Origin: a phage
DNA length: 64,000 nt
NCBI GenBank assembly: GCA_011939005.1
Contig: GCA_011939005.1_4858.1
Direction: 5' to 3' (one strand)
The stretch's first letter is position 1. Each line of letters starts with the position of its first letter. This document shows, piece after piece, positions 1 through 64,000 of the stretch. A program made the position numbers and the translations under genes. Under the pieces are notes generated by a model, which was not told where the DNA came from, ran no database searches, and saw only the letters and a program-made list of their open reading frames with translations.

Positions 1-107
1 ATGTCTTTCTGCGTAACGTCCTTCGCAGTGACACGAGTAATAATGTAAGAAAGACGAACCAAAAACGCTTTCTTTGCCAACACAACGGTTTGATGTTTAA
101 AACGCAT
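1..107 (-). CDS. hypothetical protein, 5' end only (gene continues beyond window start)
   Basis: ATG at 107 preceded by the conserved leader AATCGACTATTAATCTAAAGGAGTATT; frame stays open to position 1 (MRFKHQTVVLAKKAFLV...); too short for the ORF track. Confidence 0.3.
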   Translation of the reverse strand, partial: MRFKHQTVVLAKKAFLVRLSYIITRVTAKDVTQKD

Positions 108-158
108 TAGAATACTCCTTTAGATTAATAGTCGATTAGAGAGTTTAGTAGTAACTCT

Positions 159-183
159 CACCTAAGTAATATATATCTGAAAT
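159..183 (-). promoter_or_regulatory. early-type promoter motif TTTCAGATATATATTACTTAGGTGA (copy 1)
   Basis: 25-nt motif shared with 29437-29461 and 37940-37964; contains TATATTAC; lies about 50 nt upstream of the start at 107 and just downstream of terminator 240-263. Confidence 0.5.
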
Positions 184-239
184 TTAGTGGACTGGAAGCA
201 AAAAGCATAAGACTGTTCCGATCTGTAAAAAAGACAATA

Positions 240-263
240 CCCTCTTACCCGAAGGTAAGAGGG
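240..263 (-). terminator. intrinsic terminator hairpin, UUCG loop in transcript
   Basis: perfect 10-bp stem CCTCTTACC/GGTAAGAGG with CGAA loop on + (UUCG on -); A-run on + at 226-231; follows stop of 270-893; sequence identical to hairpin at 27500-27523. Confidence 0.5.
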
Positions 264-269
264 GTACAA

Positions 270-893
270 CTAACCTGCCAGAATACGTTCAACGATACGC
301 GCGGCTTGTAACGCTATATCGTCGTCAGCCGTAACACGCATCAGCGGGAACTTATCGCCGCCATCTGTGGTGATGTGGAAAGCAAAACGGTAGTGGTCGC
401 GTAACGCGTCCCAATCAGTCTGTGAGCGCAGATACTTCGCTGTCAGTACCTCATCATCCCAGTTCTTGCCCTGGGCCTCTGCGCGCTTCTTAAAGCGTTC
501 TGTGGCGGTTTCGTAGGATACATCGGTTGCCACGTAAAGTTTCGGTGCGTTAATGTGGTCTAATACCCGTGAACGGAAAACTTCCCCTTTACCATCGACG
601 CCCTGGTAGACAATAGTCGATTGACAAAAACGGTCAAAAATAACGACATCGTGCTCTGGTACAACGAAATCCATCGTGTATTGGAAATCCAGACACATCG
701 CTTTAGCAATGCGTTCGTTAGAAGCGTGCTGGATAACCAGAGAACGTGCACTAATACCGGCTTCAGTGGTATTCGTCGGGTGATTGACGATGATGACATT
801 AACGCCAGCGGAGCGCAACATCGCTTGAATCATTTTCGCGAGTGTTGATTTGCCAGAAAAGTCCGGACCATCCAGCGCCACTGAGTTTAACAT
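270..893 (-). CDS. tmk: thymidylate kinase-like P-loop kinase
   Basis: P-loop LDGPDFSGKST, DRF and lid-like regions align by eye with bacterial Tmk; start moved to ATG 893 (GGGGAAGAA SD) because a terminator hairpin 971-990 lies inside the longer ORF-track extension. Confidence 0.6.
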   Translation of the reverse strand: MLNSVALDGPDFSGKSTLAKMIQAMLRSAGVNVIIVNHPTNTTEAGISARSLVIQHASNERIAKAMCLDFQYTMDFVVPEHDVVIFDRFCQSTIVYQGVDGKGEVFRSRVLDHINAPKLYVATDVSYETATERFKKRAEAQGKNWDDEVLTAKYLRSQTDWDALRDHYRFAFHITTDGGDKFPLMRVTADDDIALQAARIVERILAG

Positions 894-970
894 TTTATTC
901 TTCCCCAAAAGTTTAATTAATTGTAGTGGTGTCACAATATAGCGACCAAACGTAAAGAAAAAAATAAAAC

Positions 971-990
971 AGGCACCCCGAAGGATGCCT
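971..990 (-). terminator. intrinsic terminator hairpin, UUCG loop
   Basis: stem AGGCACCC/GGATGCCT (one mismatch), CGAA loop on +, preceded on + by A-run 948-968; downstream of stop of 1005-1763. Confidence 0.4.
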
Positions 991-1004
991 GACATTAGAT
1001 GTTA

Positions 1005-1763
1005 TTACTCGATAGCCTTGTGGTTCTTCATTTCTGGTGTCCAGGTGTGCTCAATCCATGCTTCGATGACCGGCTTGATGCCCGGACTTTTGAAGAATGC
1101 ATTTAATGACGGCCATTCCCCTAACGCGTACTTGTTAGTGAAATTGAGCGACATTACACTGAAGCCTTCGCGTTTGTTAAACAACGCAGAAGGGGCCAAG
1201 GAATAAGACAACATGGCCTGCGGCGTATCCGATTCGGGACGCAGCAGTGTCATGCGGCGGGTGACACGCAGTTCAATATCGTTGAAGTTAGCCCGGAGGT
1301 CTTCTTTAAATTTGACACTGCGGAAGAAACGATTTCCTGTTTCGGATGCTTTATTTACCAATCGCTCGGTTTGCATCACGTCTTTAAAATACGCATTGAT
1401 GCATTCTTCAATGAAGACATAGCGTGGTGCAGCTTCACGCAGTGCTTCTAAGTCGAACTCTTTCCATGCAGGGATGAGTTCAGGCTTACGGGCGATGTGT
1501 TTAAAGAACATCCTGGCTGAGACTTCACGCAGTGCTTTCAGCAGCCCGCGAATAACAGTTTCCCGCGTTGCGTTAGTTGCGAAGAACTCAGTCGTGCCAT
1601 GTACAACGGTACCGCCTGTTTTAGCGCTGATGAGCTTATGCTCTATCATAATCGGCATCCCGCCCTTGCCGATCATCTCTTCGTTATACAAAAACACATA
1701 ACGATATTCGCCACAGGCAGTGGGGACGGACAGGAACTTTTTCTTCGTAGTATTAACAGTCAT
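1005..1763 (-). CDS. hypothetical protein
   Basis: 252-aa ORF, SD-like AAGAGAGAAA upstream of ATG 1763. Confidence 0.5.
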   Translation of the reverse strand: MTVNTTKKKFLSVPTACGEYRYVFLYNEEMIGKGGMPIMIEHKLISAKTGGTVVHGTTEFFATNATRETVIRGLLKALREVSARMFFKHIARKPELIPAWKEFDLEALREAAPRYVFIEECINAYFKDVMQTERLVNKASETGNRFFRSVKFKEDLRANFNDIELRVTRRMTLLRPESDTPQAMLSYSLAPSALFNKREGFSVMSLNFTNKYALGEWPSLNAFFKSPGIKPVIEAWIEHTWTPEMKNHKAIE

Positions 1764-1855
1764 GGTATTTCTCTCTTAGTTTAAGTTGGTGAGTTTTAAC
1801 CGACTCACAACGGCTTCTAGCATATGCTAAGGATGAAACGTAAATTTTGTACGTC

Positions 1856-1876
1856 TCCCTAAAATAATATCTATCC
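1856..1876 (-). promoter_or_regulatory. promoter-like motif GGATAGATATTATTTTAGGGAG (class 2, copy a)
   Basis: shares GATAGATATTAT(C/T)TTAGGGAG with 22361-22384; sits between terminator 1894-1915 and the start at 1763. Confidence 0.35.
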
Positions 1877-1893
1877 GAAAAACAATAGAGTCG

Positions 1894-1915
1894 ACCCACT
1901 CCCGAAGGAGTGGGT
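1894..1915 (-). terminator. intrinsic terminator hairpin, UUCG loop
   Basis: stem ACCCACTCC/GGAGTGGGT, CGAA loop on +; minus-strand T-rich tract follows; downstream of stop of 1921-2517. Confidence 0.5.
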
Positions 1916-1920
1916 ATAAC

Positions 1921-2517
1921 TCACTGATGATCAACTTTCGGTTCAGACCACTCGGGGACTGGCGGAAGTTTAATATCAGTTGCGTATTCTGATGGCACCG
2001 CGAGTGTGGTAAAGCCACGACACGCCAAATAGTGCTGCATTCGTGCTGCCTGATTCGGTGTATCGGTGATCACCAAATGGGTCTTACGCATAAGTGCGAG
2101 TACCGCCTGTCCTTCTTGCGGCGTAGGTGTGCGTGGATGCTTACTGATAATGCTCATTAACCAGTCACGCGCAATACCACCTACATTACAACTGGCCTCA
2201 CGCAAATCAACCACGCCTTCACCTTCACCCACCACCTGTTTGGTGGAGTTAGGATAAAAGCGATACGGTGCACGACGACGCTTACGACGTACTTCCGAAA
2301 TAGCACGTCCGAGTATCATCTGTGCATGTTTAACGCTACAGCCTTCCACCGGTCTACGCATGTTCGTTACTAAACAGGCAATCTCTAGTACCTTACCGAT
2401 TTGATAACGACGCTTAAAGCCATGACGACTTATGTCTACGTATTCTGGAAGATTGCCGTTTTTATTGATGTTTGCAACCGTAATCAAAAACAGCGAATCG
2501 AGAATCATCTCAGACAT
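1921..2517 (-). CDS. hypothetical protein
   Basis: ORF with ATG at 2517 (GTG at 2520) preceded by AAGGGGAGA SD. Confidence 0.5.
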   Translation of the reverse strand: MSEMILDSLFLITVANINKNGNLPEYVDISRHGFKRRYQIGKVLEIACLVTNMRRPVEGCSVKHAQMILGRAISEVRRKRRRAPYRFYPNSTKQVVGEGEGVVDLREASCNVGGIARDWLMSIISKHPRTPTPQEGQAVLALMRKTHLVITDTPNQAARMQHYLACRGFTTLAVPSEYATDIKLPPVPEWSEPKVDHQ

Positions 2518-2529
2518 CACAGTCTCCCC

Positions 2530-2901
2530 TTAAAACCCCGCAACGACTGCAGCCATAAAGTCATGTACGACTTTACGTTGTTCTGCAAGCGGGTAGCCAA
2601 ATTTAGTAATGTCGTGCATCCACCGAACCCGGTGAGTCCGACCATCGTGACTGAATGTGGAGCGCAGTACCAGGAAATAATCCGCACTGACTCGAAAATG
2701 TAACGAGCAGCTGCCATGTTTGGCTCGCACGGTCAACTGAATACGCTTTACACCGCCGCCTAAATACTTAGCGTCGATGTCGACCTGGTCAACCTCCGAC
2801 ACAGCCCGTAAGGCTTGCGCGACGTCTTCCAGGTCCCCGTTCTTGCTCACATTAGCGCCATGGAGCGCTGCGGTACAGAGTTGAAGCTCTCGATAGAACA
2901 T
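2530..2901 (-). CDS. hypothetical protein
   Basis: 123-aa ORF; AGGAG SD 8 nt upstream of ATG 2901; start lies 55 nt inside the 3' end of the upstream ORF. Confidence 0.45.
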   Translation of the reverse strand: MFYRELQLCTAALHGANVSKNGDLEDVAQALRAVSEVDQVDIDAKYLGGGVKRIQLTVRAKHGSCSLHFRVSADYFLVLRSTFSHDGRTHRVRWMHDITKFGYPLAEQRKVVHDFMAAVVAGF

Positions 2902-3455
2902 CCTTCTAGTCTCCTGTCCCTCCCATAGTTCAAGGGATTTTTATAATACCAATCTTCATGCACAGGAGTCACGCGGATATACCGGCTGTAAAACAACAAG
3001 TATTTGTAGAAGGTATCAATACTGACGTCTTTGTCTACCGATAAAAAGTAGTTTAAAGACGGGTCGTCTGGGAACGACACAAAGATACCGGTGAAGTACG
3101 CATCGGCATAGGGGCCATTAAACGGCGTCACTTCACACTTCAGGCAAGGTAAGCCAACCTGAAACGCGTTCTGTCCTGTCCAGTAAATTCCACGTGTGGT
3201 TGCATCGCGTGTTTTCCCATCGGGACGACAAACAACCCCTGCCATAAAACTGGAGCGTTGACTTGGGTCAGCCGCGTTTAAGAACCGGGTTATTCTGTCT
3301 ACTGAAAAATATTTTAACGTGCCAGGCGGTAATTGCCAGAACTGTCCCATCGCACGTACCACCTTCCAACCAGGGCGATTTCTTGCCCCGAAACGCTTTA
3401 CACAAAAAGTATATCGCGAGCCAGTCTGATGTGGCACGCTGCGGACAGCCACCAT
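2847..3455 (-). CDS. hypothetical protein
   Basis: 202-aa ORF; ATG 3455 immediately follows stop of GNAT gene (TAAnATG). Confidence 0.45.
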   Translation of the reverse strand: MVAVRSVPHQTGSRYTFCVKRFGARNRPGWKVVRAMGQFWQLPPGTLKYFSVDRITRFLNAADPSQRSSFMAGVVCRPDGKTRDATTRGIYWTGQNAFQVGLPCLKCEVTPFNGPYADAYFTGIFVSFPDDPSLNYFLSVDKDVSIDTFYKYLLFYSRYIRVTPVHEDWYYKNPLNYGRDRRLEGCSIESFNSVPQRSMALM

Positions 3456-3456
3456 G

Positions 3457-3921
3457 TTAAAGCTCCTTTACCATATCCTGGTATTCAGTTCGGAATCCGA
3501 AACGTTCATAAAACGCAATAGCACGGTCGTTATTACCGAGCACGTTAAGCTGCATCCATGCGCAGCCTTTTGATTTGCCGTAGTTTTCTACGGCTTCGAT
3601 TAGTTCATGGCCAACGCCTTGCGAACGAACCGATTCATCTACAAAAAAGTTATATACCCAGAGGAAACGTTGTCCCTTTTTGGTGTAGCCGAAGGTGATG
3701 AAACCAACAGCCACACCACGGTCATCAACGGCGCAAGCGCATAGCGTACCTTCACCCCAAACCTCCTCCAGTTTTGAGATTTGATTAAAACCATCACGAC
3801 CGTTTAAGTCGGCGAGTTTTATTTTCTGATCGTCGTATAACTTGTTGTGTAGTCCTAACAAGTCGGCGTAGTATTTCTTTCCATACGGGGAGTTGGGCTT
3901 GGTGACAAAAACGATTTTCAT
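3457..3921 (-). CDS. GNAT family N-acetyltransferase
   Basis: acetyl-CoA binding motif RSQGVGHELIEAVENYGKSKGC and ...AIAFYERFGF; GGAGGG SD; start ATG overlaps upstream stop (ATGA). Confidence 0.6.
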   Translation of the reverse strand: MKIVFVTKPNSPYGKKYYADLLGLHNKLYDDQKIKLADLNGRDGFNQISKLEEVWGEGTLCACAVDDRGVAVGFITFGYTKKGQRFLWVYNFFVDESVRSQGVGHELIEAVENYGKSKGCAWMQLNVLGNNDRAIAFYERFGFRTEYQDMVKEL

Positions 3922-4382
3922 CACACCCTCCAATACATCTGGTAAGCACCTACCTTAAAGCCAGCTTTGTCGTAGAGCGACTTCGCGGCAGCGTTACCGG
4001 CGTTCACGGACAGGTGAACAACTGTACACCCTTTTTCCGTTGCGGATTTCTTTACCGCATCCATCAACGCGGCGCCGTAACCTTTACCACGTGCGCTGCT
4101 GCTAACGACCAGTGAGGATACCGACATCATCGTCACACCCTCTTCAGTCATCGTGCGGTATTGCGCAAAGCCATACAAGACACCGTCGTCCACGACCGCC
4201 AGTAAACGACCCCGGAAGCGCTCGGCTAACGATTTAGCCGGCGTAAAACGGACATTAATACCCGTCTCTTTTCGATAGCTTTCTATTTCGCTTTTGTCCA
4301 GCTCGTTATAAAGCGCGAGGATATCTGTGGAATATTTCCTGCCGTTAGCCGTGTCTGGCCCCACTATGGTAATAATCTTCAT
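3921..4382 (-). CDS. GNAT family N-acetyltransferase (second, tandem)
   Basis: motif ARGKGYGAALMDAVKKSATEKGC ... AAAKSLYDKAGF; GAGGTGA SD; ATGA overlap with upstream gene. Confidence 0.6.
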   Translation of the reverse strand: MKIITIVGPDTANGRKYSTDILALYNELDKSEIESYRKETGINVRFTPAKSLAERFRGRLLAVVDDGVLYGFAQYRTMTEEGVTMMSVSSLVVSSSARGKGYGAALMDAVKKSATEKGCTVVHLSVNAGNAAAKSLYDKAGFKVGAYQMYWRV

Positions 4383-5515
4383 CAGTTCACCTCGGCCAGC
4401 GATTGCTTCGTCCACTCCATTAGACCCTCCGCCACGCGTACCAGTGCCGTGGTGAAAGCGTCTTCCATCGCCATTGCATTACGGTAACGTAACGTGGCCT
4501 CCTTCAGCTCATCCCCTTCTAGGTTCTTAAGCTCGGACTTCATCGCTTCCACTTCTTCGTAAATGCCGGTGTAACCCACAACACGGTTCTTTGTTCCACG
4601 TGCAGCAATAGATTTGATAAGTGCTTCCACAGCCTCTATTGCTTTCCCACACTGATGCATATCCAGCGATTTAATGGTTTCACCATACTCACCGTCACGC
4701 GCAATTGCCCAACTGACCTTACCACTATGGTGCTCAACCACAACGATATTTCCAGGGACAGGAAAAGCTTCCACCTTTTTAAAGGGATCGATGATGCCAA
4801 GCAACCCAGCAGCACGCTTAACTGCCCAGTTCGTAGACTTGCTGATTTGTTTTAAACCTGGGCCTTCAAATGCTTTACTTTTCTTCAGGGCGGTACGTGT
4901 GTAAACTGTGTACTTTTGCACGACCCCTTCGTACGCGTTTGTCTGTTTAGAAAACTTAACACACGCTTCAAAATCTGGCCGATCTTCAAAACAAATTTTA
5001 GACGTCCAGCTACTCGTGTGAACGTCGACCGCAGCGAGTGTTTTGTGGTCATCCAATAACGACATTCGTGCTTTGAGCTTATTGAGCTTACGCTCCATGA
5101 ATGCGGCTTTCGAAGTTATTTCTTTCAAACGGTCGGCTTGTTCTTTCGCTAGCGCTTCCGCGAAATCGTAAAAGCGTAATGCGAGCTTTTTCGAAAGTTT
5201 ACCCGCGCCCTTTGCGGTTGCGCCTAGTCCAGCACCCACTAACTTTCCAGTACCTTTAACAGCTTTCGCAGTAATGCGCCCTGCTGCGCGATGGATGCCA
5301 GCCCGCGGGTCAGTATCAGTCATAAACTGAGCACGCTCCATCGCTTCGCGCGATTCACGAGCAACCAACATATCTTCACCGTCGTCGGTTAAGCACCAAC
5401 GCTGACGAATCGCGCAAACCGCAGGGAAGTCGGGCTTAACTCCCAGACCTTCGAGTGCGACCAGGCGATCGTAGTCGTCAGTCAGGACTTCTAAATCTAA
5501 ATCGAGCGTCGACAT
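4382..5515 (-). CDS. hypothetical protein, possible virion protein
   Basis: 377-aa ORF, AAGGAG SD; Ala/Gly/Lys-rich central region. Confidence 0.5.
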   Translation of the reverse strand: MSTLDLDLEVLTDDYDRLVALEGLGVKPDFPAVCAIRQRWCLTDDGEDMLVARESREAMERAQFMTDTDPRAGIHRAAGRITAKAVKGTGKLVGAGLGATAKGAGKLSKKLALRFYDFAEALAKEQADRLKEITSKAAFMERKLNKLKARMSLLDDHKTLAAVDVHTSSWTSKICFEDRPDFEACVKFSKQTNAYEGVVQKYTVYTRTALKKSKAFEGPGLKQISKSTNWAVKRAAGLLGIIDPFKKVEAFPVPGNIVVVEHHSGKVSWAIARDGEYGETIKSLDMHQCGKAIEAVEALIKSIAARGTKNRVVGYTGIYEEVEAMKSELKNLEGDELKEATLRYRNAMAMEDAFTTALVRVAEGLMEWTKQSLAEVN

Positions 5516-5525
5516 CCCCTGCTCC

Positions 5526-5798
5526 TTACATCTGCGTCAAAGTATAGTAGTAGTTGCGATGTGGCCATCGAACACACAAGGCAAATATCTCTCCCGTATC
5601 CGGCGTGGTGTAAACTGTCTGAATTGGGTCATTTTCTTGTGGTGCGACTTTCGAATCAAAACCGTGGCGTTCCAGGTAATCGAAGAACTCATCCTCGGAG
5701 CCTGGGAACAAGCGAAGGCTAGTCACCTTCTTAATCGGTTTTGACGGCGTAGGGAAGAATGCTTCCCACAAACGACGAGCTAAACTGGTAGTTTGCAT
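5526..5798 (-). CDS. hypothetical protein
   Basis: 90-aa ORF with AGAGGT SD. Confidence 0.45.
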   Translation of the reverse strand: MQTTSLARRLWEAFFPTPSKPIKKVTSLRLFPGSEDEFFDYLERHGFDSKVAPQENDPIQTVYTTPDTGEIFALCVRWPHRNYYYTLTQM

Positions 5799-5828
5799 AA
5801 TAGCGACCTCTGATTAAAGGCAACGTGG

Positions 5829-6428
5829 TCATAATAAGCACAAGCTCTCAAGCCACAGATGTCCTTCAAGCGCATGGTGGTAACAAGGAATACCACACTG
5901 CTTAGCGTATTTCACGCCCATGGCAGTACCGCCGGTCGGATTACCTTGTTTATCTAAAGGCGCAGAGTAATAAACTGCGTCTACAGGCGTTGCTAAATCA
6001 TCGCCCATAATTATATTCAGATTACGGCCATGAAGCGCCCAGGCGAACTCCTGGAGCTTTTCTGGCGCGGGATGAAGCTTACCTACTATCTCACGATAGC
6101 GGTCATCCTGAGGGATTACACGGAACTCTACGTTGGGATTCTGTTTCTTGAGCCAGAGCTTTTTCTCATCGGGTAGGTAACAAATGAACTCATCATCCCA
6201 CGCCATTTTCTTGCCGGTGTTCTGGTCTATTGTATTCGCCCACTGTCGGGCAAATCGGAATTGCAATTGGTCTGGACCACACCAGCAGCCGCCAGAAGAA
6301 AAACGAATCGTGTAATCTTTGGCGTGCAGCGCATTAAACCCACGTAACAATCGCATGTACATTTCAGACATGGTATCTTCATCAGTCTTCCGAGAACCGA
6401 TTACCGCAATTTTATAAATCTTTTTCAT
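5829..6428 (-). CDS. SLOG-superfamily Rossmann-fold protein (DprA/LOG-like), putative
   Basis: N-terminal KIAVIGSR and C-terminal PTGGTAMG resemble DprA/LOG family signatures; strong AGGAGGT SD. Confidence 0.35.
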   Translation of the reverse strand: MKKIYKIAVIGSRKTDEDTMSEMYMRLLRGFNALHAKDYTIRFSSGGCWCGPDQLQFRFARQWANTIDQNTGKKMAWDDEFICYLPDEKKLWLKKQNPNVEFRVIPQDDRYREIVGKLHPAPEKLQEFAWALHGRNLNIIMGDDLATPVDAVYYSAPLDKQGNPTGGTAMGVKYAKQCGIPCYHHALEGHLWLESLCLL

Positions 6429-6477
6429 GGACTTACCTCCTATACGGAGTGGACGATTCGTAAGAAAAAATAAATAC

Positions 6478-6504
6478 CTACCCTCGCTAAACGGGCGAGG
6501 GTAG
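6478..6504 (-). terminator. intrinsic terminator hairpin
   Basis: stem CTACCCTCGC/GCGAGGGTAG; A-run on + side 6463-6470; downstream of stop of 6509-7126. Confidence 0.45.
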
Positions 6505-6508
6505 TGTC

Positions 6509-7126
6509 TTAAACAAACTCACGATAACGAAAACCGTTAAGCTTCGTGATAGTCACTTCTTCTAACAGCTTACACCCCCAGAAACCAGCCAAGTCGTATT
6601 CCAGACCAGGCAACGTTGTCTTGGTTAAGTCTTGGCCGATATGGTACGGTAGCGTAATGCGTGTGCGCGATTCGTAAACAAATGATTCACATTCATAGAC
6701 GAGGACGTATCGATCAGTCGGGATGTCGTACTCTACGTGGCATTGCGCGGGGTTTTCCCACGCCTTACTTACAACGATGCCGCGTTCTGCACACGCCGAT
6801 TCAAAACTGACCATTGCAGGTTCAGACCATACGCGCAAATCGGCCGGTTTACCTTTCGACAAATCAAACCATGTGAGATGTTCAGGTTTCAACGTGATTA
6901 TATCATTTAGGCTCAATTTGCGGTAACGCACAACCACATAGTCATCTGGCTTACTCTTATTAGTCAGCAAAGCACTTACACGACCGTCCGGTTCCGGTGG
7001 ACCATAACTCTCCACTCGGATACGTTCTGTGGTCAGGGGCGTATAAACGGTTTCAGCATTAAAAGCATTGACTAAATCGAGCAAGGTTTGACTATGATGG
7101 TGGTTAAAGTCAATAACAAAAGACAT
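6509..7126 (-). CDS. hypothetical protein
   Basis: start placed at internal ATG 7126 with AGGAGCGAGG SD; ORF-track start at 7159 lacks an SD. Confidence 0.5.
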   Translation of the reverse strand: MSFVIDFNHHHSQTLLDLVNAFNAETVYTPLTTERIRVESYGPPEPDGRVSALLTNKSKPDDYVVVRYRKLSLNDIITLKPEHLTWFDLSKGKPADLRVWSEPAMVSFESACAERGIVVSKAWENPAQCHVEYDIPTDRYVLVYECESFVYESRTRITLPYHIGQDLTKTTLPGLEYDLAGFWGCKLLEEVTITKLNGFRYREFV

Positions 7127-7186
7127 GCCTCGCTCCTGGTATTTGATTAAGGGGGTCATAATACTTCACAGGAAAATAATAAACAG

Positions 7187-7208
7187 TATAGGGGCCGAAG
7201 CCCCTATA
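7187..7208 (-). terminator. intrinsic terminator hairpin, UUCG loop
   Basis: stem TATAGGGGC/GCCCCTATA with CGAA loop on +; A-rich on + side upstream; follows stop of 7217-7606. Confidence 0.45.
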
Positions 7209-7216
7209 CGCTGTGT

Positions 7217-7606
7217 TTAATAATCGTACAAAGGATACCGTGCGGAAATTTCTTTACCTACCCAAAAAGTTAACTGGTGGGTATTAACGCTGCGGTGTGT
7301 TCGTACTGACGGGACAATTGTCGCTTTAACTTTCGGCGAACATGTACCGGCATCTATTGGCTGGTACGTCTTGCGCTTTGTGTTAACGAGATAAAAGCCA
7401 CCGCCCGGACACAGTTCAGAACGCCCGTAGTTGACCACGGCAAACTCACCCTTCTCCACTGTCACGACTGGTTCATCTTTGTCGCTAAATTTTACAGGTG
7501 CGTCGGTTTCCCACATCGGTTTATACTGCGGGAAGTCCTGAATGGTAAAGGCGTTTACTGGCGCAGTAACGCAGAGTATAAACACAGCTAATACAGCACG
7601 CATCAT
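7217..7606 (-). CDS. secreted/periplasmic protein (signal peptide)
   Basis: N-terminus MMRAVLAVFILCVTAPVNA has n-h-c signal peptide features with AxA-like cleavage site. Confidence 0.5.
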   Translation of the reverse strand: MMRAVLAVFILCVTAPVNAFTIQDFPQYKPMWETDAPVKFSDKDEPVVTVEKGEFAVVNYGRSELCPGGGFYLVNTKRKTYQPIDAGTCSPKVKATIVPSVRTHRSVNTHQLTFWVGKEISARYPLYDY

Positions 7607-7608
7607 AT

Positions 7609-8085
7609 CTAGTCCTCTTCCAGATAGGGTAGAAGCCAGTCCATTTTCTCCAAACGGTGAATCATGTTGCGAGTGTTTGGCGATACCTGTAGGGCATCAT
7701 GGAACTGTTTTTTGAAGTGATGCCAGTGATAAGAGAAAGGTTTTGTTGGATAGCCCGCTTCCTTGAGAACTTCTTCCCACTCCAACCTCTGGATAAGGTG
7801 CTCGTCGACCAAAACCTCAACTAAAGCCTTCCAGGCACTCCGACGAAAATGCCGGGACAACCGACGTTTTAAATCGGCATAACTTTTTCTTTTACTGGAC
7901 CGTATTGCTGGTGAAGTCTTACTGTGATGAAAAGAACGTCTCGTAAGATTCAGAATCTTAACAGGAGTGCCCCTAAGCGAACTGTCTGCAATATTCAGTT
8001 CATGCTGAGGAACAAGCTCCACACGGCGGATGACGTTTATACGGGTTCCATCCGTATCTCGTGTTTCGTAAGCAACACGTATCAT
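7609..8085 (-). CDS. hypothetical basic protein
   Basis: 158-aa ORF, Arg/Lys-rich segment KRKSYADLKRRLSRHFRR. Confidence 0.45.
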   Translation of the reverse strand: MIRVAYETRDTDGTRINVIRRVELVPQHELNIADSSLRGTPVKILNLTRRSFHHSKTSPAIRSSKRKSYADLKRRLSRHFRRSAWKALVEVLVDEHLIQRLEWEEVLKEAGYPTKPFSYHWHHFKKQFHDALQVSPNTRNMIHRLEKMDWLLPYLEED

Positions 8086-8102
8086 TATACACTCTCGCTC
8101 GT

Positions 8103-8585
8103 TTAGACGAAATGACCTTCTGCCATCGAAAGAAAAATGGGAACGCTTTCGGCGTAATGTGTTAAAAGCTTTTCCTCCGGTGGCGTGTGTGACGAAATAA
8201 CATTGTAGTTCGTCATACGAAAATACCGTTGGCCGTCAGCAGCAATATACCATCGGTCAATCTGGAAGCCTTGTTGGTGAAAGAATCCTAGCGCGGGAAT
8301 GTTGGTCGGGTGAACACGACAGCTGACGTGTTTACGATCGGAGTTCTGCTGAAGATACTTAAGCATAAACCTGCCGACACCACCGCGGCGAGATTCTTCG
8401 GGTACAACCATATAGACCAAATGGCCAGGTTCCCATGCCATGATTCCCCGCACGATATCATCCTCAACAAACATCGTGAGTTTAATAGGCTCCTCGCGGA
8501 TACTGTTTAAGTCGCGCACCCATTCAACCAGTTCAGGATAAACATTCGCGGGAATCTTATCCTCGACCACATTAATAACAAGCAT
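8103..8585 (-). CDS. GNAT-like acetyltransferase (third)
   Basis: motif ESRRGGVGRFMLKYLQ ... PALGFFHQQGF; ATG at 8585 overlaps upstream stop (ATGA). Confidence 0.4.
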   Translation of the reverse strand: MLVINVVEDKIPANVYPELVEWVRDLNSIREEPIKLTMFVEDDIVRGIMAWEPGHLVYMVVPEESRRGGVGRFMLKYLQQNSDRKHVSCRVHPTNIPALGFFHQQGFQIDRWYIAADGQRYFRMTNYNVISSHTPPEEKLLTHYAESVPIFLSMAEGHFV

Positions 8586-9223
8586 CACTTCTCTCCACTA
8601 AGCAGGTATATGGCTTCTGCCAATGACAGGGACGGTTTTAACAGCATGTGTAGCGGCAGGATTGTTGAACGGTGAAACTGTGCCGGTGTTTTTGCCAGGT
8701 GTTCCAGATAGCGATTGACTGACATTTCTTGCCAATCGATAGTAGGTCGAACCCAGCTTATCTGTAACCATTTCCCCAATGAGACGTCACGCTTACCGCG
8801 TGGCATAATTATACTTAACTTGTACCCGTGGTCGAACTGACGCGGTGGATGACCTGGTTCCCAAGGAACTTCGGGACCTAACGCATCTGCAAGAAACCCT
8901 TCTTTAATTAACACATTTCTGACGGCAGCGAATATCCGTCCTCGTTGCGCGGTGATCTCTTTGACGTGTGCCATGGCATTTAGTTTACGTTTGGTAATTG
9001 CAGCGGAAAGCGCGCTGACAAACTGCCCTTCAACATACGGGGCGTTTAAGCAGCTACGAAACGGCACTACGTAAAACGCCTCCCACAATACTTCTTCGAC
9101 TGCCGCCAATAACAGCGCTTCTTTCTCAGCTGCAGTAAAATCCACAGACAGCATTTTGGTAAACGAACCTAATATAGCGCTAAACGGTAGTAGTACAGAC
9201 CGTTGACGAAATTGTAATTGCAT
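8585..9223 (-). CDS. hypothetical protein
   Basis: 212-aa ORF, AAGGAA SD upstream of ATG 9223. Confidence 0.5.
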   Translation of the reverse strand: MQLQFRQRSVLLPFSAILGSFTKMLSVDFTAAEKEALLLAAVEEVLWEAFYVVPFRSCLNAPYVEGQFVSALSAAITKRKLNAMAHVKEITAQRGRIFAAVRNVLIKEGFLADALGPEVPWEPGHPPRQFDHGYKLSIIMPRGKRDVSLGKWLQISWVRPTIDWQEMSVNRYLEHLAKTPAQFHRSTILPLHMLLKPSLSLAEAIYLLSGEK

Positions 9224-9280
9224 TTTTTATATTCCTTTTGGGTCGTGCTTACACAGTAATTTACGTAGACGTAATAAAAA

Positions 9281-9304
9281 AAATAAGAAGCCTCTTCCCC
9301 CGGA
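9281..9304 (-). terminator. intrinsic terminator hairpin
   Basis: stem CCTCTTC/GAAGAGG around a CCCCCGGAGGA loop; A-run 9266-9275 on +; follows stop of 9321-9893. Confidence 0.4.
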
Positions 9305-9320
9305 GGAGAAGAGGGCTTAA

Positions 9321-9893
9321 TTACACTTTAGGTGCGGTAGTCTGTTGCTTCGCGTTGCTCTTATTCAGCTTGTATTCAACAACTTTGGCACCAATGGCCA
9401 TCGAATTGTAAGCAAGCGTCTTAATCGGCCATGTAAAGAACACGGCCTGAGCAAACAAAGGTAAGAGCGCCACAATCAGCACATCCGTTAACTCTTCTGG
9501 ATAATGCAGGTGTGTGTCCCAGGCCATCGCGCCAGTAATCACCACAGTGGTCAGCACCAACAAAACGATAAGGACTTTCTGAGGACCTTTTAAATTCGGC
9601 CACAGGGTCAATAACGTTTCTTTGGCAAGCTTTTCATCCATACTCTCCACAGCTGCTTTCGCCTGTGATTCAAACGTCTTCGCCATATTCCCAACCTGTT
9701 CAAGAATCAGGGGGCGTAGTGACGTAAGAATCACGTTAGCAGGCTTAGTGACATCAATTACAACATCACTTCCCAAAGCGGTCTGAGCGGCTTTTTTTAG
9801 TCGGGCGCTCTCTTCCAGGCTTAATTTGTTGGTGCCCGCCTGGATAAGAACATCCAACACATCCGTCGAAGCTTCTTGCAAAGACTGCGACAT
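9321..9893 (-). CDS. integral membrane protein
   Basis: two to three hydrophobic helices (VLIVLLVLTTVVITGAMAW, VLIVALLPLFAQAVFF); GGAGGAAAT SD. Confidence 0.5.
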   Translation of the reverse strand: MSQSLQEASTDVLDVLIQAGTNKLSLEESARLKKAAQTALGSDVVIDVTKPANVILTSLRPLILEQVGNMAKTFESQAKAAVESMDEKLAKETLLTLWPNLKGPQKVLIVLLVLTTVVITGAMAWDTHLHYPEELTDVLIVALLPLFAQAVFFTWPIKTLAYNSMAIGAKVVEYKLNKSNAKQQTTAPKV

Positions 9894-9895
9894 CG

Positions 9896-10513
9896 CTATT
9901 TCCTCCGGCGTCTTCCTTTCCGCTTACCGGCCTTAGCTTTAGGAACCTTAACCTTGGGCGGAAGGAGACTATTTAGGTTTAATAAGTTGACCCTGACGAA
10001 GATATTACCCACCGCCACGGCATCGATACTGTGTTCATCCAATACCGATAAGTCGCACCGGGTATGGTTTGCGTAGAGTTTGGTCACCGCTTGCTGCATA
10101 TGCGATTTATCTGTACCCTTTGCTTCCACACCAACGTACGACTTCACAATAATAGGATTAAACCCATGGAGATATTTTTCGGGAAACACGTCCCAAAGCG
10201 TTCGCCGCAACATCAGTTGCAATTCCACCCCAGATTCGTACGCTGAGAGCTTAGCTCTTCGCATGAACGGAGTTTCGGTAGCGACAAAAGTCGGCCTTGC
10301 CAGTTTTAAAAACTCACGAAAGCGTTCTTCTAATTCTACCAAACGCGCATCGCGTTTCCCTACGCACTCACCAAAAGAGCCATTGTGCGTAGGGTCCGCA
10401 ACATGAGCCGTGCCCGCCCAGACAACTTCACCTTGAGGTTGGCCAAATTCCCAGTCGATAACCGCCATCCCAAGATGGGCAGTACCGGGGTCAACAGCCG
10501 CAATCCTCACCAT
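9896..10513 (-). CDS. RuvC-like Holliday junction resolvase
   Basis: IAAVDPGTAHLGMAVI, VATETPF, KSHMQQAV and DAVAVGN align by eye with RuvC catalytic regions; start set at MVRIAAV (ATG 10513), alternative ATG at 10546. Confidence 0.6.
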   Translation of the reverse strand: MVRIAAVDPGTAHLGMAVIDWEFGQPQGEVVWAGTAHVADPTHNGSFGECVGKRDARLVELEERFREFLKLARPTFVATETPFMRRAKLSAYESGVELQLMLRRTLWDVFPEKYLHGFNPIIVKSYVGVEAKGTDKSHMQQAVTKLYANHTRCDLSVLDEHSIDAVAVGNIFVRVNLLNLNSLLPPKVKVPKAKAGKRKGRRRRK

Positions 10514-10545
10514 ACTGTCGGGTAACCTCGGCTCAGGAATCAGCA

Positions 10546-11433
10546 TCAGTTAGCTGTCCCTAAGAACCACGGTGCCGGCTGGCCGATACGGATGGTCAGT
10601 GACAGACGATCGTTGGTCTGTGCCAGGTTAGTGAACAGGGAGATGTAGTACAACGCCTGCACACCGATAGCTTCGTCGTAGCTGAACTGTGAACCGGTAG
10701 CCGACTCACCCGTTTCAGGGGTATCAACGCCAGAGCACAGCGCAATTTCAGAGATAATCGAACTGCGTGGCGTACCACGTAGAATCGCCGTCACGTTCAT
10801 GTATTCCTGAACATCAAACTCAGTCCATGGAATCACCAGGTCTGCGCCCGATTCAACATAACGACCGTCGGGGATCTCTACAGTGCCGTCATCGTCGTAA
10901 TCGTAGTCTGGGAGTTCTTTCGGTACCGGGTTCAGTTCCGCATCGGTATAGACGAAATCTTTGACGGTTTCAACACCGTTTTCGCGAGTGATATCCAGGT
11001 CAGTGGTCTTCACTGCGCGCATGTCGATACGTTTCAGATAATACGCCCAGTAATCCCGCGCGCCGATAGTTTCACGAGTACGGAAAGCGTACTGTTTACG
11101 TTGCTCATCAGACAAGTCATTATCCAACGTACGCAGTACCAATGGAACGCGCGAGAACATCCCTGACGCAATCGGGGATTTCGCGACGGGAACAACGTCT
11201 GCCACAACATCAGACTGATCAACGATGTGACCACGGTTACCCACGCACATGTATCCTAAATGCGGACGTGTAGCGCCATCGGGAACTTTCGAGGTCATGA
11301 GTTTATAAAACTCGTTCATCGTGGATTTCTGTGGGTACTGCACGTCAGCACCTGTCAATAACGCGGTCGTAAGTCGCATCGCGTTAAGAGTCACTGTTGA
11401 CAGTTTACCATCGTAAACTTTGGTGTTAGCCAT
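10546..11433 (-). CDS. hypothetical protein, possible structural protein
   Basis: 295-aa ORF, AGGAGA SD. Confidence 0.5.
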   Translation of the reverse strand: MANTKVYDGKLSTVTLNAMRLTTALLTGADVQYPQKSTMNEFYKLMTSKVPDGATRPHLGYMCVGNRGHIVDQSDVVADVVPVAKSPIASGMFSRVPLVLRTLDNDLSDEQRKQYAFRTRETIGARDYWAYYLKRIDMRAVKTTDLDITRENGVETVKDFVYTDAELNPVPKELPDYDYDDDGTVEIPDGRYVESGADLVIPWTEFDVQEYMNVTAILRGTPRSSIISEIALCSGVDTPETGESATGSQFSYDEAIGVQALYYISLFTNLAQTNDRLSLTIRIGQPAPWFLGTAN

Positions 11434-11953
11434 TTAAAAATTCTCCTGGGCGAAACCCGTCGAGTGCCCGTTTAGTTACCAGCTGCGCCAGCTTACGGGG
11501 AGTTGGGTCAACAAAAGTAATCGCAATCGTGCCTTTGAAAGATAGATGGTGCGGGATTAAGCGCGCCTCATACGATTCCATTTCCGGGGTAATCGGTTCA
11601 ACCATGATATCATAGGTGTCAAGCTGGAGACCCAGCTCATCGACAATATACGGAACTAATTCATGGCTCCATTCCGCCGCACCCTTCGGGACTTCAACCG
11701 TTACGTCTTTAAGTAACTTGTTTAAGTCCGCGCGAGTCAGGTAAAACTCTTGGGTGCCATGTACCCCATTTACAAAGCGCGCCGCAACTTTAGACTCCAC
11801 ACCTTTAGCGCGTCGCTCTGCTTGGGTTAACGGCCACACCCCACGTGGGTTAAACTCGTAGTTATTTTCACTATACGATAACTTAAAAACGTAATTGATT
11901 CTCTCAATCAGAATCTGTTTCGGGGTTTTTGATAAATCTATACGGTATCCCAT
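11426..11953 (-). CDS. hypothetical protein
   Basis: 175-aa ORF with SD-like AAGTGAGAGA. Confidence 0.5.
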   Translation of the reverse strand: MGYRIDLSKTPKQILIERINYVFKLSYSENNYEFNPRGVWPLTQAERRAKGVESKVAARFVNGVHGTQEFYLTRADLNKLLKDVTVEVPKGAAEWSHELVPYIVDELGLQLDTYDIMVEPITPEMESYEARLIPHHLSFKGTIAITFVDPTPRKLAQLVTKRALDGFRPGEFLNG

Positions 11954-11960
11954 AAATCTC

Positions 11961-14144
11961 TCACTTTGGTAATTGGTCTAACCGGAAGCCATCCATGTCA
12001 CGGTCGGCCACGCGCTCGGCAAGCGTCAGCTCCTCAAATGACGTCCGCACACGGATAATATCAATAGGCGGCTGTACCATATCGACCACAACATCCTGCT
12101 CGACCTTCACGCGGATACCAGGGTAGACATTCATCCGCAACTTAATACGTTGCGGGATTGCCATTTCCTTTATCACGGGAGCGACAGGGATGGGCTTATC
12201 CGTCGTCATGAATGAACTACGGCTCACACGCTGCACGTCTGTCAGAGGGTAAATGATATTTGTTGTATCGGCAGCCTCTGCGAGAATATCATCCAGAATC
12301 GGGATGACTGGGTCGGTGACATCGTAGGTGTCAGAACCCATACGTGCGGCAAAATGGACAGTGTACGACGAAAGCTTCGTCATTAACCGCACCATCGCGC
12401 GTTGTATTTCAGCTTGTGAGACAGACGCACGTGTTTCCAGATTAGTGGCCACGTTTAAAGCGTCGGTGGCGATATCCTGCCAGGTTTCCGCGGAGACTAA
12501 CTCGTAATCAAAACCAAACGTTTTGAAGAACTCGTCGTAATCGCGGTAAGGTAGGTCAAGATCGCACTTATAGTCACGGTAATGATAGGTAAACAGCATT
12601 GTGCCGGCAGCACGGTCGGCTAGCTTGTGTCGATTATACGAGTAACGGTAACGACGACGCTTCTGCACCATGATTTCGCTGATTTCATCGTACAGCTCAT
12701 CTGCAGACATCAAATTACCGATAACTTCATGATGCGTGTCCGTGTAATAGTTAATCAACGCATTAAAACGACCGGGCCATGAGCTTGGCAGATGCTGCTC
12801 CATCTCATCAAAACCAACCCAGCGTTTGATTAACACACCAAACACGTTCCACACCGGGATCTTATCCAGTGCTACGCCAGAATAACCTTTGAAGCTCGCA
12901 TACAAGAACAGTGCCAGCAGCTCTTTTGAAGTGAGCTTTAGCGTATCCCCGTTCGTTGGGTTAAGAATTTCGTGGTAAATGTTGTACTGTCCACGTGCCA
13001 CGATATGCATCCACTCGTTGAACAAGCCATGCATAAATTCCCAACGTTCGATGGCCTCTGGGTCAATCGCCGTTACCTCAACTAACTTCGTTGGCAGGTT
13101 CGGATACTGCGTCAAGCTCAAACGCCGATCGAGGTCTTCCTGATAGTCAGGTTCGTGCACTGGGTTATTGTACGCCAGTTTGATTTCTTTCTGGATGATG
13201 TCAGTTGTGCTAACAATGTCCAGGTCACGGCCCGAGTCACGTTCAGTATAGTTAAGCGACGACTGGTAGCCGATCGGGAGTGGTGTCAGGTCATCGTCGC
13301 TGCCCGTCGTCGGGTCGTGAATCTGCTGGGCGACCTTATATCCAACAGCAGGCATACCCCAACCTGTCAGCAGGGTGTCAATCATCCAAGTAAAGATTTC
13401 TTCCTTACCAGAGTTACGTTCCCAGTAACGGATATTGCGATACAGTGTGAATTTCTGCTTGAGGGTCAGGTACGGCATGAACTCGTGCAGTTCTTGGTGC
13501 GAAGCCAAGAACTCGGTCACGTAGTAGGAGTGCGTTTCGGTCGTAAACTGTAATCGTTTGCGGATGTACATGATAAGCCCCGGCCACACCGGGTACTGCT
13601 GCATGTAAAAGGCCAGTACGAAACAGTCGTTGTGAACTTTCCAGCCATCGGCCATGAAACGTACATGTGCCGCACGAATAAAGTTCTCAATATGTGTAAT
13701 TAACGACGTCTCCTGCGGTTCAACTAAAGCAGGATCGTAATACAAAATTGAGCAGTCATCGACACGTATCGCGTATGCAATATCAATCGGATTGAAAGTG
13801 CCGCGAATGTATACTGCGTAGTCCGGATACTCGGCGATTAAGTCATCGATATACTCCGGGTTAGAACGATATACGTTTGAGGTCTTTTTATGACGGGAGA
13901 GGTTCTGCGTCGTTAACTCTATCTGCTCTTGCGTGTCGAGTGACGTAATGTATATCGGCTTGTCGATTGCATGTCGTTTACCTGCTAAGTGTAGGTAATA
14001 CCGCCACGTCTCACGGTTCTCGGAAACGAAACCGCCGTTTTTGGTTATTGCCAGGTTCATCTGTTGTGCGATGCTCTCTGATTTGACAATCAGGGATTTC
14101 GCTAACTGGATAGCCTGGTCACGAAAAATGTTAAATCTCTGCAT
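11961..14144 (-). CDS. hypothetical large protein (727 aa)
   Basis: long ORF; first in-frame ATG at 14144 (ORF-track start 14156 is TTG); diverges from the plus-strand gene starting at 14156. Confidence 0.5.
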   Translation of the reverse strand: MQRFNIFRDQAIQLAKSLIVKSESIAQQMNLAITKNGGFVSENRETWRYYLHLAGKRHAIDKPIYITSLDTQEQIELTTQNLSRHKKTSNVYRSNPEYIDDLIAEYPDYAVYIRGTFNPIDIAYAIRVDDCSILYYDPALVEPQETSLITHIENFIRAAHVRFMADGWKVHNDCFVLAFYMQQYPVWPGLIMYIRKRLQFTTETHSYYVTEFLASHQELHEFMPYLTLKQKFTLYRNIRYWERNSGKEEIFTWMIDTLLTGWGMPAVGYKVAQQIHDPTTGSDDDLTPLPIGYQSSLNYTERDSGRDLDIVSTTDIIQKEIKLAYNNPVHEPDYQEDLDRRLSLTQYPNLPTKLVEVTAIDPEAIERWEFMHGLFNEWMHIVARGQYNIYHEILNPTNGDTLKLTSKELLALFLYASFKGYSGVALDKIPVWNVFGVLIKRWVGFDEMEQHLPSSWPGRFNALINYYTDTHHEVIGNLMSADELYDEISEIMVQKRRRYRYSYNRHKLADRAAGTMLFTYHYRDYKCDLDLPYRDYDEFFKTFGFDYELVSAETWQDIATDALNVATNLETRASVSQAEIQRAMVRLMTKLSSYTVHFAARMGSDTYDVTDPVIPILDDILAEAADTTNIIYPLTDVQRVSRSSFMTTDKPIPVAPVIKEMAIPQRIKLRMNVYPGIRVKVEQDVVVDMVQPPIDIIRVRTSFEELTLAERVADRDMDGFRLDQLPK

Positions 14145-14155
14145 CGGAGACCCCA

Positions 14156-16900
14156 ATGGAAGATATTAGTAAATTAACGGGCGACCCCGCGGTAGCTGCC
14201 ATACTGCGTAAGTCCACGAGCCCGTCGGCTCAGCAGCAACGCGGTAAGCGTGAAGATGGCGGTGTTACACCAACCCGTACAGAACTCACGGGCATTGCGA
14301 GTAGCCGCATTCGCACCGTTAAAAATGCCGAACGTATCTTTGATGCGCTCCCTGAGTTAGAGGTCATTGTTACCATCGCGACCTCCTCACTCCTGTCCAC
14401 AAAAGATTTGATTAACACCACGCTGATTTACGACAACGTGGCTGATATCCCGATCGACCTGCGTCAGCAGTTATTGGAACCTGTGCGTGAATTCCATGAC
14501 CACACGCGCCAGTTGCCCAACAAACTGTATCAGTGGATTTACGATGCACTGAAATCCAAAGGCGCGAGCCCAGTGTTGCTGATTTCAGATACCGGATTCG
14601 ATGAACTCTTCGGCTTAAAGCCGTCTGTTGCAACCGAATCGTTGCGCCGTAGCCAATCTGACTTCTTTGAACGTCAGTTGGGTATCCTGGGCAAGATTGG
14701 CGGTGAGAACAAACCGAAGGTTGGTGTAGAAAGTATTCTGGGCCGTGCACGTGGCGCTGACAAGCCCACCAAGCCACAAACCATTAAACTTAACTTTGCA
14801 TCAGCCCCTAACAGTCCGTTTAAAGCAGACGGTATGTTAGCTTCCCTGGATATCGTTATCACCGACAACCCGCGTATTACCCTGCTACCAGAGGCTTATC
14901 GCCGTGTGGCACAGGAGAATGCTCGCACCGGCCTGTTCGGTCAGTTAGAGCAGTACGCATATGAACAACCTTCTACGCCGACAGGTGCGTCAGAGTATAA
15001 CGCTGACCAGTTCACAGACAGCGAACAAGAGAAGGCAAAACTCGGTTTAATCAACATCGGCGACCTCAACGAAGCGTACCAGAAAACGCCTGAGCAAAAG
15101 CTTTACGGCGAAGTACCGAAGATGAGTTTCTCCGATGCTAACAAAATCGAATACACGGAACGATTACTGCCAGCAGAGTCCACACTCCCGCTCGTTATCG
15201 GTGATGATGTTCGTAACCCCATAGGTTATCTGGCCATCGTTGACGAAATGGGTAACTTCATTAACTCGCGTTCCACACTTTACGGGGATGCGAACTTCAT
15301 GAACTACCTGAACAACGACGGTATGGTAGATTCGACAATCAACCGTGCGAATCTGGGGATGGGCAACACAACCAGAATCACACCAGACATTGCTAACCGC
15401 TTAACAGCGCGTTATGGTGAAATTGCTGAAGACCAGCTAACCAAAGCTCTGGGTGAGGCGTTGGGTGGTGCTGAGATTAGCATGACAGTAACCGAAACGT
15501 TCAGCCGTATCATGCTGGCGCGCCATCTGGCAAAACGCCATACGCAGGTTATTTATATTCCTGCGGAAAACCTTTGCTACTTCGCCACGGACTTTGATGA
15601 AGACGGCATCGGTGTGTCTATTACCGAACGTTCGTTCGTTATCTCTACTGTCCGTATGGCGCTGCTGTTCGCTACCATGAACTCTGCGGTGTTAAACTCT
15701 GCCCGTCACATGCAGTACGACATTGAGTTGGCGCCAGACGACATGAACGGTCAGAAAACAATTGACCAGCTGAAAACAGACATCATGAACTCCTATAACC
15801 GTCGTCAACCGATGTGGGGGGACATGAACGACACCTGGGCAATGACGACAAACGCAGGTATTGCGTTTAACGTTATTGGTAACGACTACTACGGTAGTAC
15901 CAAAGTGTCTGTGTCGGATACTACGCCGGATTATAAATACCCGGATAAGGATTTCGACGAAGGTCTGTTACGTCGCACTTGTCACATCGCAGGTGTTGAC
16001 CCTGACCTGGTAATGACCCCCGAGAACATCGAATTCGCTTCACAGATTTTCTCTAAATCGTTACTGGTCACCCAGCAGGTTGTTAAGAAGCAAGAGATTC
16101 TCTCTAAGCCACTGACACGTTACGTAGTTAATGGGATGTTGGCCTCTCCGTCGTTGCAATCAGCGATGATTAAAATCATTGCAGAGTACATCAACGCTAA
16201 CGGTAATGGGATGACTACTGACCAGATTACGAAAAAGGTCTCTGAGTACCTGGCTGCGTTTATCAACGGTATGAAAGTAACCTTACCACCGCCAGACACC
16301 TCTGCAGCAGCTTCGCAGATGGAGCTGTTCGATAAACGTACGGAGTTCTTTGAGAAGCTGGCTGATCTGGTTGTAACGGATGACATTGCTGCGCAACTCC
16401 AGCAAGAAGGCATCACGATGGACCCGAACGATCTGAAGACGATGATCAAGTCCTTCTATACGCGCAACTGGCTGCGTAAACAAGGCATTGAAACTGACTT
16501 CTTCGATCTGGTTTACGACGATAAATCTCGTCAAGACAACATCACCATGATGACTGATGAAGCGATGGCTGCTTCGAAGACGCTGATTCAGTTGGCGAAA
16601 CGTTTTACAGGTCGTCTGGAAACGTTGGCGAAAAATGCTGACCTTGACCCTAACGAATCTGCTGGCGGATTCAGCGGTGGTTTTGATGCGGGCGGTGACA
16701 CCGGTGGCGGCGAGGGAGATCTCGGTGGTGGAGGTGACGATGATTTAGACCTCGATTTCGATACGGATAACGGAACCGACGGGGATAGTACAGGGGAAAC
16801 GACTGAGTCGACCGAAACCACGGAAACAACTACCGAGGGAACGGAAGGCACAGAAGGTGGTGAAGGAACTACCGACGACAACCCAGACAACGTCCTCTAA
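14156..16900 (+). CDS. RNA polymerase beta-prime N-terminal-like subunit, variant catalytic motif DFDED
   Basis: SRIMLARHL...CYFATDFDEDGIGVS...RMALLFATMNSAVL parallels bacterial beta-prime NRAPTLHRL...NADFDGDQMAVH...ALMMSTNNIL; C-terminal Gly/Asp/Thr/Glu low-complexity tail; GGAGA SD. Confidence 0.5.
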   Translation: MEDISKLTGDPAVAAILRKSTSPSAQQQRGKREDGGVTPTRTELTGIASSRIRTVKNAERIFDALPELEVIVTIATSSLLSTKDLINTTLIYDNVADIPIDLRQQLLEPVREFHDHTRQLPNKLYQWIYDALKSKGASPVLLISDTGFDELFGLKPSVATESLRRSQSDFFERQLGILGKIGGENKPKVGVESILGRARGADKPTKPQTIKLNFASAPNSPFKADGMLASLDIVITDNPRITLLPEAYRRVAQENARTGLFGQLEQYAYEQPSTPTGASEYNADQFTDSEQEKAKLGLINIGDLNEAYQKTPEQKLYGEVPKMSFSDANKIEYTERLLPAESTLPLVIGDDVRNPIGYLAIVDEMGNFINSRSTLYGDANFMNYLNNDGMVDSTINRANLGMGNTTRITPDIANRLTARYGEIAEDQLTKALGEALGGAEISMTVTETFSRIMLARHLAKRHTQVIYIPAENLCYFATDFDEDGIGVSITERSFVISTVRMALLFATMNSAVLNSARHMQYDIELAPDDMNGQKTIDQLKTDIMNSYNRRQPMWGDMNDTWAMTTNAGIAFNVIGNDYYGSTKVSVSDTTPDYKYPDKDFDEGLLRRTCHIAGVDPDLVMTPENIEFASQIFSKSLLVTQQVVKKQEILSKPLTRYVVNGMLASPSLQSAMIKIIAEYINANGNGMTTDQITKKVSEYLAAFINGMKVTLPPPDTSAAASQMELFDKRTEFFEKLADLVVTDDIAAQLQQEGITMDPNDLKTMIKSFYTRNWLRKQGIETDFFDLVYDDKSRQDNITMMTDEAMAASKTLIQLAKRFTGRLETLAKNADLDPNESAGGFSGGFDAGGDTGGGEGDLGGGGDDDLDLDFDTDNGTDGDSTGETTESTETTETTTEGTEGTEGGEGTTDDNPDNVL

Positions 16901-16930
16901 ACAAAAAAAAAAGAAAAAGAAATAAGGTTT

Positions 16931-16952
16931 ACCTCTCCCTTCGGGGAGAGGT
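16931..16952. terminator. bidirectional intrinsic terminator between convergent genes
   Basis: stem ACCTCTCCC/GGGAGAGGT with TTCG loop; T-run on + after (16955-16967) and A-run before (16902-16920). Confidence 0.55.
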
Positions 16953-16964
16953 ACCTTTTCTTTT

Positions 16965-17267
16965 TTAATCTTCTGTAGCAGCTTTGGGTTTATTAACCAG
17001 TTCGTCGAGCATGATACCAATCGCCAGAGGGTCGTTCTGGAAAGGTTCTAGCTTTTCCAATACCTTTGTATCCTTTGCTGCTTTTAACGCCTTCAGGAGG
17101 CCTTTACGGGCGTTATAGAAGATTTGCCAGCGACGTCCATGACTGATCGCTGTTTTGGCTTTGTGGAAGTCGGCTAAGAAAGCTTCAGTCGCTTTGTTTT
17201 CAGGTAACTCAAAGCGAAAACGCACACTACGCTCAAAATCCATATTGACAACAATGAACTTTACCAT
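16965..17267 (-). CDS. hypothetical protein
   Basis: 100-aa ORF with GAGGT SD. Confidence 0.45.
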   Translation of the reverse strand: MVKFIVVNMDFERSVRFRFELPENKATEAFLADFHKAKTAISHGRRWQIFYNARKGLLKALKAAKDTKVLEKLEPFQNDPLAIGIMLDELVNKPKAATED

Positions 17268-17301
17268 GCTCGAACCTCATTATAGAGCTACTCTATAATA
17301 A

Positions 17302-17568
17302 TTACGCCAGCGTAATGTGGTACTTATCAATGTCAGGGAATCGCTCTTTGATCATCCCGCAGAACATATCCAACACCGGATCAGTTTTTGCGGCCTTCTC
17401 CATCTCAGGAAAAACACTACGCAGTGGCACGCCAGGGTTCTGCCCTGCCGTTTTCTTAAGCTCTTCTTTATACTTTGCCAACAGAGATTTAACCCCTGTT
17501 GTCTTCGGGAAGCCACACCCTGCGACCCCATCGTTTTCAAAATAGATTACTGCTTCAACACTAGACAT
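17302..17568 (-). CDS. hypothetical protein
   Basis: start at ATG 17568 with AAGGAG SD (ORF-track start 17586 is GTG). Confidence 0.45.
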   Translation of the reverse strand: MSSVEAVIYFENDGVAGCGFPKTTGVKSLLAKYKEELKKTAGQNPGVPLRSVFPEMEKAAKTDPVLDMFCGMIKERFPDIDKYHITLA

Positions 17569-17608
17569 TTTAATACTCCTTTTCACGATAAAATAAAAAA
17601 TAATAATA

Positions 17609-17626
17609 GGAGACCCGAAGGTCTCC
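17609..17626 (-). terminator. intrinsic terminator hairpin, UUCG loop
   Basis: stem GGAGACC/GGTCTCC with CGAA loop on +; A-rich tract 17591-17608 on +. Confidence 0.5.
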
Positions 17627-17633
17627 GTATTAC

Positions 17634-19304
17634 TTAGTACAACACTGGTGCAGTTTTCTCACCATTGCTCAGAAGCAGGTAGGTGCGCTGCGGCAGCTGC
17701 ATTAACACAATTGCATGTGGCACGTTTTCCTGTACTGCTTCGTAGATAGACACAACCGGGTCTGCGGTATTGCCCAGAGACGCTACCGTAACTACGTCGT
17801 GTTTATCAACAGAATGGTACATGCCTGGAATCACGATGGTGAACTGGCTCTGAATCAGGTTAACCACCTTGCCAGAATCGCTCAGCTTGATAGTCAGTTT
17901 GCGCAGAGAGTTCGCTACCATCAGGAACAGGTCACGGAACCAGTCTTCATATTCACTTACGCCGTTGTCGCCAGCGGTTGCTGTGAACAGATCTTTTACG
18001 AAGAAATCAATATCGCTGATTTTCCGTTCGAAATCGATAGCTTTGAACTTCGGCACATCTTTACCGCGCTTAGTGCCCAGCGACAGCGCGTTGTGTACCA
18101 GGAAAGTGATATTCGCCAGGTACGCATTAGCAAAGCGAGAAATCTCACTGATAACCACTTCTGCTTCACTGCTGTTCGCAATCGCATATTCGTGCAGTTC
18201 TTTCGTGTTCTTACGCAGTTCATCGATCGTACGTTTCACCTTAGCCATGATAGTTTCAACATCTTCTACCAGTGCCAGGTTGTCGAGATCGGATTTCAGT
18301 GCGTCGTGCTTAGCAACAAATTGCTTCATGCGTTCGCACATGTCAGTGTTAACACCGACCAGATACGCGCGATAGCTATCACGTGCACGCACAATCAGGT
18401 CAGCCCCGTCGTAGAAAACAACCTCTTCATTACCGTTAAAGATATCTTGCAACGGTGTAGCCCAATCACGCGTTTCCGCGTAAACAGATTGCTTAATGCG
18501 ACTGTTAGCTTCCTTCGCTGGAATCGACATTTTAAGCTCGGGGGTTTTCAGCTCGTGAAGTGCGTAGTCTTCCATCAAATCAATCTCCTGCAGAATGTTG
18601 TTAATTGGGCCATTGATAGTGTCCTTCTCGGTTTCTTCTGTTGCGCCGAGTGGGGAAAGCACTGGGTTATTAACTGTAGCATTAGACACCGGCATTGGTT
18701 GTACAGGCACCGGTGCTGGTTCAGGCCGGGGCTGTTGTGCTGGGGCTACTTGCGCCGGTTGTGGGTTCAGAATAGGATCATTGACCAGGTTAAGACCTTC
18801 ACCGCCAGCAATCACGGTTAGTGCCGCATCTGTGTTACCAATCTTAACACCACCAGATGGCGCAGAAGACATGGTCAGGCCATCAGTAACACGAACACCG
18901 CCAGAACTGTTACCGCCCAGTAACCCACCTGCGTTGCTACCACCACCTAAACCACCACTGCCACCCAAACCGCCAGACTGCTGAGAACGAATTTCGGCAA
19001 GAATCTTACCGACTTGTTCCCAAGCATTAACCAGTTTGGTGTGACGATCGTCGTTATACGCGTCGCCTGCGTTATGCACCTGCTGATAGGCAGCTGCTTT
19101 ATACGCATCGACCGCATATGCGATAACCTGTGCTTCACTACCCCCTTTGGATGCTGCCCATGCCGCAACATACGTCGCAATCTTTAACGCCTGATCTGGC
19201 GGAATGCTACGGCTGCGCATCACATTATTCAGCTGCGACAGTACCGCGTCCTGATCGAGGTGTTTAACGATGACGTTTTTGATTTGTTCAACAGTAATGC
19301 TCAT
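17634..19304 (-). CDS. hypothetical protein with Gly-rich and Pro-rich linkers
   Basis: 556-aa ORF, AAGGAG SD; GGLGGSGGLGGG and PQPAQVAPAQQPRPEPAPVPV low-complexity segments; strong codon periodicity. Confidence 0.5.
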   Translation of the reverse strand: MSITVEQIKNVIVKHLDQDAVLSQLNNVMRSRSIPPDQALKIATYVAAWAASKGGSEAQVIAYAVDAYKAAAYQQVHNAGDAYNDDRHTKLVNAWEQVGKILAEIRSQQSGGLGGSGGLGGGSNAGGLLGGNSSGGVRVTDGLTMSSAPSGGVKIGNTDAALTVIAGGEGLNLVNDPILNPQPAQVAPAQQPRPEPAPVPVQPMPVSNATVNNPVLSPLGATEETEKDTINGPINNILQEIDLMEDYALHELKTPELKMSIPAKEANSRIKQSVYAETRDWATPLQDIFNGNEEVVFYDGADLIVRARDSYRAYLVGVNTDMCERMKQFVAKHDALKSDLDNLALVEDVETIMAKVKRTIDELRKNTKELHEYAIANSSEAEVVISEISRFANAYLANITFLVHNALSLGTKRGKDVPKFKAIDFERKISDIDFFVKDLFTATAGDNGVSEYEDWFRDLFLMVANSLRKLTIKLSDSGKVVNLIQSQFTIVIPGMYHSVDKHDVVTVASLGNTADPVVSIYEAVQENVPHAIVLMQLPQRTYLLLSNGEKTAPVLY

Positions 19305-19335
19305 TGTAAATAATACTCCTTAAGAGATGTAATAA

Positions 19336-21114
19336 TTAGCGGCCGATTTTAGCAATGTCTTCTTCGGTCGGTCTGATGTACGGGTCCAGTTTAGGATTCC
19401 GCATCATTACCAAACTTGGGTTGGTCTTCATGTACGGGTTGAGGATGTTTGCCTTAAACGGTGCCGACTTAGGAATATAGTAGACGTTACCACATTCCAG
19501 ATGCGACGCAGATGCGTGCTTAGTACGGTCGTTCAAGTTAACGGTCTTGCCTCCTTTCTTCGAACGCTTAGCATCGGTTTCGGTTTGACCGATGGCGTGC
19601 GTAGACACTGCCAATACCATTGATTCTGTAGAGGCATTGAAGAAACTGATACCGCCGTTGCTCGTAATGGTGCGCATCACCAGATTGAGCACGATCTGTT
19701 TGTTCAGTGCGTCTCGAATAGACTTCGCCGCTGTCTCTGGAGTCCGATGTTCCAACTGCCCCAGCTTCCAACGTATTTTCGAGATCGTTGTGGTAAAGCC
19801 ACGTTGGCCCAACAGTAAGTAATCGGTTACCGTGAGACGTTTTCCGTACATAGACGGAATATCATCTTGTTTGGTAAGACGAGTACGCACCATCAGCTGC
19901 GTGGTGTACCAGAGGAAATCAAACATATCCAAATCATCAGGAATGGACGGATCGTTTGCCATCAGCTCACCACGGAAGGTGCTGTTGACATAGCGTTCAC
20001 ATTCCTGGAAGTGGCTGTCCATACTGCGACTCAGTTCGATATCCGAAGGCTTCAGTCCGCGAATACTACGACCCAACACTTCGCGCCAGGAGGCTGCAGA
20101 ATTGAGGTTCGCAATATCTTCGTCCATTGCCATTTCGTTAATCTGTGTAAACAGCCCCGGCAGTGTTGGTGCACGACCGTTCTTACTGTTCTGTTTACCT
20201 GCGTAGTAGTGCGCTGCTTTGAAGAATGCGGCAGTCGCTACCAGCAACAGATGTTCATTCTGATCCCAACGCCCTGCATCGGTGTTAGGCATATCTTCAC
20301 GTTTAACCAACAGTACGTACTGGATGGTCTTCGCGAGTTGTGGCTCACCGGACTGAATCACCACATACTTCGTTAAGTCCACATCACGTACTTTAATCGC
20401 TGGCCAAATCGTCACATCAACGCCCGCATAACGCTTCACGGCTTGTTTAAAGCCATAACGCCCAAAGAGCCAATACATCAGTGGCTTCTCATCGGTGTCG
20501 TGTCCAATCTGTCCAGTTGAGACAAACAGATTCGATGTACCTGGCAAGAACAGCTGCTCAGGGCGACCATTCACCAGAATCTTCGTTGGTTTCTTACAGA
20601 ACTTGATCGACACCTTGCGGGTGAAGTCAAAGTTAATAAAGATACCACCATGCTCACGACAAATACCAGGTTGGTGGATTACAGGTGCTACGTGGTACGT
20701 TGTACCGTAGTAGTTCATTAAGCCGCCACGACGAATAAATGGTAAGCTCATCGGTCGTTGCACCGGACGGGGGTCGCCTGGAACACGGAACGAGGCCATT
20801 ACCATATACGTGTCAGTGGATGAGATGTTAATAATTGACCGGCCACGATTGTTTCGTGAATTGTTATCCGACTTCGATAACTTAAAGATAAAAGCTTCAA
20901 ACGGGGACATCTGACGGCAGCCTAACACCGTTAACCCTTCTGGTAATTTCGGGTTATCGATTTCATCATACGTCAACTCACGACGTAGAATGGTTGCCAC
21001 ACGATCATGTATCCCGTCTTTAGCTTGTGTGTACCCAACTCCTTCTGCAATTGCACGATTAAAAGGCACTATTTCGCCTGCCTCTTTAATCTTCCTAATC
21101 GCATCTTTAAACAC
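19336..21114 (-). CDS. RNA polymerase beta N-terminal-like subunit, putative
   Basis: KILVNGRPEQLFLPG resembles beta FIINGTERVIVSQLHRSPG; C-terminal SHLECGNVYYIPKSAPFKANILN resembles [20 protein letters not shown]; GTG start at 21114 with GAGGGAGG SD. Confidence 0.4.
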   Translation of the reverse strand: MFKDAIRKIKEAGEIVPFNRAIAEGVGYTQAKDGIHDRVATILRRELTYDEIDNPKLPEGLTVLGCRQMSPFEAFIFKLSKSDNNSRNNRGRSIINISSTDTYMVMASFRVPGDPRPVQRPMSLPFIRRGGLMNYYGTTYHVAPVIHQPGICREHGGIFINFDFTRKVSIKFCKKPTKILVNGRPEQLFLPGTSNLFVSTGQIGHDTDEKPLMYWLFGRYGFKQAVKRYAGVDVTIWPAIKVRDVDLTKYVVIQSGEPQLAKTIQYVLLVKREDMPNTDAGRWDQNEHLLLVATAAFFKAAHYYAGKQNSKNGRAPTLPGLFTQINEMAMDEDIANLNSAASWREVLGRSIRGLKPSDIELSRSMDSHFQECERYVNSTFRGELMANDPSIPDDLDMFDFLWYTTQLMVRTRLTKQDDIPSMYGKRLTVTDYLLLGQRGFTTTISKIRWKLGQLEHRTPETAAKSIRDALNKQIVLNLVMRTITSNGGISFFNASTESMVLAVSTHAIGQTETDAKRSKKGGKTVNLNDRTKHASASHLECGNVYYIPKSAPFKANILNPYMKTNPSLVMMRNPKLDPYIRPTEEDIAKIGR

Positions 21115-21125
21115 ACCGGCCTCCC

Positions 21126-22130
21126 TCAGAGAATCATCCCAACGAGTGCTACCCCTGCAGCCAAATACGCGGGAATGGATTTCAAGAACTCCGAGCTATC
21201 TTTTCGCTGATAAGCTCGGGACTCGTATTGGTCTTTACGAACATCGGAACGCAACTTAAGCTCATTCGTCTGGATTGTGTTAAGGGTGTTAATCCTCTCC
21301 TTCTCTAGCGCCAGATTATTAAGTTGTGTACGATAATCGAGGTCTTGCCGATTCTTTTTCTCATCGAGATCTTGCAACTTGGCCTGATACGTGGCTTCCA
21401 GCTTCGCACGAACATCTCGCAACTCTGGAATGTTATCGAGCCACCGATAACGCCTCGCTTCATCTTCAGATGCAAACGCCCGGAACGGGGACATCGGGTC
21501 ATCGAAAGAGTACATTATCATTTTACCCCCTTCGACACACTCCGCACCACCGATTACCATGTAAATACCCTCGTCGTAATACTTCGATCGAATCGGTTCG
21601 ACTTCCAACATCGTTGTATAGAACCTCAGCCACTTTAAAGGTGCTGGGTCTTCGTACTTCTGCACAACTACCACGCCCAAGGCAAATTCTTTACGATCCC
21701 CTCCCGGCTTACCAATAACCTCAGAATCGAGTTTTACTGGTTGGGTAGAGAAAGCCATTCCTAGCTTCTTCAACACCACCAAGTCGCCACGCATTAACGC
21801 ACCGATATCATCAACTACATACATCAGCGTTGTTTCGCCGTTCGTAGTTAATTCCTTACATATCTGCGCATACTGCTTTGGCGAATGTGCGTCGCGCAAA
21901 CCAGATAGGTTAGCACCGTTCGCAAACACCGTATAGGTCACGTAAATAACAATCCCAAATTCCGCCGCTGTGGTGGACGACGGGGCTAAAACAAAATGCC
22001 CGCCACTGAGTTCAGTGACGTAAATGGGAAACCCGGTATTATTTTCGTACGTGATAGTCTTCGACACGGCACCACGGTGCATGGGCCGCTGGGTTAGCGT
22101 TGGCTGAACGTCTAAATCATAACGGTTCAT
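21126..22130 (-). CDS. hypothetical protein with coiled-coil region and C-terminal membrane anchor
   Basis: first in-frame ATG at 22130; C-terminal hydrophobic IPAYLAAGVALVGMIL. Confidence 0.45.
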   Translation of the reverse strand: MNRYDLDVQPTLTQRPMHRGAVSKTITYENNTGFPIYVTELSGGHFVLAPSSTTAAEFGIVIYVTYTVFANGANLSGLRDAHSPKQYAQICKELTTNGETTLMYVVDDIGALMRGDLVVLKKLGMAFSTQPVKLDSEVIGKPGGDRKEFALGVVVVQKYEDPAPLKWLRFYTTMLEVEPIRSKYYDEGIYMVIGGAECVEGGKMIMYSFDDPMSPFRAFASEDEARRYRWLDNIPELRDVRAKLEATYQAKLQDLDEKKNRQDLDYRTQLNNLALEKERINTLNTIQTNELKLRSDVRKDQYESRAYQRKDSSEFLKSIPAYLAAGVALVGMIL

Positions 22131-22166
22131 TGAACATCCCAGTAATAATACCAAAAGAATTATTCA

Positions 22167-22185
22167 CGTAGATAATATCTATCTC
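22167..22185 (-). promoter_or_regulatory. promoter-like motif GAGATAGATATTATCTACG (class 2, copy b)
   Basis: GATAGATATTATC core about 40 nt upstream of ATG 22130. Confidence 0.35.
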
Positions 22186-22243
22186 AGATTACTTTGGGCA
22201 CGGGTTCATACCCAGTGCCCTTAACGTAAAAAACTTTAGGGTA

Positions 22244-22327
22244 TCAAACGTGGTGACCGTTCGCCATAGAACCGCGCCCATCAAACATCGGTGCAACTAG
22301 TCTTGATCTCTCTAAATTGACTTCCAT
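22244..22327 (-). CDS. small ORF (27 aa), candidate
   Basis: AAGGAGA SD 7 nt upstream of ATG 22327 (MEVNLERSRLVAPMFDGRGSMANGHHV); about 40 nt downstream of class-2 motif copy c. Confidence 0.2.
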   Translation of the reverse strand: MEVNLERSRLVAPMFDGRGSMANGHHV

Positions 22328-22360
22328 TACTGTCTCCTTAAGTTAAAACCGAATGACTTT

Positions 22361-22384
22361 CTCCCTAAGATAATATCTATCTAT
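22361..22384 (-). promoter_or_regulatory. promoter-like motif ATAGATAGATATTATCTTAGGGAG (class 2, copy c)
   Basis: near-identical to copy a (1856-1876); directly downstream of terminator 22408-22431. Confidence 0.35.
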
Positions 22385-22407
22385 AAATTTTTAGAAAAAA
22401 AGAAAAA

Positions 22408-22431
22408 GCTTACTCCCCGAAGGGAGTAAGC
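22408..22431 (-). terminator. intrinsic terminator hairpin, UUCG loop
   Basis: perfect 10-bp stem GCTTACTCCC/GGGAGTAAGC, CGAA loop on +, A-run 22394-22407 on +; follows stop of 22463-24763. Confidence 0.55.
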
Positions 22432-22462
22432 TAATCTTAGGCAACGTAATCCTTACGGATTA

Positions 22463-24763
22463 TTAGCCGCCAGCGCCTTCACCGCCAGTACCTGGCTGGG
22501 TAGCGCCGCCGCCAACATCACCCGCATTACCGCCATTAGTACCGCCAGTACCGTTGGAAGTAGTAGTGACGTTGAACGCCAGTTTCTCTTCCACGAACTT
22601 GGTGATACCTTTAATCCAGATCAGACCAGTGATCGGGCAGTGGCAGATGTGCGCGTTACGAGGCTGTACTGCCAGCTCTTTGCTGGTAGCGCCGTTACGC
22701 TGGATGTTGATGTTGGTTACCATGATCGGAGACCAGAAGTGGTTACCCCAGTTCAGAACACAGTAAGAACCGTCATCAGCGGTTGGAACTTTCAGAACCC
22801 ACTGCAGGCGGCGAGTCCAGCTGCCGTCAGCTTCGTTCTTCACACGCCAGCGGTCATCGTTGGTGGTGATAACTTCGTACTCGTAGCGATCGCCCAGCAG
22901 ACGCTGGTCACCCTGAACCAGCAGCAGCATTGCAGCAGTCGGTTCGTCAGTTGCGATAACAACTTTCGGCAGTGCGTTCGGGTCCGCAGTCAGCAGGCGC
23001 AGAGCCGGCATGAAACGAGAATCCTGGATAGCACGAGTTACCTGGTCGCCGATACGCTGTACCAGACCCTGACGGGCGTTGATGAGCGCATCTTTGGTAT
23101 CCAGAGACTGGATCACTTTGTCCACTTCGTAGTCGCTTTCGCTGTACCACGGAGCAACCCAGTGACGGCCCAGGCCGCGGATAGCAGGTTTGTCCCACGG
23201 AGTGATCATGGACGCAGCTGCGTTCTTAACCGCTTCGGTGTAAGACAGAGTCTGAGTGATAGCCAGCATTTCGTTACGGATGTTAACCGCAGAAACGAGG
23301 TCGTCCAGACGTTCGGTGTCGTCGTATTCAACGCCAACCGGAGATTTGGTCATGATCGGAGAACCGTACTGCAGTTTGTAGTTCTCTTGTTCCCAAATCG
23401 GGTCGAGCAGAAGGCCCTGGGTTCTCCGGTTCTCGTTGGTACGAGTACCGTCGAAGCGCCAGCCCAGCAGCTCCAGTTTCAGGTTGTCGATGATGACTTT
23501 GCCGGTGCCGCTTTCGATATCAACAGCAGTACCAGTTGCGTCGTACAGACCTTCGATTTCCAGAGACGGTGCAGTCACGTCAACACGACCAGAGAACTGA
23601 CCGTTGGTGAACAGAGACATGCTGATGTTCATGGAATAACGAATGGTGTAATCGTTCTGTGCCAGAGCGGCCAGTGCCGGGATTTCAGCACCTTTCCAGT
23701 CCAGAGACTTGGCGTTCAGGGAGAACACAGTGCGACGGAACTGCAGGACCAGCTCACGGCCATCACCTTCAGGAGGACGCTGGAAGGTAGCGAACTGCAT
23801 GTCGCGTACGTTCAGTTTGATCAGCGCGCCATCTTTCGCTTCTTCAGTCGGCTTACGCACAGACAGCAGCAGGCTACCCAGCGCTGCACCCGGTGCGATT
23901 TCGTCGGTTTCATCGTAACCTTCCTGCACGATACCCGGATGGGCAGACAGCTGGAACAGGTTCAGACGACGTTCAGAGAAGCTCAGGTAGTTGGTCGGAT
24001 ACGCCGGCACACGACCCAGCTGAACGTTTTCGTTTTCGATGATGTCTTCGGATACGAAGAACTTCGCGTTCTCACCGGTTTCCATCACGTAAGGTACGAT
24101 ACGGATAGCATCGTCCTGCAGGACTTTGTGGTTAGACAGCGCGTTATGCAGCGGCTGACGGTTGTCTTCAACCACGTCTTTGGTCAGCAGGGCGTTCAGG
24201 ATACCACGAGTTACAGTAGTAACTTTGGTACGAACGGTGATGCCGACGTCGTTGGTGTCCACAGTGATGGTCGGGAACAGGGTTTCTGCAAACTTGGATT
24301 GAGTTTCCAGAGCACGCACGTTCAGCGTCCAGGTCAGACCCAGGTTTTTGTCCAGGTCTTTGTTGGTGTAGTATTCAGTTGCGACCAGCGGAGTTTTACC
24401 GTAGTCAGCAGCCAGAGATGCTGCACCAGAAATAGCGATCGGCATGTAGCTGGCGTATTCCGGCTTCGCGCTCTCGGCAGCAACACGGGTCATGAAGTCG
24501 TCTTCGTGACCGGCAGCAGCCAGAATCATCGCAGAAGCAACCTGAGCAGCGTGGCTCATGGTTTTGCCAGGGTTTACAGCTTCGTAGTGCTGCTGAGCAG
24601 TGTCACGCAGGTTGGTGAAGCCGGCAGCATTTTTACGTACAGATTCGCCAACGGCTACGGTTTGCCATACGTCATTAGCGGAAGAGCCTGCCTTGGCAGC
24701 AGCGACCAGAGCATTGCCCTGCTGAACCAGCTGGTCCAGACTAGCGATACGGGTATCTTTCAT
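22463..24763 (-). CDS. major virion structural protein (major capsid protein candidate)
   Basis: 766-aa ORF with AAGGTAAA SD and strong terminator; codon periodicity strong enough to leave a 715-aa antisense frame open; Gly-rich C-terminal tail. Confidence 0.4.
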   Translation of the reverse strand: MKDTRIASLDQLVQQGNALVAAAKAGSSANDVWQTVAVGESVRKNAAGFTNLRDTAQQHYEAVNPGKTMSHAAQVASAMILAAAGHEDDFMTRVAAESAKPEYASYMPIAISGAASLAADYGKTPLVATEYYTNKDLDKNLGLTWTLNVRALETQSKFAETLFPTITVDTNDVGITVRTKVTTVTRGILNALLTKDVVEDNRQPLHNALSNHKVLQDDAIRIVPYVMETGENAKFFVSEDIIENENVQLGRVPAYPTNYLSFSERRLNLFQLSAHPGIVQEGYDETDEIAPGAALGSLLLSVRKPTEEAKDGALIKLNVRDMQFATFQRPPEGDGRELVLQFRRTVFSLNAKSLDWKGAEIPALAALAQNDYTIRYSMNISMSLFTNGQFSGRVDVTAPSLEIEGLYDATGTAVDIESGTGKVIIDNLKLELLGWRFDGTRTNENRRTQGLLLDPIWEQENYKLQYGSPIMTKSPVGVEYDDTERLDDLVSAVNIRNEMLAITQTLSYTEAVKNAAASMITPWDKPAIRGLGRHWVAPWYSESDYEVDKVIQSLDTKDALINARQGLVQRIGDQVTRAIQDSRFMPALRLLTADPNALPKVVIATDEPTAAMLLLVQGDQRLLGDRYEYEVITTNDDRWRVKNEADGSWTRRLQWVLKVPTADDGSYCVLNWGNHFWSPIMVTNINIQRNGATSKELAVQPRNAHICHCPITGLIWIKGITKFVEEKLAFNVTTTSNGTGGTNGGNAGDVGGGATQPGTGGEGAGG

Positions 24764-24775
24764 TTCAAGTTTACC

Positions 24776-25300
24776 TTATTTAGATAAATGACATGCGTAC
24801 AACTGCGTCAGCACTTCGTGCGCAGCAAACTGCGTCGACGTACTGAACGTATCATCCACGACACGAGTCTTGGGACGCATATATTTAAAAAGTTCTGCGC
24901 AGAACATCTTTTTCGCAGCGTGGTCTTCACTTAAAGAAAAACCCGGTCCGGATTTAGCTTCTGCAAAAGACGCCACAACAACATCGCCACGTTGTGAGAA
25001 CACCCAACGTAAACGACCGTCGAATGATTCCCCATATAAATCAGCAAGGGTTTCATTCGTACCTTTCTCAACCAGGTTTAAGACCTGGTCATAATAAAGA
25101 GTCGGAAGTGCAGGTGGTGCCATAATCGATTTATAAATCGAAATAGGGTCACTCACTGGCAGTATGATGGAACTAAAGCCCGACGAGCAGTCATATAACC
25201 AGTTAAAGAAGCTTGCTTGGAGTTCCTCCAACTTTTTAACGCCAGCCCCTTTATCTATGTTAGATTGAACTTCCCACGGTGGACTAAAACGAATTTGCAT
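24776..25300 (-). CDS. hypothetical protein
   Basis: start at ATG 25300; diverges from plus gene starting at 25315. Confidence 0.4.
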   Translation of the reverse strand: MQIRFSPPWEVQSNIDKGAGVKKLEELQASFFNWLYDCSSGFSSIILPVSDPISIYKSIMAPPALPTLYYDQVLNLVEKGTNETLADLYGESFDGRLRWVFSQRGDVVVASFAEAKSGPGFSLSEDHAAKKMFCAELFKYMRPKTRVVDDTFSTSTQFAAHEVLTQLYACHLSK

Positions 25301-25314
25301 TTTAAGGATGCTCC

Positions 25315-26877
25315 ATGAATAGTAAAATGATGTTGATAACCGCCTTAGCCGCACTGTATACAGAATCTATGCTGACGGACCCTAGCAAGGATCATGATGT
25401 CATAAGAAAAGTTCTGATGCAGATCAAGCTTCCGGAATATGCGGAAGATGGCGAAGAGCGCTTTGCACTCATCGAGATCAAGGACATTATCACATCTATC
25501 ATAGACGGCGGCATGGAATACGACCACGCGAGCGTTATGAAGCGCTTGAAGCTGGCCACCACTCAAGTACGTCCTCTATACGATACGATTACCAAATTCC
25601 TCGAAGACGATTTGCCCGAGGAAGAAGACAAACGTACCGAGCATCTTAATCGACAACTGTCTCAATATTATTTCCAACTACGTCAATGTTTACAGAGCGT
25701 CGAACTAAAAACAAAAATGGGTCGCGCGTTTGGAGCATTGAATGGAACTGAGACACGTGTTGATCTGAACACCGCAGTGCTCGAACTCAAAGAGGCGCTA
25801 TCTACGTTCGGTGAACGCTCTCATAATAAGATTCCATCACTGGTCGGTGAGCTGGTTACAGATAATCGGGCTCCGTTTGTTAAAGTGTTCGACTCGATTA
25901 ACAAGAAAGCAGCAGGTAATGGTTTGCAGACGGGCTGGAAAGCCATTAACCAAATGCTCGGTTGTAACAAAGGGATTACCGAAGAACTGTGGCTAATGCC
26001 GGCGTTACCTTTTAACTGTAAGTCTTTGTTCAGTCTCTTACTGAGCTTATCGATTCCTATCTTCAACACGCCTGAGAAAGTAATGGCGGATGTGAAGGGC
26101 ACACTGCAACCAATTATTCTTGACTTGAGTTTAGAAAACGAACTCGACGTTAACTTAGCTTACGGCTATCAAGCACTGTACGGTCATTTTGAAGGACAAG
26201 TTCCACAGATGACCATTGCACAGGATGCAACCGCTGAAGAGAAGTTAGCACACACAACAGCAATGTCTGATTACCTCTGTGGTAAGATTCGCGCAAACGG
26301 TTGGGACTACGTTTTCCAAAAGCACACCAACTCCGATTTTAAAGTGCACTACATCAACGACCTTATTCTCGACTTACGTCGTCGCGGTTATCATGTTGTT
26401 GGCATTCGCGCAGACTACTTAGGCACAATCAGCAAAGCAGGACACGGCAACGGCATTGCCGGGAGTGATATCAAAGAAATTTATCGTATTGCTCGTAACA
26501 TCCAAGTGGTACGCAACCGTGGGTTCTTAATTGCCCCACACCAGATTTCCCCAGAAGGTAAGCGCTTAAAAGCGTTAGACCCGGTAGGTTTCTGTAAGAA
26601 CTTACCTGGTCGTGGTCTTTACGATAGTTGTTCGAGCCTTGATAACGAGGCCGATGGTGAAATGTATTTTAACAAGCGTGTGGTCAACGGCCATAGCTTC
26701 TTAGAAGTTCAACGCGGTAAACACCGCACCATTATCGATACTAAAGAATCTTATCACTACACAGTGATACCTTTCCAGGATGTTGGCATCCTACCTTGGG
26801 ATTGTGATAAAGAAGAAACCGTAACAGCGTCGTCTATCAACTTCTTCACCGGTGGAATGGGTGATGATTTGTTCTAA
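25315..26877 (+). CDS. hypothetical protein
   Basis: 520-aa ORF, AAGGA SD 8 nt upstream. Confidence 0.5.
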   Translation: MNSKMMLITALAALYTESMLTDPSKDHDVIRKVLMQIKLPEYAEDGEERFALIEIKDIITSIIDGGMEYDHASVMKRLKLATTQVRPLYDTITKFLEDDLPEEEDKRTEHLNRQLSQYYFQLRQCLQSVELKTKMGRAFGALNGTETRVDLNTAVLELKEALSTFGERSHNKIPSLVGELVTDNRAPFVKVFDSINKKAAGNGLQTGWKAINQMLGCNKGITEELWLMPALPFNCKSLFSLLLSLSIPIFNTPEKVMADVKGTLQPIILDLSLENELDVNLAYGYQALYGHFEGQVPQMTIAQDATAEEKLAHTTAMSDYLCGKIRANGWDYVFQKHTNSDFKVHYINDLILDLRRRGYHVVGIRADYLGTISKAGHGNGIAGSDIKEIYRIARNIQVVRNRGFLIAPHQISPEGKRLKALDPVGFCKNLPGRGLYDSCSSLDNEADGEMYFNKRVVNGHSFLEVQRGKHRTIIDTKESYHYTVIPFQDVGILPWDCDKEETVTASSINFFTGGMGDDLF

Positions 26878-27010
26878 CGAACACTGGGGAGCTTAGGCTC
26901 CCCTACGGGCAGTTTATGCGTCCTGCCAAGATCAAAAAAAAATACGACGAAGTATTTATATGCATGGAATTACCCGAGTGTTCCAGCACTCGGGTAAGAG
27001 TTATTTCATG

Positions 27011-27157
27011 TTAACTTTTGTTTAGTAGTATTTCACCTCCTAAACCCTTGATACGACGAACAGTGTTCTGCTTGGGCGCAGTCAACTGTTGTACACGTTG
27101 GTTGAATTGGGTTTGCTTAACGTAATAGTTAAGTATTTGCGAACGTAGTTGTTCCAT
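27011..27157 (-). CDS. small protein (48 aa), tandem paralog A
   Basis: AGGAGG SD; MEQLRSQILNYYVKQTQFNQRVQQLTAPKQNTVRRIKGLGGEILLNKS; paralogous to 27270-27416. Confidence 0.45.
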   Translation of the reverse strand: MEQLRSQILNYYVKQTQFNQRVQQLTAPKQNTVRRIKGLGGEILLNKS

Positions 27158-27173
27158 GTAGTGCCTCCTTAGG

Positions 27174-27196
27174 CAGGTTGTTAATATATCGCTGCG
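27174..27196 (-). promoter_or_regulatory. early-type promoter motif variant CAGCGATATATTAACAACCTG
   Basis: ATATATTAAC differs by 1 nt from the ATATATTACC core of the three main copies; about 20 nt upstream of the SD of 27011-27157. Confidence 0.3.
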
Positions 27197-27269
27197 CTGT
27201 GGTGGTACACAATGCACCGATATACTGTCACGGGAGTTAAAAGGGGTGCTCGAACACCCCTGGTTAGTG

Positions 27270-27416
27270 TTACTTCTTATTGAAGATGATGTCACCTCCT
27301 AGTCCTTTAATGGTACGGGTGGAAGTCTGCGGTTGGCGGCTAACCTCTTGCAGACGTTGTTGAAAAGCGACATGTTTCAGCTGTTGCTGACGCAGTTGTT
27401 GCATAAAGGTATTCAT
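27270..27416 (-). CDS. small protein (48 aa), tandem paralog B
   Basis: AGAGGT SD; MNTFMQQLRQQQLKHVAFQQRLQEVSRQPQTSTRTIKGLGGDIIFNKK. Confidence 0.45.
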   Translation of the reverse strand: MNTFMQQLRQQQLKHVAFQQRLQEVSRQPQTSTRTIKGLGGDIIFNKK

Positions 27417-27442
27417 GTTAACCTCTAAGTGGATGTGAATAA

Positions 27443-27464
27443 GCTCTCTCCTTCGGGAGAGAGC
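27443..27464 (+). terminator. plus-oriented intrinsic terminator (hairpin followed by T-run on +)
   Basis: stem GCTCTCTCC/GGAGAGAGC with TTCG loop then GCCTTTTATTTTCTTTT; nearest upstream plus-strand gene ends at 26877. Confidence 0.45.
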
Positions 27465-27499
27465 GCCTTTTATTTTCTTTTCGGAAAATAAATATAAAA

Positions 27500-27523
27500 C
27501 CCTCTTACCCGAAGGTAAGAGGG
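27500..27523 (-). terminator. intrinsic terminator hairpin, UUCG loop
   Basis: identical sequence to hairpin 240-263; follows stop of 27530-28390. Confidence 0.5.
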
Positions 27524-27529
27524 GTACTA

Positions 27530-28390
27530 CTACGGTTTATAATCAACTTCGTTGATCTTACCGCAAGCCGGACAAGTAATGTTCATTGTCTGCGAAGTGT
27601 AGCGATGGGTTCTCGGTACGGTAGCGACATGGTTGCGGTTACAGCCGGAACACGTCCAGCCAACCACTGGTGCCTTCGATTGTTTCTGGGCAGGTGTGTC
27701 TTCTTTTAACAATGCGACTACCGCGTGAAATTTACGAAGCTCTGCGTTAACATGCGCTTCCCAGTCGGCGTCCAAACGCGCCGTGAACCAACGTTGAATC
27801 TTCTGGCCAAGTCCGTCTTGATTTTCTTCTTCATGGGACATCACAAACTTGAGATTTGCGCGACCCCATTGCACGACGTTCTCTACTTTAATCCCGTCTA
27901 CGGTGTCGCTGATTGGCGTATAGTTAAAAGTTGGATAGGTGAGATAACAAGCTTCAGCTGTTGCAAAGACAGTATTGCCTTCAAACAGTGCCATGGCCTC
28001 ATCGCCCTTAGCATCCTTCTGTGCGGCTTCCAATCGTGGGCAATGGAAACCTTCAAGTTGTTGGATTTTGGTCGTTAGCGCATTGATACCCTGTAGCACG
28101 GCAATGCGCTTTTTGCTGTCTGTGATCGTCGCCATTACCTTGCACAACGCGCGCGAGATAGCGCTATACATTGACGTTTTGCGGTTTTCATCGAGGAAGC
28201 GCTCTTGCTGCTCCAGGTCGTAAGAAGACAGGCCGTAGCTCTGCCCTTCGACCAACACGACGTAAGTACGACGTTTGTCACGGTCCAGCTGGACAATGGC
28301 CGCATCGGTTAACGGATCGCTAGCCAATACTTCGTGGTCTGGAGGTAGGGGGAAATCTGAACTTTTGATAAAATCAGTAATGCTGTACAT
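27530..28390 (-). CDS. hypothetical protein with C-terminal zinc-ribbon
   Basis: start at ATG 28390 with AAGGA SD; C-terminal CSGC...CPAC (two CxxC pairs). Confidence 0.5.
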   Translation of the reverse strand: MYSITDFIKSSDFPLPPDHEVLASDPLTDAAIVQLDRDKRRTYVVLVEGQSYGLSSYDLEQQERFLDENRKTSMYSAISRALCKVMATITDSKKRIAVLQGINALTTKIQQLEGFHCPRLEAAQKDAKGDEAMALFEGNTVFATAEACYLTYPTFNYTPISDTVDGIKVENVVQWGRANLKFVMSHEEENQDGLGQKIQRWFTARLDADWEAHVNAELRKFHAVVALLKEDTPAQKQSKAPVVGWTCSGCNRNHVATVPRTHRYTSQTMNITCPACGKINEVDYKP

Positions 28391-28394
28391 TTTT

Positions 28395-28811
28395 TTAGTC
28401 CTTAAGAGAGTTAATAAAGTCATCTAAACTAATATCACGGAATGGGAAGTAAACACCTTCAAGCGGAATCGTGTAGTGTTCACTAATGGCACGTTGCCAA
28501 TCCAGAACAGTTGCGGGGTAGTTCACAACCTCAAAGTTAGGATGCGTAATTGGCGGAATTGCGTTGTAAACATAGCCGTTAATATTTTTCGATGGGAACG
28601 CTGCACGGAACTTCGGCTCCATGTAGAACATTTCCTCTTTTACTTCCTGGCCTTCCCAGAAACGATAGCCACCCTTACCGTCAGGAATATAAATCGCCTT
28701 GTCACGGGGTATAGGGGAATCCTTGGATAGCGGAACAAATCGTCCGTACTGGTCAAGGACCATCCAGTCGGTGTCATTCTTTAAATACTTTTGGAGCTTC
28801 TCATTAATCAT
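28395..28811 (-). CDS. hypothetical protein
   Basis: 138-aa ORF. Confidence 0.5.
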   Translation of the reverse strand: MINEKLQKYLKNDTDWMVLDQYGRFVPLSKDSPIPRDKAIYIPDGKGGYRFWEGQEVKEEMFYMEPKFRAAFPSKNINGYVYNAIPPITHPNFEVVNYPATVLDWQRAISEHYTIPLEGVYFPFRDISLDDFINSLKD

Positions 28812-28836
28812 TTTTCACGTTCCTTAGGCAAAAAAT

Positions 28837-28858
28837 AATACCACCCGTAGGTGGTATT
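28837..28858 (-). terminator. intrinsic terminator hairpin
   Basis: stem AATACCACC/GGTGGTATT with CGTA loop; A-run 28829-28836 on +; follows stop of 28871-29059. Confidence 0.45.
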
Positions 28859-28870
28859 AAATTAGCTATA

Positions 28871-29059
28871 CTACTTCTTCCCGAGTTCCCCACGGAACTT
28901 CGCCAGCTCTTCTTTCCAGTCCGGCTTCGGTAGTGCGCTTTTCGGCCCCACGATAAATGTGCGTTCTGAGGTTTGCGGATTCACCTCTACTGCTTCATTA
29001 TCTTCCACTTCACGAAGCACGATTCCGTTTTTACCATCGTAATTAACTAAAACACCCAT
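28871..29059 (-). CDS. hypothetical small protein
   Basis: 62-aa ORF; start overlaps upstream stop. Confidence 0.4.
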   Translation of the reverse strand: MGVLVNYDGKNGIVLREVEDNEAVEVNPQTSERTFIVGPKSALPKPDWKEELAKFRGELGKK

Positions 29060-29241
29060 TAGTAAATCTCCTGCTGCATTGGAAACACATTACCTGTCGG
29101 TGAGACGAGTAAGACTTGTGCGGTAACGTGAACGATTTCTTCTTCGTCCTGACGACGAACACTGTTAGTGAGATTATCCCACTCACGTTTAACACGCGGG
29201 TGAGATAAGAACTCGGCAAACTGCGCATCAGAAAAGTCCAT
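29059..29241 (-). CDS. hypothetical small protein
   Basis: start set at ATG 29241 (MDFSDAQ...), overlapping the upstream stop as TAATG. Confidence 0.35.
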   Translation of the reverse strand: MDFSDAQFAEFLSHPRVKREWDNLTNSVRRQDEEEIVHVTAQVLLVSPTGNVFPMQQEIY

Positions 29242-29384
29242 TAGCCGCGACCTGTACACATGGCAACAGAGTTACCGTTATCGATGCACTTGTTGTAATC
29301 TTGAGTTACAGTGATAGACAGTACCGCGAAAGCAACAACAGCAACGATGGCGAAGATGGCACGTTTATGGTTACGAGTTAACAT
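29241..29384 (-). CDS. small hydrophobic membrane peptide (47 aa)
   Basis: ATG 29384 preceded by conserved leader ...CTAAAGGAGTATTACC; single hydrophobic helix AIFAIVAVVAFAVLSITV; below ORF-track length cutoff. Confidence 0.35.
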   Translation of the reverse strand: MLTRNHKRAIFAIVAVVAFAVLSITVTQDYNKCIDNGNSVAMCTGRG

Positions 29385-29436
29385 GGTAATACTCCTTTAG
29401 ATTAATAGTCGATTGTGTTGATAGATTGTCTTCTAT

Positions 29437-29461
29437 CACCTAGGTAATATATATCTGAAAT
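29437..29461 (-). promoter_or_regulatory. early-type promoter motif TTTCAGATATATATTACCTAGGTGA (copy 2)
   Basis: 25-nt motif, identical to 37940-37964 and 1 nt different from 159-183. Confidence 0.5.
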
Positions 29462-29480
29462 TATTTTTATTCAGAGTACA

Positions 29481-29532
29481 CCCTCTATAACGCTCTCAAA
29501 CGCGTTTTGAGAGCTTTTATCACTATAGAGGG
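29481..29532 (-). other. nested palindromic stem-loop element
   Basis: outer 9-bp stem CCCTCTATA/TATAGAGGG enclosing inner 8-bp hairpin CTCTCAAA-CGCG-TTTGAGAG; lies between terminator 29597-29619 and promoter 29437-29461. Confidence 0.35.
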
Positions 29533-29596
29533 TCGTTCTACCGTTAGAGAGGCTTTAGAAGGTTGTGAGTGCGTTTAGAGGGCTAAAATAAAGAGA

Positions 29597-29619
29597 CCTG
29601 GTCTCACAAGGAGACCAGG
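29597..29619 (-). terminator. intrinsic terminator hairpin
   Basis: stem CCTGGTCTC/GAGACCAGG with ACAAG loop; A-rich 29584-29594 on +; follows stop of 29627-30424. Confidence 0.5.
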
Positions 29620-29626
29620 CACACTT

Positions 29627-30424
29627 TTACATCAAATCCAGGCTCTGTGAGACCGCAACTTCCGGTTCACTGATGCCGCTGGTCACTGACAATGTAAAGC
29701 GACGATCGTTAATCACTTCAACTGCTTCGCTCGCACGCAGTGAATACTTGTCGGCGATTGGCAGTACACTGTTATCGTTCTGTGGCGGCAGAATCTGCGC
29801 CGGGAACGGAATGTACGAGTTGAAAGTGATATACGGACCGACTTGCATCATCGGGAACACTTCGTTCACGTTATTCGACATCCCTTCATCCGAAGAGATA
29901 ACGGAGTGACGCAGACAGGCACGCAAGCCAACGGTGTACTCCGGATCGCGCGATTCGCCGATCAGTGCGAAACGGAACACATTGAAATCGTAGTCGTCTG
30001 CAGCGAAGTGTTCTGGCAGGATACGCTGTACGTATTCAGGGTAAGTGGTCACGTCACCCGGAATAACATTCACGGCGAGTTTCTGTGCCAGGAAATACGC
30101 ATTCGCGAAACCATACTGACCCGCCAGCGCGGCTGAAATCGGTGCTGTGGTTACGCAGTGCAGGAATAAGTGATAACCCAGCCCGCCTTTATCTTCGATT
30201 GCCAGGTCCTTCTTACTCTGCACACCGTCAGCAGTATAAATAACTGCTACTGTCTTATCCAACGTCGACGCCATGACAAAATCCAACTGCACCTCACCGC
30301 TCTGCGGTAGTACCTTAACCAGGCGATCCCAGAGCTTGGTCGGTTTGGTGAAGTTAGCGGCTTCATACGCGTCAATGTCGAGAACAGTTTGGCCGGTCAT
30401 GCGAAAGGTGTGAATCGCTTTCAT
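29627..30424 (-). CDS. hypothetical protein, possible structural protein
   Basis: 265-aa ORF with AAGGAAAA SD. Confidence 0.5.
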   Translation of the reverse strand: MKAIHTFRMTGQTVLDIDAYEAANFTKPTKLWDRLVKVLPQSGEVQLDFVMASTLDKTVAVIYTADGVQSKKDLAIEDKGGLGYHLFLHCVTTAPISAALAGQYGFANAYFLAQKLAVNVIPGDVTTYPEYVQRILPEHFAADDYDFNVFRFALIGESRDPEYTVGLRACLRHSVISSDEGMSNNVNEVFPMMQVGPYITFNSYIPFPAQILPPQNDNSVLPIADKYSLRASEAVEVINDRRFTLSVTSGISEPEVAVSQSLDLM

Positions 30425-30467
30425 TGCAATATTTTCCTTAAGGTTACTTACGGGTCATACTAGATGA

Positions 30468-31781
30468 CTAAGCTGTAAATTTTTCATCTTTGAGCCAAAG
30501 GCTCAGTTGTGATTGGGTGTTATAGCGTCCCGATGCCATCGTTTGACCGTCGATAGCAGACTGGAACACCTCCCCCACCAACGTGCCGTAGCGGGTATAG
30601 ACCCCATACTCGTTGGCAAAAACGTATTTTACTGGCATACCGGGATATAGGATACCGTGCGTTGAACGGTTCCAGGTTGTTTGCACAATCGTACCCAGAC
30701 TCATCTCTAGTTTAGACCGCTGTGGTTTATCGGTATCACTAAAGTGTTTATCAGGATCGATGGGTGCGTTAACTACGCCACCGGGATACGCAGCAGGGTC
30801 AGCCTGTGCCACAAATTTATCAGGTGTGGTCATACTGATGTCGCCAGGCGTAAATGAACTACTACGCCCATCCAACACACGTACAGACCCTACCCGGTAA
30901 CCCGTACCCTGGTTAAGCGCAGTCTGGTCACGGTATTCCAAACTACTGGTGTCGCCGCCACAAATCAGATAGATAACATTACCCGCGATATCGGTGGTGC
31001 GGTCAATGTGAGCAGCCTGTTCACGAGGCAAGTTATAAATGACCAGTTTAGGCTTAGTTGTGTTATTAAACTTCAACGAGTCCCAAGGTCGATACAGATA
31101 CCAACGTTGTAGGTATTGGAAGACTCCAATACCTTTGCTGTAAACACCGTAGTGGTTCTGCAGATAATCAAACACGCTTAAGAAGTCTTCGGAGTCTGGT
31201 ATAACGATGTCCCGATATGCCTGCTGTTCTTCTTCATCGTATTCAATCCCTTTCAACTGCCCCTCTGCAGCCACCCCTTCCGGCAACGTATCCGCCAATA
31301 TCGAGCGAGCCACTGTTAACCCATCTGTTTCGTGGTAGATGCCGCCCACTTGACGATTACGCAGGAACCACATCGACTCATCCATCAGCTCCAATGTTAC
31401 CAAAGCGATAGATTTCTCATCAGACTGACTCAAGAACATCGTCGGTGTTTCCGCGTTGTGGTCGCGGTTATTTATCACGATGCCGCGGTAGTTAAAGACC
31501 CCCGCGATTTTCTGTCCACGACGCAATAACAGCTTTACCTTCAAATCCCCTTCTGCGGACGACGTGATCATTCGCATGTGGCTGTAGGGGATAGCCAAGG
31601 TGAGATGTGTCAACAAACAGATATCACGCGTAAAGTGACCGGTGTGAATAATAGACAACATCTTCAACACCGTCACTGGGGCACCGTGCACCGTGAGGAA
31701 TATCCCGTAGTCGATAGCCGGTAACCCCCGAGCATTAGCGATGTGACCGTTCGCCATCTGTTGTAACCGACCAAACGACAT
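30468..31781 (-). CDS. hypothetical protein, possible structural protein
   Basis: 437-aa ORF with GAGGAGGT SD; TAATG overlap with upstream gene. Confidence 0.5.
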   Translation of the reverse strand: MSFGRLQQMANGHIANARGLPAIDYGIFLTVHGAPVTVLKMLSIIHTGHFTRDICLLTHLTLAIPYSHMRMITSSAEGDLKVKLLLRRGQKIAGVFNYRGIVINNRDHNAETPTMFLSQSDEKSIALVTLELMDESMWFLRNRQVGGIYHETDGLTVARSILADTLPEGVAAEGQLKGIEYDEEEQQAYRDIVIPDSEDFLSVFDYLQNHYGVYSKGIGVFQYLQRWYLYRPWDSLKFNNTTKPKLVIYNLPREQAAHIDRTTDIAGNVIYLICGGDTSSLEYRDQTALNQGTGYRVGSVRVLDGRSSSFTPGDISMTTPDKFVAQADPAAYPGGVVNAPIDPDKHFSDTDKPQRSKLEMSLGTIVQTTWNRSTHGILYPGMPVKYVFANEYGVYTRYGTLVGEVFQSAIDGQTMASGRYNTQSQLSLWLKDEKFTA

Positions 31782-32320
31782 TAGCGACCTCCTCGGGCTC
31801 TATAAGCGTACTCAATACGTTTCATAATCGTATCATTAAAACGGTGGAGTTTAGACTCCAGGCGGACCTGTCCAAATAACGACTGAACACAGTCCGCCAT
31901 CGTTGCGGTGGGTTTCTTGAAATACCCGTAGCGGTTAGCCACAGGAAACAGTTTCGAAGCCAGCACATTGAACTGACGCAACCCTTCGATAGGGACTTCC
32001 CGGTAAATCAGCGTCGGGTTCTCCAGATAGTTCAGCCAGTCCGCAAGGTGTTCCATAATCCACCCGTACACTTTAATCCCGTCATGCGGGTCGTGTACAT
32101 CTAACGCACCACCGGTCGCTAAATACTCAGCAGCTTCCGAGGGGTGCAGATAGATAGGCTTCATGTTCAGTAACAACGCTTGTCGTTTCTTCGGGTCTTC
32201 TGGCAAGAACAATCCGTGTTCCTGACTGGCGTAGGTTGTGATGGTTGCGTATTCCGGTACCCGGAAGAACACCCACGCTTTAAACAGCATAAATGCTGCA
32301 CTGCGCTTCTTCTCCGACAT
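31781..32320 (-). CDS. hypothetical protein
   Basis: 179-aa ORF with GAGGTAGTA SD. Confidence 0.5.
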   Translation of the reverse strand: MSEKKRSAAFMLFKAWVFFRVPEYATITTYASQEHGLFLPEDPKKRQALLLNMKPIYLHPSEAAEYLATGGALDVHDPHDGIKVYGWIMEHLADWLNYLENPTLIYREVPIEGLRQFNVLASKLFPVANRYGYFKKPTATMADCVQSLFGQVRLESKLHRFNDTIMKRIEYAYRARGGR

Positions 32321-32322
32321 TA

Positions 32323-33678
32323 CTACCTCGCGTATTTCAAAATCACGTAGACCATCGGGACGTAATAGAACTGACTGTCCTTCGGTAAAGCCAGCACCAA
32401 TTCTGCTAAACGTGCAGCCACTTCACTAGGTACTGGTTGTTTGTTCAGATACAGGTACAAACAATGCTCCAGAACCGAGCTGTACGAGCCGCTATAGAAC
32501 GTTTCGCTTAACAGGTAGGGTTTATACGTCAACGGCAGAAAAGCCACCATATCCTCGCCTGCGTTGCCCTGATACTCAGGGAACATAACCGGTTCGAATG
32601 CTTCGAACTCTGGCCACTCCCCATCGTACGTTGCCAACTGACGAATCTGTGATGTAAAGTAACGCGTCGAACTGAACTGTGACCATGCAATAGTGTTGCG
32701 GGTCTGCATCGTTCTGAATGTGCGCGGGTTAACTGCGCTGCATTCTTTCTCGACGTACGGTAGCAGTTCTGGCTGTTGATTTAACAACACCGTGAACAGT
32801 GTTTCGATATCCTGCACAGGTTTCGGCGGGTGTGGGTAAATACGGATATCTTTACCAACGGTTCGAAGACCAATAGCCTTCACAAACATCGCCAAGAAGA
32901 CGTCGTAGTAGCCACCTGCCTTTAACCCGTCGAGTTTCCAGTCGCGTGGATAAGCAAGGGTTTCTAAACTGGTATCGTAGAAACGGCGAACAAACGTCGT
33001 CTCAATGTCCTTAATGCGGTCTCCCAGCTCCAGGAACGTACGATACTCGTTGGGGGTCAGTAAGGTATCACCACCGGTCCACGCGCGCTCACGGACGTAA
33101 TGGAGCGTTCTCACAGTGCACAGACGAATCGTCTCTGCAATCTGCGGTGTAATCTCGTACAACATCGTGTAACGTATCTGGTACGTTGCAATTTTGTTGT
33201 TCGACATTCGGGTAACGGCAGTGATGTTAAACAGTCCGTGTCGATGGTCGCCTATCGGCGCAACAAAGAAGTCACCCTCGTTCGGTGTAATCGATGCTAC
33301 CAGGGTCGACGTCCCGGTCAGTTCGAAAGTCTTACGTTGTTCGTCCTGCGTACGGTCGAGCGGTGCGTTAACACGTAATGACAGATTAACAATCTTAAGC
33401 AGCTGTTGCGTAGGGCTGTCATTCTGAGTATCGAACATCGTCTTCGGATCGTTGCGACCCGACAACGCGTGATAAAAATCAACCGGCCATTCAGAACCTT
33501 CGTTGTATTGCAGGAGATACTGTTTCGGAATCCTGTCGAAGTCCGTTACCGTGGTGCGGGTTGGAATCGTTACCAAGTTGCTGGCTTCTTTTACCCCGTC
33601 CTGCGGTTTATTGATAATCGGAATCTCAGGTTCAACAGGAACGAATTTAGTATCACCCCTCTTGTTCGCCTTGAGCAT
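32323..33678 (-). CDS. hypothetical protein, possible structural protein
   Basis: 451-aa ORF with GAGGAG SD. Confidence 0.5.
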   Translation of the reverse strand: MLKANKRGDTKFVPVEPEIPIINKPQDGVKEASNLVTIPTRTTVTDFDRIPKQYLLQYNEGSEWPVDFYHALSGRNDPKTMFDTQNDSPTQQLLKIVNLSLRVNAPLDRTQDEQRKTFELTGTSTLVASITPNEGDFFVAPIGDHRHGLFNITAVTRMSNNKIATYQIRYTMLYEITPQIAETIRLCTVRTLHYVRERAWTGGDTLLTPNEYRTFLELGDRIKDIETTFVRRFYDTSLETLAYPRDWKLDGLKAGGYYDVFLAMFVKAIGLRTVGKDIRIYPHPPKPVQDIETLFTVLLNQQPELLPYVEKECSAVNPRTFRTMQTRNTIAWSQFSSTRYFTSQIRQLATYDGEWPEFEAFEPVMFPEYQGNAGEDMVAFLPLTYKPYLLSETFYSGSYSSVLEHCLYLYLNKQPVPSEVAARLAELVLALPKDSQFYYVPMVYVILKYAR

Positions 33679-35155
33679 TATCGGCTCCTCTGATGGCTAT
33701 AATCGTGGTATTAAATTGCGTCAACAGGACACGGCGATAGAACTTCGTGATTTCATCAATCACACTTGGTGGTAACACAGGTTTATCCCACCACCAATCC
33801 GGGCAATCCCAATCTGGGAATAACCACTCAATAAGCACTTTTGCCGCTTTTGGATAAAGATGCAGTGGCCATAAGTCCATATTACGCCAGTCGTGTATTG
33901 CCGACTCTGTTAAGTAGTACGCTTTCTCGACATGAACTTCACGGTTACGTAGCGAGAAGACACCGTTTTCCCAATGGTAGAAACGTGGTTCAATGATTTG
34001 ACCATTCTCGAACAATTCCATACGGATAATGCCCGTCTGACCTGTCGGGTCTATCGTGCGACAGTGCTCGATATAAGGAACCACGTCGGCATTCCAGACA
34101 TACGGTAAATCATCGATACTACAAACCTCAGGGTCGATCATGTTTTCTTCACCGAAGGCTACATCGGTGCCGAACACATGCAGAAGCTTTGCTTTTAGCG
34201 GCGAGTGTGTACGTTCGAACTGTTCTGTCGGTGACAGCAGATACGGTAGGCGTAAGAACTGGCGAGATTCATTAATCCACCAAGTGCCGTCAAGGTTCTT
34301 TTGCTGTTGGTGACGTTGCACGCCCTCTTCATTACTCACAAACGGTGGGTCTATCTCAGGCCACCATTCATCAGGCAACGGTGTCTGGTTGATAATGTAC
34401 GGGTAGGTAATCACCACCTCTTCGGGTCGCTGATACGAGAAGCGTATAACGAAGCTGGTCTCGTAATGGTTTTCGTCGTTATCCCAGGTAGGAGAGATAA
34501 CATCGTAAACCGTCTCGATACGGGTTGGTGCATAACGCACCGCTAAGACATTCTGGCCACCGGCGACATTGCCTGTGGTGAAAACGTCGGGTGTGAAATG
34601 TGCCTTTAGATAGGCTTTAAAGTCATCGTATTTCGGCACACGGGTCCCTGCGGCGATATAGCATTCGTTCAATAGCTTAAGCGCAGGTTTTGGAATCAAG
34701 TAATACGCTTCGGATTCTGTCATGGTCGAATAGCGACCCATGTCGATAAGTGAATCCAGGCGGTTCGCCCAACGTAACAATTCGTCACGCGATGGGCCGA
34801 CACGCCGTAGCGTGATAGTCACGTTATACATTACGCGGACAGGAGCGGCGCGTACTTGGTCTTCGGGGTTATGGAAGAATGGAATCTCTGCCGCTAACCC
34901 AACTTGACGGTTAATGCGTGCGCGTTCATCACGTTCTTCTTCCACTTCGACGTAGACACGGTTCGGTGCTGAATAGTCCACCGGTGTCTCATCGCCGAGC
35001 GTAGAGCCTGGCTGATGGGCGGTGTTGAAGCTATCCGTGAAAACAACACTGGCACGTTCAATACCAGATTCGTTTAGCACACGTTCTACGACGCCGTCGA
35101 CCACAGCTTTGCGCATGGTCTTGTCCAACGATGGAATTTCAAAATACTGTTGCAT
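33653..35155 (-). CDS. hypothetical protein, possible structural protein
   Basis: 500-aa ORF with GAGGGACAG SD; 26-nt overlap with downstream gene. Confidence 0.5.
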   Translation of the reverse strand: MQQYFEIPSLDKTMRKAVVDGVVERVLNESGIERASVVFTDSFNTAHQPGSTLGDETPVDYSAPNRVYVEVEEERDERARINRQVGLAAEIPFFHNPEDQVRAAPVRVMYNVTITLRRVGPSRDELLRWANRLDSLIDMGRYSTMTESEAYYLIPKPALKLLNECYIAAGTRVPKYDDFKAYLKAHFTPDVFTTGNVAGGQNVLAVRYAPTRIETVYDVISPTWDNDENHYETSFVIRFSYQRPEEVVITYPYIINQTPLPDEWWPEIDPPFVSNEEGVQRHQQQKNLDGTWWINESRQFLRLPYLLSPTEQFERTHSPLKAKLLHVFGTDVAFGEENMIDPEVCSIDDLPYVWNADVVPYIEHCRTIDPTGQTGIIRMELFENGQIIEPRFYHWENGVFSLRNREVHVEKAYYLTESAIHDWRNMDLWPLHLYPKAAKVLIEWLFPDWDCPDWWWDKPVLPPSVIDEITKFYRRVLLTQFNTTIIAIRGADNAQGEQEG

Positions 35156-35204
35156 TAGCTGTCCCTCGTTGTAGTCATATCACTGGCCTAAAACGCAAAA
35201 AAAA

Positions 35205-35227
35205 GAAAGGGAGCCGAAACTCCCTTC
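35205..35227 (-). terminator. intrinsic terminator hairpin
   Basis: stem AGGGAG/CTCCCT with CCGAAA loop; A-run 35196-35204 on +; follows stop of 35233-35562. Confidence 0.45.
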
Positions 35228-35232
35228 GTGTT

Positions 35233-35562
35233 TTAGTGGGCCAGCCAAGCCAGCTGCCACTTCTTACATTTTATTCCGCTGTGCCCAACCGGATTGCGGA
35301 TAATGTCCATCGTTTGCCCGACAACGAATTCAATCATCTTGTCTGATAGCATTTTACCCATCGCGATAGAGAGGGCCGTAATTTGATCAGGGTCATCGAT
35401 GTACGCATAGACCGGCTCATTACTGCCGAAGATAAGATAGAAGGAACCCTCGCACACCACGATTGAGGTCAGTGGCACGATACACCCGGTATACTCTCTC
35501 GCCAGTTCAGCCGCTTTTGGGGTTACTTCCATCACGTAACCCTTAACAGATTTCTTTTCCAC
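35233..35562 (-). CDS. hypothetical protein
   Basis: ORF begins with GTG at 35562 (GGAG SD) right after DHFR stop; alternative ATG at 35532 with AAGGG SD. Confidence 0.4.
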   Translation of the reverse strand: MEKKSVKGYVMEVTPKAAELAREYTGCIVPLTSIVVCEGSFYLIFGSNEPVYAYIDDPDQITALSIAMGKMLSDKMIEFVVGQTMDIIRNPVGHSGIKCKKWQLAWLAH

Positions 35563-35563
35563 T

Positions 35564-36115
35564 TTAAACTCCAGCGATACGATTTAAAATTTGATACGTC
35601 CAACGGTGCGTGTGTTTCTGGCCGTCGGGTAAATGGGTCATGGTGTAGTCGACTTGAAAAACATCTCTGTCGATTTCTGGGAAGAAAGCATCTGCACCTT
35701 CAACGGCAATGTCAATACGCGATAGATAAATACGATCCGCACGAGCGAGGGTTTGTTGATAAACTGATGCGCCACCAATAATCATCACCTCTTGCTCTTT
35801 TCCGGTATCTTTCTCGATACGTTCCAGAGCTTTGATGGCTAAATCAATACTCGTGTGAAACGTCACCAAACGCATGTCCGTGTGTTCTTCCCGGCCACTG
35901 ATATACCCTTCTGGGTTACGAGTAACAATTAAGTTGCCGCGGTTAGGCAAAGGACGACAACCTAACGATTCCCAGGTCTTACTGCCCATGATAACGTTCT
36001 TCCCTGTGGTGATTGCCTTAAAGTTAGCCAGGTCGGCAGGCAGACGCCACGGCAGTTCATTGTTTTTACCGATGGCGTTGTTGCGGTCCATCGCGACGAT
36101 AATAGAGAGTTTCAC
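35564..36115 (-). CDS. frd: dihydrofolate reductase
   Basis: IIVAMDRNNAIGKNNELPWRLPADLANFKAITTGKNVIMGSKTWESLG..RPLPNRGNLIVTR and IIGGASVY match the DHFR signature regions closely. Confidence 0.85.
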   Translation of the reverse strand: MKLSIIVAMDRNNAIGKNNELPWRLPADLANFKAITTGKNVIMGSKTWESLGCRPLPNRGNLIVTRNPEGYISGREEHTDMRLVTFHTSIDLAIKALERIEKDTGKEQEVMIIGGASVYQQTLARADRIYLSRIDIAVEGADAFFPEIDRDVFQVDYTMTHLPDGQKHTHRWTYQILNRIAGV

Positions 36116-36483
36116 GGTTTGCTCCTACGGGCTTTAGATAATTCTTTCATTGCGTGGCGTAAATGGCGACTAAATTCAAGACGGCTATACGAGAATGTCA
36201 CCGGATAGTCCAGAATCACCGACAGTGATACCGTTCTGGCATCCACATCGACCAACAGACTGTTCGTACAGCAACCTGCAAACATCCCACTACCAACCAA
36301 CGGCCTCTTAAGCCTAATAGTTAGCGTACCAAGCCATTCTCTGTCGCCGAGCAGCAACAAGGCCTCTGCCAGGTCTTCTTCAACTACCGCTAGACAGTAT
36401 TCGTCATCTCGTACACGGAGGCGAATCTGCGGTTCTACGTTTGCGGTTTCTGGCGTCATCTCAAATTTAAATTTATCGGTCAT
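36112..36483 (-). CDS. hypothetical protein
   Basis: ORF with ATG 36483 (GTG 36486); its stop overlaps the DHFR start. Confidence 0.45.
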   Translation of the reverse strand: MTDKFKFEMTPETANVEPQIRLRVRDDEYCLAVVEEDLAEALLLLGDREWLGTLTIRLKRPLVGSGMFAGCCTNSLLVDVDARTVSLSVILDYPVTFSYSRLEFSRHLRHAMKELSKARRSKP

Positions 36484-36501
36484 CACACAATCCCAAAAAA
36501 G

Positions 36502-36524
36502 AAGGTGGCATGTTAGGCCACCTT
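36502..36524 (-). terminator. intrinsic terminator hairpin
   Basis: stem AAGGTGGC/GCCACCTT; A-run 36495-36501 on +; follows stop of 36531-37076. Confidence 0.45.
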
Positions 36525-36530
36525 ATTAAA

Positions 36531-37076
36531 TCATTGAACCATACGCTGCGCGTCGTAAGACGGTGCGAGGTTCACAACACGACCATGTAGAGTTTGCTCT
36601 GCTTCGTCTAACAGGTCATCACGTACGAGTGTCTGGCGAATATAGAGTGTTGCACGCACCCCTTCTGCATTATAAGGAGCGGTGACCATTTTGGTCTGGT
36701 AACCATCAATCGTCACCGGAACACGCTCACCGTTACGACGAACAAAATGCTCCAACTTACCGTAATCGTGACTGCAGACTTTAGACATGTCAGACAATCC
36801 CGCATCGATTAAATATTTCCAAAGTGCGATGATGCCTTCTGAGCAATGTTTGTTAAGTTCGCCTTCGACGACAAACTCGTACCCACCGTACGTTAGAATG
36901 TGCGTGCCTGCTGAGCGACGGTCACATTCTAAAATAAACACACCTAGACCAATCATAACTGGACGTGGAATTGTCATGACACTGGTACTAAATTGCAGCG
37001 TAGTAACCTCATCCCAAAGGGGCGATGATTTATCGTTACTTACGCTAACAATATCTTTAAGATTGACACGTTTCAT
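36531..37076 (-). CDS. hypothetical protein
   Basis: 181-aa ORF; start preceded by conserved leader AATCGACCATTAATCTTAAGGAGTATT. Confidence 0.5.
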   Translation of the reverse strand: MKRVNLKDIVSVSNDKSSPLWDEVTTLQFSTSVMTIPRPVMIGLGVFILECDRRSAGTHILTYGGYEFVVEGELNKHCSEGIIALWKYLIDAGLSDMSKVCSHDYGKLEHFVRRNGERVPVTIDGYQTKMVTAPYNAEGVRATLYIRQTLVRDDLLDEAEQTLHGRVVNLAPSYDAQRMVQ

Positions 37077-37114
37077 TATAAATACTCCTTAAGATTAATG
37101 GTCGATTACATACG

Positions 37115-37130
37115 GTTTCGGGCTAACGTA
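37115..37130 (-). promoter_or_regulatory. possible degenerate early-type promoter (GTAAATATTACGTTAG)
   Basis: ATATTAC core followed by the conserved leader of 36531-37076; no terminator between it and the upstream gene. Confidence 0.25.
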
Positions 37131-37134
37131 ATAT

Positions 37135-37896
37135 TTACGCTGCTGGTTCTTCAGCGGTTTTCACTTCAACTGGTTTCATCAGCGAGTTCGCACAGTCGAA
37201 GATAGCATCCAGGAAACCACGGAACGGCTTCATGGCTTCACGCTGGGCGTTCTGACGTTCTTCTTCAGCTGCGACTTCTTGCGCCTGAATTTCTTCAGCA
37301 GTCAGCTCCGGGTGTTCCGTCATGCTTTCTGCCAGCGTCATCACTTTCGGCTGCGCATTCCGAATCGGAATACGGCGGATGACCTTGGTGATGTTCCCGA
37401 GCTTCATGCCACCCAGCACGGTTTCGAACAGCGTACCGAAATCCTGCAGTGGATCTTCGCTGACTTCCAGTACCGCCGGAGTCGCAACCAGACCAATGGC
37501 AATGACCAGTTCAACAACAGTGTCAGTGACGTGCACAGCGAACGGGGTGTCTTCCATCTGCAGGTAAGTGTTACCATTATAGGTCACCGGAATGAATTTG
37601 ATTTCTTCCCCTTTCTTCAGTCGCAGTGTATCGACTGCGGCTTTGTACTGAACTTCGTACAGTTCCGGTTTAACACCGTCAACGTTATCCAGTGTAAAGA
37701 GCAGGTCACCAACCGCCATACGGCGCGGCAGTTTGCGTTTGTTGATTTCGCGCAGCCAGACTTGTAAGCCTGTGAATTGAATTGGGGACAGTATAATTTT
37801 AAAGCCGTTGGTTGCTTGCAGGATAGCACCGTCGTCTTCGTTACGTTCGATAGAGCCATTAGCCAGAGTGAGCAGATTGATAGTTTTCATTTTCAT
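37135..37896 (-). CDS. hypothetical protein with acidic C-terminus
   Basis: 253-aa ORF downstream of promoter copy 3. Confidence 0.5.
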   Translation of the reverse strand: MKMKTINLLTLANGSIERNEDDGAILQATNGFKIILSPIQFTGLQVWLREINKRKLPRRMAVGDLLFTLDNVDGVKPELYEVQYKAAVDTLRLKKGEEIKFIPVTYNGNTYLQMEDTPFAVHVTDTVVELVIAIGLVATPAVLEVSEDPLQDFGTLFETVLGGMKLGNITKVIRRIPIRNAQPKVMTLAESMTEHPELTAEEIQAQEVAAEEERQNAQREAMKPFRGFLDAIFDCANSLMKPVEVKTAEEPAA

Positions 37897-37939
37897 ATTC
37901 CTTAAGTGATAGTCGGTTAAAAGATTACCAATGCAATCT

Positions 37940-37964
37940 CACCTAGGTAATATATATCTGAAAT
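37940..37964 (-). promoter_or_regulatory. early-type promoter motif TTTCAGATATATATTACCTAGGTGA (copy 3)
   Basis: 25-nt motif identical to copy 2; directly downstream of terminator 37999-38020. Confidence 0.5.
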
Positions 37965-37998
37965 CTTTTCTAATCCGAGACAAAAAAAGAAAGGGTAA

Positions 37999-38020
37999 AT
38001 CCCCCACCGAAGTGGGGGAT
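37999..38020 (-). terminator. intrinsic terminator hairpin, UUCG loop
   Basis: stem ATCCCCCAC/GTGGGGGAT with CGAA loop on +; A-run 37982-37993 on +; follows stop of 38033-39292. Confidence 0.55.
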
Positions 38021-38032
38021 TCGCCAGTCTAA

Positions 38033-39292
38033 TTACTTAGACTTTTCGTACGCACCGATACCAGCGCTGATGTAGCCGTTAACGCCGGCGATCAGGTTTT
38101 TCTGGCCGGTTGCAACGCAACGTTCGGTCCAGGAGATGTACTGGTTCGCAACGGTGATTGCACGACGTGCAACACGGACGTTGGAAGTCAGTTCTGCGTT
38201 GTCGTCGATCTTCACGCCGTCGATACGTTTCAGCAGTTTCTCAATAGCCTGCTCGTAACGCTCTTGAGCCTGGTTATTTTTGTGGTATGCTTTCACGTTC
38301 TCTTCGACTGCTTTACCCAGCTGGTTGAAGAACGCAACCAGGGAAGACAGAGTCTGAGCAGACGGAGTAGAAACAGACTGCTCTACGCTACCTTCGGCGT
38401 CGATAACAGTGAAGGAAGCTTCCAGGTCATCCCCATTCACTTTCACTTCGGCTTTACCGATCTGGTTGCCCAGCAGCTGAACTTCGCCCGCTTTACCTGC
38501 GGTTGCTTTGTTAACCGCTGCTGCAAAGCCAGAGCCCAGTTTGCCGCCTTCAACTGCGCCAACCATAGCGGTAGCGGCTGCAACAACTGCATCCTGCTCA
38601 GCGTAAATGCTGCCGATAGAAGACATAACGCCTTTCAGGGTGTTGATGTCGTCACCGACGAACTTACCACCGGTGGTCAGGTTCTTAATGAACCCACCGC
38701 TAACGGTGTCTTTCTTCTGCTTGCCCAGGCCACGCAGAGCAGCGTCATATTTCTTAGCACGCGCCTGAATGGATTTACCCTGGTTGCTGAACTTCAGCCA
38801 ACGGTCTTTAACCTTACGGCCTTGTTCTTTCAGCCAGTCGTAGATGCGCTGCAGGAACGCTTTGATGTCGTCCCACAGGCTTTCACGAGCAACCTGGCGG
38901 CGCTTACGTGCACCGTAAGATTCCTGCGCGACGCTTACGCGGTGGTCGAATGCCCAACGTTTACGGATAGATTCCTGCGCAACGTCCAGCTGCTCAGCAG
39001 CTTCGTCAGGCATATCTTCTTCCACTTCCATTGGCTCTTCGCCATCTTCACCTTCACCGTCAGCGGCAGCTTCAGCAGCATCGACTGCTTCCAGCTGCGC
39101 GTCGGTTTCGTCGCCGTCTTCTGCCAGCACATCTGCTTCAGCATCCAGCTGGTCGATCGGTTTGGTGTCGTGCTCGATGTCAGCCAGAGTACCTTCTACG
39201 GACTCAGCCGGCAGCTCGATACCGTCCGGAACGACAGTACCTGTACCTTCGACAGATTCACGCGCGAGTTTACTTTTTACAAAGTTTGCCAT
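38033..39292 (-). CDS. abundant virion-type protein, paralog 1 (acidic N-terminal region)
   Basis: 419 aa; N-terminus MANFVKSKLARESVE and C-terminus GIGAYEKSK shared with 39370-40647; strong codon periodicity; GAGGA SD. Confidence 0.5.
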   Translation of the reverse strand: MANFVKSKLARESVEGTGTVVPDGIELPAESVEGTLADIEHDTKPIDQLDAEADVLAEDGDETDAQLEAVDAAEAAADGEGEDGEEPMEVEEDMPDEAAEQLDVAQESIRKRWAFDHRVSVAQESYGARKRRQVARESLWDDIKAFLQRIYDWLKEQGRKVKDRWLKFSNQGKSIQARAKKYDAALRGLGKQKKDTVSGGFIKNLTTGGKFVGDDINTLKGVMSSIGSIYAEQDAVVAAATAMVGAVEGGKLGSGFAAAVNKATAGKAGEVQLLGNQIGKAEVKVNGDDLEASFTVIDAEGSVEQSVSTPSAQTLSSLVAFFNQLGKAVEENVKAYHKNNQAQERYEQAIEKLLKRIDGVKIDDNAELTSNVRVARRAITVANQYISWTERCVATGQKNLIAGVNGYISAGIGAYEKSK

Positions 39293-39369
39293 CTTTTTCT
39301 ATCCTCTAGGCGGTACGCCGTGTACCGCCATTAATGATTTGTCAACCGACGTTTGGTACGTAAAGCGGA

Positions 39370-40647
39370 TTAAGCTTTAGACTTTTCGTACGCGCCGATA
39401 CCAGCACCGATGTAGCCGTTCAGACCGCTGATAACAGTGTTACCAACATGCGCCACGGCACGGTTCAGAGTCTGGTAGTTACGCACAGCCTGGTCGGCTG
39501 CAGTACGTGCATTACGCAGTGCTTCCCACTCGCCTTCGTCGTTGGATTTATCCAGGGCAGCAGCAGCTTTGGCAGCAGCCTGCTCCAGTTTCTCAACTTC
39601 GGCGTCATAGGAGCGGAAGTCCTGCAGCACTTTCTCGAAACCTTTACCGATCGCATCAAGAGCGGTTGCTGCAGACGCCAGTGCGGTAATTGCCGGGGTA
39701 GCAATCTCTTTCGTGTCGGTAGAGTCGCCAGTTGACAGGAACGCCACCGCAGTGTACTCCTGGCCGCCGGCCAGAGTTTTGCTACCGATCTGCACATAGG
39801 CGTTGCCTGGCAGTGCCAGAACTTTCTGACCGCCTTCGCCATCTTCGAACTGCGGCAGGGTGCGCAGTTTCTTAGCAGCGGTACCGAACAGGGCAACATC
39901 AACAGCGCCTTTAGCAGCCGTTGCAGTACCTTCTGCAGTTTTGGTGATCGCTACGGCAGAGTCAGCCGCCTGAGAGGACAGCTTGTTGATAGCGTCTTTC
40001 GCTTTACCGCCGGTCAGCTCTTTCGCGATAGCGATGGAGTTGGCCACATCGAAGTCGCCTTCGATAGACAGTTTGCTAATAAAGCCGCCAGAGATGTTTT
40101 CTTTCTTCTGCTTACCGAGCTTACGCAGCATCTCTTGGTAAGCTTTCGCACGTTTCTGTGCAGACTTACCAACGTTGATGTATTTCAGTTTCAGCTCTTT
40201 CGCTTTCGCGATAACTGCTTTACACAGTTCAACGAAGCGCTTGAACAGATCTTTCAGGGTTTCTTTCCAGCCTTCCTGAGCTGCTTTGGTCATGCCACGG
40301 CCACGGCGATAAGATTCGCGCGCCAGTTTGGTACGATCGATAGCCCAACGCTTACGGATAGATTCCTGCGCCACTTCGGTGTGAGCGATGGCTTCTTCAG
40401 GCATCTCTTCACCGTTTTCGATTTTTTCGTCAGCAGCGTCGATAGCAGCTTCGGTACGCTCGGTATCAGCAGCCAGAGTTTCCTGGTCACCATCGAGCTG
40501 TTCCAGCTGACCGTCAATAGACGCAACTTCTGCCAGCTGAACGTCGATGTTCTCTTCTGCCGGTTCAACGTTGCTCAGACCGTCGATTACGTCGCCGGTA
40601 GCTTCAACGGACTCGCGGGCGAGTTTACTTTTTACAAAGTTTGCCAT
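39370..40647 (-). CDS. abundant virion-type protein, paralog 2
   Basis: 425 aa; same termini as paralog 1 with near-identical nucleotide sequence at both gene ends; AAGGAA SD. Confidence 0.5.
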   Translation of the reverse strand: MANFVKSKLARESVEATGDVIDGLSNVEPAEENIDVQLAEVASIDGQLEQLDGDQETLAADTERTEAAIDAADEKIENGEEMPEEAIAHTEVAQESIRKRWAIDRTKLARESYRRGRGMTKAAQEGWKETLKDLFKRFVELCKAVIAKAKELKLKYINVGKSAQKRAKAYQEMLRKLGKQKKENISGGFISKLSIEGDFDVANSIAIAKELTGGKAKDAINKLSSQAADSAVAITKTAEGTATAAKGAVDVALFGTAAKKLRTLPQFEDGEGGQKVLALPGNAYVQIGSKTLAGGQEYTAVAFLSTGDSTDTKEIATPAITALASAATALDAIGKGFEKVLQDFRSYDAEVEKLEQAAAKAAAALDKSNDEGEWEALRNARTAADQAVRNYQTLNRAVAHVGNTVISGLNGYIGAGIGAYEKSKA

Positions 40648-40703
40648 TTGTTTCGGTTCCTTTGGTTATAACCCAATTACACGCCCCTAGATAAGGGGCC
40701 CCC

Positions 40704-41261
40704 TTAGGGACGTGCGATTTTTAAAAACACTGCTAACGACGAGATCATATCGGATAACCCGTTCGGACGTGTCAACCAACGTGCCAGCAGTTCGTGGTCT
40801 GCATAAGATAATAGACGCCGGTCAGGCGTGTACGTCTGATGCGCAGTTCCCATACGGCGAACTTGCCCACTACGACCGTAAGCCGCAGCAAGAAGTCGTG
40901 AGCCCAGGGAACCGGTTCGCTCTACTTGCTTAGTAGAGTGGATATCGTTCATGTACGATACCAGAAGAACGGACCACTGTCCTGTTGACACTGTACGGCG
41001 TTTACCGTCAAGTATGAACGATGCAGATTCGTTATAAAACGTATTAAACGTAAAACCGACCTGCGGATATTCGTCATATAATACTTGTTGGACAGAGTCA
41101 GCGCCCATCATGCGGAAATACGGCAGCACGACGGCTGCAGCTTCCAGGGTTTCATGTATCAGTTCGTCGTCATGAACCAGCACGGGGTTTTGGGTCAGTT
41201 TCGCCATGTAGTTTTTAATCAACTTCTCGGCGAGGTTAAAATTCTGGTCATTGTCAAACAT
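40704..41261 (-). CDS. hypothetical protein
   Basis: 185-aa ORF with AGGAGAG SD. Confidence 0.5.
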   Translation of the reverse strand: MFDNDQNFNLAEKLIKNYMAKLTQNPVLVHDDELIHETLEAAAVVLPYFRMMGADSVQQVLYDEYPQVGFTFNTFYNESASFILDGKRRTVSTGQWSVLLVSYMNDIHSTKQVERTGSLGSRLLAAAYGRSGQVRRMGTAHQTYTPDRRLLSYADHELLARWLTRPNGLSDMISSLAVFLKIARP

Positions 41262-41284
41262 GAGACTCTCCTGATAATACGGTC

Positions 41285-42217
41285 TTAGACCAGACCGTAT
41301 TTTTTCTCCAGACGTTCACGTTTGTACTTGAGTTCCATCAAGCGCTTTTCGTGCGCTTCGATGAGTTTCTCAATGTGCACGTCCCCTTCACCGGCAGCCA
41401 GTTGTTTCTTGTACAACAGAATACGCAGCTCAGTCGCTTTCGCGGCTTCCACGCACTCGTCATAACGATCCATTTGCCATTCTGCAATATTCAGACGCAC
41501 GCGGTAGACGATCGACAGCGGGAACGGAACGGAGGACATACCCAGTGGATCAGTGGTGTTCGAACCGAACTGCTGAACCAATTGGCTATATGTCTCTTCG
41601 TCAAACACCGCTTCGGGTATCTCAGCGTAGTCTGCTTTCAGTTTGGTAATGGGGGTTGCCAGGACGCGCACCGCAATACAGAAAGACGTCTTACGAGTTT
41701 GCAGATACTGAAGGTCTTTCGGACCGATTCCCTTCACTGCAATGTTCGAGTCTTGTACAGCGGCAATCTCTTCGGCCGTGATGTAGTTAATCAGGGTGCT
41801 AGCGTAACCGACGAAGAACTCGATCATATCCAGCAACTGCAACACGGTTTGTTTGTTGAACGTTAGAGATGACGTCACCAACGTCTTCCCGATATCGCGG
41901 TCGATACACTGCTCCAGGAAAGGTCGCAGCGCCTGTACGTTCTGCATAGACGCGATGACGTACTCCAGCATACTTGCGTTACGTAACCCTTTAACTTCCA
42001 AACCGGAGCTATGCAGGTACTTAACGATTTCAGTAGAAAGGTCTGCAACAGGCTTCGCTTTAAATGGCTTACCCTGGACACTTCCCACCAGTTCCTGGAG
42101 GTTCTGGAACTGTGGCTCTAATGCAGCAATCGAGTCGCAGTTAGATGACAGTTGGTTTTTTAAGTTCGTGGCTTCGAAGCTCGGCAGCAACATCGCCAAC
42201 ATATTCGGAATCGGCAT
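41285..42217 (-). CDS. hypothetical protein
   Basis: start at ATG 42217 with AAGGGGAAAAGA SD (ORF-track start 42262 overlaps upstream gene). Confidence 0.5.
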   Translation of the reverse strand: MPIPNMLAMLLPSFEATNLKNQLSSNCDSIAALEPQFQNLQELVGSVQGKPFKAKPVADLSTEIVKYLHSSGLEVKGLRNASMLEYVIASMQNVQALRPFLEQCIDRDIGKTLVTSSLTFNKQTVLQLLDMIEFFVGYASTLINYITAEEIAAVQDSNIAVKGIGPKDLQYLQTRKTSFCIAVRVLATPITKLKADYAEIPEAVFDEETYSQLVQQFGSNTTDPLGMSSVPFPLSIVYRVRLNIAEWQMDRYDECVEAAKATELRILLYKKQLAAGEGDVHIEKLIEAHEKRLMELKYKRERLEKKYGLV

Positions 42218-42227
42218 TCTTTTCCCC

Positions 42228-43346
42228 TTACAGTACCGGATTCGCGCCGACGCGATAGGCATCGATGATTTTGTTTACATCGCCGCTACCGGACTTCGCC
42301 TTGCTAAAGTCTGATTTGTCGAGTTCTTGAGACCCGGTCTGGCCACGCGTATAAATGGTTACACGGTTCCAGGTCTGGTCGACAACCACGTAGTAAACAG
42401 TCAGGGTGTCTTTGAACACACGCTGGCGGATATTGTAATCATCGAAGTCACCGCCCAGCTGAGCAGTCAGATCGTCGATAGTTTCTTGAGAAACCACCAT
42501 AACCGAAGACGCGTTGTTGATGGATGGGCTCAGCGTCAGTAGGCCAGACAGCCAGTTGGCGTTTTTCTTTTCCATCATCTTGCGGTAATAACCGGACTTA
42601 TCACGGAAGCGGTTCTTACGGTATTCTTCGATAAGGTCATTACACAGCGCGATATCTTTCGCGTAGCTGAGAGAACCGACCTTCGCACGCAGCACGCGTT
42701 CCCAGAAGGTTTTAGTCTGATCGCTGAACGCAATCAGTGTTTTCATTTCGTCGGTTGGCAGAGACTTCACATCAAGACGCAGACGCATCGGCAGCTCAAC
42801 TTTATTACCGTCACGTTCGAAGGTAACAGAGAACACTTTACCGTTGGACAGTCCTTCTTGATCATGCAGGAGCTTCAGTGTGTTGTTCGGCAGCACAGAA
42901 CCTGCGGATGATTCAGTCGCTACTTTGTTATCGGATTTCTGGCGACGGGATTCACCGACCGCAAGCCCGATTTTATCGTATGACGGCAGCGCGTGACGGG
43001 AGGACTCGCCGATTGCGAAAGACGCTAAGCGAGAACCCGAACGTGCAGCCGCGTCGAGGGCATTACGACGGGTGCTAACCTGGTCAAGCGTACCAAGGAT
43101 ATCAACCTCAGGAACACCTACCAGAATTGAGATGGCGGTAAGTTGGTTGCCCGCGAGCAGGATTTGGATTTTCTCCAGAATACCTGGCAGGTAATCTAAG
43201 CCCAACAGACTTTGTTCAACCAGCGTGGTGTGCTCGTTGTACAGCACAGAGTTGAATTCTTCCGTCGATTCCGCCCGCTGGCGAAGCAGCATGGGAAACT
43301 TAGAAAGAAAGGAGACGAGCGATGTCTCAAATGTTTTTTCTGCCAT
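42228..43346 (-). CDS. hypothetical protein
   Basis: 372-aa ORF; diverges from plus gene at 43369. Confidence 0.5.
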   Translation of the reverse strand: MAEKTFETSLVSFLSKFPMLLRQRAESTEEFNSVLYNEHTTLVEQSLLGLDYLPGILEKIQILLAGNQLTAISILVGVPEVDILGTLDQVSTRRNALDAAARSGSRLASFAIGESSRHALPSYDKIGLAVGESRRQKSDNKVATESSAGSVLPNNTLKLLHDQEGLSNGKVFSVTFERDGNKVELPMRLRLDVKSLPTDEMKTLIAFSDQTKTFWERVLRAKVGSLSYAKDIALCNDLIEEYRKNRFRDKSGYYRKMMEKKNANWLSGLLTLSPSINNASSVMVVSQETIDDLTAQLGGDFDDYNIRQRVFKDTLTVYYVVVDQTWNRVTIYTRGQTGSQELDKSDFSKAKSGSGDVNKIIDAYRVGANPVL

Positions 43347-43368
43347 TTTTAACTAAACTCCGGAGTTA

Positions 43369-44631
43369 ATGATGAGTAACGAGACCGATAAGAACGATCC
43401 GGGGTATGACCCGAATACCGACTACGACAATTCGTATCAAAACCCGAATAATATCGATGCAGTACCATCGGTCGCCGACTACTTTGACCGTCGACTGTCC
43501 GATGCGAAACCCACCACGGCGTACAACGTTAATGATGAGTTATCGGGTTGGAATGACCGTATCCGTCTTACGTTAGGTTTGGGTCTGGCTGCGCAGCGTG
43601 TGACCAACCCCTACATGGGGTTCAACCATATGATGGCGTCGAACCCGACGCCTGTTAACCGTGAGTACGGTGGCCTAACCTTCATTACCCGCCCTGACTT
43701 CAACTTGTGCTTTGACAACATTGCCAACTCGCGCAAGATGTCGAACATGGCTTCTCAGCCGAAATCGTCACTCGACTATTCCATTCTGGCAGCGTTAGAC
43801 CCAGATTTTGAATTGGGGTTCTCTGATTCACCGATGGAAGATGGGCGAAGAAAGAACCGTTTGGGCACGCCATTCATGAAGGACATTATGTTTGACAATC
43901 TTCAGGCATTCATACCATTGCTGAGTACACAGATGCTGAGCCTCTCGGGGATGCCTGACCAGTCTGTCGATAACTGGATGTCTGAAGAAGGTTTAATGCG
44001 CGAACAGTGGGGTATGGTTGACTCCACACATGAAATCAATAACCAGTACAGTATGTCGATGTCGCTGAACAACCCATACGGCAACCCAATCATGCGAATG
44101 ATGGGCGTGTGGCTGGAGTATATGTCCGGCATTAAGATGGGTAAGTTCAAACCGAAGATGCGTAATTCCATCCAGCGTCGCATTGACTACCAATCGAGGA
44201 TGTACGGGTTTAAATACGACGCGCTCGGAAACATCACTCGTTTCTGGACAGCGTGTGTTTGTTGGCCGATGAACGATAACGCCGGTCAAATGGCGAATGT
44301 CGATAACACCAAGCCTCAATTAAATGACGACACCACAATTAACCTCAACTGGCAATGCATCGGGGCGCGCTTCGATGACCCATTGTACATGGAGATGTTC
44401 AACTTGACGGTGTCTATGTTTAACCCGGATATGATGCCGCAACCAGGGAGCGTTGCAGCGGGCAACTTTATCCCGATTGCTGAAGACCAGCTTGTGCCGA
44501 TTGCACCACAGCTACTACCGCTGTTCAACTACTACGGCTATCCGCACATCGACTCCCTGCGTCGTAAACTGACCTGGTATGTTTATCAGGCAGATTACCA
44601 ATTCATCCTTAAACGAGCGGGCTTACTGTAA
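43369..44631 (+). CDS. hypothetical protein, possible structural protein
   Basis: 420-aa ORF, GGAG SD; stop overlaps next start (TAATG). Confidence 0.5.
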   Translation: MMSNETDKNDPGYDPNTDYDNSYQNPNNIDAVPSVADYFDRRLSDAKPTTAYNVNDELSGWNDRIRLTLGLGLAAQRVTNPYMGFNHMMASNPTPVNREYGGLTFITRPDFNLCFDNIANSRKMSNMASQPKSSLDYSILAALDPDFELGFSDSPMEDGRRKNRLGTPFMKDIMFDNLQAFIPLLSTQMLSLSGMPDQSVDNWMSEEGLMREQWGMVDSTHEINNQYSMSMSLNNPYGNPIMRMMGVWLEYMSGIKMGKFKPKMRNSIQRRIDYQSRMYGFKYDALGNITRFWTACVCWPMNDNAGQMANVDNTKPQLNDDTTINLNWQCIGARFDDPLYMEMFNLTVSMFNPDMMPQPGSVAAGNFIPIAEDQLVPIAPQLLPLFNYYGYPHIDSLRRKLTWYVYQADYQFILKRAGLL

Positions 44632-47591
44632 TGACTACGAAAACGTACGACGCATTATCGAAAGACTTGCTGCTGATGGCACATAACCCATCGGCAATGC
44701 AGTCATTAATGCTGAACCAGCTCCAAGACGTGCAGGACGCCGACGGGCAAATCCTGCTACGTGACCCGACCGACCCGGTGGTCTACATGACCGAGGTCGG
44801 AATTACGATGGGCCACACGATTATCCAGGGCGATCGGGACACCATTCCGAAAATGTTCCCCTCTATGGCACAAACTCACGACGATCTGTTCCGCCACATG
44901 TCTGACGTGGATTATGTCGATGTTTTTGCCCAGCCATCACAAGCGACCTTACTGCTGCTTCTAGATGTCGACTCTCTATTAGCGAAGGCGATGCCGTTAA
45001 ACGTGGCAGGTATTCGTAAAGTCGTGATTCCACGGGATACCGTCTTTACTGTTTCAGGTTACAACTTTGCCATCCAGTATCCTATCGAAATTCGAGTGCT
45101 GCCGTATGGTACCGTTGATAATCCAGCCTTCCAGGTCTTGTGGATTACCGAAACCCAGTCACCGATATCGCCCGTAACCACTAACGCGTTGGACTGGGAG
45201 TTGACAAGTGTTCCTAGCACACCGTCGCAGATACTGGCCATCCGTATTCCGGTGATGCAGTACAGTGTAAAGGACGAGAACGATACGTTGTTGGGGCAGA
45301 ACACGTTTGTGATGACGCGCACGTTCACCAACAAGTTCTTCTACGCACGGGTGTGGAATAAACCGTCCAATTCAAACACCTGGACAGAAATCCATCACAC
45401 GCACAGTCGTGACGTTTACGATCCAAACACACCTACGGCGCTGATTCAAGTCGTTAACCAGTCCATTCGCTGTACGATACCGTCTATCTACATGGCGAAG
45501 AACCTGGTAAGTGGTGAAATCCGCATGGACGTATATACGACCATCGGGCCACTCGACCTCGACGTTTCTGCATTTCCGGCGGACGAGTACACCTTCTCAT
45601 TGCGCGACTTGAACGGTGAATACGATGCGGGATACATCAACCCGTTGAAATCATTCTCCATCAAAATGCTGGTTGCGGAAGAAGGCAGTTACGCCACTGG
45701 GGGGCGTACACAACTTTCGTTTGATGAGTTGCGTGACCGTGTGGTAAACAATGCAGTGGGGATTCGCAAACTGCCAGTAACAGAGAAGCAGTTAGAAGCC
45801 ACGGTATCGGATTACGGCCTGACCTTGTCCAAGCCGAACGATTACGTAACTGGGCGTACTTACTTCCTGACTGCGCCGATGCCGGAGTCCACGTTATCTA
45901 AAGTGAGTTCCCCTATCGGGACCATCACCGCCCCGCTGTACTTTAGCTGGGATGAACTGGTGAAACTGCCGACGGTCCGTATTAACGGCAACCGTTTGAC
46001 GATTGAGCCAGATACACTGTATCGCTTTACGGATACCAGTCTGCAAATCGATGCGGAGATGACCATCCTTGCGAAGACCATGCGTAAAGAAGATTTGGTT
46101 AACGCGGGTAACACTAACCGTTACCTGTTCACGCCGTTCCATTACGTGGTGGACATTAACAACAAATCTTGCGATGTTCGTATTTACCAACTCGATAAAC
46201 CGCAGCTAAACTCAAAACGTTTCGTTAGCACCAACGTGACAACGGAGCTGAGTGTTGTCACTGCAGATTATCAGATTGAGAAAACGGCCGAAGGTTATAT
46301 CCTGCGCACTGTGACTAAATCAGAACCGCCATACCAGGCGTTAAGTGATGACCAGGTCTTTGCGCAGATTTCCTTCTCGCCACGCAACGCAGACGGTAAG
46401 TTGGCGTACATCAACGGCACCTTAGTGGGTCGTCAAGGTTCGGAGCGTGTATGGGAATTCTTGTTGAAAACCAATCTCGATGTTGACCGTAACGATGAGT
46501 TGATTATCAACAACACCCGAATCACCACCGAAGTGGATGTGGACACACCTGCACCGTTGTTAACCGAGTATAACGTGTTCTACGGCTGTACGGGTTACTA
46601 CCCCGGTAATTACGAACGCGCTGAAATGGATACAATGATTGTACCGCCTGCGCGCGATGGTATTGGGATTACTCATGAGATTTTCAAAATCGAGCTGGGT
46701 AAAGCCATGTCCTATTACTGGCGAAAAGCACGTGCAGTAACGGACAGCATCAACTACGAATACTACCAGAAGGATGTTCTGGCGTATTGGGAAAAGGATG
46801 TTATTAAAACCAAAGACGACGGTGTAACGCCTGAGTATACGTACGACCCTAATGCTGTTCCACCGTTGCAAATCACGTACCTGCATCGTAAAGGCGATCC
46901 GAAAATAGACCCGGCCACCGGTGAACAAGAAATCGCACACCACGTTGGGGAGCAAATCTTCGACGGGAACGGTCAGCCTATTATTGCGAAACCGCGCAGT
47001 ATTAAGTTCCGTAGTGAAATGGCTGTCTTCGATGCCCGTTATAAGTTCGCAACCTCGAAAGCGGTTAAAGCGTACCTTGATAGCGTAATTGACAACATCA
47101 TCAACTATGTTACGGTGGTACTGCCTAATTTGAAACCACTGCTGTTGGAGCAAACTGAAGGCTTCTTTGTTCCTATCACCACGATGGGTTATATCGACGT
47201 ACGTACCGAAGACGGGGTTGTGTCACCACTGCCTGCTGAAAACCAGTTCACTGTCAAATATTACCTCACGGCAGCGAACCGCGCAAACAGCGAGCTTCTG
47301 GCACAAATCCGGAAACGGACTTCGCAAGTCATTAACGATTATCTGTCAACACATCTGACCGTTTCAGCAACCGAGATTGGTAATGCGCTACGCACCACGC
47401 TTAACGATGCCATTATCGGTGTTGAACTCGACGACATGGGGCCAGATAAAGACCTGCGACTGTTCACTGTCATTACCGAAGCGGCACGTGCCACGATTGG
47501 TAAGAAGCTCGATATCGAAGCCAACGGCGACATCGGTTTGAAAGATGACATCGTACTGTCGTACAACCGTCACGATACCGAAAAAGAATAA
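44631..47591 (+). CDS. hypothetical large protein (986 aa), possible structural protein
   Basis: long ORF translationally coupled to 43369-44631; followed by bidirectional terminator. Confidence 0.5.
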   Translation: MTTKTYDALSKDLLLMAHNPSAMQSLMLNQLQDVQDADGQILLRDPTDPVVYMTEVGITMGHTIIQGDRDTIPKMFPSMAQTHDDLFRHMSDVDYVDVFAQPSQATLLLLLDVDSLLAKAMPLNVAGIRKVVIPRDTVFTVSGYNFAIQYPIEIRVLPYGTVDNPAFQVLWITETQSPISPVTTNALDWELTSVPSTPSQILAIRIPVMQYSVKDENDTLLGQNTFVMTRTFTNKFFYARVWNKPSNSNTWTEIHHTHSRDVYDPNTPTALIQVVNQSIRCTIPSIYMAKNLVSGEIRMDVYTTIGPLDLDVSAFPADEYTFSLRDLNGEYDAGYINPLKSFSIKMLVAEEGSYATGGRTQLSFDELRDRVVNNAVGIRKLPVTEKQLEATVSDYGLTLSKPNDYVTGRTYFLTAPMPESTLSKVSSPIGTITAPLYFSWDELVKLPTVRINGNRLTIEPDTLYRFTDTSLQIDAEMTILAKTMRKEDLVNAGNTNRYLFTPFHYVVDINNKSCDVRIYQLDKPQLNSKRFVSTNVTTELSVVTADYQIEKTAEGYILRTVTKSEPPYQALSDDQVFAQISFSPRNADGKLAYINGTLVGRQGSERVWEFLLKTNLDVDRNDELIINNTRITTEVDVDTPAPLLTEYNVFYGCTGYYPGNYERAEMDTMIVPPARDGIGITHEIFKIELGKAMSYYWRKARAVTDSINYEYYQKDVLAYWEKDVIKTKDDGVTPEYTYDPNAVPPLQITYLHRKGDPKIDPATGEQEIAHHVGEQIFDGNGQPIIAKPRSIKFRSEMAVFDARYKFATSKAVKAYLDSVIDNIINYVTVVLPNLKPLLLEQTEGFFVPITTMGYIDVRTEDGVVSPLPAENQFTVKYYLTAANRANSELLAQIRKRTSQVINDYLSTHLTVSATEIGNALRTTLNDAIIGVELDDMGPDKDLRLFTVITEAARATIGKKLDIEANGDIGLKDDIVLSYNRHDTEKE

Positions 47592-47597
47592 AAAGCA

Positions 47598-47623
47598 CTA
47601 CCCTCTCCCGAAGGAGAGGGTAG
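47598..47623. terminator. bidirectional intrinsic terminator between convergent genes
   Basis: 11-bp stem CTACCCTCTCC/GGAGAGGGTAG with CGAA loop; T-run on + after, A-run before. Confidence 0.6.
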
Positions 47624-47632
47624 CCTTTTATT

Positions 47633-49366
47633 TTATTCGCCGTCAAGCATGTTTTTGCGATTATTGCCTTTCACCAACGGGTTACGTTTGGCCAGGTTCA
47701 GTATCGTCTGCAATGTAGCGGCAGCACTGCAACAACGACGCACCAACGACAGGTTACGACGCAAGCCGACGAAGAGGTCTTCGTCACCGTCTGGGGAGAA
47801 TAACACCATCGAGAGTTCACGACCGTCGGTACGCAGGCCAGAAGGCTGATTAAGCTCATTCATGATGACTTCGCTAATCAGGTTAACGTATTCAACGTTA
47901 TCCTTGGTTGCTTTCTGGAACTGCTCCAACACTTTAATCGTGTTGTTAACCGCCTTATCCAGTGCACTGTAACGATTCAGGTTAGTCGCAGCGGTGTCGT
48001 TGGTAAAGCCTTGTTTACCTAACGTTACCACTACAGCCAGCAACTCACGTTCGTCACCAACCGATAACGTGCCTGCCTGGCGCATTTGCTCTAAGCACTC
48101 GCGTCCCAAGAACGCAGATGCTTGTGCGTTGACCAATACCTTACCAGGCACGAAGTCCACACCATCGTCATGACCCACTAAACCACGAACTTTGTTTTCT
48201 GGGATAACGACCAAAGGTGCAGTAGCGTATTCGAATCCTTTGCGGGAAACGTCGCTGATGATGAAGTTCATCGTGGTGTTCAGCTGCGCTAACGCCTGAC
48301 CGAAAATAAGCGCGGTGTCGTGTGCTGCTTTGTTAACTTGCTTACCGTTGTGCGTGGTGGTTGAACCTTGCTGATTCTTAAAACCTTCGGCGACGCTTGG
48401 GTCAATCATCGCTTTAAAGGCACTCTGGAGCGAGCCAAAGTAACCGATAAGTTCGCTGGCAACATTCGACATCTGATGGAAGTTCAACAGGTTCGGAATA
48501 CGCACACCGGCTTCGCGAGCAGACTTCGGTAACGCCTGCCAGGCTTTCTTACCCACTTCAATCGGGTAGATACCGTACGTCACGTTGTGTTGTAACAGGG
48601 TGTCTAACAGATCGTGAATAACCTGCTGGCTTGACTGACGTTTCTTAGTGTAGCCTTTGAACAACTCAGTGAACGGCGAACGACCCAGCGCGCTACTCAA
48701 GTCGTTCAGATACTCTTCCGCGTTCATGTTCGTAAACACTTCGTCGGCCATCGCGATAGCCAAGTTCAGGTTTTCCAGGTCACGACCTTTCAGACCCTTA
48801 GAGGCTTCGATGTATGCATCTTTCACTGCGCTGATTTTCAGCTGACCAATGATAGTATTTTCGGTCTGGGAGAAACTCTCTGCTTTTTCGCCGACTTTCT
48901 CAGCGTAACCTTCGCCGTCAAATTCGCCATTACCAGCAAACCCGTTACCGTTGCTGATAATCCAACCGATGATTTTGATAATCGCGGTCATGATCAACAC
49001 AACCAATCCCACTTTACCTGCATTTGCCCAGGATTCGAGCGCAACAATAGTCTCTTTCTGGTGCGTGCGGGTATAGTTCGAGGTCAGGATTTTGCGAACG
49101 GCTTCGGGAATTGTACCTGGGCGAGAAGATTCAACAGCGACAGCGACATCTTTCGACAGACCTGCGCGACGCACTTCGTCAAGAATCGCGTCAATTTGCA
49201 GAATCAGTCGAGAGCCGTAGATTAAGTCAGCTTCGTTGCGTTGCATGTACAGATTGAGCTGGTTGACAGAATCAATACGCTCGGCCATACGTGAACGCAG
49301 GACTTCACCGATCTCCCCCAAACGCCATTTGGGGTGGGTGGCGTTACCTGTCATTTCCATGCTCAT
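47633..49366 (-). CDS. hypothetical membrane-anchored protein
   Basis: 577-aa ORF; hydrophobic segment VGLVVLIMTAIIKIIGWII; stop of upstream gene overlaps start. Confidence 0.5.
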   Translation of the reverse strand: MSMEMTGNATHPKWRLGEIGEVLRSRMAERIDSVNQLNLYMQRNEADLIYGSRLILQIDAILDEVRRAGLSKDVAVAVESSRPGTIPEAVRKILTSNYTRTHQKETIVALESWANAGKVGLVVLIMTAIIKIIGWIISNGNGFAGNGEFDGEGYAEKVGEKAESFSQTENTIIGQLKISAVKDAYIEASKGLKGRDLENLNLAIAMADEVFTNMNAEEYLNDLSSALGRSPFTELFKGYTKKRQSSQQVIHDLLDTLLQHNVTYGIYPIEVGKKAWQALPKSAREAGVRIPNLLNFHQMSNVASELIGYFGSLQSAFKAMIDPSVAEGFKNQQGSTTTHNGKQVNKAAHDTALIFGQALAQLNTTMNFIISDVSRKGFEYATAPLVVIPENKVRGLVGHDDGVDFVPGKVLVNAQASAFLGRECLEQMRQAGTLSVGDERELLAVVVTLGKQGFTNDTAATNLNRYSALDKAVNNTIKVLEQFQKATKDNVEYVNLISEVIMNELNQPSGLRTDGRELSMVLFSPDGDEDLFVGLRRNLSLVRRCCSAAATLQTILNLAKRNPLVKGNNRKNMLDGE

Positions 49367-49806
49367 GAAATTTGCCCTTTCAGTTCTGCCATGTAGAAAC
49401 CAACCACTTCCATAAAGCGGCTAATCCACAGACCGACGGTTTCCCAGATATCTTCCCCGAGTGCCTGGTTGAAAATCTCACGAACAGAGAAACTTTCCAG
49501 GGCTTTAGCGCCGCCATACACGTTGCAGTAACGATTGCAGTACAGACCCACGGTCATGTCCTCAATCACGCCCAAATCAACACAGTACAGCTCGTTAACG
49601 TCAGAGACGATATTACGCATTACCGGACGTAAAAACGTCCCAGCGGCCTCTGCAGCGCCATATTGGCCATTATCAGCCAGTACCGCGTTATACGCCAGTG
49701 AGAAAGCAACCAGGCCGGTCAAAGCACGCTGGGCGTGTACGCCTTTCCCTTCGTTGGTACGTTTGAAATCCAGTACCAGGTTATTTAAAGAAACTTTATG
49801 CGTCAT
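49363..49806 (-). CDS. hypothetical protein
   Basis: 147-aa ORF with AAGGGTA SD. Confidence 0.45.
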   Translation of the reverse strand: MTHKVSLNNLVLDFKRTNEGKGVHAQRALTGLVAFSLAYNAVLADNGQYGAAEAAGTFLRPVMRNIVSDVNELYCVDLGVIEDMTVGLYCNRYCNVYGGAKALESFSVREIFNQALGEDIWETVGLWISRFMEVVGFYMAELKGQIS

Positions 49807-49821
49807 GTTAAGTACCCTTAC

Positions 49822-51174
49822 TTAGGAAGAAGTCGCCTGACTAAGCTTCGCAGAAGCCACACGCAGGTCATTAGAAAGATAGCGCTCCATCGTACGCTGA
49901 TAATCCACCCCAGCACGTTCACGGCGACCGCCAGGGGTCAGCGTTTTCATGATGAAGCTAAAGACGTTGTCTTTGTCTTTCACGGTTTTCAGTAGTTCGT
50001 CGATAGACGCAATGCCCTGCAGAATACGTTTACGATGTTCGTTCGCTTCTTTCGTGGTACTGCCTTTTAAGGTGTTCAGCTCTTCCACTAAGTTACGACG
50101 CATCGTCTCAAAACGTTCCTGCGGCGGATCGTAGATGGTGTTGCGTGGGTCGTTCACAATCAGGCCGAACGCGACTGAGATAGTCGTGAAGAACAGGCCA
50201 ACTGGATTAGTCGAAGCCACAATCAGCAGCGAAACGTTAAGCATCTCCAGCATCAGATGCACGCCGTAGTTCATGTACGACGCGTTCCGGCAGAGATAGA
50301 ATTGAGACGTTTCGATTTTGTACAGGGCTGACGCCAGGTACGGGGCTGCACCAAAGCGAGCTGCGAAGTCATCTGCAGCACGTTCCCAGGTACGGTTAGC
50401 GAACCCTTCCGAACCGGTAACAAACGGACGCTCAAGCAGAATGTCTGTCACTAGATGCATGTAGATGTTCTCTTTAGACATCTCTTTGCAGATAGTTTCC
50501 GGCTGATTCACTTTGGTGTTCAGCATACGTTCAACGTCTTTTACGACTTTTAAACGCACGGTCGGGTCTTCTGTTTGCATCATGCGGTTCGCTGCAGCAT
50601 CCGCAATCAGGTTCGTTACTACCGTACGCATCAAGGTACGGAAATAGTAATAGATGTGGCCGACTTCATGTAGAATAATCGCCGCGACTTCTAAATCCGT
50701 TAACTCGATACCGGTCAGTAGTTTCGGGGTCAGCCAAAGTGGGGACGGCACCTTGCTGAGTTCGCCTGAAAGCTTCGCATTTTTATCGTCGAACTCGCCG
50801 TTCAGCTCGTTCTCTTTTAAGAACTTACTGTAGACATCCAGGTCGATGTTACCCTGCACCATCTTGCGTTGCAGGTCGGCGATGATTGGGTTGTTCGCGT
50901 CGAGCTTCGGTGGCTCCACACCCGCAAACACAACGTCCGCCACACCTAAGTCGGACCCGTTACGAGGCAGGACTGTAATACCGTTGTTGTCAAAGACCCA
51001 GGCAGCAATACCAGAACTCTGATAACCCGCTGGCGAGAAGTCGCCCGCATCACGGAACTTACGTACCACTTCCGCCAAAGAGGCGAGTTTCTTTTTATCT
51101 TGGAATCCGATGGATTCCGAGGCCACGGCTTTCGCGTCGGCCAACGAGGTTATGTGCTTTTGCCAGTGTCCCAT
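49822..51174 (-). CDS. HExxH zinc metallopeptidase-like membrane protein, putative
   Basis: AIILHEVGHIYYY contains HExxH; C-terminal hydrophobic helices (VSLLIVASTNPVGLFFTTISVAFGLIV); AAAGGAACG SD. Confidence 0.4.
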   Translation of the reverse strand: MGHWQKHITSLADAKAVASESIGFQDKKKLASLAEVVRKFRDAGDFSPAGYQSSGIAAWVFDNNGITVLPRNGSDLGVADVVFAGVEPPKLDANNPIIADLQRKMVQGNIDLDVYSKFLKENELNGEFDDKNAKLSGELSKVPSPLWLTPKLLTGIELTDLEVAAIILHEVGHIYYYFRTLMRTVVTNLIADAAANRMMQTEDPTVRLKVVKDVERMLNTKVNQPETICKEMSKENIYMHLVTDILLERPFVTGSEGFANRTWERAADDFAARFGAAPYLASALYKIETSQFYLCRNASYMNYGVHLMLEMLNVSLLIVASTNPVGLFFTTISVAFGLIVNDPRNTIYDPPQERFETMRRNLVEELNTLKGSTTKEANEHRKRILQGIASIDELLKTVKDKDNVFSFIMKTLTPGGRRERAGVDYQRTMERYLSNDLRVASAKLSQATSS

Positions 51175-51244
51175 TTAGACGTTCCTTTTAGAAAATACGT
51201 TACCCACAAATCAGTATAGCAGACACCATATTTGAGAGTAGACC

Positions 51245-53029
51245 ATGGAAATCAATACCTATTACGCACCCGAGGATGTCATCGCTAAAGAGTGCAAGCA
51301 CGTCGCTTATGCGACGGACGAAGAAAAAGAAAATGACTTTGTCCTCATCAAAGAGGTCATCCATACTAAGGATGGCAGGCTTATCCCGCGCTTGGTAATG
51401 CGTGAGAATTTAAAGCGTCCGGTGTACGTTACCCGTGAAGAATATCGTAACCACCAGGAGAAAAAAGAGTTCGAAGAAAAAGGAAAATGTCAAGAACTCT
51501 GGACTACTGATGCGCAGATGGCGAAGACGTTGCAGATGGGTTTAGGTGCACGTTTCCCTGACCCGAAAAAGAACCTGCGCCGAGTCTGTACTAGCCCGTA
51601 CGTTTATTGGGCCGACTTACCGATTACCAGCTGGATTAAACAGAAATACTTAAAGCGCTGGCCGAACAATATCAGTCCTAACCGTCTTTGCGTATACGAC
51701 GTGGAGACTAACGAAATGGACGGCACGAAGGAACCGTGGATCGTGTCATTTATCTTAGACGATGAAATCCATTTCTTTGGTGCTAAGAACTACATGGACC
51801 GCATCGGTAAAAACGCGGAAGAAGTCATTCTCAAAAAAGCGCAGGAACTCTTAAGCAAAATCGAATTCGATGAGAAAGACAAAAAGACTGGCGAAAAGGT
51901 GACAAAGACCAAAGACATTATCAGCGGTTATAAAATATTCACCTATACCTGCGCTACGGCAGGGCAGTGCATCGTCAGGATGTTCGAAGAAATTCATCCA
52001 CGTCTTCCTGATTTGCTGGTCGCATGGAACCACCAGTTCGATATTTCACGCATGTTGGAAACCTTGCAGAAAGAAGGTATCGATCCACTGGGCGTCTTTA
52101 ACCATCCGGATGTTCCGGAGAAATACCGTCGTCTATGGTTTAAAGAAGACCAGGCGAACAAAAAGACAGAATCCAAGTCACTCACCAAAGCACCGTCACA
52201 ACAGTGGCACGTACTCTACTGTACTGCGTCTTTCTACTGTGTGGATGCCATGGTGCTGTTTCGTTCGTTGCGTGTCCACGAAGGGCAACGTCCTTCGTAC
52301 AAGTTATCTGCCATACTGTACACCGAACTCGGTTTACACAAACTCGACATTCCTGGACTGCCGTATGAAGATAACCTGCAATGGCACATAAAAGCACAAC
52401 GGGACTACCCTGCCGAATATGCCGTATACAACATGATGGATAACTTGTTAATCGTGTTGCTGGATAAGAAGACGAACGACCTGTCTTCAGCAATATCCAT
52501 TCTGGCAGGTTTCTCAATGTACGATATCTTCCCGTCGCTACCAAAACGTATCTGCGTGGCCTTTACCTATTATCTGTATGACAAAGGATACGTCATCGGT
52601 TCCGTAGGGTCTGCAATGCGTAACGATTACGATGAAGAGGTTATCGGTACAGACGGTTGGATTGTTACCCTGACAGCATGTATGAATGCTGAGAACGGTC
52701 TGAATAACATTCTGGAGGAGATTGACGAATATTACTCTGCGTTCCGTGGACAAACTGCGGATGCGGACTTAACCCAGGCTTACCCATCGGCCACAAACAT
52801 GATGAACCAGTCTCGTGAGACCACACTCATTGAGCTGCTATCCATCAATGGGGTTAGTGAAGAGATTCGACGTCGCACGGGCGTCAACTTAACTGCTGGG
52901 CGAGTTAATGCCATGGAAATAGCGACAGACTTCTTCTGCTTACCGGACAAAGACACTGTCCTGTCTACGTTCTTACGTAAGCAAGGGGAAGTAGTGACAG
53001 AGCCTATGGAGTACATCTGCGGGTTCTAA
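51245..53029 (+). CDS. DEDDy-type 3'-5' exonuclease domain protein
   Basis: Exo I VYDVETNE, Exo II NHQFDISRM, Exo III YNMMD at family-B-polymerase-like spacing; no polymerase motif A (DxxSLYPS) or C (DTD) seen. Confidence 0.45.
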   Translation: MEINTYYAPEDVIAKECKHVAYATDEEKENDFVLIKEVIHTKDGRLIPRLVMRENLKRPVYVTREEYRNHQEKKEFEEKGKCQELWTTDAQMAKTLQMGLGARFPDPKKNLRRVCTSPYVYWADLPITSWIKQKYLKRWPNNISPNRLCVYDVETNEMDGTKEPWIVSFILDDEIHFFGAKNYMDRIGKNAEEVILKKAQELLSKIEFDEKDKKTGEKVTKTKDIISGYKIFTYTCATAGQCIVRMFEEIHPRLPDLLVAWNHQFDISRMLETLQKEGIDPLGVFNHPDVPEKYRRLWFKEDQANKKTESKSLTKAPSQQWHVLYCTASFYCVDAMVLFRSLRVHEGQRPSYKLSAILYTELGLHKLDIPGLPYEDNLQWHIKAQRDYPAEYAVYNMMDNLLIVLLDKKTNDLSSAISILAGFSMYDIFPSLPKRICVAFTYYLYDKGYVIGSVGSAMRNDYDEEVIGTDGWIVTLTACMNAENGLNNILEEIDEYYSAFRGQTADADLTQAYPSATNMMNQSRETTLIELLSINGVSEEIRRRTGVNLTAGRVNAMEIATDFFCLPDKDTVLSTFLRKQGEVVTEPMEYICGF

Positions 53030-53045
53030 AACAAAAAAAGAAAGG

Positions 53046-53069
53046 CCTCTCTACCCTAGGGTAGAGAGG
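53046..53069. terminator. bidirectional intrinsic terminator between convergent genes
   Basis: stem CCTCTCTAC/GTAGAGAGG; T-run on + after (53072-53080) and A-run before (53030-53045). Confidence 0.55.
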
Positions 53070-53078
53070 TACTTTTAT

Positions 53079-53579
53079 TTAACCGCCAAAGGCGTGCATA
53101 ACCAGCGAACGCAGGTCCGGGTCGTTCAGGCGACGGGCCAGGCGGTCAACATCGTTGGTATCACGAAAACGGCCTTTATCGGCGCAACGTGCGTAACGAA
53201 TCAGCATGTTAATAAAGATAACGAAGACTTCACGCTCGTCACGATTCGGGAAGTTCTCACTGATACGGTTATTAGCAGCCGGTGCGTAGAAAATACCGTT
53301 ACGGTGCTTATTAGCCGCTTCTACAAAGGCGTAGAAACCGTCCAGGAAGGCCTGACCGCGCAGTTTAAACAGCTCACGGAAAGAGTGATGCAGCTTATTA
53401 TACGCATCTTTCTCAGCCTGGGTACCAGATGCTTTGCGTGGACCGGCATTGTTACCTGCTTCATCGAGCATCGTGGTGATCAGTTTAACACGATATTGGT
53501 CGTCGTTGCTGTAAGAAGCGCTATCACGGACCACGCCTTCTGTACGCGGGTCAAGGGTAGTAGTGTCTTTCTTAGTCAT
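53079..53579 (-). CDS. hypothetical protein
   Basis: start at ATG 53579 with AAGGA SD. Confidence 0.45.
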   Translation of the reverse strand: MTKKDTTTLDPRTEGVVRDSASYSNDDQYRVKLITTMLDEAGNNAGPRKASGTQAEKDAYNKLHHSFRELFKLRGQAFLDGFYAFVEAANKHRNGIFYAPAANNRISENFPNRDEREVFVIFINMLIRYARCADKGRFRDTNDVDRLARRLNDPDLRSLVMHAFGG

Positions 53580-53592
53580 GAGGAAACAATCC

Positions 53593-54891
53593 TTAGGTGA
53601 TGTGGAATTTAGGGATGTACTCTTTAACCACGGTTTCACGACCGTGCATCGCACCCATTGCAGTGGTCATAACGTTCGAGAAGCCGGAAGAGATATCCGC
53701 AGCGATTGCCCGTGGCTCTTCTGCTTTGTGTGCAGAGGAGCACGCCGCACAACAGTCTACGTGACCTTGCTGACATAAGATGGGTCGGCGGAGTCGAACA
53801 ACTTTACCAAATTGAGTTTTCAAATACTCTTCGGTGAGTTGGGTAACTTTACCGTTAACCATCGCGTTCATGCCAACATAACGCTTGTAGTTATACTGGT
53901 TAATTACAACTGCATGTGTCAGTTTTGTCCCGCAATCACCAGGTACGATTTTGTGGTTCTGGAAGATCATCTGGATGATACGTACTTGCTCACCACCCTT
54001 AGCGGTTTCTGCACCACGCATGAAGGAACCTTCACGAGTGTCATTGAACTTCTCTACCAGGTACTTCATCCCGGTCTGATCAACTTCCATCAGACTCGTT
54101 GGGATTAAGGTAAAATCTGCACCTTCTTTAAAAGCGGTCTGAATACCATACATCAGCATCAGCTTACGGCGACGCATACGCGCTTTAGGCGAGCTGTAGA
54201 ACTCAACGGACTGGTCGCCACTCAACCACTCTTTATCAAGTTCGTCGAGAGCTTTTTCAATCATAACGATAACCGCAGGGTTATCCAGTTCGTCTTTGTG
54301 CTTCAACAGCAACGCATCACGTACCTTATACGCGTCAGGATGCGTTGTAAGGCTTCTAATTGTTCCTGTTGGGACAATCCCACGACACAACGGAGCAAGC
54401 TCGTGTAGACCCCCTACAAAGCGTCCTATCATGTACGGTCGAATCGCGTCTTCGTTGTCTGGATCGGTGTCATCATATTCCACACAACGCTCATACATCT
54501 CTTTACGGTAGGCTAGTGGGTCACGAGACTCTGCCAGATACGGGAGACGGGTACCGAAAGCGTAATAGATAGCAATCCAGTTAAAGACATAGCGACCCAC
54601 GGTAGTCGGAATGGGACCAGCTAAACCTGGGTACATCTCAGGACGCAATTCAAACTGCTCTTCCGGCACGAACAGCCCTTCATCTTTTTTGCACCCTTCA
54701 ATCGGCACCCATTTAATTTCTTCGTTTTCCCAGTAGTGGGGCAAGCCGTCAATGTAGTTCAGGTCGTATTGCTCAGGTGGCTCACCTTTTTCATTAAAGA
54801 TAGCCACGTTGAAAACCGCAATACGCCACACCAGTCTACGCCAAGCTTCTGCTTTACACGCAGCGACCAGATAATCAATCTTGTTCATCAT
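53593..54891 (-). CDS. RNA polymerase beta-prime C-terminal-like subunit (paralog 1)
   Basis: GDCGTKLTH and RLRRPILCQQGHVDCCAACSS parallel beta-prime DDCGTHEG and VRSVVSCDTDFGVCAHCYG; GGAGGTAG SD. Confidence 0.45.
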   Translation of the reverse strand: MMNKIDYLVAACKAEAWRRLVWRIAVFNVAIFNEKGEPPEQYDLNYIDGLPHYWENEEIKWVPIEGCKKDEGLFVPEEQFELRPEMYPGLAGPIPTTVGRYVFNWIAIYYAFGTRLPYLAESRDPLAYRKEMYERCVEYDDTDPDNEDAIRPYMIGRFVGGLHELAPLCRGIVPTGTIRSLTTHPDAYKVRDALLLKHKDELDNPAVIVMIEKALDELDKEWLSGDQSVEFYSSPKARMRRRKLMLMYGIQTAFKEGADFTLIPTSLMEVDQTGMKYLVEKFNDTREGSFMRGAETAKGGEQVRIIQMIFQNHKIVPGDCGTKLTHAVVINQYNYKRYVGMNAMVNGKVTQLTEEYLKTQFGKVVRLRRPILCQQGHVDCCAACSSAHKAEEPRAIAADISSGFSNVMTTAMGAMHGRETVVKEYIPKFHIT

Positions 54892-55759
54892 CTACCTCCG
54901 CGTCCCCACTAGCGTATATGACTTTCAACGCTTCCAATCCTTTCCGCAAGATTTCTCCAGGCGGGACGTTGTCGACGTTCAACAGGGCAAGGTTCTTTTC
55001 TAAGTCACCGTAAGCCCCATCAAACTCCGCATGAGGAATAATCGATAAGCCCACCGCATACATCGTCAGCAAATCAATTTCGCTAACATCTTCTACGCGA
55101 AACTCTAACGACTGCTGCACCACCGTTAAGTCTGGCTCAGCAGGCAGATTCATAAAGACAAACGCTGACGGGTTCTCAGGGAACAACCGCAAGTAAGCGA
55201 CGATACGCTGTTGACGCTCGTCGTCGCCGTTTCGTTTCTGGCTTTCCAACGACTCTGCTGCTAAGAAGTTCTCCATCACGGTAAGCACGCGTGGGCTGAC
55301 AACAGTAATCAGGTCTTCGAAGTGCAGGTTTTCGTCACCGTAAACATAACGACACATGTTCTCCAGGATATACTCTGGTGTCTCACCAGAGGAGACAATC
55401 CCGTAAAGGGCATCACTGTCTTCGAACTCTTCGAAGGCTTCCAACACACCGTGAAGGATACGTACGGTTTCTTTCGGTTTCTGGAAGACGATTTGTGGAT
55501 TAAGTCCGATACCGAGGCGGTTGCCTAATCCAACCGCTACCTTCACGATAATGGATTCCAGACGGACAGTTTCGTCCGCGGGGTCAGACAACGGGTTGCT
55601 ATAAACATCGGATAACGCCACATCGTAACCGTAATCCATACCGAGCGTCACTAAATCTAGCATCGGTGCTGCACGACCTTCGTGACGGTTGACTGTCAAT
55701 ACAGCCGCATAGTCGGTATAAATATCAATCATGGCTCTGTTCCATAGTGAAAAGGGCAT
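54875..55759 (-). CDS. hypothetical protein
   Basis: 294-aa ORF; start uncertain (ATG 55759 or 55732). Confidence 0.4.
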   Translation of the reverse strand: MPFSLWNRAMIDIYTDYAAVLTVNRHEGRAAPMLDLVTLGMDYGYDVALSDVYSNPLSDPADETVRLESIIVKVAVGLGNRLGIGLNPQIVFQKPKETVRILHGVLEAFEEFEDSDALYGIVSSGETPEYILENMCRYVYGDENLHFEDLITVVSPRVLTVMENFLAAESLESQKRNGDDERQQRIVAYLRLFPENPSAFVFMNLPAEPDLTVVQQSLEFRVEDVSEIDLLTMYAVGLSIIPHAEFDGAYGDLEKNLALLNVDNVPPGEILRKGLEALKVIYASGDAEVDDEQD

Positions 55760-55788
55760 TCATACCAAGGCGAATAAAAAAAAGAAAA

Positions 55789-55804
55789 CGGGGCCGAAGC
55801 CCCG
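55789..55804 (-). terminator. intrinsic terminator hairpin, UUCG loop
   Basis: stem CGGGGC/GCCCCG with CGAA loop on +; A-run 55775-55788 on +; follows stop of 55813-56184. Confidence 0.5.
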
Positions 55805-55812
55805 AATTTCTA

Positions 55813-56184
55813 TTAATGTCCCGTCAGATCTTTCTCCAGCTCTTTTAGCGCACGTTCACCTGCCACCTGCTCGCCGGCTTTGGCGATAATCGCTTTGCGA
55901 CGACGGATATTGTCGAGCATCAGCAGTATCTGCCAGCGGGGGCGGTCGAGGAACTCGTCTATCGACATCCGGTAGTTTTCACCGACCTCTTCACGTAAGT
56001 AAGTGGCGTACCAGATATCGTAAAGACTACCGTATACCGGGTTTTCAAAATCCGACAACCCTACCTGATGGTCGCCGGTATTAAGAGCCAGTGTACGGTC
56101 ATACGCTTCCAGAAGCTCGTTATGGGCTTCCTGATACGTAATAGGACGTGTGCTACGCTGCTTGAAGAGAGAGGTGGTATCCAT
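55813..56184 (-). CDS. hypothetical protein
   Basis: 123-aa ORF; no clear SD. Confidence 0.4.
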   Translation of the reverse strand: MDTTSLFKQRSTRPITYQEAHNELLEAYDRTLALNTGDHQVGLSDFENPVYGSLYDIWYATYLREEVGENYRMSIDEFLDRPRWQILLMLDNIRRRKAIIAKAGEQVAGERALKELEKDLTGH

Positions 56185-56228
56185 CTTGAGCGTTGTAATG
56201 ATTTGCTCGGACGGAACGTCTTCCTGGT

Positions 56229-58199
56229 CTAGCCAATATCGGCGTATTGATCCAGCAAGAATTTCTGAATCTCGGACACCACTCGAGAGAGCACGAAAAA
56301 AACCCTGTCCGGTGAGATGGTAACAATACCACGATACAGACCGTCTTTCTCGCCGTGTGTTTTACCGCACGCCGGGCAGCGTTTACCCATGTAACCGAAT
56401 ACCGCTAAACGTGTACGTTCGTTGTATTCAGCAATTGCGTTTTCAAACTGACCAACGTAGATACGGTCGGAAGACAGCTCTTCCAGCATCTCAACGATTT
56501 TCGCTGTGTCGGTTTCAGTTTGTGGGATAACCTGCATTTCACCGTTTACTTCACGTTGCTCATTAACAGTGATAGATTTCACCATGTGAGCGTAGCGCGT
56601 TAAGCGACGGGCTTCCGCAGTTAAACGCATATGGGATTCACGTTCACGCTCGGTAGCAAATTCAGACAGCGCTGCCGTAGTTGACGCGTTAACGTCTTCA
56701 ATCCACTTCTCGGTGGAGTCAAAGAAGCTACCCAGGGTAGAACGGCCAAATTCAACACGCACGTCGTGGTATTCAAATACCGAGGATGGGTCAACCTGAT
56801 GCGCCGCGATATATTCGCGCTGTTCAGCAATAGAAATCACTGGACGCTCAGTACCGCGTTGACGTGCCCACAGTTGTTTCTGCAGGTCGCTAAACAGACC
56901 GGAACCGAAACGGATACAGCGTGCGATATTCAGCTTCACATCTTCCTGCTGGTTGCAGCCGTCTTCGCCACACATCAGCGTCCATGGAATACCAGACGGC
57001 CACTTCGCCTGCAACGGACCCAGAATAACCAGCCAGTAGTCAGCCAGATCAATGGTATCCAACAGCACAGTACGCAGATCGTTACCCGCACAATCGATGG
57101 TTGCTTCGGTAACAAACTGAAGTGCGAATTCAACCATGTGGCGCATGTACACGCCAGAAGACGACGACAGCATCAATCCGTAGGTCTGCATACCGATGGT
57201 CGCAGTTTCCAGCGTTAGACGCATGTCGAAGTCACAAAGGTCACGTTCATGCGGTGCGCGGAAGCCCACGTAGATACCTGTGGCCGGCAACCAAACCATG
57301 TTCGGAATACCCGACTTACGTACACGACGCAAAGCAGCCAGCGCGCCAGTGTGCATATTGTCACGCGGTGCAATAGCACCAGATGCCTTGCCGTCCGGCA
57401 ACATCACGCGCTGTTCCCAAGCGGTGTCACCACGGTCCAGTGCACCAGCGAATGCCGGTACGCCGTCCTGTAGACGTGGCGGTGTCATGTTCAAAGCGCG
57501 ATAGATGTCGTCGTAAACCTGTTGCTGTTCAGGGCTTTCGAATAGCAGCCGGCCGTCTTTCGGTGAACGTTTAATATTACCGAGGAACTTTTGCAGGGAG
57601 TCTGCAATGATGTTAGGGTCTTGTTTCAGACCAATCAACATCTTCGACTGTGTCAGAATACGATCGGCTTCATCTTCACCCATTTCGGCGGTTTCAGCTA
57701 AATGGGTATTACCGAAGTCAATCTCACGCATCTGTTGTTGTTCCGGAACCTTCGGTGCTGCATCTTCCATTTCTTTTACAGCCGGCTGTGCCGGTGCAAC
57801 CGCTTCCGGAGCTTTTGGCTGCGGAGCAGGTTCTACCGTAGGCGCTTTCTCTACTACCGGTTCCGGGGCACGATGTAGGTGCTCCTGCACCTGTTCAGCA
57901 AAAGTCTGAGGTGCCGGTGGTACAGGCGCAGCAGGTTCAGGCAACGCCTCTTCTACAAACGTCGGACGCTCAAGCTTAGGCTCCGGACGATGATAGTGTT
58001 GGTGATAAACTTCTTCTGCACGGGCAAAAGAAAAATCGGGGTTGGCTTGTTTAATAGCCATGATGATTGCATCCGAGGTCGCGTCATCAGGCACGGTCGG
58101 AAGAATCATCTCTTGTTGGGTAGCAGCCGCCACAGGGGCTGGCTGGTCGGGATTAGGGCGACGGGCATTACCCGGACGCTGATCTTGGATCTCAGACAT
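56229..58199 (-). CDS. hypothetical protein with Pro/Ala-rich N-terminal region
   Basis: 656-aa ORF with GAGGAAG SD; low-complexity PAPxP repeats near N-terminus; CPACGK near C-terminus. Confidence 0.5.
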   Translation of the reverse strand: MSEIQDQRPGNARRPNPDQPAPVAAATQQEMILPTVPDDATSDAIIMAIKQANPDFSFARAEEVYHQHYHRPEPKLERPTFVEEALPEPAAPVPPAPQTFAEQVQEHLHRAPEPVVEKAPTVEPAPQPKAPEAVAPAQPAVKEMEDAAPKVPEQQQMREIDFGNTHLAETAEMGEDEADRILTQSKMLIGLKQDPNIIADSLQKFLGNIKRSPKDGRLLFESPEQQQVYDDIYRALNMTPPRLQDGVPAFAGALDRGDTAWEQRVMLPDGKASGAIAPRDNMHTGALAALRRVRKSGIPNMVWLPATGIYVGFRAPHERDLCDFDMRLTLETATIGMQTYGLMLSSSSGVYMRHMVEFALQFVTEATIDCAGNDLRTVLLDTIDLADYWLVILGPLQAKWPSGIPWTLMCGEDGCNQQEDVKLNIARCIRFGSGLFSDLQKQLWARQRGTERPVISIAEQREYIAAHQVDPSSVFEYHDVRVEFGRSTLGSFFDSTEKWIEDVNASTTAALSEFATERERESHMRLTAEARRLTRYAHMVKSITVNEQREVNGEMQVIPQTETDTAKIVEMLEELSSDRIYVGQFENAIAEYNERTRLAVFGYMGKRCPACGKTHGEKDGLYRGIVTISPDRVFFVLSRVVSEIQKFLLDQYADIG

Positions 58200-58812
58200 T
58201 AGCCGCTTCCTCGGTTTCTACTACAACGTCGTTGTGATCGACGATGGCGTTTTTAGGGAGTTCTTTCGAATTATTAGCCAGAGCTTCAGCCAACAGAACC
58301 TCGGCTTGTTCCACGGTATGACCGTTATTCAGCGCCTGCTTCACGAACTTCACTTTCGCGTTATACGTGGAGAAGATTTCGATACTGGTGCCCTGAATAT
58401 CCATCGCAAGCATGTTTGCCCGCTGGTCAATCAGGGACAGTTCGGTGTGGTCGACGTGGAACTGGTCTTTGATTTCTTTCCACGTTTTGCTGTTATCGTT
58501 CAGCATGTCAAACACCGGCACAGCCTTAGCATCTGCCTCAACAATCAGTTTACCGAACAGCTCTTTGCCTTGCTGACACATGCCAAGGAAAGCCGCCTGT
58601 GCTTCATCCAGCGCTTTCAACGTAAAGGCTTTCAGCTCTTCGTGCGTAATGGCTTCAGTTACTTCACGCTCCCGATCAATTCTGCCTGACAGGAATTCGG
58701 TACTTTCGATAAACACAGCTTGTTTTTTCAACACAGACTGCATCATCGCCTTGACGAAATCGCGGGCGTCTTTACGTGGGTTATAAGCGGGTTTCTTTTT
58801 GCGACGACTCAT
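58192..58812 (-). CDS. hypothetical protein
   Basis: start at ATG 58812 with AAAGGA SD (MSRRKKKPAYNP...). Confidence 0.45.
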   Translation of the reverse strand: MSRRKKKPAYNPRKDARDFVKAMMQSVLKKQAVFIESTEFLSGRIDREREVTEAITHEELKAFTLKALDEAQAAFLGMCQQGKELFGKLIVEADAKAVPVFDMLNDNSKTWKEIKDQFHVDHTELSLIDQRANMLAMDIQGTSIEIFSTYNAKVKFVKQALNNGHTVEQAEVLLAEALANNSKELPKNAIVDHNDVVVETEEAANV

Positions 58813-58872
58813 CGTAATAATCCTTTTGAAATTAGGGGTTGGGTGTATACACAATATACACCCAAAACGTGA

Positions 58873-59256
58873 TTAACTTGCATCGTGTGGAACAGTCACC
58901 CAATCGTGCCATTTTTCAGAGTAAAGACGATAAGCCATCTTTGGATTCTGATCGACACTACCGGCCGGGTTCTCATTCCACAACACGTACGTATATAACT
59001 CGTACGACGAAATGTTACGGATACTTGACGTGCGGGTGACGTAATACGTCAACCCGCGTTGGTTAAGGAACAGGCCGCTGTAATGTTCAGTGACCATGTA
59101 GTAATGAAACGCCTGGTTGATAGTGGCGTCGGTACAGAGTTTCTTAGCGACGTCTTCTACGCCGGGATACGCCTTTAGAATGTTTTCGAGAAAACTTGCT
59201 AAAGTCATTCCGATGTAGGGTGGCAGCGGCTCTGCTGGACGCGGCGGAGTGAGCAT
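58873..59256 (-). CDS. hypothetical protein
   Basis: 127-aa ORF whose 5' part overlaps the 3' end of the helicase gene; start uncertain. Confidence 0.35.
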   Translation of the reverse strand: MLTPPRPAEPLPPYIGMTLASFLENILKAYPGVEDVAKKLCTDATINQAFHYYMVTEHYSGLFLNQRGLTYYVTRTSSIRNISSYELYTYVLWNENPAGSVDQNPKMAYRLYSEKWHDWVTVPHDAS

Positions 59257-60850
59257 GTGATTTCCTTACAACGTAGGGGGATGTCGCGATACGGAACGAC
59301 AATACGACATCCTTGAGTGATTTCTGGCGGGCATTCAAGTAATTGCAATGCTTCGGTACGTTATACGCATGGAATAACCACACCGTTGGGTCTATTTCAC
59401 CCCACTCGTTGTGGAGAATCTTACGTGGACGACCAGCCATCTGTTCGTTCAGTTGCTGGTCTTCTACCGGGGTTGAGATGTACATGTGCACCAACCCAGG
59501 TTTATCGACCGCAGTCCCCGCTTTCCCCGGTGTGGAGATAGAGAAGTCTGCTTGGATAAAGTCGTCATACGAATCACCTGCATTATATTTCGACACCATT
59601 AAGGCGTGGAATATAGGGTCACGCGACAACTTATCTTTCACATACTCGGTAAAGAACTCACACATTGCAACGGTTGCAAAGAGTATCAAACATTTCTGAC
59701 CCGGCTGGTACCGCTTAAGAAACGATTTCTCAACCACATCCCAAATCATGTTTGCGTATTCTAAGTGTAAGTTCTCTTTAATCAGTTTCCCTTCGAAGAG
59801 TTTGTGGTTATACGGCGTCATCTTCGACGCCCACCACGCAAACTTCTTATCATCTAAACGGTAGTACAACGCTTTCACGTCGACTACCGGAACGATAGGG
59901 ATACTGATACGGCACTCCATTGGGAAACGCTCCATGTACCGTTCAGCGATAAACGCTTTACTGGAACCAGGAGTTAGCGTTGCAGACATTTCAATACTTG
60001 GTGGCGGGTTAAGCATTACGCCTGCCATGTAGACCAGGTGGAAATGCTCATGTACCTCATCCATTCCCAACAACCCGATACCCAGTACGTCGTAAAACGT
60101 ATCCAAGTCTACAGGGTTTGTTGCGGCTGTGTTAATGTACTCCTTCAGGAAACGCTGTAGCGTCACCGTAGGGAGGATTATCAGCTTAATCCCACGTCTA
60201 TCCAGCTCACCCGATTTACCCATCTCCAGGGCCTCGTAGATGGCCTGCACGCCGGTACAAACCAGCACGCCATCGCGAGATTCCCTTAAGCCCGTCGGGT
60301 CGTCAGTGGTATCGAATATCCACTTCGGAACATAGGTCGGTCGAATGATAAGACCTGTCCTAACGCCCTTCTTAACAACCACTTTCATGAAGCTTTTAGA
60401 TTTCCCGGCTCCGGTCTGGATGGCAAATATCGTCTGCTGTCGACCTGGGGTCATCGCCGCTTCGCTAACTTCGTTCTGATAATAGAAACGTGAGTTAGGA
60501 TCGGTGACCTCGAGATCGAATCCGTAATTATCAAACGTGCACTTATAAGGTTCTGCACGTTCGGGATGGTGCTCTGTCAGCTTGTACTGAAAAGCATATT
60601 CAATTGCTGCCCGTTGGAGGATATGTTTAATCTTCTCAGCGAACACTTTATGGAAAATGAATGTCCTTAAAGACGGAATGTGGGCGTAGTACGCGTCACC
60701 GCGTTCCGTAGTTATTCGTCCATGTTGCTTGCCCATCTTTGGGGCGTGCATATTCTCTTCGGCCCACGCGAGTATGGCCCTTTCAGCCTGGCGGATGGGG
60801 ACTTCAACCCGTACCCCCATACTCGTGTAAGTCATTTGAATTTCTACCAT
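59144..60850 (-). CDS. SF2 DExH-box helicase
   Basis: motif I IQTGAGKSKS, motif II GMDEVHE, motif III SAT; start at ATG 60850 just downstream of terminator 60875-60893; Arg-rich C-terminal tail. Confidence 0.55.
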   Translation of the reverse strand: MVEIQMTYTSMGVRVEVPIRQAERAILAWAEENMHAPKMGKQHGRITTERGDAYYAHIPSLRTFIFHKVFAEKIKHILQRAAIEYAFQYKLTEHHPERAEPYKCTFDNYGFDLEVTDPNSRFYYQNEVSEAAMTPGRQQTIFAIQTGAGKSKSFMKVVVKKGVRTGLIIRPTYVPKWIFDTTDDPTGLRESRDGVLVCTGVQAIYEALEMGKSGELDRRGIKLIILPTVTLQRFLKEYINTAATNPVDLDTFYDVLGIGLLGMDEVHEHFHLVYMAGVMLNPPPSIEMSATLTPGSSKAFIAERYMERFPMECRISIPIVPVVDVKALYYRLDDKKFAWWASKMTPYNHKLFEGKLIKENLHLEYANMIWDVVEKSFLKRYQPGQKCLILFATVAMCEFFTEYVKDKLSRDPIFHALMVSKYNAGDSYDDFIQADFSISTPGKAGTAVDKPGLVHMYISTPVEDQQLNEQMAGRPRKILHNEWGEIDPTVWLFHAYNVPKHCNYLNARQKSLKDVVLSFRIATSPYVVRKSHAHSAASSRAAATLHRNDFSKFSRKHSKGVSRRRRRR

Positions 60851-60874
60851 GCTGCCCCTCTTCGCACAAAAAAA

Positions 60875-60893
60875 GAGGGGCGCAAGGCCCCTC
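60875..60893 (-). terminator. intrinsic terminator hairpin
   Basis: stem GAGGGGC/GCCCCTC with GCAAG loop; A-run 60867-60874 on +; follows stop of 60897-63002. Confidence 0.5.
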
Positions 60894-60896
60894 GGT

Positions 60897-63002
60897 TTAC
60901 AACTCAATTACCACAGCGGCTCCTAGGTCATCGTACAACGATGCCGGGATTTTGTACTCGGTATAAAAACCAACGCGATCGATATTCCCCTGCTGTCCTT
61001 CAAACAACAACATCGGAATTGCTGAGCGCAAACTAATGAGCGTGTTGTGATCGACAAACCGTTTCCCGGTGGCATTAGTAGAATCCTCACTGTCAAATCC
61101 TACTGCCGGGAACGGATTGGTTGGCGACTCTACACGAGATATCGCCAACATAATCGCAATATGCGTCATCGGTATACCACTCAGCTTACGCTGGATATAC
61201 TTAAACGTGTCCATCAACGCATAAGTACACTGTTTCTCTGTAGCACCACCCATCTCAACCAACGTCACTGGTTTCACACGACCTTGTTTCTTGTTCAGCT
61301 TCACAGTCGATGCTGTGTTGATGATTTCCACAATGTCTTCGTTCTTATCAGCTGCAATCGAACGGAGCTTGGTTTCTAAGCCGGCTACGAACTCCGCCAT
61401 CGATTCAGAACGGTTGGTGTAGACCAGGACCGGGTGTTTCGGGTTCCATCCTTTCAAAGGAATCTGAACCGTCTTCTTCTCGATACGAATGTTCGCACGT
61501 TGTTTCAAGAAGTAATGCAAGAACGGTTTAGAGAAGTTCCCACAAACACCCATTCGCACATCGATAGAATCCGCAGCGATTATCTGCCCATCTTCTAAAC
61601 GACGTTGGAAAGTTAAGTCGGTGATTTCTGGTAATGCCGTTTCATCAATTGCATCGAGATCTTCATGATACGCAATCTGGCTCAGCTCCGAATAAACTTT
61701 GTCGGTAACAACCAACTCGTATTCTGACCAATTCCCACGCTGTGGTTTTGGCAGCAAGCACAACCCTTTCAGAGAGTTATGTTTGTATTCGGTCATATAC
61801 TCACGCATACGTGGGGTGAGTACCAGGTTGAGCAGATAACGCAAGAAGTCAAGGTGCTTGGTAGAGAGAATTCCCTGTGTACCCTTTTCCGAGATGGACG
61901 TGGATGCCAGATGACCTGGTGACGTACCTTCAGAGAGGTTATAAATCAAATCCCCCATACAGGTCGCACAGATGGACTGATTCGCCATCTCTTTACAGGT
62001 CATGGCACTACGGAAGACCAGCGGTTTGCCAACCAGGTCTGCGTATCCGCCTTTCTCAAATCTCAACCACGGACCATTATCGCCTTCTAAACGATAACGC
62101 ATCCCCACCATCGCTTTATAGGCACGCTCATCCAGCTGCGTATCCTTAAACGTGTAGCGGTGTGCGTGAGTTGTACCGCAGTCGTCGTACGTGAAATACA
62201 TCAGTACGTTTGCTGCCAACTGCAGTTTACGTGAGGCGTATTCTGCTTCGGCAATCTTGTCAGTGTTGTACAAGTGGGAACGTGAAGTTGCACCGGATTC
62301 TTTCAAACGCGAAATAACCGAATGCATTCCGGTAAAGAAGCCTTCCCACACCTGATTGGTGTATACACGTGAGTCAATTTCTGATGTTTTACCACGCACG
62401 AAGGCTTGCAATACCTGGTTCATCTTCACAGTACCGTCCAGTACCGACATCACGACCGGGTTATACCGTAGCGCAGGGTCTTTGAAGATTTTCTCGATAA
62501 GCTTGTACGCTTCTTCAACCATATCCCGACCATCTTCATCGTAGCCAGTAGGATATTGCACTTCCCACTGACGGATGAGTTCGAAGTTCGGATGGTCGTA
62601 GATCTCCATCATCGTATCAAAGTCGATTGTCGTGCAATAGGACAGCAGGTTCTTCACTGTCATGTTGAACGCATCGGCGTAGACATGTTGACTCAGGATA
62701 TAACGCGTTTCAGCAAGGTCGACACCTGCTTTACGGGCCAGTACCGCTGCTTCCGACATAAAGTCCAGATGCAGGTCATCTGTTGCTACCTGACCTGGAC
62801 GATACGCCATGGTCGATGGAGTGGGCACCTGCGGATACAGACGCGACACACCCCAATACGGCCAGCTGAGTTTGATGTGGCGACTAGACATTTCCAACGA
62901 CTTACCATCGTCGAAAGTCACGTAATAACGCCCGCGTAGTTTCCACACCTGATCAGAGTTAAGCATACGCAAATCACGCACGTGTACAGAACGACCCGCC
63001 AT
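60897..63002 (-). CDS. RNA polymerase beta-prime C-terminal-like subunit (paralog 2, trigger-loop region)
   Basis: YDDCGTTHA, RSAMTCKEMANQSICATCMG and SISEKGTQGILSTKH parallel beta-prime DDCGTHEG, RSVVSCDTDFGVCAHCYG and SIGEPGTQLTMRTFH. Confidence 0.5.
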   Translation of the reverse strand: MAGRSVHVRDLRMLNSDQVWKLRGRYYVTFDDGKSLEMSSRHIKLSWPYWGVSRLYPQVPTPSTMAYRPGQVATDDLHLDFMSEAAVLARKAGVDLAETRYILSQHVYADAFNMTVKNLLSYCTTIDFDTMMEIYDHPNFELIRQWEVQYPTGYDEDGRDMVEEAYKLIEKIFKDPALRYNPVVMSVLDGTVKMNQVLQAFVRGKTSEIDSRVYTNQVWEGFFTGMHSVISRLKESGATSRSHLYNTDKIAEAEYASRKLQLAANVLMYFTYDDCGTTHAHRYTFKDTQLDERAYKAMVGMRYRLEGDNGPWLRFEKGGYADLVGKPLVFRSAMTCKEMANQSICATCMGDLIYNLSEGTSPGHLASTSISEKGTQGILSTKHLDFLRYLLNLVLTPRMREYMTEYKHNSLKGLCLLPKPQRGNWSEYELVVTDKVYSELSQIAYHEDLDAIDETALPEITDLTFQRRLEDGQIIAADSIDVRMGVCGNFSKPFLHYFLKQRANIRIEKKTVQIPLKGWNPKHPVLVYTNRSESMAEFVAGLETKLRSIAADKNEDIVEIINTASTVKLNKKQGRVKPVTLVEMGGATEKQCTYALMDTFKYIQRKLSGIPMTHIAIMLAISRVESPTNPFPAVGFDSEDSTNATGKRFVDHNTLISLRSAIPMLLFEGQQGNIDRVGFYTEYKIPASLYDDLGAAVVIEL

Positions 63003-64000
63003 TATTTATCCTCCCGAATTGGACGCACTAATTCAAAACCTTCACAGCGATGGATGTTACGTATCATCCTGTCAATCTGCGAATCACCCATTGGTAGTTT
63101 CTTACGATCGACCAGCACCCCTGGATTGGTTGGTGTTGGCGAGTTATACAGCCCCGTTACGATCGCACGGTGTACCGCAGGGTTATTAGCGCGGTCATGA
63201 GTTTCGGGGAAGTTGCCCGGACCAAAGCCGTCGGTAAGACGCTGCTCGGAAGGACCACCCCACTTCAACCCTTTCAGGTTAATCGGATATGAACCACGTC
63301 CTTGGTTGGATGCATCAATACAACCCAAATAGTTCGTGTACATCGACGAGATACTGGAGAACTCACGACCGGTTTTATCCAGGCGCAGAGTCTCTACCAT
63401 GCCGACGTAGAACTGGTTCTTCGTCCACTCTTTCTCACCCTGATAGTTAGTAATCAGTAGCTTAGACTTGCGTGGTGCATACTCGCCTAGAGCACGGCAG
63501 ATTTCTACCTGGGTAGCATTCAATTCGTGGGGAAGCCAGATACGAATCGTGAAGTCGTAAATCTCTTTAAAGAGTTCCAGACGTGACCCAGTATCCGGGT
63601 GACTGGAATTGAGATAGAATGTCCAGCGTGGGTTATAGCGATCGATATAGTCCATCAGGATTTCCCAGGCTTCGTCAACCTGGTTGGCGGCAAGTAATGG
63701 TTTCAACCGCATCTTCAACTGCTCGGATGCAGCAGACCAATACATGTGGAACAGCGCAGCATAAGTCGAACGACGAATTACGGCGTTCATGGAACGAATG
63801 ACATGCACACGTTCTCCGAACTCGTTAATCGGCATTTCTTCATCAGGCCGCACTGCGCCCACGATACCTTTTGTACCTGAACGGTCGGTGATTTTCGATG
63901 AGACGGTAACTGGGATTGGATAACGTACCACGATGCGTATCGTGTAGCTACCAATTGGGTCCCAGAGACCACGCTGAACCGGCTGCGCCAGTTTGTTCAA
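63002..64000 (-). CDS. RNA polymerase beta C-terminal-like subunit, 5'-truncated by window edge
   Basis: SSKITDRSGTKGIVGAVRPDEEMPINEFGERVHVIRSMNAV parallels beta [46 protein letters not shown]; ORF open to window end. Confidence 0.45.
   Translation of the reverse strand: MNKLAQPVQRGLWDPIGSYTIRIVVRYPIPVTVSSKITDRSGTKGIVGAVRPDEEMPINEFGERVHVIRSMNAVIRRSTYAALFHMYWSAASEQLKMRLKPLLAANQVDEAWEILMDYIDRYNPRWTFYLNSSHPDTGSRLELFKEIYDFTIRIWLPHELNATQVEICRALGEYAPRKSKLLITNYQGEKEWTKNQFYVGMVETLRLDKTGREFSSISSMYTNYLGCIDASNQGRGSYPINLKGLKWGGPSEQRLTDGFGPGNFPETHDRANNPAVHRAIVTGLYNSPTPTNPGVLVDRKKLPMGDSQIDRMIRNIHRCEGFELVRPIREDK

Follow-up and report, generated by a model that had tools for sequence, protein, structure and literature searches.

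Salmonella jumbo phage SPN3US provides the closest described counterpart of the locus reported here. By published mass spectrometry, SPN3US gp45 is present in virions and in tailless heads and is cut at ASE-20 by the prohead protease; its abundance is mid-to-low (SC/M about 3) and similar to that of gp47 and gp50, and the protease, gp245, is found at SC/M about 1. Another protein, gp47, is an essential head protein that is cleaved at ALE-111, and a truncation mutant of gp47 gives virions that are intact but non-infectious; its authors predict that gp47 has a transmembrane (TM) helix (by TMHMM) and acts at the host membrane. Also, many head proteins of nucleus-forming jumbo phages are injected into a lipid vesicle, and for membrane-active ejection proteins of tailed phages, such as T7 gp14/15/16, P22 gp7/16/20, and SPN3US gp47, insertion into the membranes of the host upon infection is assumed. 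The gp45 gene is listed as the Chimalliviridae core gene cg22, and its product is annotated in databases as "putative virion structural protein". Iyer et al. (2021), furthermore, cited the ortholog AMR59696.1 from group 1 jumbo phages as a "conserved, uncharacterized zincin-like metallopeptidase"; the protease-like nature of gp45 was already in print in 2021, and its annotation as a metallopeptidase is correct but not new. New in the present analysis are the third zinc ligand, the conserved cleavage site, the signature of a hydrophobic hairpin, and polyprotein fusions to gp47-like proteins. Within the reach of our literature search, we found neither an assignment to M48 nor the third ligand, and likewise no mention of the hairpin, of the cleavage site across the family, or of the fusions; the search also returned no papers on PHIKZ084 or on an M48 peptidase in jumbo-phage virions, and the gene is absent from the main text of the antisense-oligomer phiKZ paper. 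[quoted passage not shown] The open reading frame delimited in an earlier reading of the sequence alone (the sequence-only reading) was confirmed in its extent, length, and strand (Table 1), and an AAGGAA ribosome-binding site lies upstream of its ATG. The encoded protein is identical at 448 of 450 residues to SPN3US gp45 and likewise to SEGD1_047 (AMR59696.1), from which it is set apart by two conservative substitutions, I110T and I174V. It belongs to phrog_2767 (E=1e-166), which also includes phiKZ gp84 and Goslar gp67. The gene is therefore the one for the SPN3US-type head protein gp45; it corresponds to cg22 and is orthologous to the gene of phiKZ gp84, and a single gene is known under many names (SPN3US gp45, SEGD1_047, phiKZ gp84, Goslar gp67, and RAY gp286).

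Table 1. Positions in the window of the gp45 gene, the parts of its product, and the neighboring genes
Feature	Residues	Position (nt)	Strand	Basis or remarks
M48-like head-protein gene (gp45)		49822..51174	minus	ORF, 450 aa, ATG start
N-terminal propeptide, cut by gp245 at A18-S19-E20 / S21	1-20	51115..51174	minus	published mass spectrometry
Three-stranded beta-sheet before the active-site helix	126-148	50731..50799	minus	secondary structure of both AF2 models
Active-site helix with H169-E170-V-G172-H173	160-199	50578..50697	minus	invariance, ZMPSTE24 alignment, pLDDT 95-98
"Glutamate helix" with R261-x-x-E264-x-x-A-D268-x-F-A-x-R273-x-G275	256-273	50356..50409	minus	conservation, ZMPSTE24 alignment
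Hydrophobic helical hairpin with T-N-P-V-G turn	303-320 + 324-340	50155..50268	minus	hydropathy, entropy, pLDDT about 96
C-terminal all-helical domain, ~100 residues	351-449	49828..50124	minus	
gp46, 147 aa		49363..49806	minus	phrog_8529, downstream of gp45
gp47, 577 aa		47633..49366	minus	phrog_8131; start overlaps gp46 stop by 4 nt
Spacer between divergent gp45 and gp44		51175..51244	no strand	70 nt, 63% A+T, both ribosome-binding sites
gp44, N-terminal fragment of split family-B DNA polymerase		51245..53029	plus	phrog_3011 "DNA polymerase", E=4e-251

A 70-nt divergent promoter region shared with a DEDDy exonuclease gene had been proposed upstream of gp45. The spacer is exactly 70 nt long, its sequence is identical to that in SPN3US, and the two genes are divergent; the promoters in it are presumed, and a scan of the 70 nt for sigma-70-type promoters found none (the phages use their own RNA polymerases). 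The divergent layout of cg21 and cg22 is also seen in Goslar, and a matching divergent pair is present in PCH45, in which the upstream gene encodes 601 aa. As for the neighbor, gp44 does carry DEDDy-type exonuclease motifs (D152xE154, N262xxFD266, and Y395xxxD399; the DTD motif is absent), but it is the N-terminal piece of a split polymerase and not a stand-alone exonuclease. Its homolog is annotated as DNA polymerase in NC_027402, and gp18 and gp44 have been named as polymerase subunits. A PDB sequence search with gp44 gave no match.

The HEVGH motif, from which a metallopeptidase had been suggested, is indeed found at residues 169-173 (nt 50656-50670). HExxH on its own is weak evidence for a peptidase; in the 18,940 aa of long ORFs in the window, 0.44 such motifs are expected by chance and two were seen. 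The other one, HEHFH in a helicase (phrog_16, ORF 59144-60907), was taken as chance. In gp45, the motif goes beyond chance, because it is 100% invariant among 139 homologs having a median identity of only 26% to the window protein; namely, H169, E170, G172, and H173 are found in every one of them, as are E264 and D268. The motif aligns to HELGH335-339 of ZMPSTE24. When a third ligand was looked for downstream, furthermore, E264 (nt 50383-50385) was found within E264-R-A-A-D268 at the position of E415 of ZMPSTE24, and it is predicted to be the third zinc ligand. This region aligns residue for residue to RRFE415FQADAFAKKLG of ZMPSTE24, including F-A-x-x-x-G; R273 and G275 are conserved at 91% and 96%, respectively, and the glutamate helix has the lowest column entropy in gp45. 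The beta-sheet preceding the active-site helix, in which G137 is invariant and which is free of insertions across the homologs, is expected to serve as the substrate-binding edge sheet of a gluzincin. We thus strongly infer that H169, H173, and E264 are the zinc ligands and that E170 is the catalytic base. Because these predicted catalytic residues are invariant at ~25% identity, gp45 is very probably an active enzyme and not a relic, as far as can be judged from sequence conservation.

In terms of family, the Pfam M48 profile (PF01435) scored the window protein at 18.1 bits (E=0.0025), which is below the gathering cut-off of 20.3; the same profile was matched by 36 of 100 relatives at E<=0.01 (best 2e-5), and no other family recurred. 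The family of gp45 is a divergent sister group of M48 and not a curated member. In a search of PDB sequences with a deep profile of the 139 sequences, ZMPSTE24 was hit at E=4.8e-5, the two motifs being aligned in their proper order, and the chain of its E336A mutant scored 6.5 bits lower with the same profile. With a profile of close homologs only, ZMPSTE24 was not significant (E about 0.5). The AF2 model of gp45 (pLDDT 91.3, pTM 0.91) had no significant Foldseek match in the PDB, and its full-length matches in BFVD include "Zincin protease" (AR9) and "Peptidase M48". The gluzincin catalytic fold is common to gp45 and the solved M48 structures, and we are highly confident that the central 130-150 residues constitute a divergent M48-type (gluzincin) zinc metallopeptidase core. 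Of the M48/HtpX-like nature ascribed to the protein in the sequence-only reading, the M48-type core, with its invariant ligands and the match to ZMPSTE24, was borne out, but the likeness to HtpX was not: the NCBIfam HtpX profile gave 12.9 bits against a cut-off of 422, and gp45 has neither N-terminal TM helices nor any TM helix between HExxH and the Glu ligand. Indeed, the spacing of H173 and E264 is fixed at 88-96 residues with no TM-like segment (mean KD of 0.49 at residues 160-199 and -0.38 at residues 204-253). A relation to M56 (BlaR1/MecR1) was also considered, and neither a profile nor a fold of that family matched gp45.

While gp45 had been described as a membrane protein, this does not hold for its state in the virion: the capsid is lipid-free, and gp45 is a capsid-internal head protein that is itself cleaved by gp245. 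The cleavage site, A18-S19-E20, is present in the window sequence. Among the homologs, E20 is kept in 138 of 139 with a small residue at position -2, and the logo of the site reads [S/G/A/T]-x-E before the cut and [A/S/G]-I-x-[F/Y/H]-Q after it; residues 1-20 are predicted to be flexible (pLDDT 55-57). Accordingly, gp45 enters the prohead, loses a 20-residue targeting peptide to gp245, and remains in the mature DNA-filled head. A related site is found in the fusion proteins P0079 and P0147 of some relatives, in which a gp47-like module is joined to an M48-like module via a conserved x-x-E cleavage site.

In the sequence-only reading, it had been proposed that the protein could process virion proteins or target a host factor. 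Given its location, gp45 might work already in the capsid. An accessory maturation peptidase, as has been suggested in print for this exact protein (Iyer et al. 2021), would degrade the released fragments of propeptides and scaffold to peptides of a size that can exit from the prohead or would make extra cuts in internal proteins, and the trimming of its N-terminus by gp245 would possibly activate it. As a substrate of gp245, gp45 is inside the prohead while gp245 is active. Propeptides of great length (111-254 aa) are cut off in these heads, and most of this material disappears from them. Several M48 and minigluzincin relatives, furthermore, act on peptides or unfolded chains, which would suit this role, and a function in head-internal assembly would be in keeping with the cleavable fusion to modules of other head proteins. 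A second protease is, nonetheless, not needed for the known cuts, since the A-x-E motif of gp245, a serine protease, is matched by 14 of the 14 cleavage sites that were mapped in heads of SPN3US. Clean-up proteases are also usually lost from the particle, whereas full-length mature gp45 is retained in the finished virion at an SC/M of about 3, and the conserved lipid-type hairpin described below would be left without explanation. We therefore regard maturation inside the prohead as rather unlikely to be the main task of gp45.

The hydrophobic helices noticed after HEVGH do exist, but they are located ~130 residues downstream, past the third ligand, and not directly after the motif. In the window protein, the hydropathy of this hairpin is borderline, with a KD19 maximum of 1.64 and an approximate Hessa sum of +3.95 kcal/mol. 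Across the homologs, the median KD19 is 2.25, with values of at least 1.6 in 134 of 139 and a negative Hessa sum in 54 of 139, and the global hydropathy maximum falls in the hairpin in 137 of 139. It is also the segment with the highest sequence entropy and the most variable length (standard deviation of 6.3 versus 1.2 elsewhere), and only 3.4% of its residues are charged, as compared with 25% overall. This variability is of the lipid-exposed type, with membrane insertion being putative, and the hairpin is considered as a candidate element for membrane insertion or for a hydrophobic interface. AF2 places it confidently relative to the rest of gp45 (pTM 0.91), which fits a buried position as well. 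The helical domain that follows contains E430, and the invariant Y348-D349 and R354 were noted as preceding that domain.

If the hairpin were buried in an interface of the inner vertex complex, gp45 could be a purely structural pseudo-enzyme of the head or vertex with a retained protease fold. Such proteins normally lose their catalytic residues, whereas all 139 homologous sequences, at a median identity of 26% to the window protein, keep H, E, H, E, and D; a specific interface would also be expected to be conserved in sequence and length, and the hairpin is the most variable segment. The annotation as a structural protein, the abundance similar to that of gp47 and gp50, the confident and compact model, and a density with no assigned protein beside Goslar gp65 in the vertex complex would all agree with a structural role. 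On balance, a pseudo-enzyme appears to us very improbable and is the least likely of the alternatives considered here.

The genes of gp45, gp46, and gp47 form a tight operon. By synteny, gp46 is the positional equivalent of phiKZ gp85 and Goslar gp66, which belong to the capsid's inner vertex complex. A BLASTP comparison of gp46 and gp47 with phiKZ gp85/gp86 and Goslar gp66/gp65 revealed no similarity, and the PHROGs also differ; the equivalence of gp46 and gp47 is thus one of synteny, and the authors of the SPN3US study concluded the same. A 137-aa ORF beside the P0079 fusion is 22% identical to gp46 over its full length. In gp47, a TM-like helix at residues 119-137 has a KD19 of 2.58, which is the maximum in the window.

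With vertex-complex genes adjoining that of gp45 and a conserved hydrophobic hairpin in its product, a membrane-anchored assembly factor could also be envisaged: the hairpin would sit in the host inner membrane, gp45 would nucleate or tether the vertex or the prohead and would then be drawn into the particle, and the peptidase site would be of secondary importance or would serve solely for release of the particle. Proheads of T4 begin at the membrane (gp40-type portal chaperones). Capsids of phiKZ-like phages, too, are said to assemble at the cell membrane and then to move to the phage nucleus (an observation attributed to Chaikeeratisak et al.), which would agree with such a factor. It is, however, topologically awkward to pull a membrane hairpin into the lipid-free interior of a capsid, and the absolute conservation of all catalytic residues would have no explanation. 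An assembly factor is hence considered improbable, albeit less so than the pseudo-enzyme.

We rather favor gp45 as an ejected cargo, because only this scenario gives a use to all three conserved features together, namely the signal for packaging and cleavage, the catalytic site, and the hairpin of lipid type. A peptidase that is carried as cargo and works at the membrane when infection starts is, in our inference, the most likely single scenario, even if it falls somewhat short of even odds. In this proposal, gp45 would exit from the capsid along with the DNA and the rest of the ejected head proteins, and its uncharged hairpin (303-340) would dip into the early-infection vesicle derived from the inner membrane. 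There it would lie beside gp47, which would bring its own TM helix and is needed for infectivity but not for assembly, and gp45 would cut a membrane-associated protein of the host or a co-ejected protein of the phage. Against ejection, the proteins for which injection has so far been reported in phiKZ or Goslar do not include phiKZ gp84 or Goslar gp67; also, the positional equivalents of gp46 and gp47 in these two phages have been resolved at fixed places within the inner vertex complex, and the gp45-47 module may therefore stay in the shell instead of being ejected. The scenario in its full form, in which gp45 is a virion-delivered membrane protease that is ejected with the genome, is inserted by its hairpin into the vesicle together with gp47, and cleaves a host membrane protein or activates a co-ejected phage protein, is accordingly put forward as tentative and is unlikely to hold in every part.

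As to its significance, gp45 is encoded by one of roughly 70 core genes that nucleus-forming jumbo phages have in common with some of their relatives. Apart from the virion RNA polymerase and the prohead protease, it is the sole core head protein here with a recognizable enzymatic active site. If an active protease is delivered into the cell, gp45 would be a new player in the first minutes of infection, during which the vesicle is formed and the host is taken over. Were it to act on the vesicle, gp45 would represent a conserved enzyme in the first compartment, bounded by a membrane, that the nucleus-forming phages and their relatives build. If gp45 instead acts inside the prohead, giant capsids would need a maturation system with two proteases.

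Among known systems, T7 gp14/15/16, P22 gp7/16/20, and SPN3US gp47 resemble gp45 in being capsid-internal proteins with hydrophobic segments; none of them is known to be a metallopeptidase. The T4 gp21-type serine prohead proteases, SPN3US gp245 and phiKZ gp175, are like gp45 in that a protease-type protein, as is predicted for gp45, is inside the prohead of the same phage. The fold of gp245 is, however, unrelated and its mechanism relies on serine instead of zinc, and gp45 is a substrate of gp245 and not its homolog; gp245 has been shown to make every mapped maturation cut, the one in gp45 included. In the catalytic core, the closest systems are peptidase family M48 (Ste24/ZMPSTE24 of M48A, HtpX of M48B, BepA, and Geobacter 3c37) and the minigluzincins (proabylysin and projannalysin), to which ~130-155 of the 450 residues of gp45 can be aligned with 13-20% identity. 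Neither the membrane chamber of seven helices known from Ste24 nor the TPR domain of BepA is present in gp45, and the four TM helices of HtpX, two of them N-terminal and two internal (between HExxH and the Glu ligand), are likewise absent. Instead, gp45 has a unique N-terminal domain, a hairpin after the catalytic core, and a C-terminal helical domain of ~100 residues, and it differs from family M48 also in being packaged in a capsid with a targeting peptide that is removed by a protease.

The region 49000-53200 of the window shares 98.6-98.7% identity with Salmonella phage SPN3US and Escherichia phage EC001, and the phage is an SPN3US-type (Seoulvirus) jumbo phage. The gene under study encodes gp45, which differs from SPN3US gp45 (YP_009153339, "putative virion structural protein 1") by two changes, I110T and I174V, and is identical to SEGD1_047 (AMR59696.1) at 448 of 450 residues. 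The protein is thus already known as a head protein validated by mass spectrometry; SPN3US gp45 was found by that method in purified virions and tailless heads, the serine prohead protease gp245 cuts it at ASE-20 to take off a 20-residue N-terminal propeptide, and its function is given as unknown (PMC10052503, PMC5694885). Its spectral count per mass is about 3; gp47 and gp50 have similar values, and the tail sheath, present in 264 copies, has 8.8. For gp45 this would correspond, very roughly, to tens to a hundred copies. Three conserved features of gp45 need to be explained: the packaging/cleavage signal, the intact catalytic site, and a hydrophobic hairpin of lipid type.

Coordinates of gp45, its neighbours and related features (nucleotide positions in the window unless stated otherwise)
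Feature	Position	Strand	Remark
gp45 ORF	49822..51174	-	450 codons; ORF listing
HEVGH of gp45	residues 169-173, nt 50656-50670	-	gp45 sequence
Hydrophobic hairpin of gp45	residues 303-340	-	only marked hydrophobic stretch; two predicted helices, T-N-P-V-G turn between
Gap, gp45 stop to gp46 start	49806-49822	-	15 nt
gp46/gp47 overlap	49363-49366	-	4 nt
SPN3US gp47	47633-49366	-	top hydrophobic peak of 51 long ORFs
Spacer gp45/gp44	51175-51244		70 nt, 63% A+T; between divergent ORFs
gp44, DNA polymerase piece	51245-53029	+	phrog_3011 "DNA polymerase", E=4e-251
191-aa ORF	53079-53654	-	GTG start
RNAP beta-subunit gene	53593-54891	-
DNA helicase ORF	59144-60907	-	phrog_16, E=1e-56
Hydrophobic ORF 1	9321-9893	-
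Hydrophobic ORF 2	37135-37896	-
Metagenomic fusion locus	L006 2846-6466
Fusions, M48 module C-terminal			P0065, P0079, P0081, P0107, P0127, P0141, P0147, P0172
Fusion, M48 module N-terminal			P0093

The sequence-only reading had likened gp45 to M48/HtpX-like membrane metalloproteases, on account of HEVGH followed by hydrophobic helices; both elements are present, with the correction that the helices lie some 130 residues past the HExxH. Taken alone, this HExxH is not meaningful, since two such motifs are observed in the 51 long ORFs of the window (18,940 aa) where 0.44 is expected by chance, and it is conservation that decides. The other one, HEHFH at residue 286 of the DNA helicase, is most likely a chance occurrence. 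An exhaustive profile search retrieved 2,037 cluster representatives at E<=1e-3, of which 555 reach E<=1e-30. When 139 full-length members (median 26% identity to gp45) are aligned, G137, H169, E170, G172, H173, E264, D268, and R354 are invariant, with E20, D349, and E430 conserved at 99%. Also, Y348-D349 and R354, just past the hairpin, and E430 in the C-terminal helical domain are 95-100% conserved outside the recognisable M48 core; our guess, by analogy with the C-terminal His/Arg of Ste24-type enzymes, is that they might complete the active site.

The Pfam Peptidase_M48 match of gp45 (residues 151-288, E=0.0025, 18.1 bits) falls below the gathering score of 20.3, and because this curated threshold is unmet, we use "M48-like" rather than curated M48 member; yet of 100 relatives scanned singly, 36 match M48 (best E=2e-5), the only family to recur. 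While a profile made from close homologs only gave an insignificant E of about 0.5 against ZMPSTE24, that of the 139 sequences reached E=4.8e-5. The match consists of two collinear pieces, in which ...AAIiLHElGH is aligned to ...LAVLGHELGH335-339 and RswEqlADqFAaRhG to RRFE415FQADAFAKKLG. Gp45 E264 therefore falls on E415, which is known to be the third zinc ligand in the M48 archetype; this predicted ligand answers the check for a downstream Glu or His that the sequence-only reading had proposed. The E336A mutant chain of ZMPSTE24 scored 6.5 bits lower. For two minigluzincins, proabylysin and projannalysin, the scores were 6.0 and 5.4. ZMPSTE24 was also top-ranked by Foldseek for the gp45 model, at a level that is not significant. 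A second, very confident model built from the 139-sequence alignment (pLDDT 91.3, pTM 0.91) has the same secondary structure as the first: residues 126-148 form a three-stranded sheet, 160-199 the active-site helix, and 256-273 the glutamate helix. As judged from profiles and models, the core of gp45 is a predicted divergent M48-like gluzincin with all catalytic residues intact. HtpX is ruled out by 12.9 bits against an NCBIfam cut-off of 422 and by a different transmembrane topology, and M56 by the absence of M56 matches for gp45 and its relatives. That gp45 is a pseudo-enzyme is very improbable and would account for the packaging/cleavage signal only.

A predicted prohead-protease site, [S/G/A/T]-x-E↓[A/S/G]-I-x-[F/Y/H]-Q (arrow, cleavage), is a family-wide feature of gp45 homologs, with the E present in 138 of 139 members; the propeptide is short (median 12 residues) and is the sole poorly ordered part of the gp45 model. 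An accessory peptidase for maturation or clean-up inside the capsid would account for this signal together with the intact catalytic site. Such a role is rather unlikely. Each of the 14 cleavage sites mapped in heads matches the A-x-E motif of gp245, which does not favour another protease for maturing the proteins that stay there, a comparison that is blind to degradation of fragments leaving the head.

The hydropathy maximum of the protein falls in the hairpin in 137 of 139 members, with a median KD19 (a hydropathy score of protein segments) of 2.25 and values of at least 1.6 in 134; gp45 is among the weakest (1.64), with phiKZ gp84 at 2.09, Goslar gp67 at 2.31, and the PCH45 ortholog at 2.50. 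Column entropy peaks in the hairpin (2.9-3.2 bits vs 1.7-2.1 in the catalytic helices), as does the variation in length (sd 6.3 residues vs 1.2 for flanking anchor-to-anchor distances), and charged residues make up only 3.4% of it (25% overall). From the alignment, the hairpin is evidently kept as a property and not as a sequence, a pattern that resembles lipid-exposed segments and differs from that of packed cores and specific protein interfaces. Since gp45 resides in a lipid-free capsid, any membrane stage would have to precede assembly or follow ejection. A membrane-anchored assembly factor would explain the hairpin and the packaging/cleavage signal, two of the three features, and is improbable. 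The most likely single scenario, to which we give a probability of about 0.4, is that gp45 would be an ejected, membrane-associated putative protease, which is favoured because it accounts for all three.

The short gap to gp46 and the gp46/gp47 overlap show that these head genes form a tightly coupled minus-strand operon. SPN3US gp47 is essential, a truncation mutant giving intact, DNA-filled but non-infectious virions; the mature protein begins with a predicted transmembrane helix, and the authors of that work proposed its ejection and an encounter with the host membrane. In the hydropathy scan of the 51 window ORFs, the gp47 peak (KD19 2.58, residues 119-137, VGLVVLIMTAIIKIIGWII) starts 8 residues past the published ALE-111 maturation cleavage site and is followed by a Gly-rich stretch. 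A similar helix (residues 113-131) occurs in the PCH45 ORF at the gp47 operon position, and none was found in phiKZ gp86 by hydropathy scan. Hydrophobic ORFs 1 and 2 of the table (KD19 2.49 and 2.17) are candidate membrane or ejection proteins.

In several metagenomic relatives, the M48-like module is the C-terminus of proteins of 800-1,450 residues, which resemble polyproteins and join it to other head-protein modules. Every junction of these C-terminal-module fusions falls precisely on a preserved x-x-E↓[S/A/G]-I-x-[F/H]-Q; the prohead protease would therefore release the module. The N-terminal parts of P0079 and P0147 match phrog_8131, to which the window gp47 belongs (31% BLASTP identity over 117 residues between gp47 and P0079), the fused module of P0107 matches phrog_18338, and P0141 appears to have two transmembrane-plus-Gly-rich modules ahead of the peptidase. 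P0079 is encoded by a single uninterrupted ORF of its contig, and the next ORF (137 aa) shares 22% identity with the window gp46 over the full length. The fusions and this gp46-like neighbour tie gp45 functionally to gp46 and gp47. The positional equivalents of gp46/gp47, phiKZ gp85/gp86 and Goslar gp66/gp65, are parts of a cryo-EM-resolved vertex-binding complex on the inner capsid surface, in which unassigned density adjoins Goslar gp65; phiKZ gp84 and Goslar gp67 are mentioned neither in that cryo-EM work nor among injected proteins.

On the other side of gp45, the 70-nt spacer proposed by the sequence-only reading does separate it from a divergent gene. The neighbour was called a DEDDy exonuclease gene; the DEDDy domain is right, with Exo I/II/III-type motifs at D152xE154, N262xxFD266, and Y395xxxD399, whereas gp44 is not a free-standing exonuclease and is instead a fragment of a split family-B polymerase. 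Indeed, the SPN3US DNA polymerase is in two pieces, gp18 and gp44. A motif scan of gp44 found no DTD motif, and with neither Pfam nor PDB sequence matches at E<=1, it is therefore a very divergent piece. The head-to-head arrangement recurs in Goslar, and PCH45 has a divergent pair that matches in arrangement, with an upstream gene of 601 aa. The divergent promoter proposed by the sequence-only reading stays putative; a scan of the spacer for sigma-70-type promoters found none, which is unsurprising because the phage uses its own RNA polymerases. Beyond gp44, the 191-aa ORF shares ~60 nt with the 3' end of the RNAP beta-subunit gene; SPN3US gp43 (record 40674-41174) is a shorter version of 166 aa, and the true start is therefore probably an internal ATG.

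In terms of known systems, gp45 corresponds to cg22 (Goslar gp067, phiKZ gp084, and RAY gp286), a core gene of the family of nucleus-forming phages. Table S3 of PMC10299810 labels it "putative virion structural protein" and does not mark it as restricted to phages that encode chimallin. In agreement with the latter, a structure search of viral proteins gave full-length matches in many jumbo phages (TM up to 0.8); more distant ones include the "Zincin protease" of Bacillus phage AR9 and proteins of uncultured myoviruses annotated as "Peptidase M48" or "beta-barrel assembly-enhancing protease", and a few GenBank homolog records bear similar automatic names. The central idea of the earlier reading is correct, and its M48-like part essentially right, yet it had been published at the "zincin-like" level, as Iyer et al. 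(2021) named the ortholog AMR59696.1 (SEGD1_047) a conserved zincin-like metallopeptidase. The residual value lies in a core gene with a putative peptidase role, to which our analysis adds new links: a cleavage site kept across the family, a hairpin of lipid type, and fusions with gp47-like proteins. Compared with the prior work, the assignment is narrowed from zincin-like to M48-like, with E264 as the predicted third ligand.

Follow-up and report, generated by a model that had tools for sequence, protein, structure and literature searches.

The replicative DNA polymerase of phiKZ-like jumbo phages has been described as a family B enzyme (PolB) divided between two gene products. In Salmonella phage SPN3US these are gp18 and gp44, a split subunit DNA polymerase of a kind first noticed in phage OBP (PMC5694885, PMC5105663); as these two papers recount it, the split was recognized in 2012 by sequence analysis (Cornelissen et al. 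2012), and the corresponding enzyme of phiKZ was identified ten years after that phage had been sequenced (Thomas et al. 2016, PMC5105663). Iyer et al. (2021) took gp18 (YP_009153312) as the type example of divergent group 1 PolB, and the exonuclease has been stated to be encoded elsewhere in the genome (PMC7824862). The molecular basis of this arrangement is given by a 2.1 Å cryo-EM study of phiKZ DNAP-N (gp82) and DNAP-C (gp50) (Basu et al., bioRxiv October 2026, PMC13648687), in which the two proteins form a stable, interdigitated 1:1 complex and the break falls in a large insertion of the palm; DNAP-N bears motif A D562, DNAP-C bears motif C D426, and the exonuclease site is composed of D151/E153/D251/D452. 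In the primer-extension assays of that study a D562A mutant was without polymerase activity, the core complex alone mainly degraded the primer in vitro, and a third protein, Rhc (an RNase H plus a clamp-like domain), boosted synthesis.

Split PolBs are also found in other lineages. Kelman et al. are said to have described, in 1999, a PolB of Methanothermobacter thermautotrophicus that is split as PolB1/PolB2. The PolB of jumbo phage MIJ3 is intein-split, with an HNH endonuclease between the adjacent ORFs (PMC6892783). Both differ from the system described here in lineage and in the mechanism of the split, and in the case of MIJ3 also in that the gene under study has neither intein blocks nor a homing endonuclease associated with it. 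Finally, the T4-related Aeromonas phages 44RR2.8t, 25 and 31 have a gp43A/gp43B split PolB (Petrov et al. 2010, as cited in PMC2988022), the 44RR halves of which co-purify and are active (PMC2988022). In 44RR we located Exo I-III and motif A (D397) on 43(A) (498 aa), which extends 101 residues past D397, while motif B (K47), motif C (D108-T-D110) and KKRY are all on 43B (391 aa).

We analyzed a 64,000-nucleotide stretch of phage DNA (hereafter the window), in which a first-pass annotation had marked one gene as encoding a stand-alone DEDDy exonuclease, either the exonuclease half of a split DNA polymerase or an independent nuclease. The gene is a single plus-strand ORF flanked by minus-strand genes, runs with exact coordinates from ATG to stop (Table 1) and encodes 594 aa. 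At the nucleotide level it is 98% identical to SPN3US 41224..43008 and to about 35 near relatives, and its product is 100% identical to SPN3US gp44 (YP_009153338), the RefSeq label of which is "DNA polymerase". A search of PHROGs places the protein in phrog_3011, 'DNA polymerase' (E=4e-251, residues 4-586). Together with the evidence presented below, this leaves us nearly certain that the gene encodes DNAP-N, the N-terminal subunit of the heterodimeric family B replicative polymerase of chimalliviruses.

Table 1. Features of the DNAP-N locus, in window coordinates
Feature	Position	Strand	Basis
DNAP-N gene (SPN3US gp44 / YP_009153338; phiKZ gp82 ortholog)	51245..53029	+	ORF, identity, phrog_3011, Foldseek
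PolB N-terminal domain, beta-rich, residues 1-145	51245..51679	+	AF2 strands, Foldseek alignment; boundary approximate
Exo I, D152-V-E154	51698..51706	+	37/37; aligned with RB69 'FDIEV'; phiKZ DNAP-N D151/E153
Exo II, N262-H-Q-F-D266	52028..52042	+	D266 invariant, N262 at least 90%; RB69 'WNVESFDIPY'; phiKZ D251
Exo III, Y395-N-M-M-D399	52427..52441	+	Y395, D399 invariant; RB69 'YISYNIIDV'; phiKZ D452
Motif A and extension, D506-A-D508-LTQA-Y513-P514-S...N521-Q-S-R-E-T526, first palm strand	52760..52822	+	Conservation; RB69, 44RR and phiKZ alignments
C-terminal helices, residues ~535-594	52847..53026	+	Aligned with phiKZ DNAP-N 589-638; AF2 helices 539-593
Terminator-like hairpin, bidirectional, between 51245..53029 (+) and convergent 53079..53654 (-)	53045..53070		11-bp stem, T-runs

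The surroundings of the gene are those of a typical phiKZ-like (chimallivirus) jumbo phage. The window shows the chimallivirus background of multisubunit, split RNA polymerases (RNAPs) and a divergent DnaB: the RNA polymerase β subunits are split, with genes at 53593..54891 and 60897..63002, a phiKZ gp123-type RNAP subunit is encoded at 19336..21114, and 25315..26877 (+) encodes a divergent DnaB-like replicative helicase (Pfam PF20307 divDNAB, E=1e-124). This helicase, whose gene is some 25 kb away from that of DNAP-N, also belongs to the chimallivirus replisome. The head proteins encoded include a major one of phiKZ type and internal ones. The window derives from an SPN3US-like Salmonella phage, one of the nucleus-forming phiKZ-like jumbo phages.

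Several other observations were made across the window. The phrog_2497 internal head proteins are present as three minus-strand paralogs (39370..40647, 38033..39292 and 4382..5515), two of them in tandem and the third about 33 kb away. Three long plus-strand antisense ORFs, 22640..24787 (715 aa), 17715..18821 (368 aa) and 38264..39334 (356 aa), lie nearly wholly within minus-strand genes, namely those of the major head protein (22463..24763), a phrog_8185 protein (17634..19304) and an internal head protein (38033..39292); these are probably shadow ORFs, although the length of the 715-aa frame is striking. Across the 64-kb window (1..64000) ARAGORN detected no tRNA genes, and no Rfam family reached its gathering threshold. 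Downstream of the DNAP-N gene, the terminator-like hairpin consists of a perfect 11-bp stem with 6 GC pairs (GCCTCTCTACCC-TAGG-GTAGAGAGGT), preceded by an A-run and followed by a T-run and hence with a T-run 3' of the stem on both strands; terminator-like sites are no commoner in this region than in shuffled sequence, so that the hairpin is a consensus match only. Scanning for sigma-70 promoters tells little in this case, since transcription in these phages is carried out by RNA polymerases of their own.

The exonuclease motifs in the protein itself were confirmed. From 94 collected homologs we aligned 37, with identities down to 22%, and the DEDDy set D152, E154, D266, Y395 and D399 is invariant in all 37. 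The first-pass annotation had reported Exo I, II and III at a family-B-like spacing, and this was borne out: the motifs (D152/E154, N262/D266 and Y395/D399) are separated by 112 and 133 residues and are collinear with those of RB69 gp43. The protein itself gave no Pfam match at E≤1, and a single-sequence search of the PDB returned nothing useful, so that a family profile was needed. PF03104 (DNA_pol_B_exo1) was matched at E≤0.1 by 6 of the 37 family members (best E=2e-5), and its curated threshold was not reached by the 594-aa protein; we attribute this to the divergence of the family, which is too great for the Pfam model, since profile and fold searches succeed. When the alignment profile was compared with the PDB, RB69 gp43 was matched (E=6e-10) in three collinear stretches, corresponding to RB69 residues 92-232 (Exo I and II), 272-380 (Exo III) and 404-431 (motif A).

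An AlphaFold2 (AF2) model built on the same alignment has a mean pLDDT of 83, with residues 1-460 above 90, among them strands at residues 12-87 (pLDDT >90). In a Foldseek comparison of this model with the PDB, RB69 gp43 was the best match (E=1e-12) over about 465 aligned columns that include the N-terminal domain, at a sequence identity of 13-16% in the structural alignment; it was followed by Pol ε and archaeal PolBs, and all 50 matches listed are family B polymerases. The model thus predicts a PolB N-terminal domain followed by an exonuclease domain of RNase H-like fold in residues 1-460. RB69/T4 gp43 is the best structural and profile match to the protein, sharing with it the N-terminal domain, the exonuclease fold and the collinear order of Exo I-III and motif A, and differs in that RB69 gp43 is one 903-aa chain with all motifs. 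These results bear on the second reading offered by the first-pass annotation, namely that the protein is an independent DEDDy nuclease of the RNase D/T or DnaQ type, with a role of its own in, say, recombination, repair or the degradation of host DNA and not as part of a polymerase. Stand-alone exonucleases (RNase D, RNase T, DnaQ/epsilon) were absent from the 50 Foldseek matches listed and from the Pfam and PDB sequence searches, and every significant PDB profile match was likewise a family B polymerase. The comparison of PolB with RNase D/T that had been proposed thus came out on the side of PolB.

Beyond the exonuclease, the chain continues into the palm. The motif scan identified D508-LTQA-Y513-P-S, which resembles the family B motif A DxxSLYPS, and D506, D508, Y513, P514 and N521 are conserved in 37/37 homologs. 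In the family profile D508 and Y513 are aligned with RB69 D411 and Y416, the profile sequence "VaDlDvtsaYPsaeailNiskeT" standing opposite RB69 'SFDLTSLYPSIIRQVNISPET' (404-431); taken alone this stretch is a weak match (i-Evalue 63), yet it is in register. An hhalign comparison of the gp44 family with Aeromonas phage 44RR gp43A gave a probability of 95% (E=2e-8) and covers motif A 'LSFDLTSLYPSILRLLNISPEMI', and independently confirms the alignment. By contrast, the same motif scan found neither motif B (Kx3NSxYG) nor motif C (DTDS) in the 594-aa polypeptide, so that this chain by itself is an incomplete PolB. The earlier claim that polymerase motifs A and C are both lacking therefore held for C (and for B as well), but not for A, which is present and invariant. 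Besides its PolB N-terminal domain the chain thus carries an invariant motif for which a pure nuclease has no use, and both features speak against reading the protein as one.

The segment that carries motif A is also the part of the chain that is least well modeled: residues 465-555 have a pLDDT below 50 in the monomer, and beyond them helices are predicted at 539-593. Poor modeling of the C-terminal 130 residues, like the missing Pfam match for the protein itself, would fit a degenerate descendant of a once full-length PolB that has lost its polymerase part and kept relic motifs in a structural or regulatory role. We give this explanation next to no credence. Homologs as distant as 22% identity keep all five residues of the DEDDy set and those of motif A unchanged, which indicates that purifying selection acts on catalysis; the phiKZ ortholog, moreover, is catalytically active (PMC13648687). 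Low pLDDT is itself to be expected in this segment, because it should form a palm β-strand whose sheet partners sit on another chain.

The remaining polymerase motifs are found in a second SPN3US CDS labeled "DNA polymerase", at 11544..13823 (+), which encodes the 759-aa gp18 (YP_009153312); its annotated start codon is GTG. This protein matches Pfam PF20286 divDNApol, "Divergent Family B DNA polymerase" (E=5e-284), and PF00136 weakly. Across an alignment of 28 homologs the invariant residues of gp18 include K157, N160, N161, S164 and G165 (motif B), S418-D-T-D-S-T423 (motif C) and K497-H-Y499, the equivalent of KKRY. A possible motif A of its own in the N-terminal sequence 'DIDVIDAYY' was considered and rejected: D17 is kept in 21/28 and D19 in 17/28 homologs, with N, G and K as substitutions, and the gp18 N-terminus has no invariant acidic residue in this alignment. 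Since the invariant motif A aspartate is on gp44, the polymerase active site must combine both chains. Motif B (K157) and motif C (D419) of gp18 are about 260 residues apart, compared with about 60 in 44RR gp43B, and this gap corresponds to the helical 'palm insertion' of Iyer et al. 2021 and of the 2026 cryo-EM study. A comparison by hhalign of the gp18 family with 44RR gp43B reached a probability of 7% (E=0.005) in the KKRY region only and was not relied on.

The genes for gp18 and gp44 are about 27 kb apart in SPN3US and on opposite strands. The right end of the window corresponds to SPN3US position ~30,253, and gp18 lies about 16 kb beyond it; consistent with this, a tblastn search of the 64-kb window with gp18 gave a best E of 0.59. 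A separate palm/fingers gene, as a split polymerase would have, is thus absent from the window and present in SPN3US outside the span that the window covers, and its absence from the window does not refute the split-polymerase reading. Near-identity to SPN3US-like genomes suggests that this phage's own genome would carry the PF20286 partner too. One gene within the window could be mistaken for it: 19336..21114 (-), which encodes 592 aa and is labeled merely 'polymerase' in RefSeq SPN3US and in phrog_2943, so that its public annotation is ambiguous. A phmmer search matched its product to chain PHIKZ123 in the phiKZ non-virion RNAP structure 7OGP (E=3e-20), and we rejected it as an RNA polymerase subunit unrelated to gp18. 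For the third subunit, Rhc, no RNase H domain was found in ten unassigned ORFs of the window.

The two families travel together among phage records. We counted 310 records with the gp44 family and 322 with the gp18 family, with the same counts per host genus: Pseudomonas 81, Erwinia 62, Salmonella 35, Vibrio 23, Serratia 21, Aeromonas 20, Klebsiella 16, Ralstonia 13 and Staphylococcus 6. No fused gp44-gp18 version was present among the homologs listed, the lengths of which range from 430 to 640 aa (gp44) and from 420 to 807 aa (gp18). In several Salmonella phage records, those of SPFM6, 9, 12 and others (LR535905, LR535907, LR535911 and others), the match to the gp44 gene is broken into about 30 BLAST pieces and the deposited proteins span just 4-11% of the query, which suggests that the SPFM assemblies are riddled with indels that fragment both polymerase genes.

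This co-occurrence completes the case on the independent nuclease. That the exonuclease is a separate polypeptide, with some 27 kb between its gene and that of the polymerase and the two on opposite strands, is what such an enzyme would lead one to expect, as is the tendency of the phiKZ core complex to degrade primer when alone (PMC13648687). Against this stand the strict co-occurrence of the protein with the partner family and the stable, interdigitated 1:1 complex formed by the phiKZ orthologs (PMC13648687), in addition to the fold, profile and motif evidence above, and we consider an independent nuclease very improbable. The term 'stand-alone' is thus correct in that the protein is a separate polypeptide, but its fold, its motif A and its partner are those of a polymerase subunit. 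The idea that it is the exonuclease half of a split polymerase proved right, given the PolB-only matches and the gp18 partner, with the correction that the chain also provides the motif A aspartate. A weaker proposal is that DNAP-N, besides its role in the polymerase, might also act without DNAP-C, as a free 3'-5' exonuclease or with other partners at some stage of infection. Two observations favor it, how the genes are arranged and the dominance of exonuclease activity in the phiKZ core complex in vitro, and we regard it as unlikely; if true, the ratio of the halves might tune proofreading against synthesis.

As a subunit of a heterodimeric polymerase, the protein can be compared directly with phiKZ DNAP-N (gp82, NP_803648), to which it is 33% identical over 560 aligned residues. 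The two also share phrog_3011, the partner family PF20286 and their genomic company (split RNAP subunits and a divergent DnaB). As the phiKZ-type ortholog we aligned the 638-aa protein of Pseudomonas phage 9Ps-7B (phiKZ species), encoded at 1453..3369. In the family alignment phiKZ D151/E153/D251/D452/D562 correspond to D152/E154/D266/D399/D508 of the window protein, all of them identical, and phiKZ DNAP-N residues 589-638, its share of the palm insertion, correspond to residues 535-584. By analogy, the C-terminal helices (residues ~535-594) may be what this chain contributes to the 'palm insertion' domain, which interlocks with the partner. The proteins differ in a 67-residue 'little finger' insertion (350-416), which phiKZ has and the SPN3US-type protein does not, and in total length the window protein falls 44 residues short of its phiKZ counterpart. 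Only some Pseudomonas phages have the insertion (PMC13648687), and it is because of the phiKZ-type insertion that our tblastn matches to Pseudomonas phages fall into two pieces.

The comparison with 44RR separates what is common to these split enzymes from what is particular to this family. Both chains are broken between motifs A and B, here 86 residues after D508. The 44RR cistrons, however, are adjacent, on the same strand and 50 bp apart, whereas some 27 kb separate the genes considered here, which are on opposite strands. The 44RR enzyme is otherwise an ordinary T4 gp43, and its total of 889 aa is normal, compared with 1353 aa in total here, and motifs A and B are separated by 101+47 residues in 44RR and by 86+157 residues here, about 95 extra residues around the split. 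The split in the present family is also family-wide and ancient, not a recent insertion event.

The following picture best accounts for these results. DNAP-N contains a PolB N-terminal domain and a complete DEDDy 3'-5' proofreading exonuclease (D152, E154, D266, Y395 and D399), and continues with the first palm strand, which bears the motif A residue D508 and places Y513 at the position of the steric gate; its C-terminal helices would interlock with the partner. DNAP-C (gp18) would supply the fingers (motif B), the rest of the palm (motif C and K497-H-Y499) and the thumb. The polymerase site would then be composite, each polypeptide giving one metal-binding aspartate, so that polymerization should be impossible for either chain alone, and the exonuclease site lies entirely inside DNAP-N. 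We infer from the phiKZ complex that the SPN3US-type subunits share its assembly and chemistry.

The feature itself is already known, from sequence analysis, from annotation and now from the structure and biochemistry of phiKZ, and the window adds nothing new to it. What the comparison refines is the wording of the first-pass annotation and of some reviews, in that the break is inside the palm and the catalytic centre is common to two gene products, a point already stated in the 2026 preprint (PMC13648687). The proper label for the gene is 'DNA polymerase, N-terminal (exonuclease plus motif A) subunit'; mislabeling as a stand-alone exonuclease or a hypothetical protein persists in many GenBank records of SPN3US-like phages. 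The split PolB is a hallmark of the nucleus-forming jumbo phages, a group of relevance to phage therapy.
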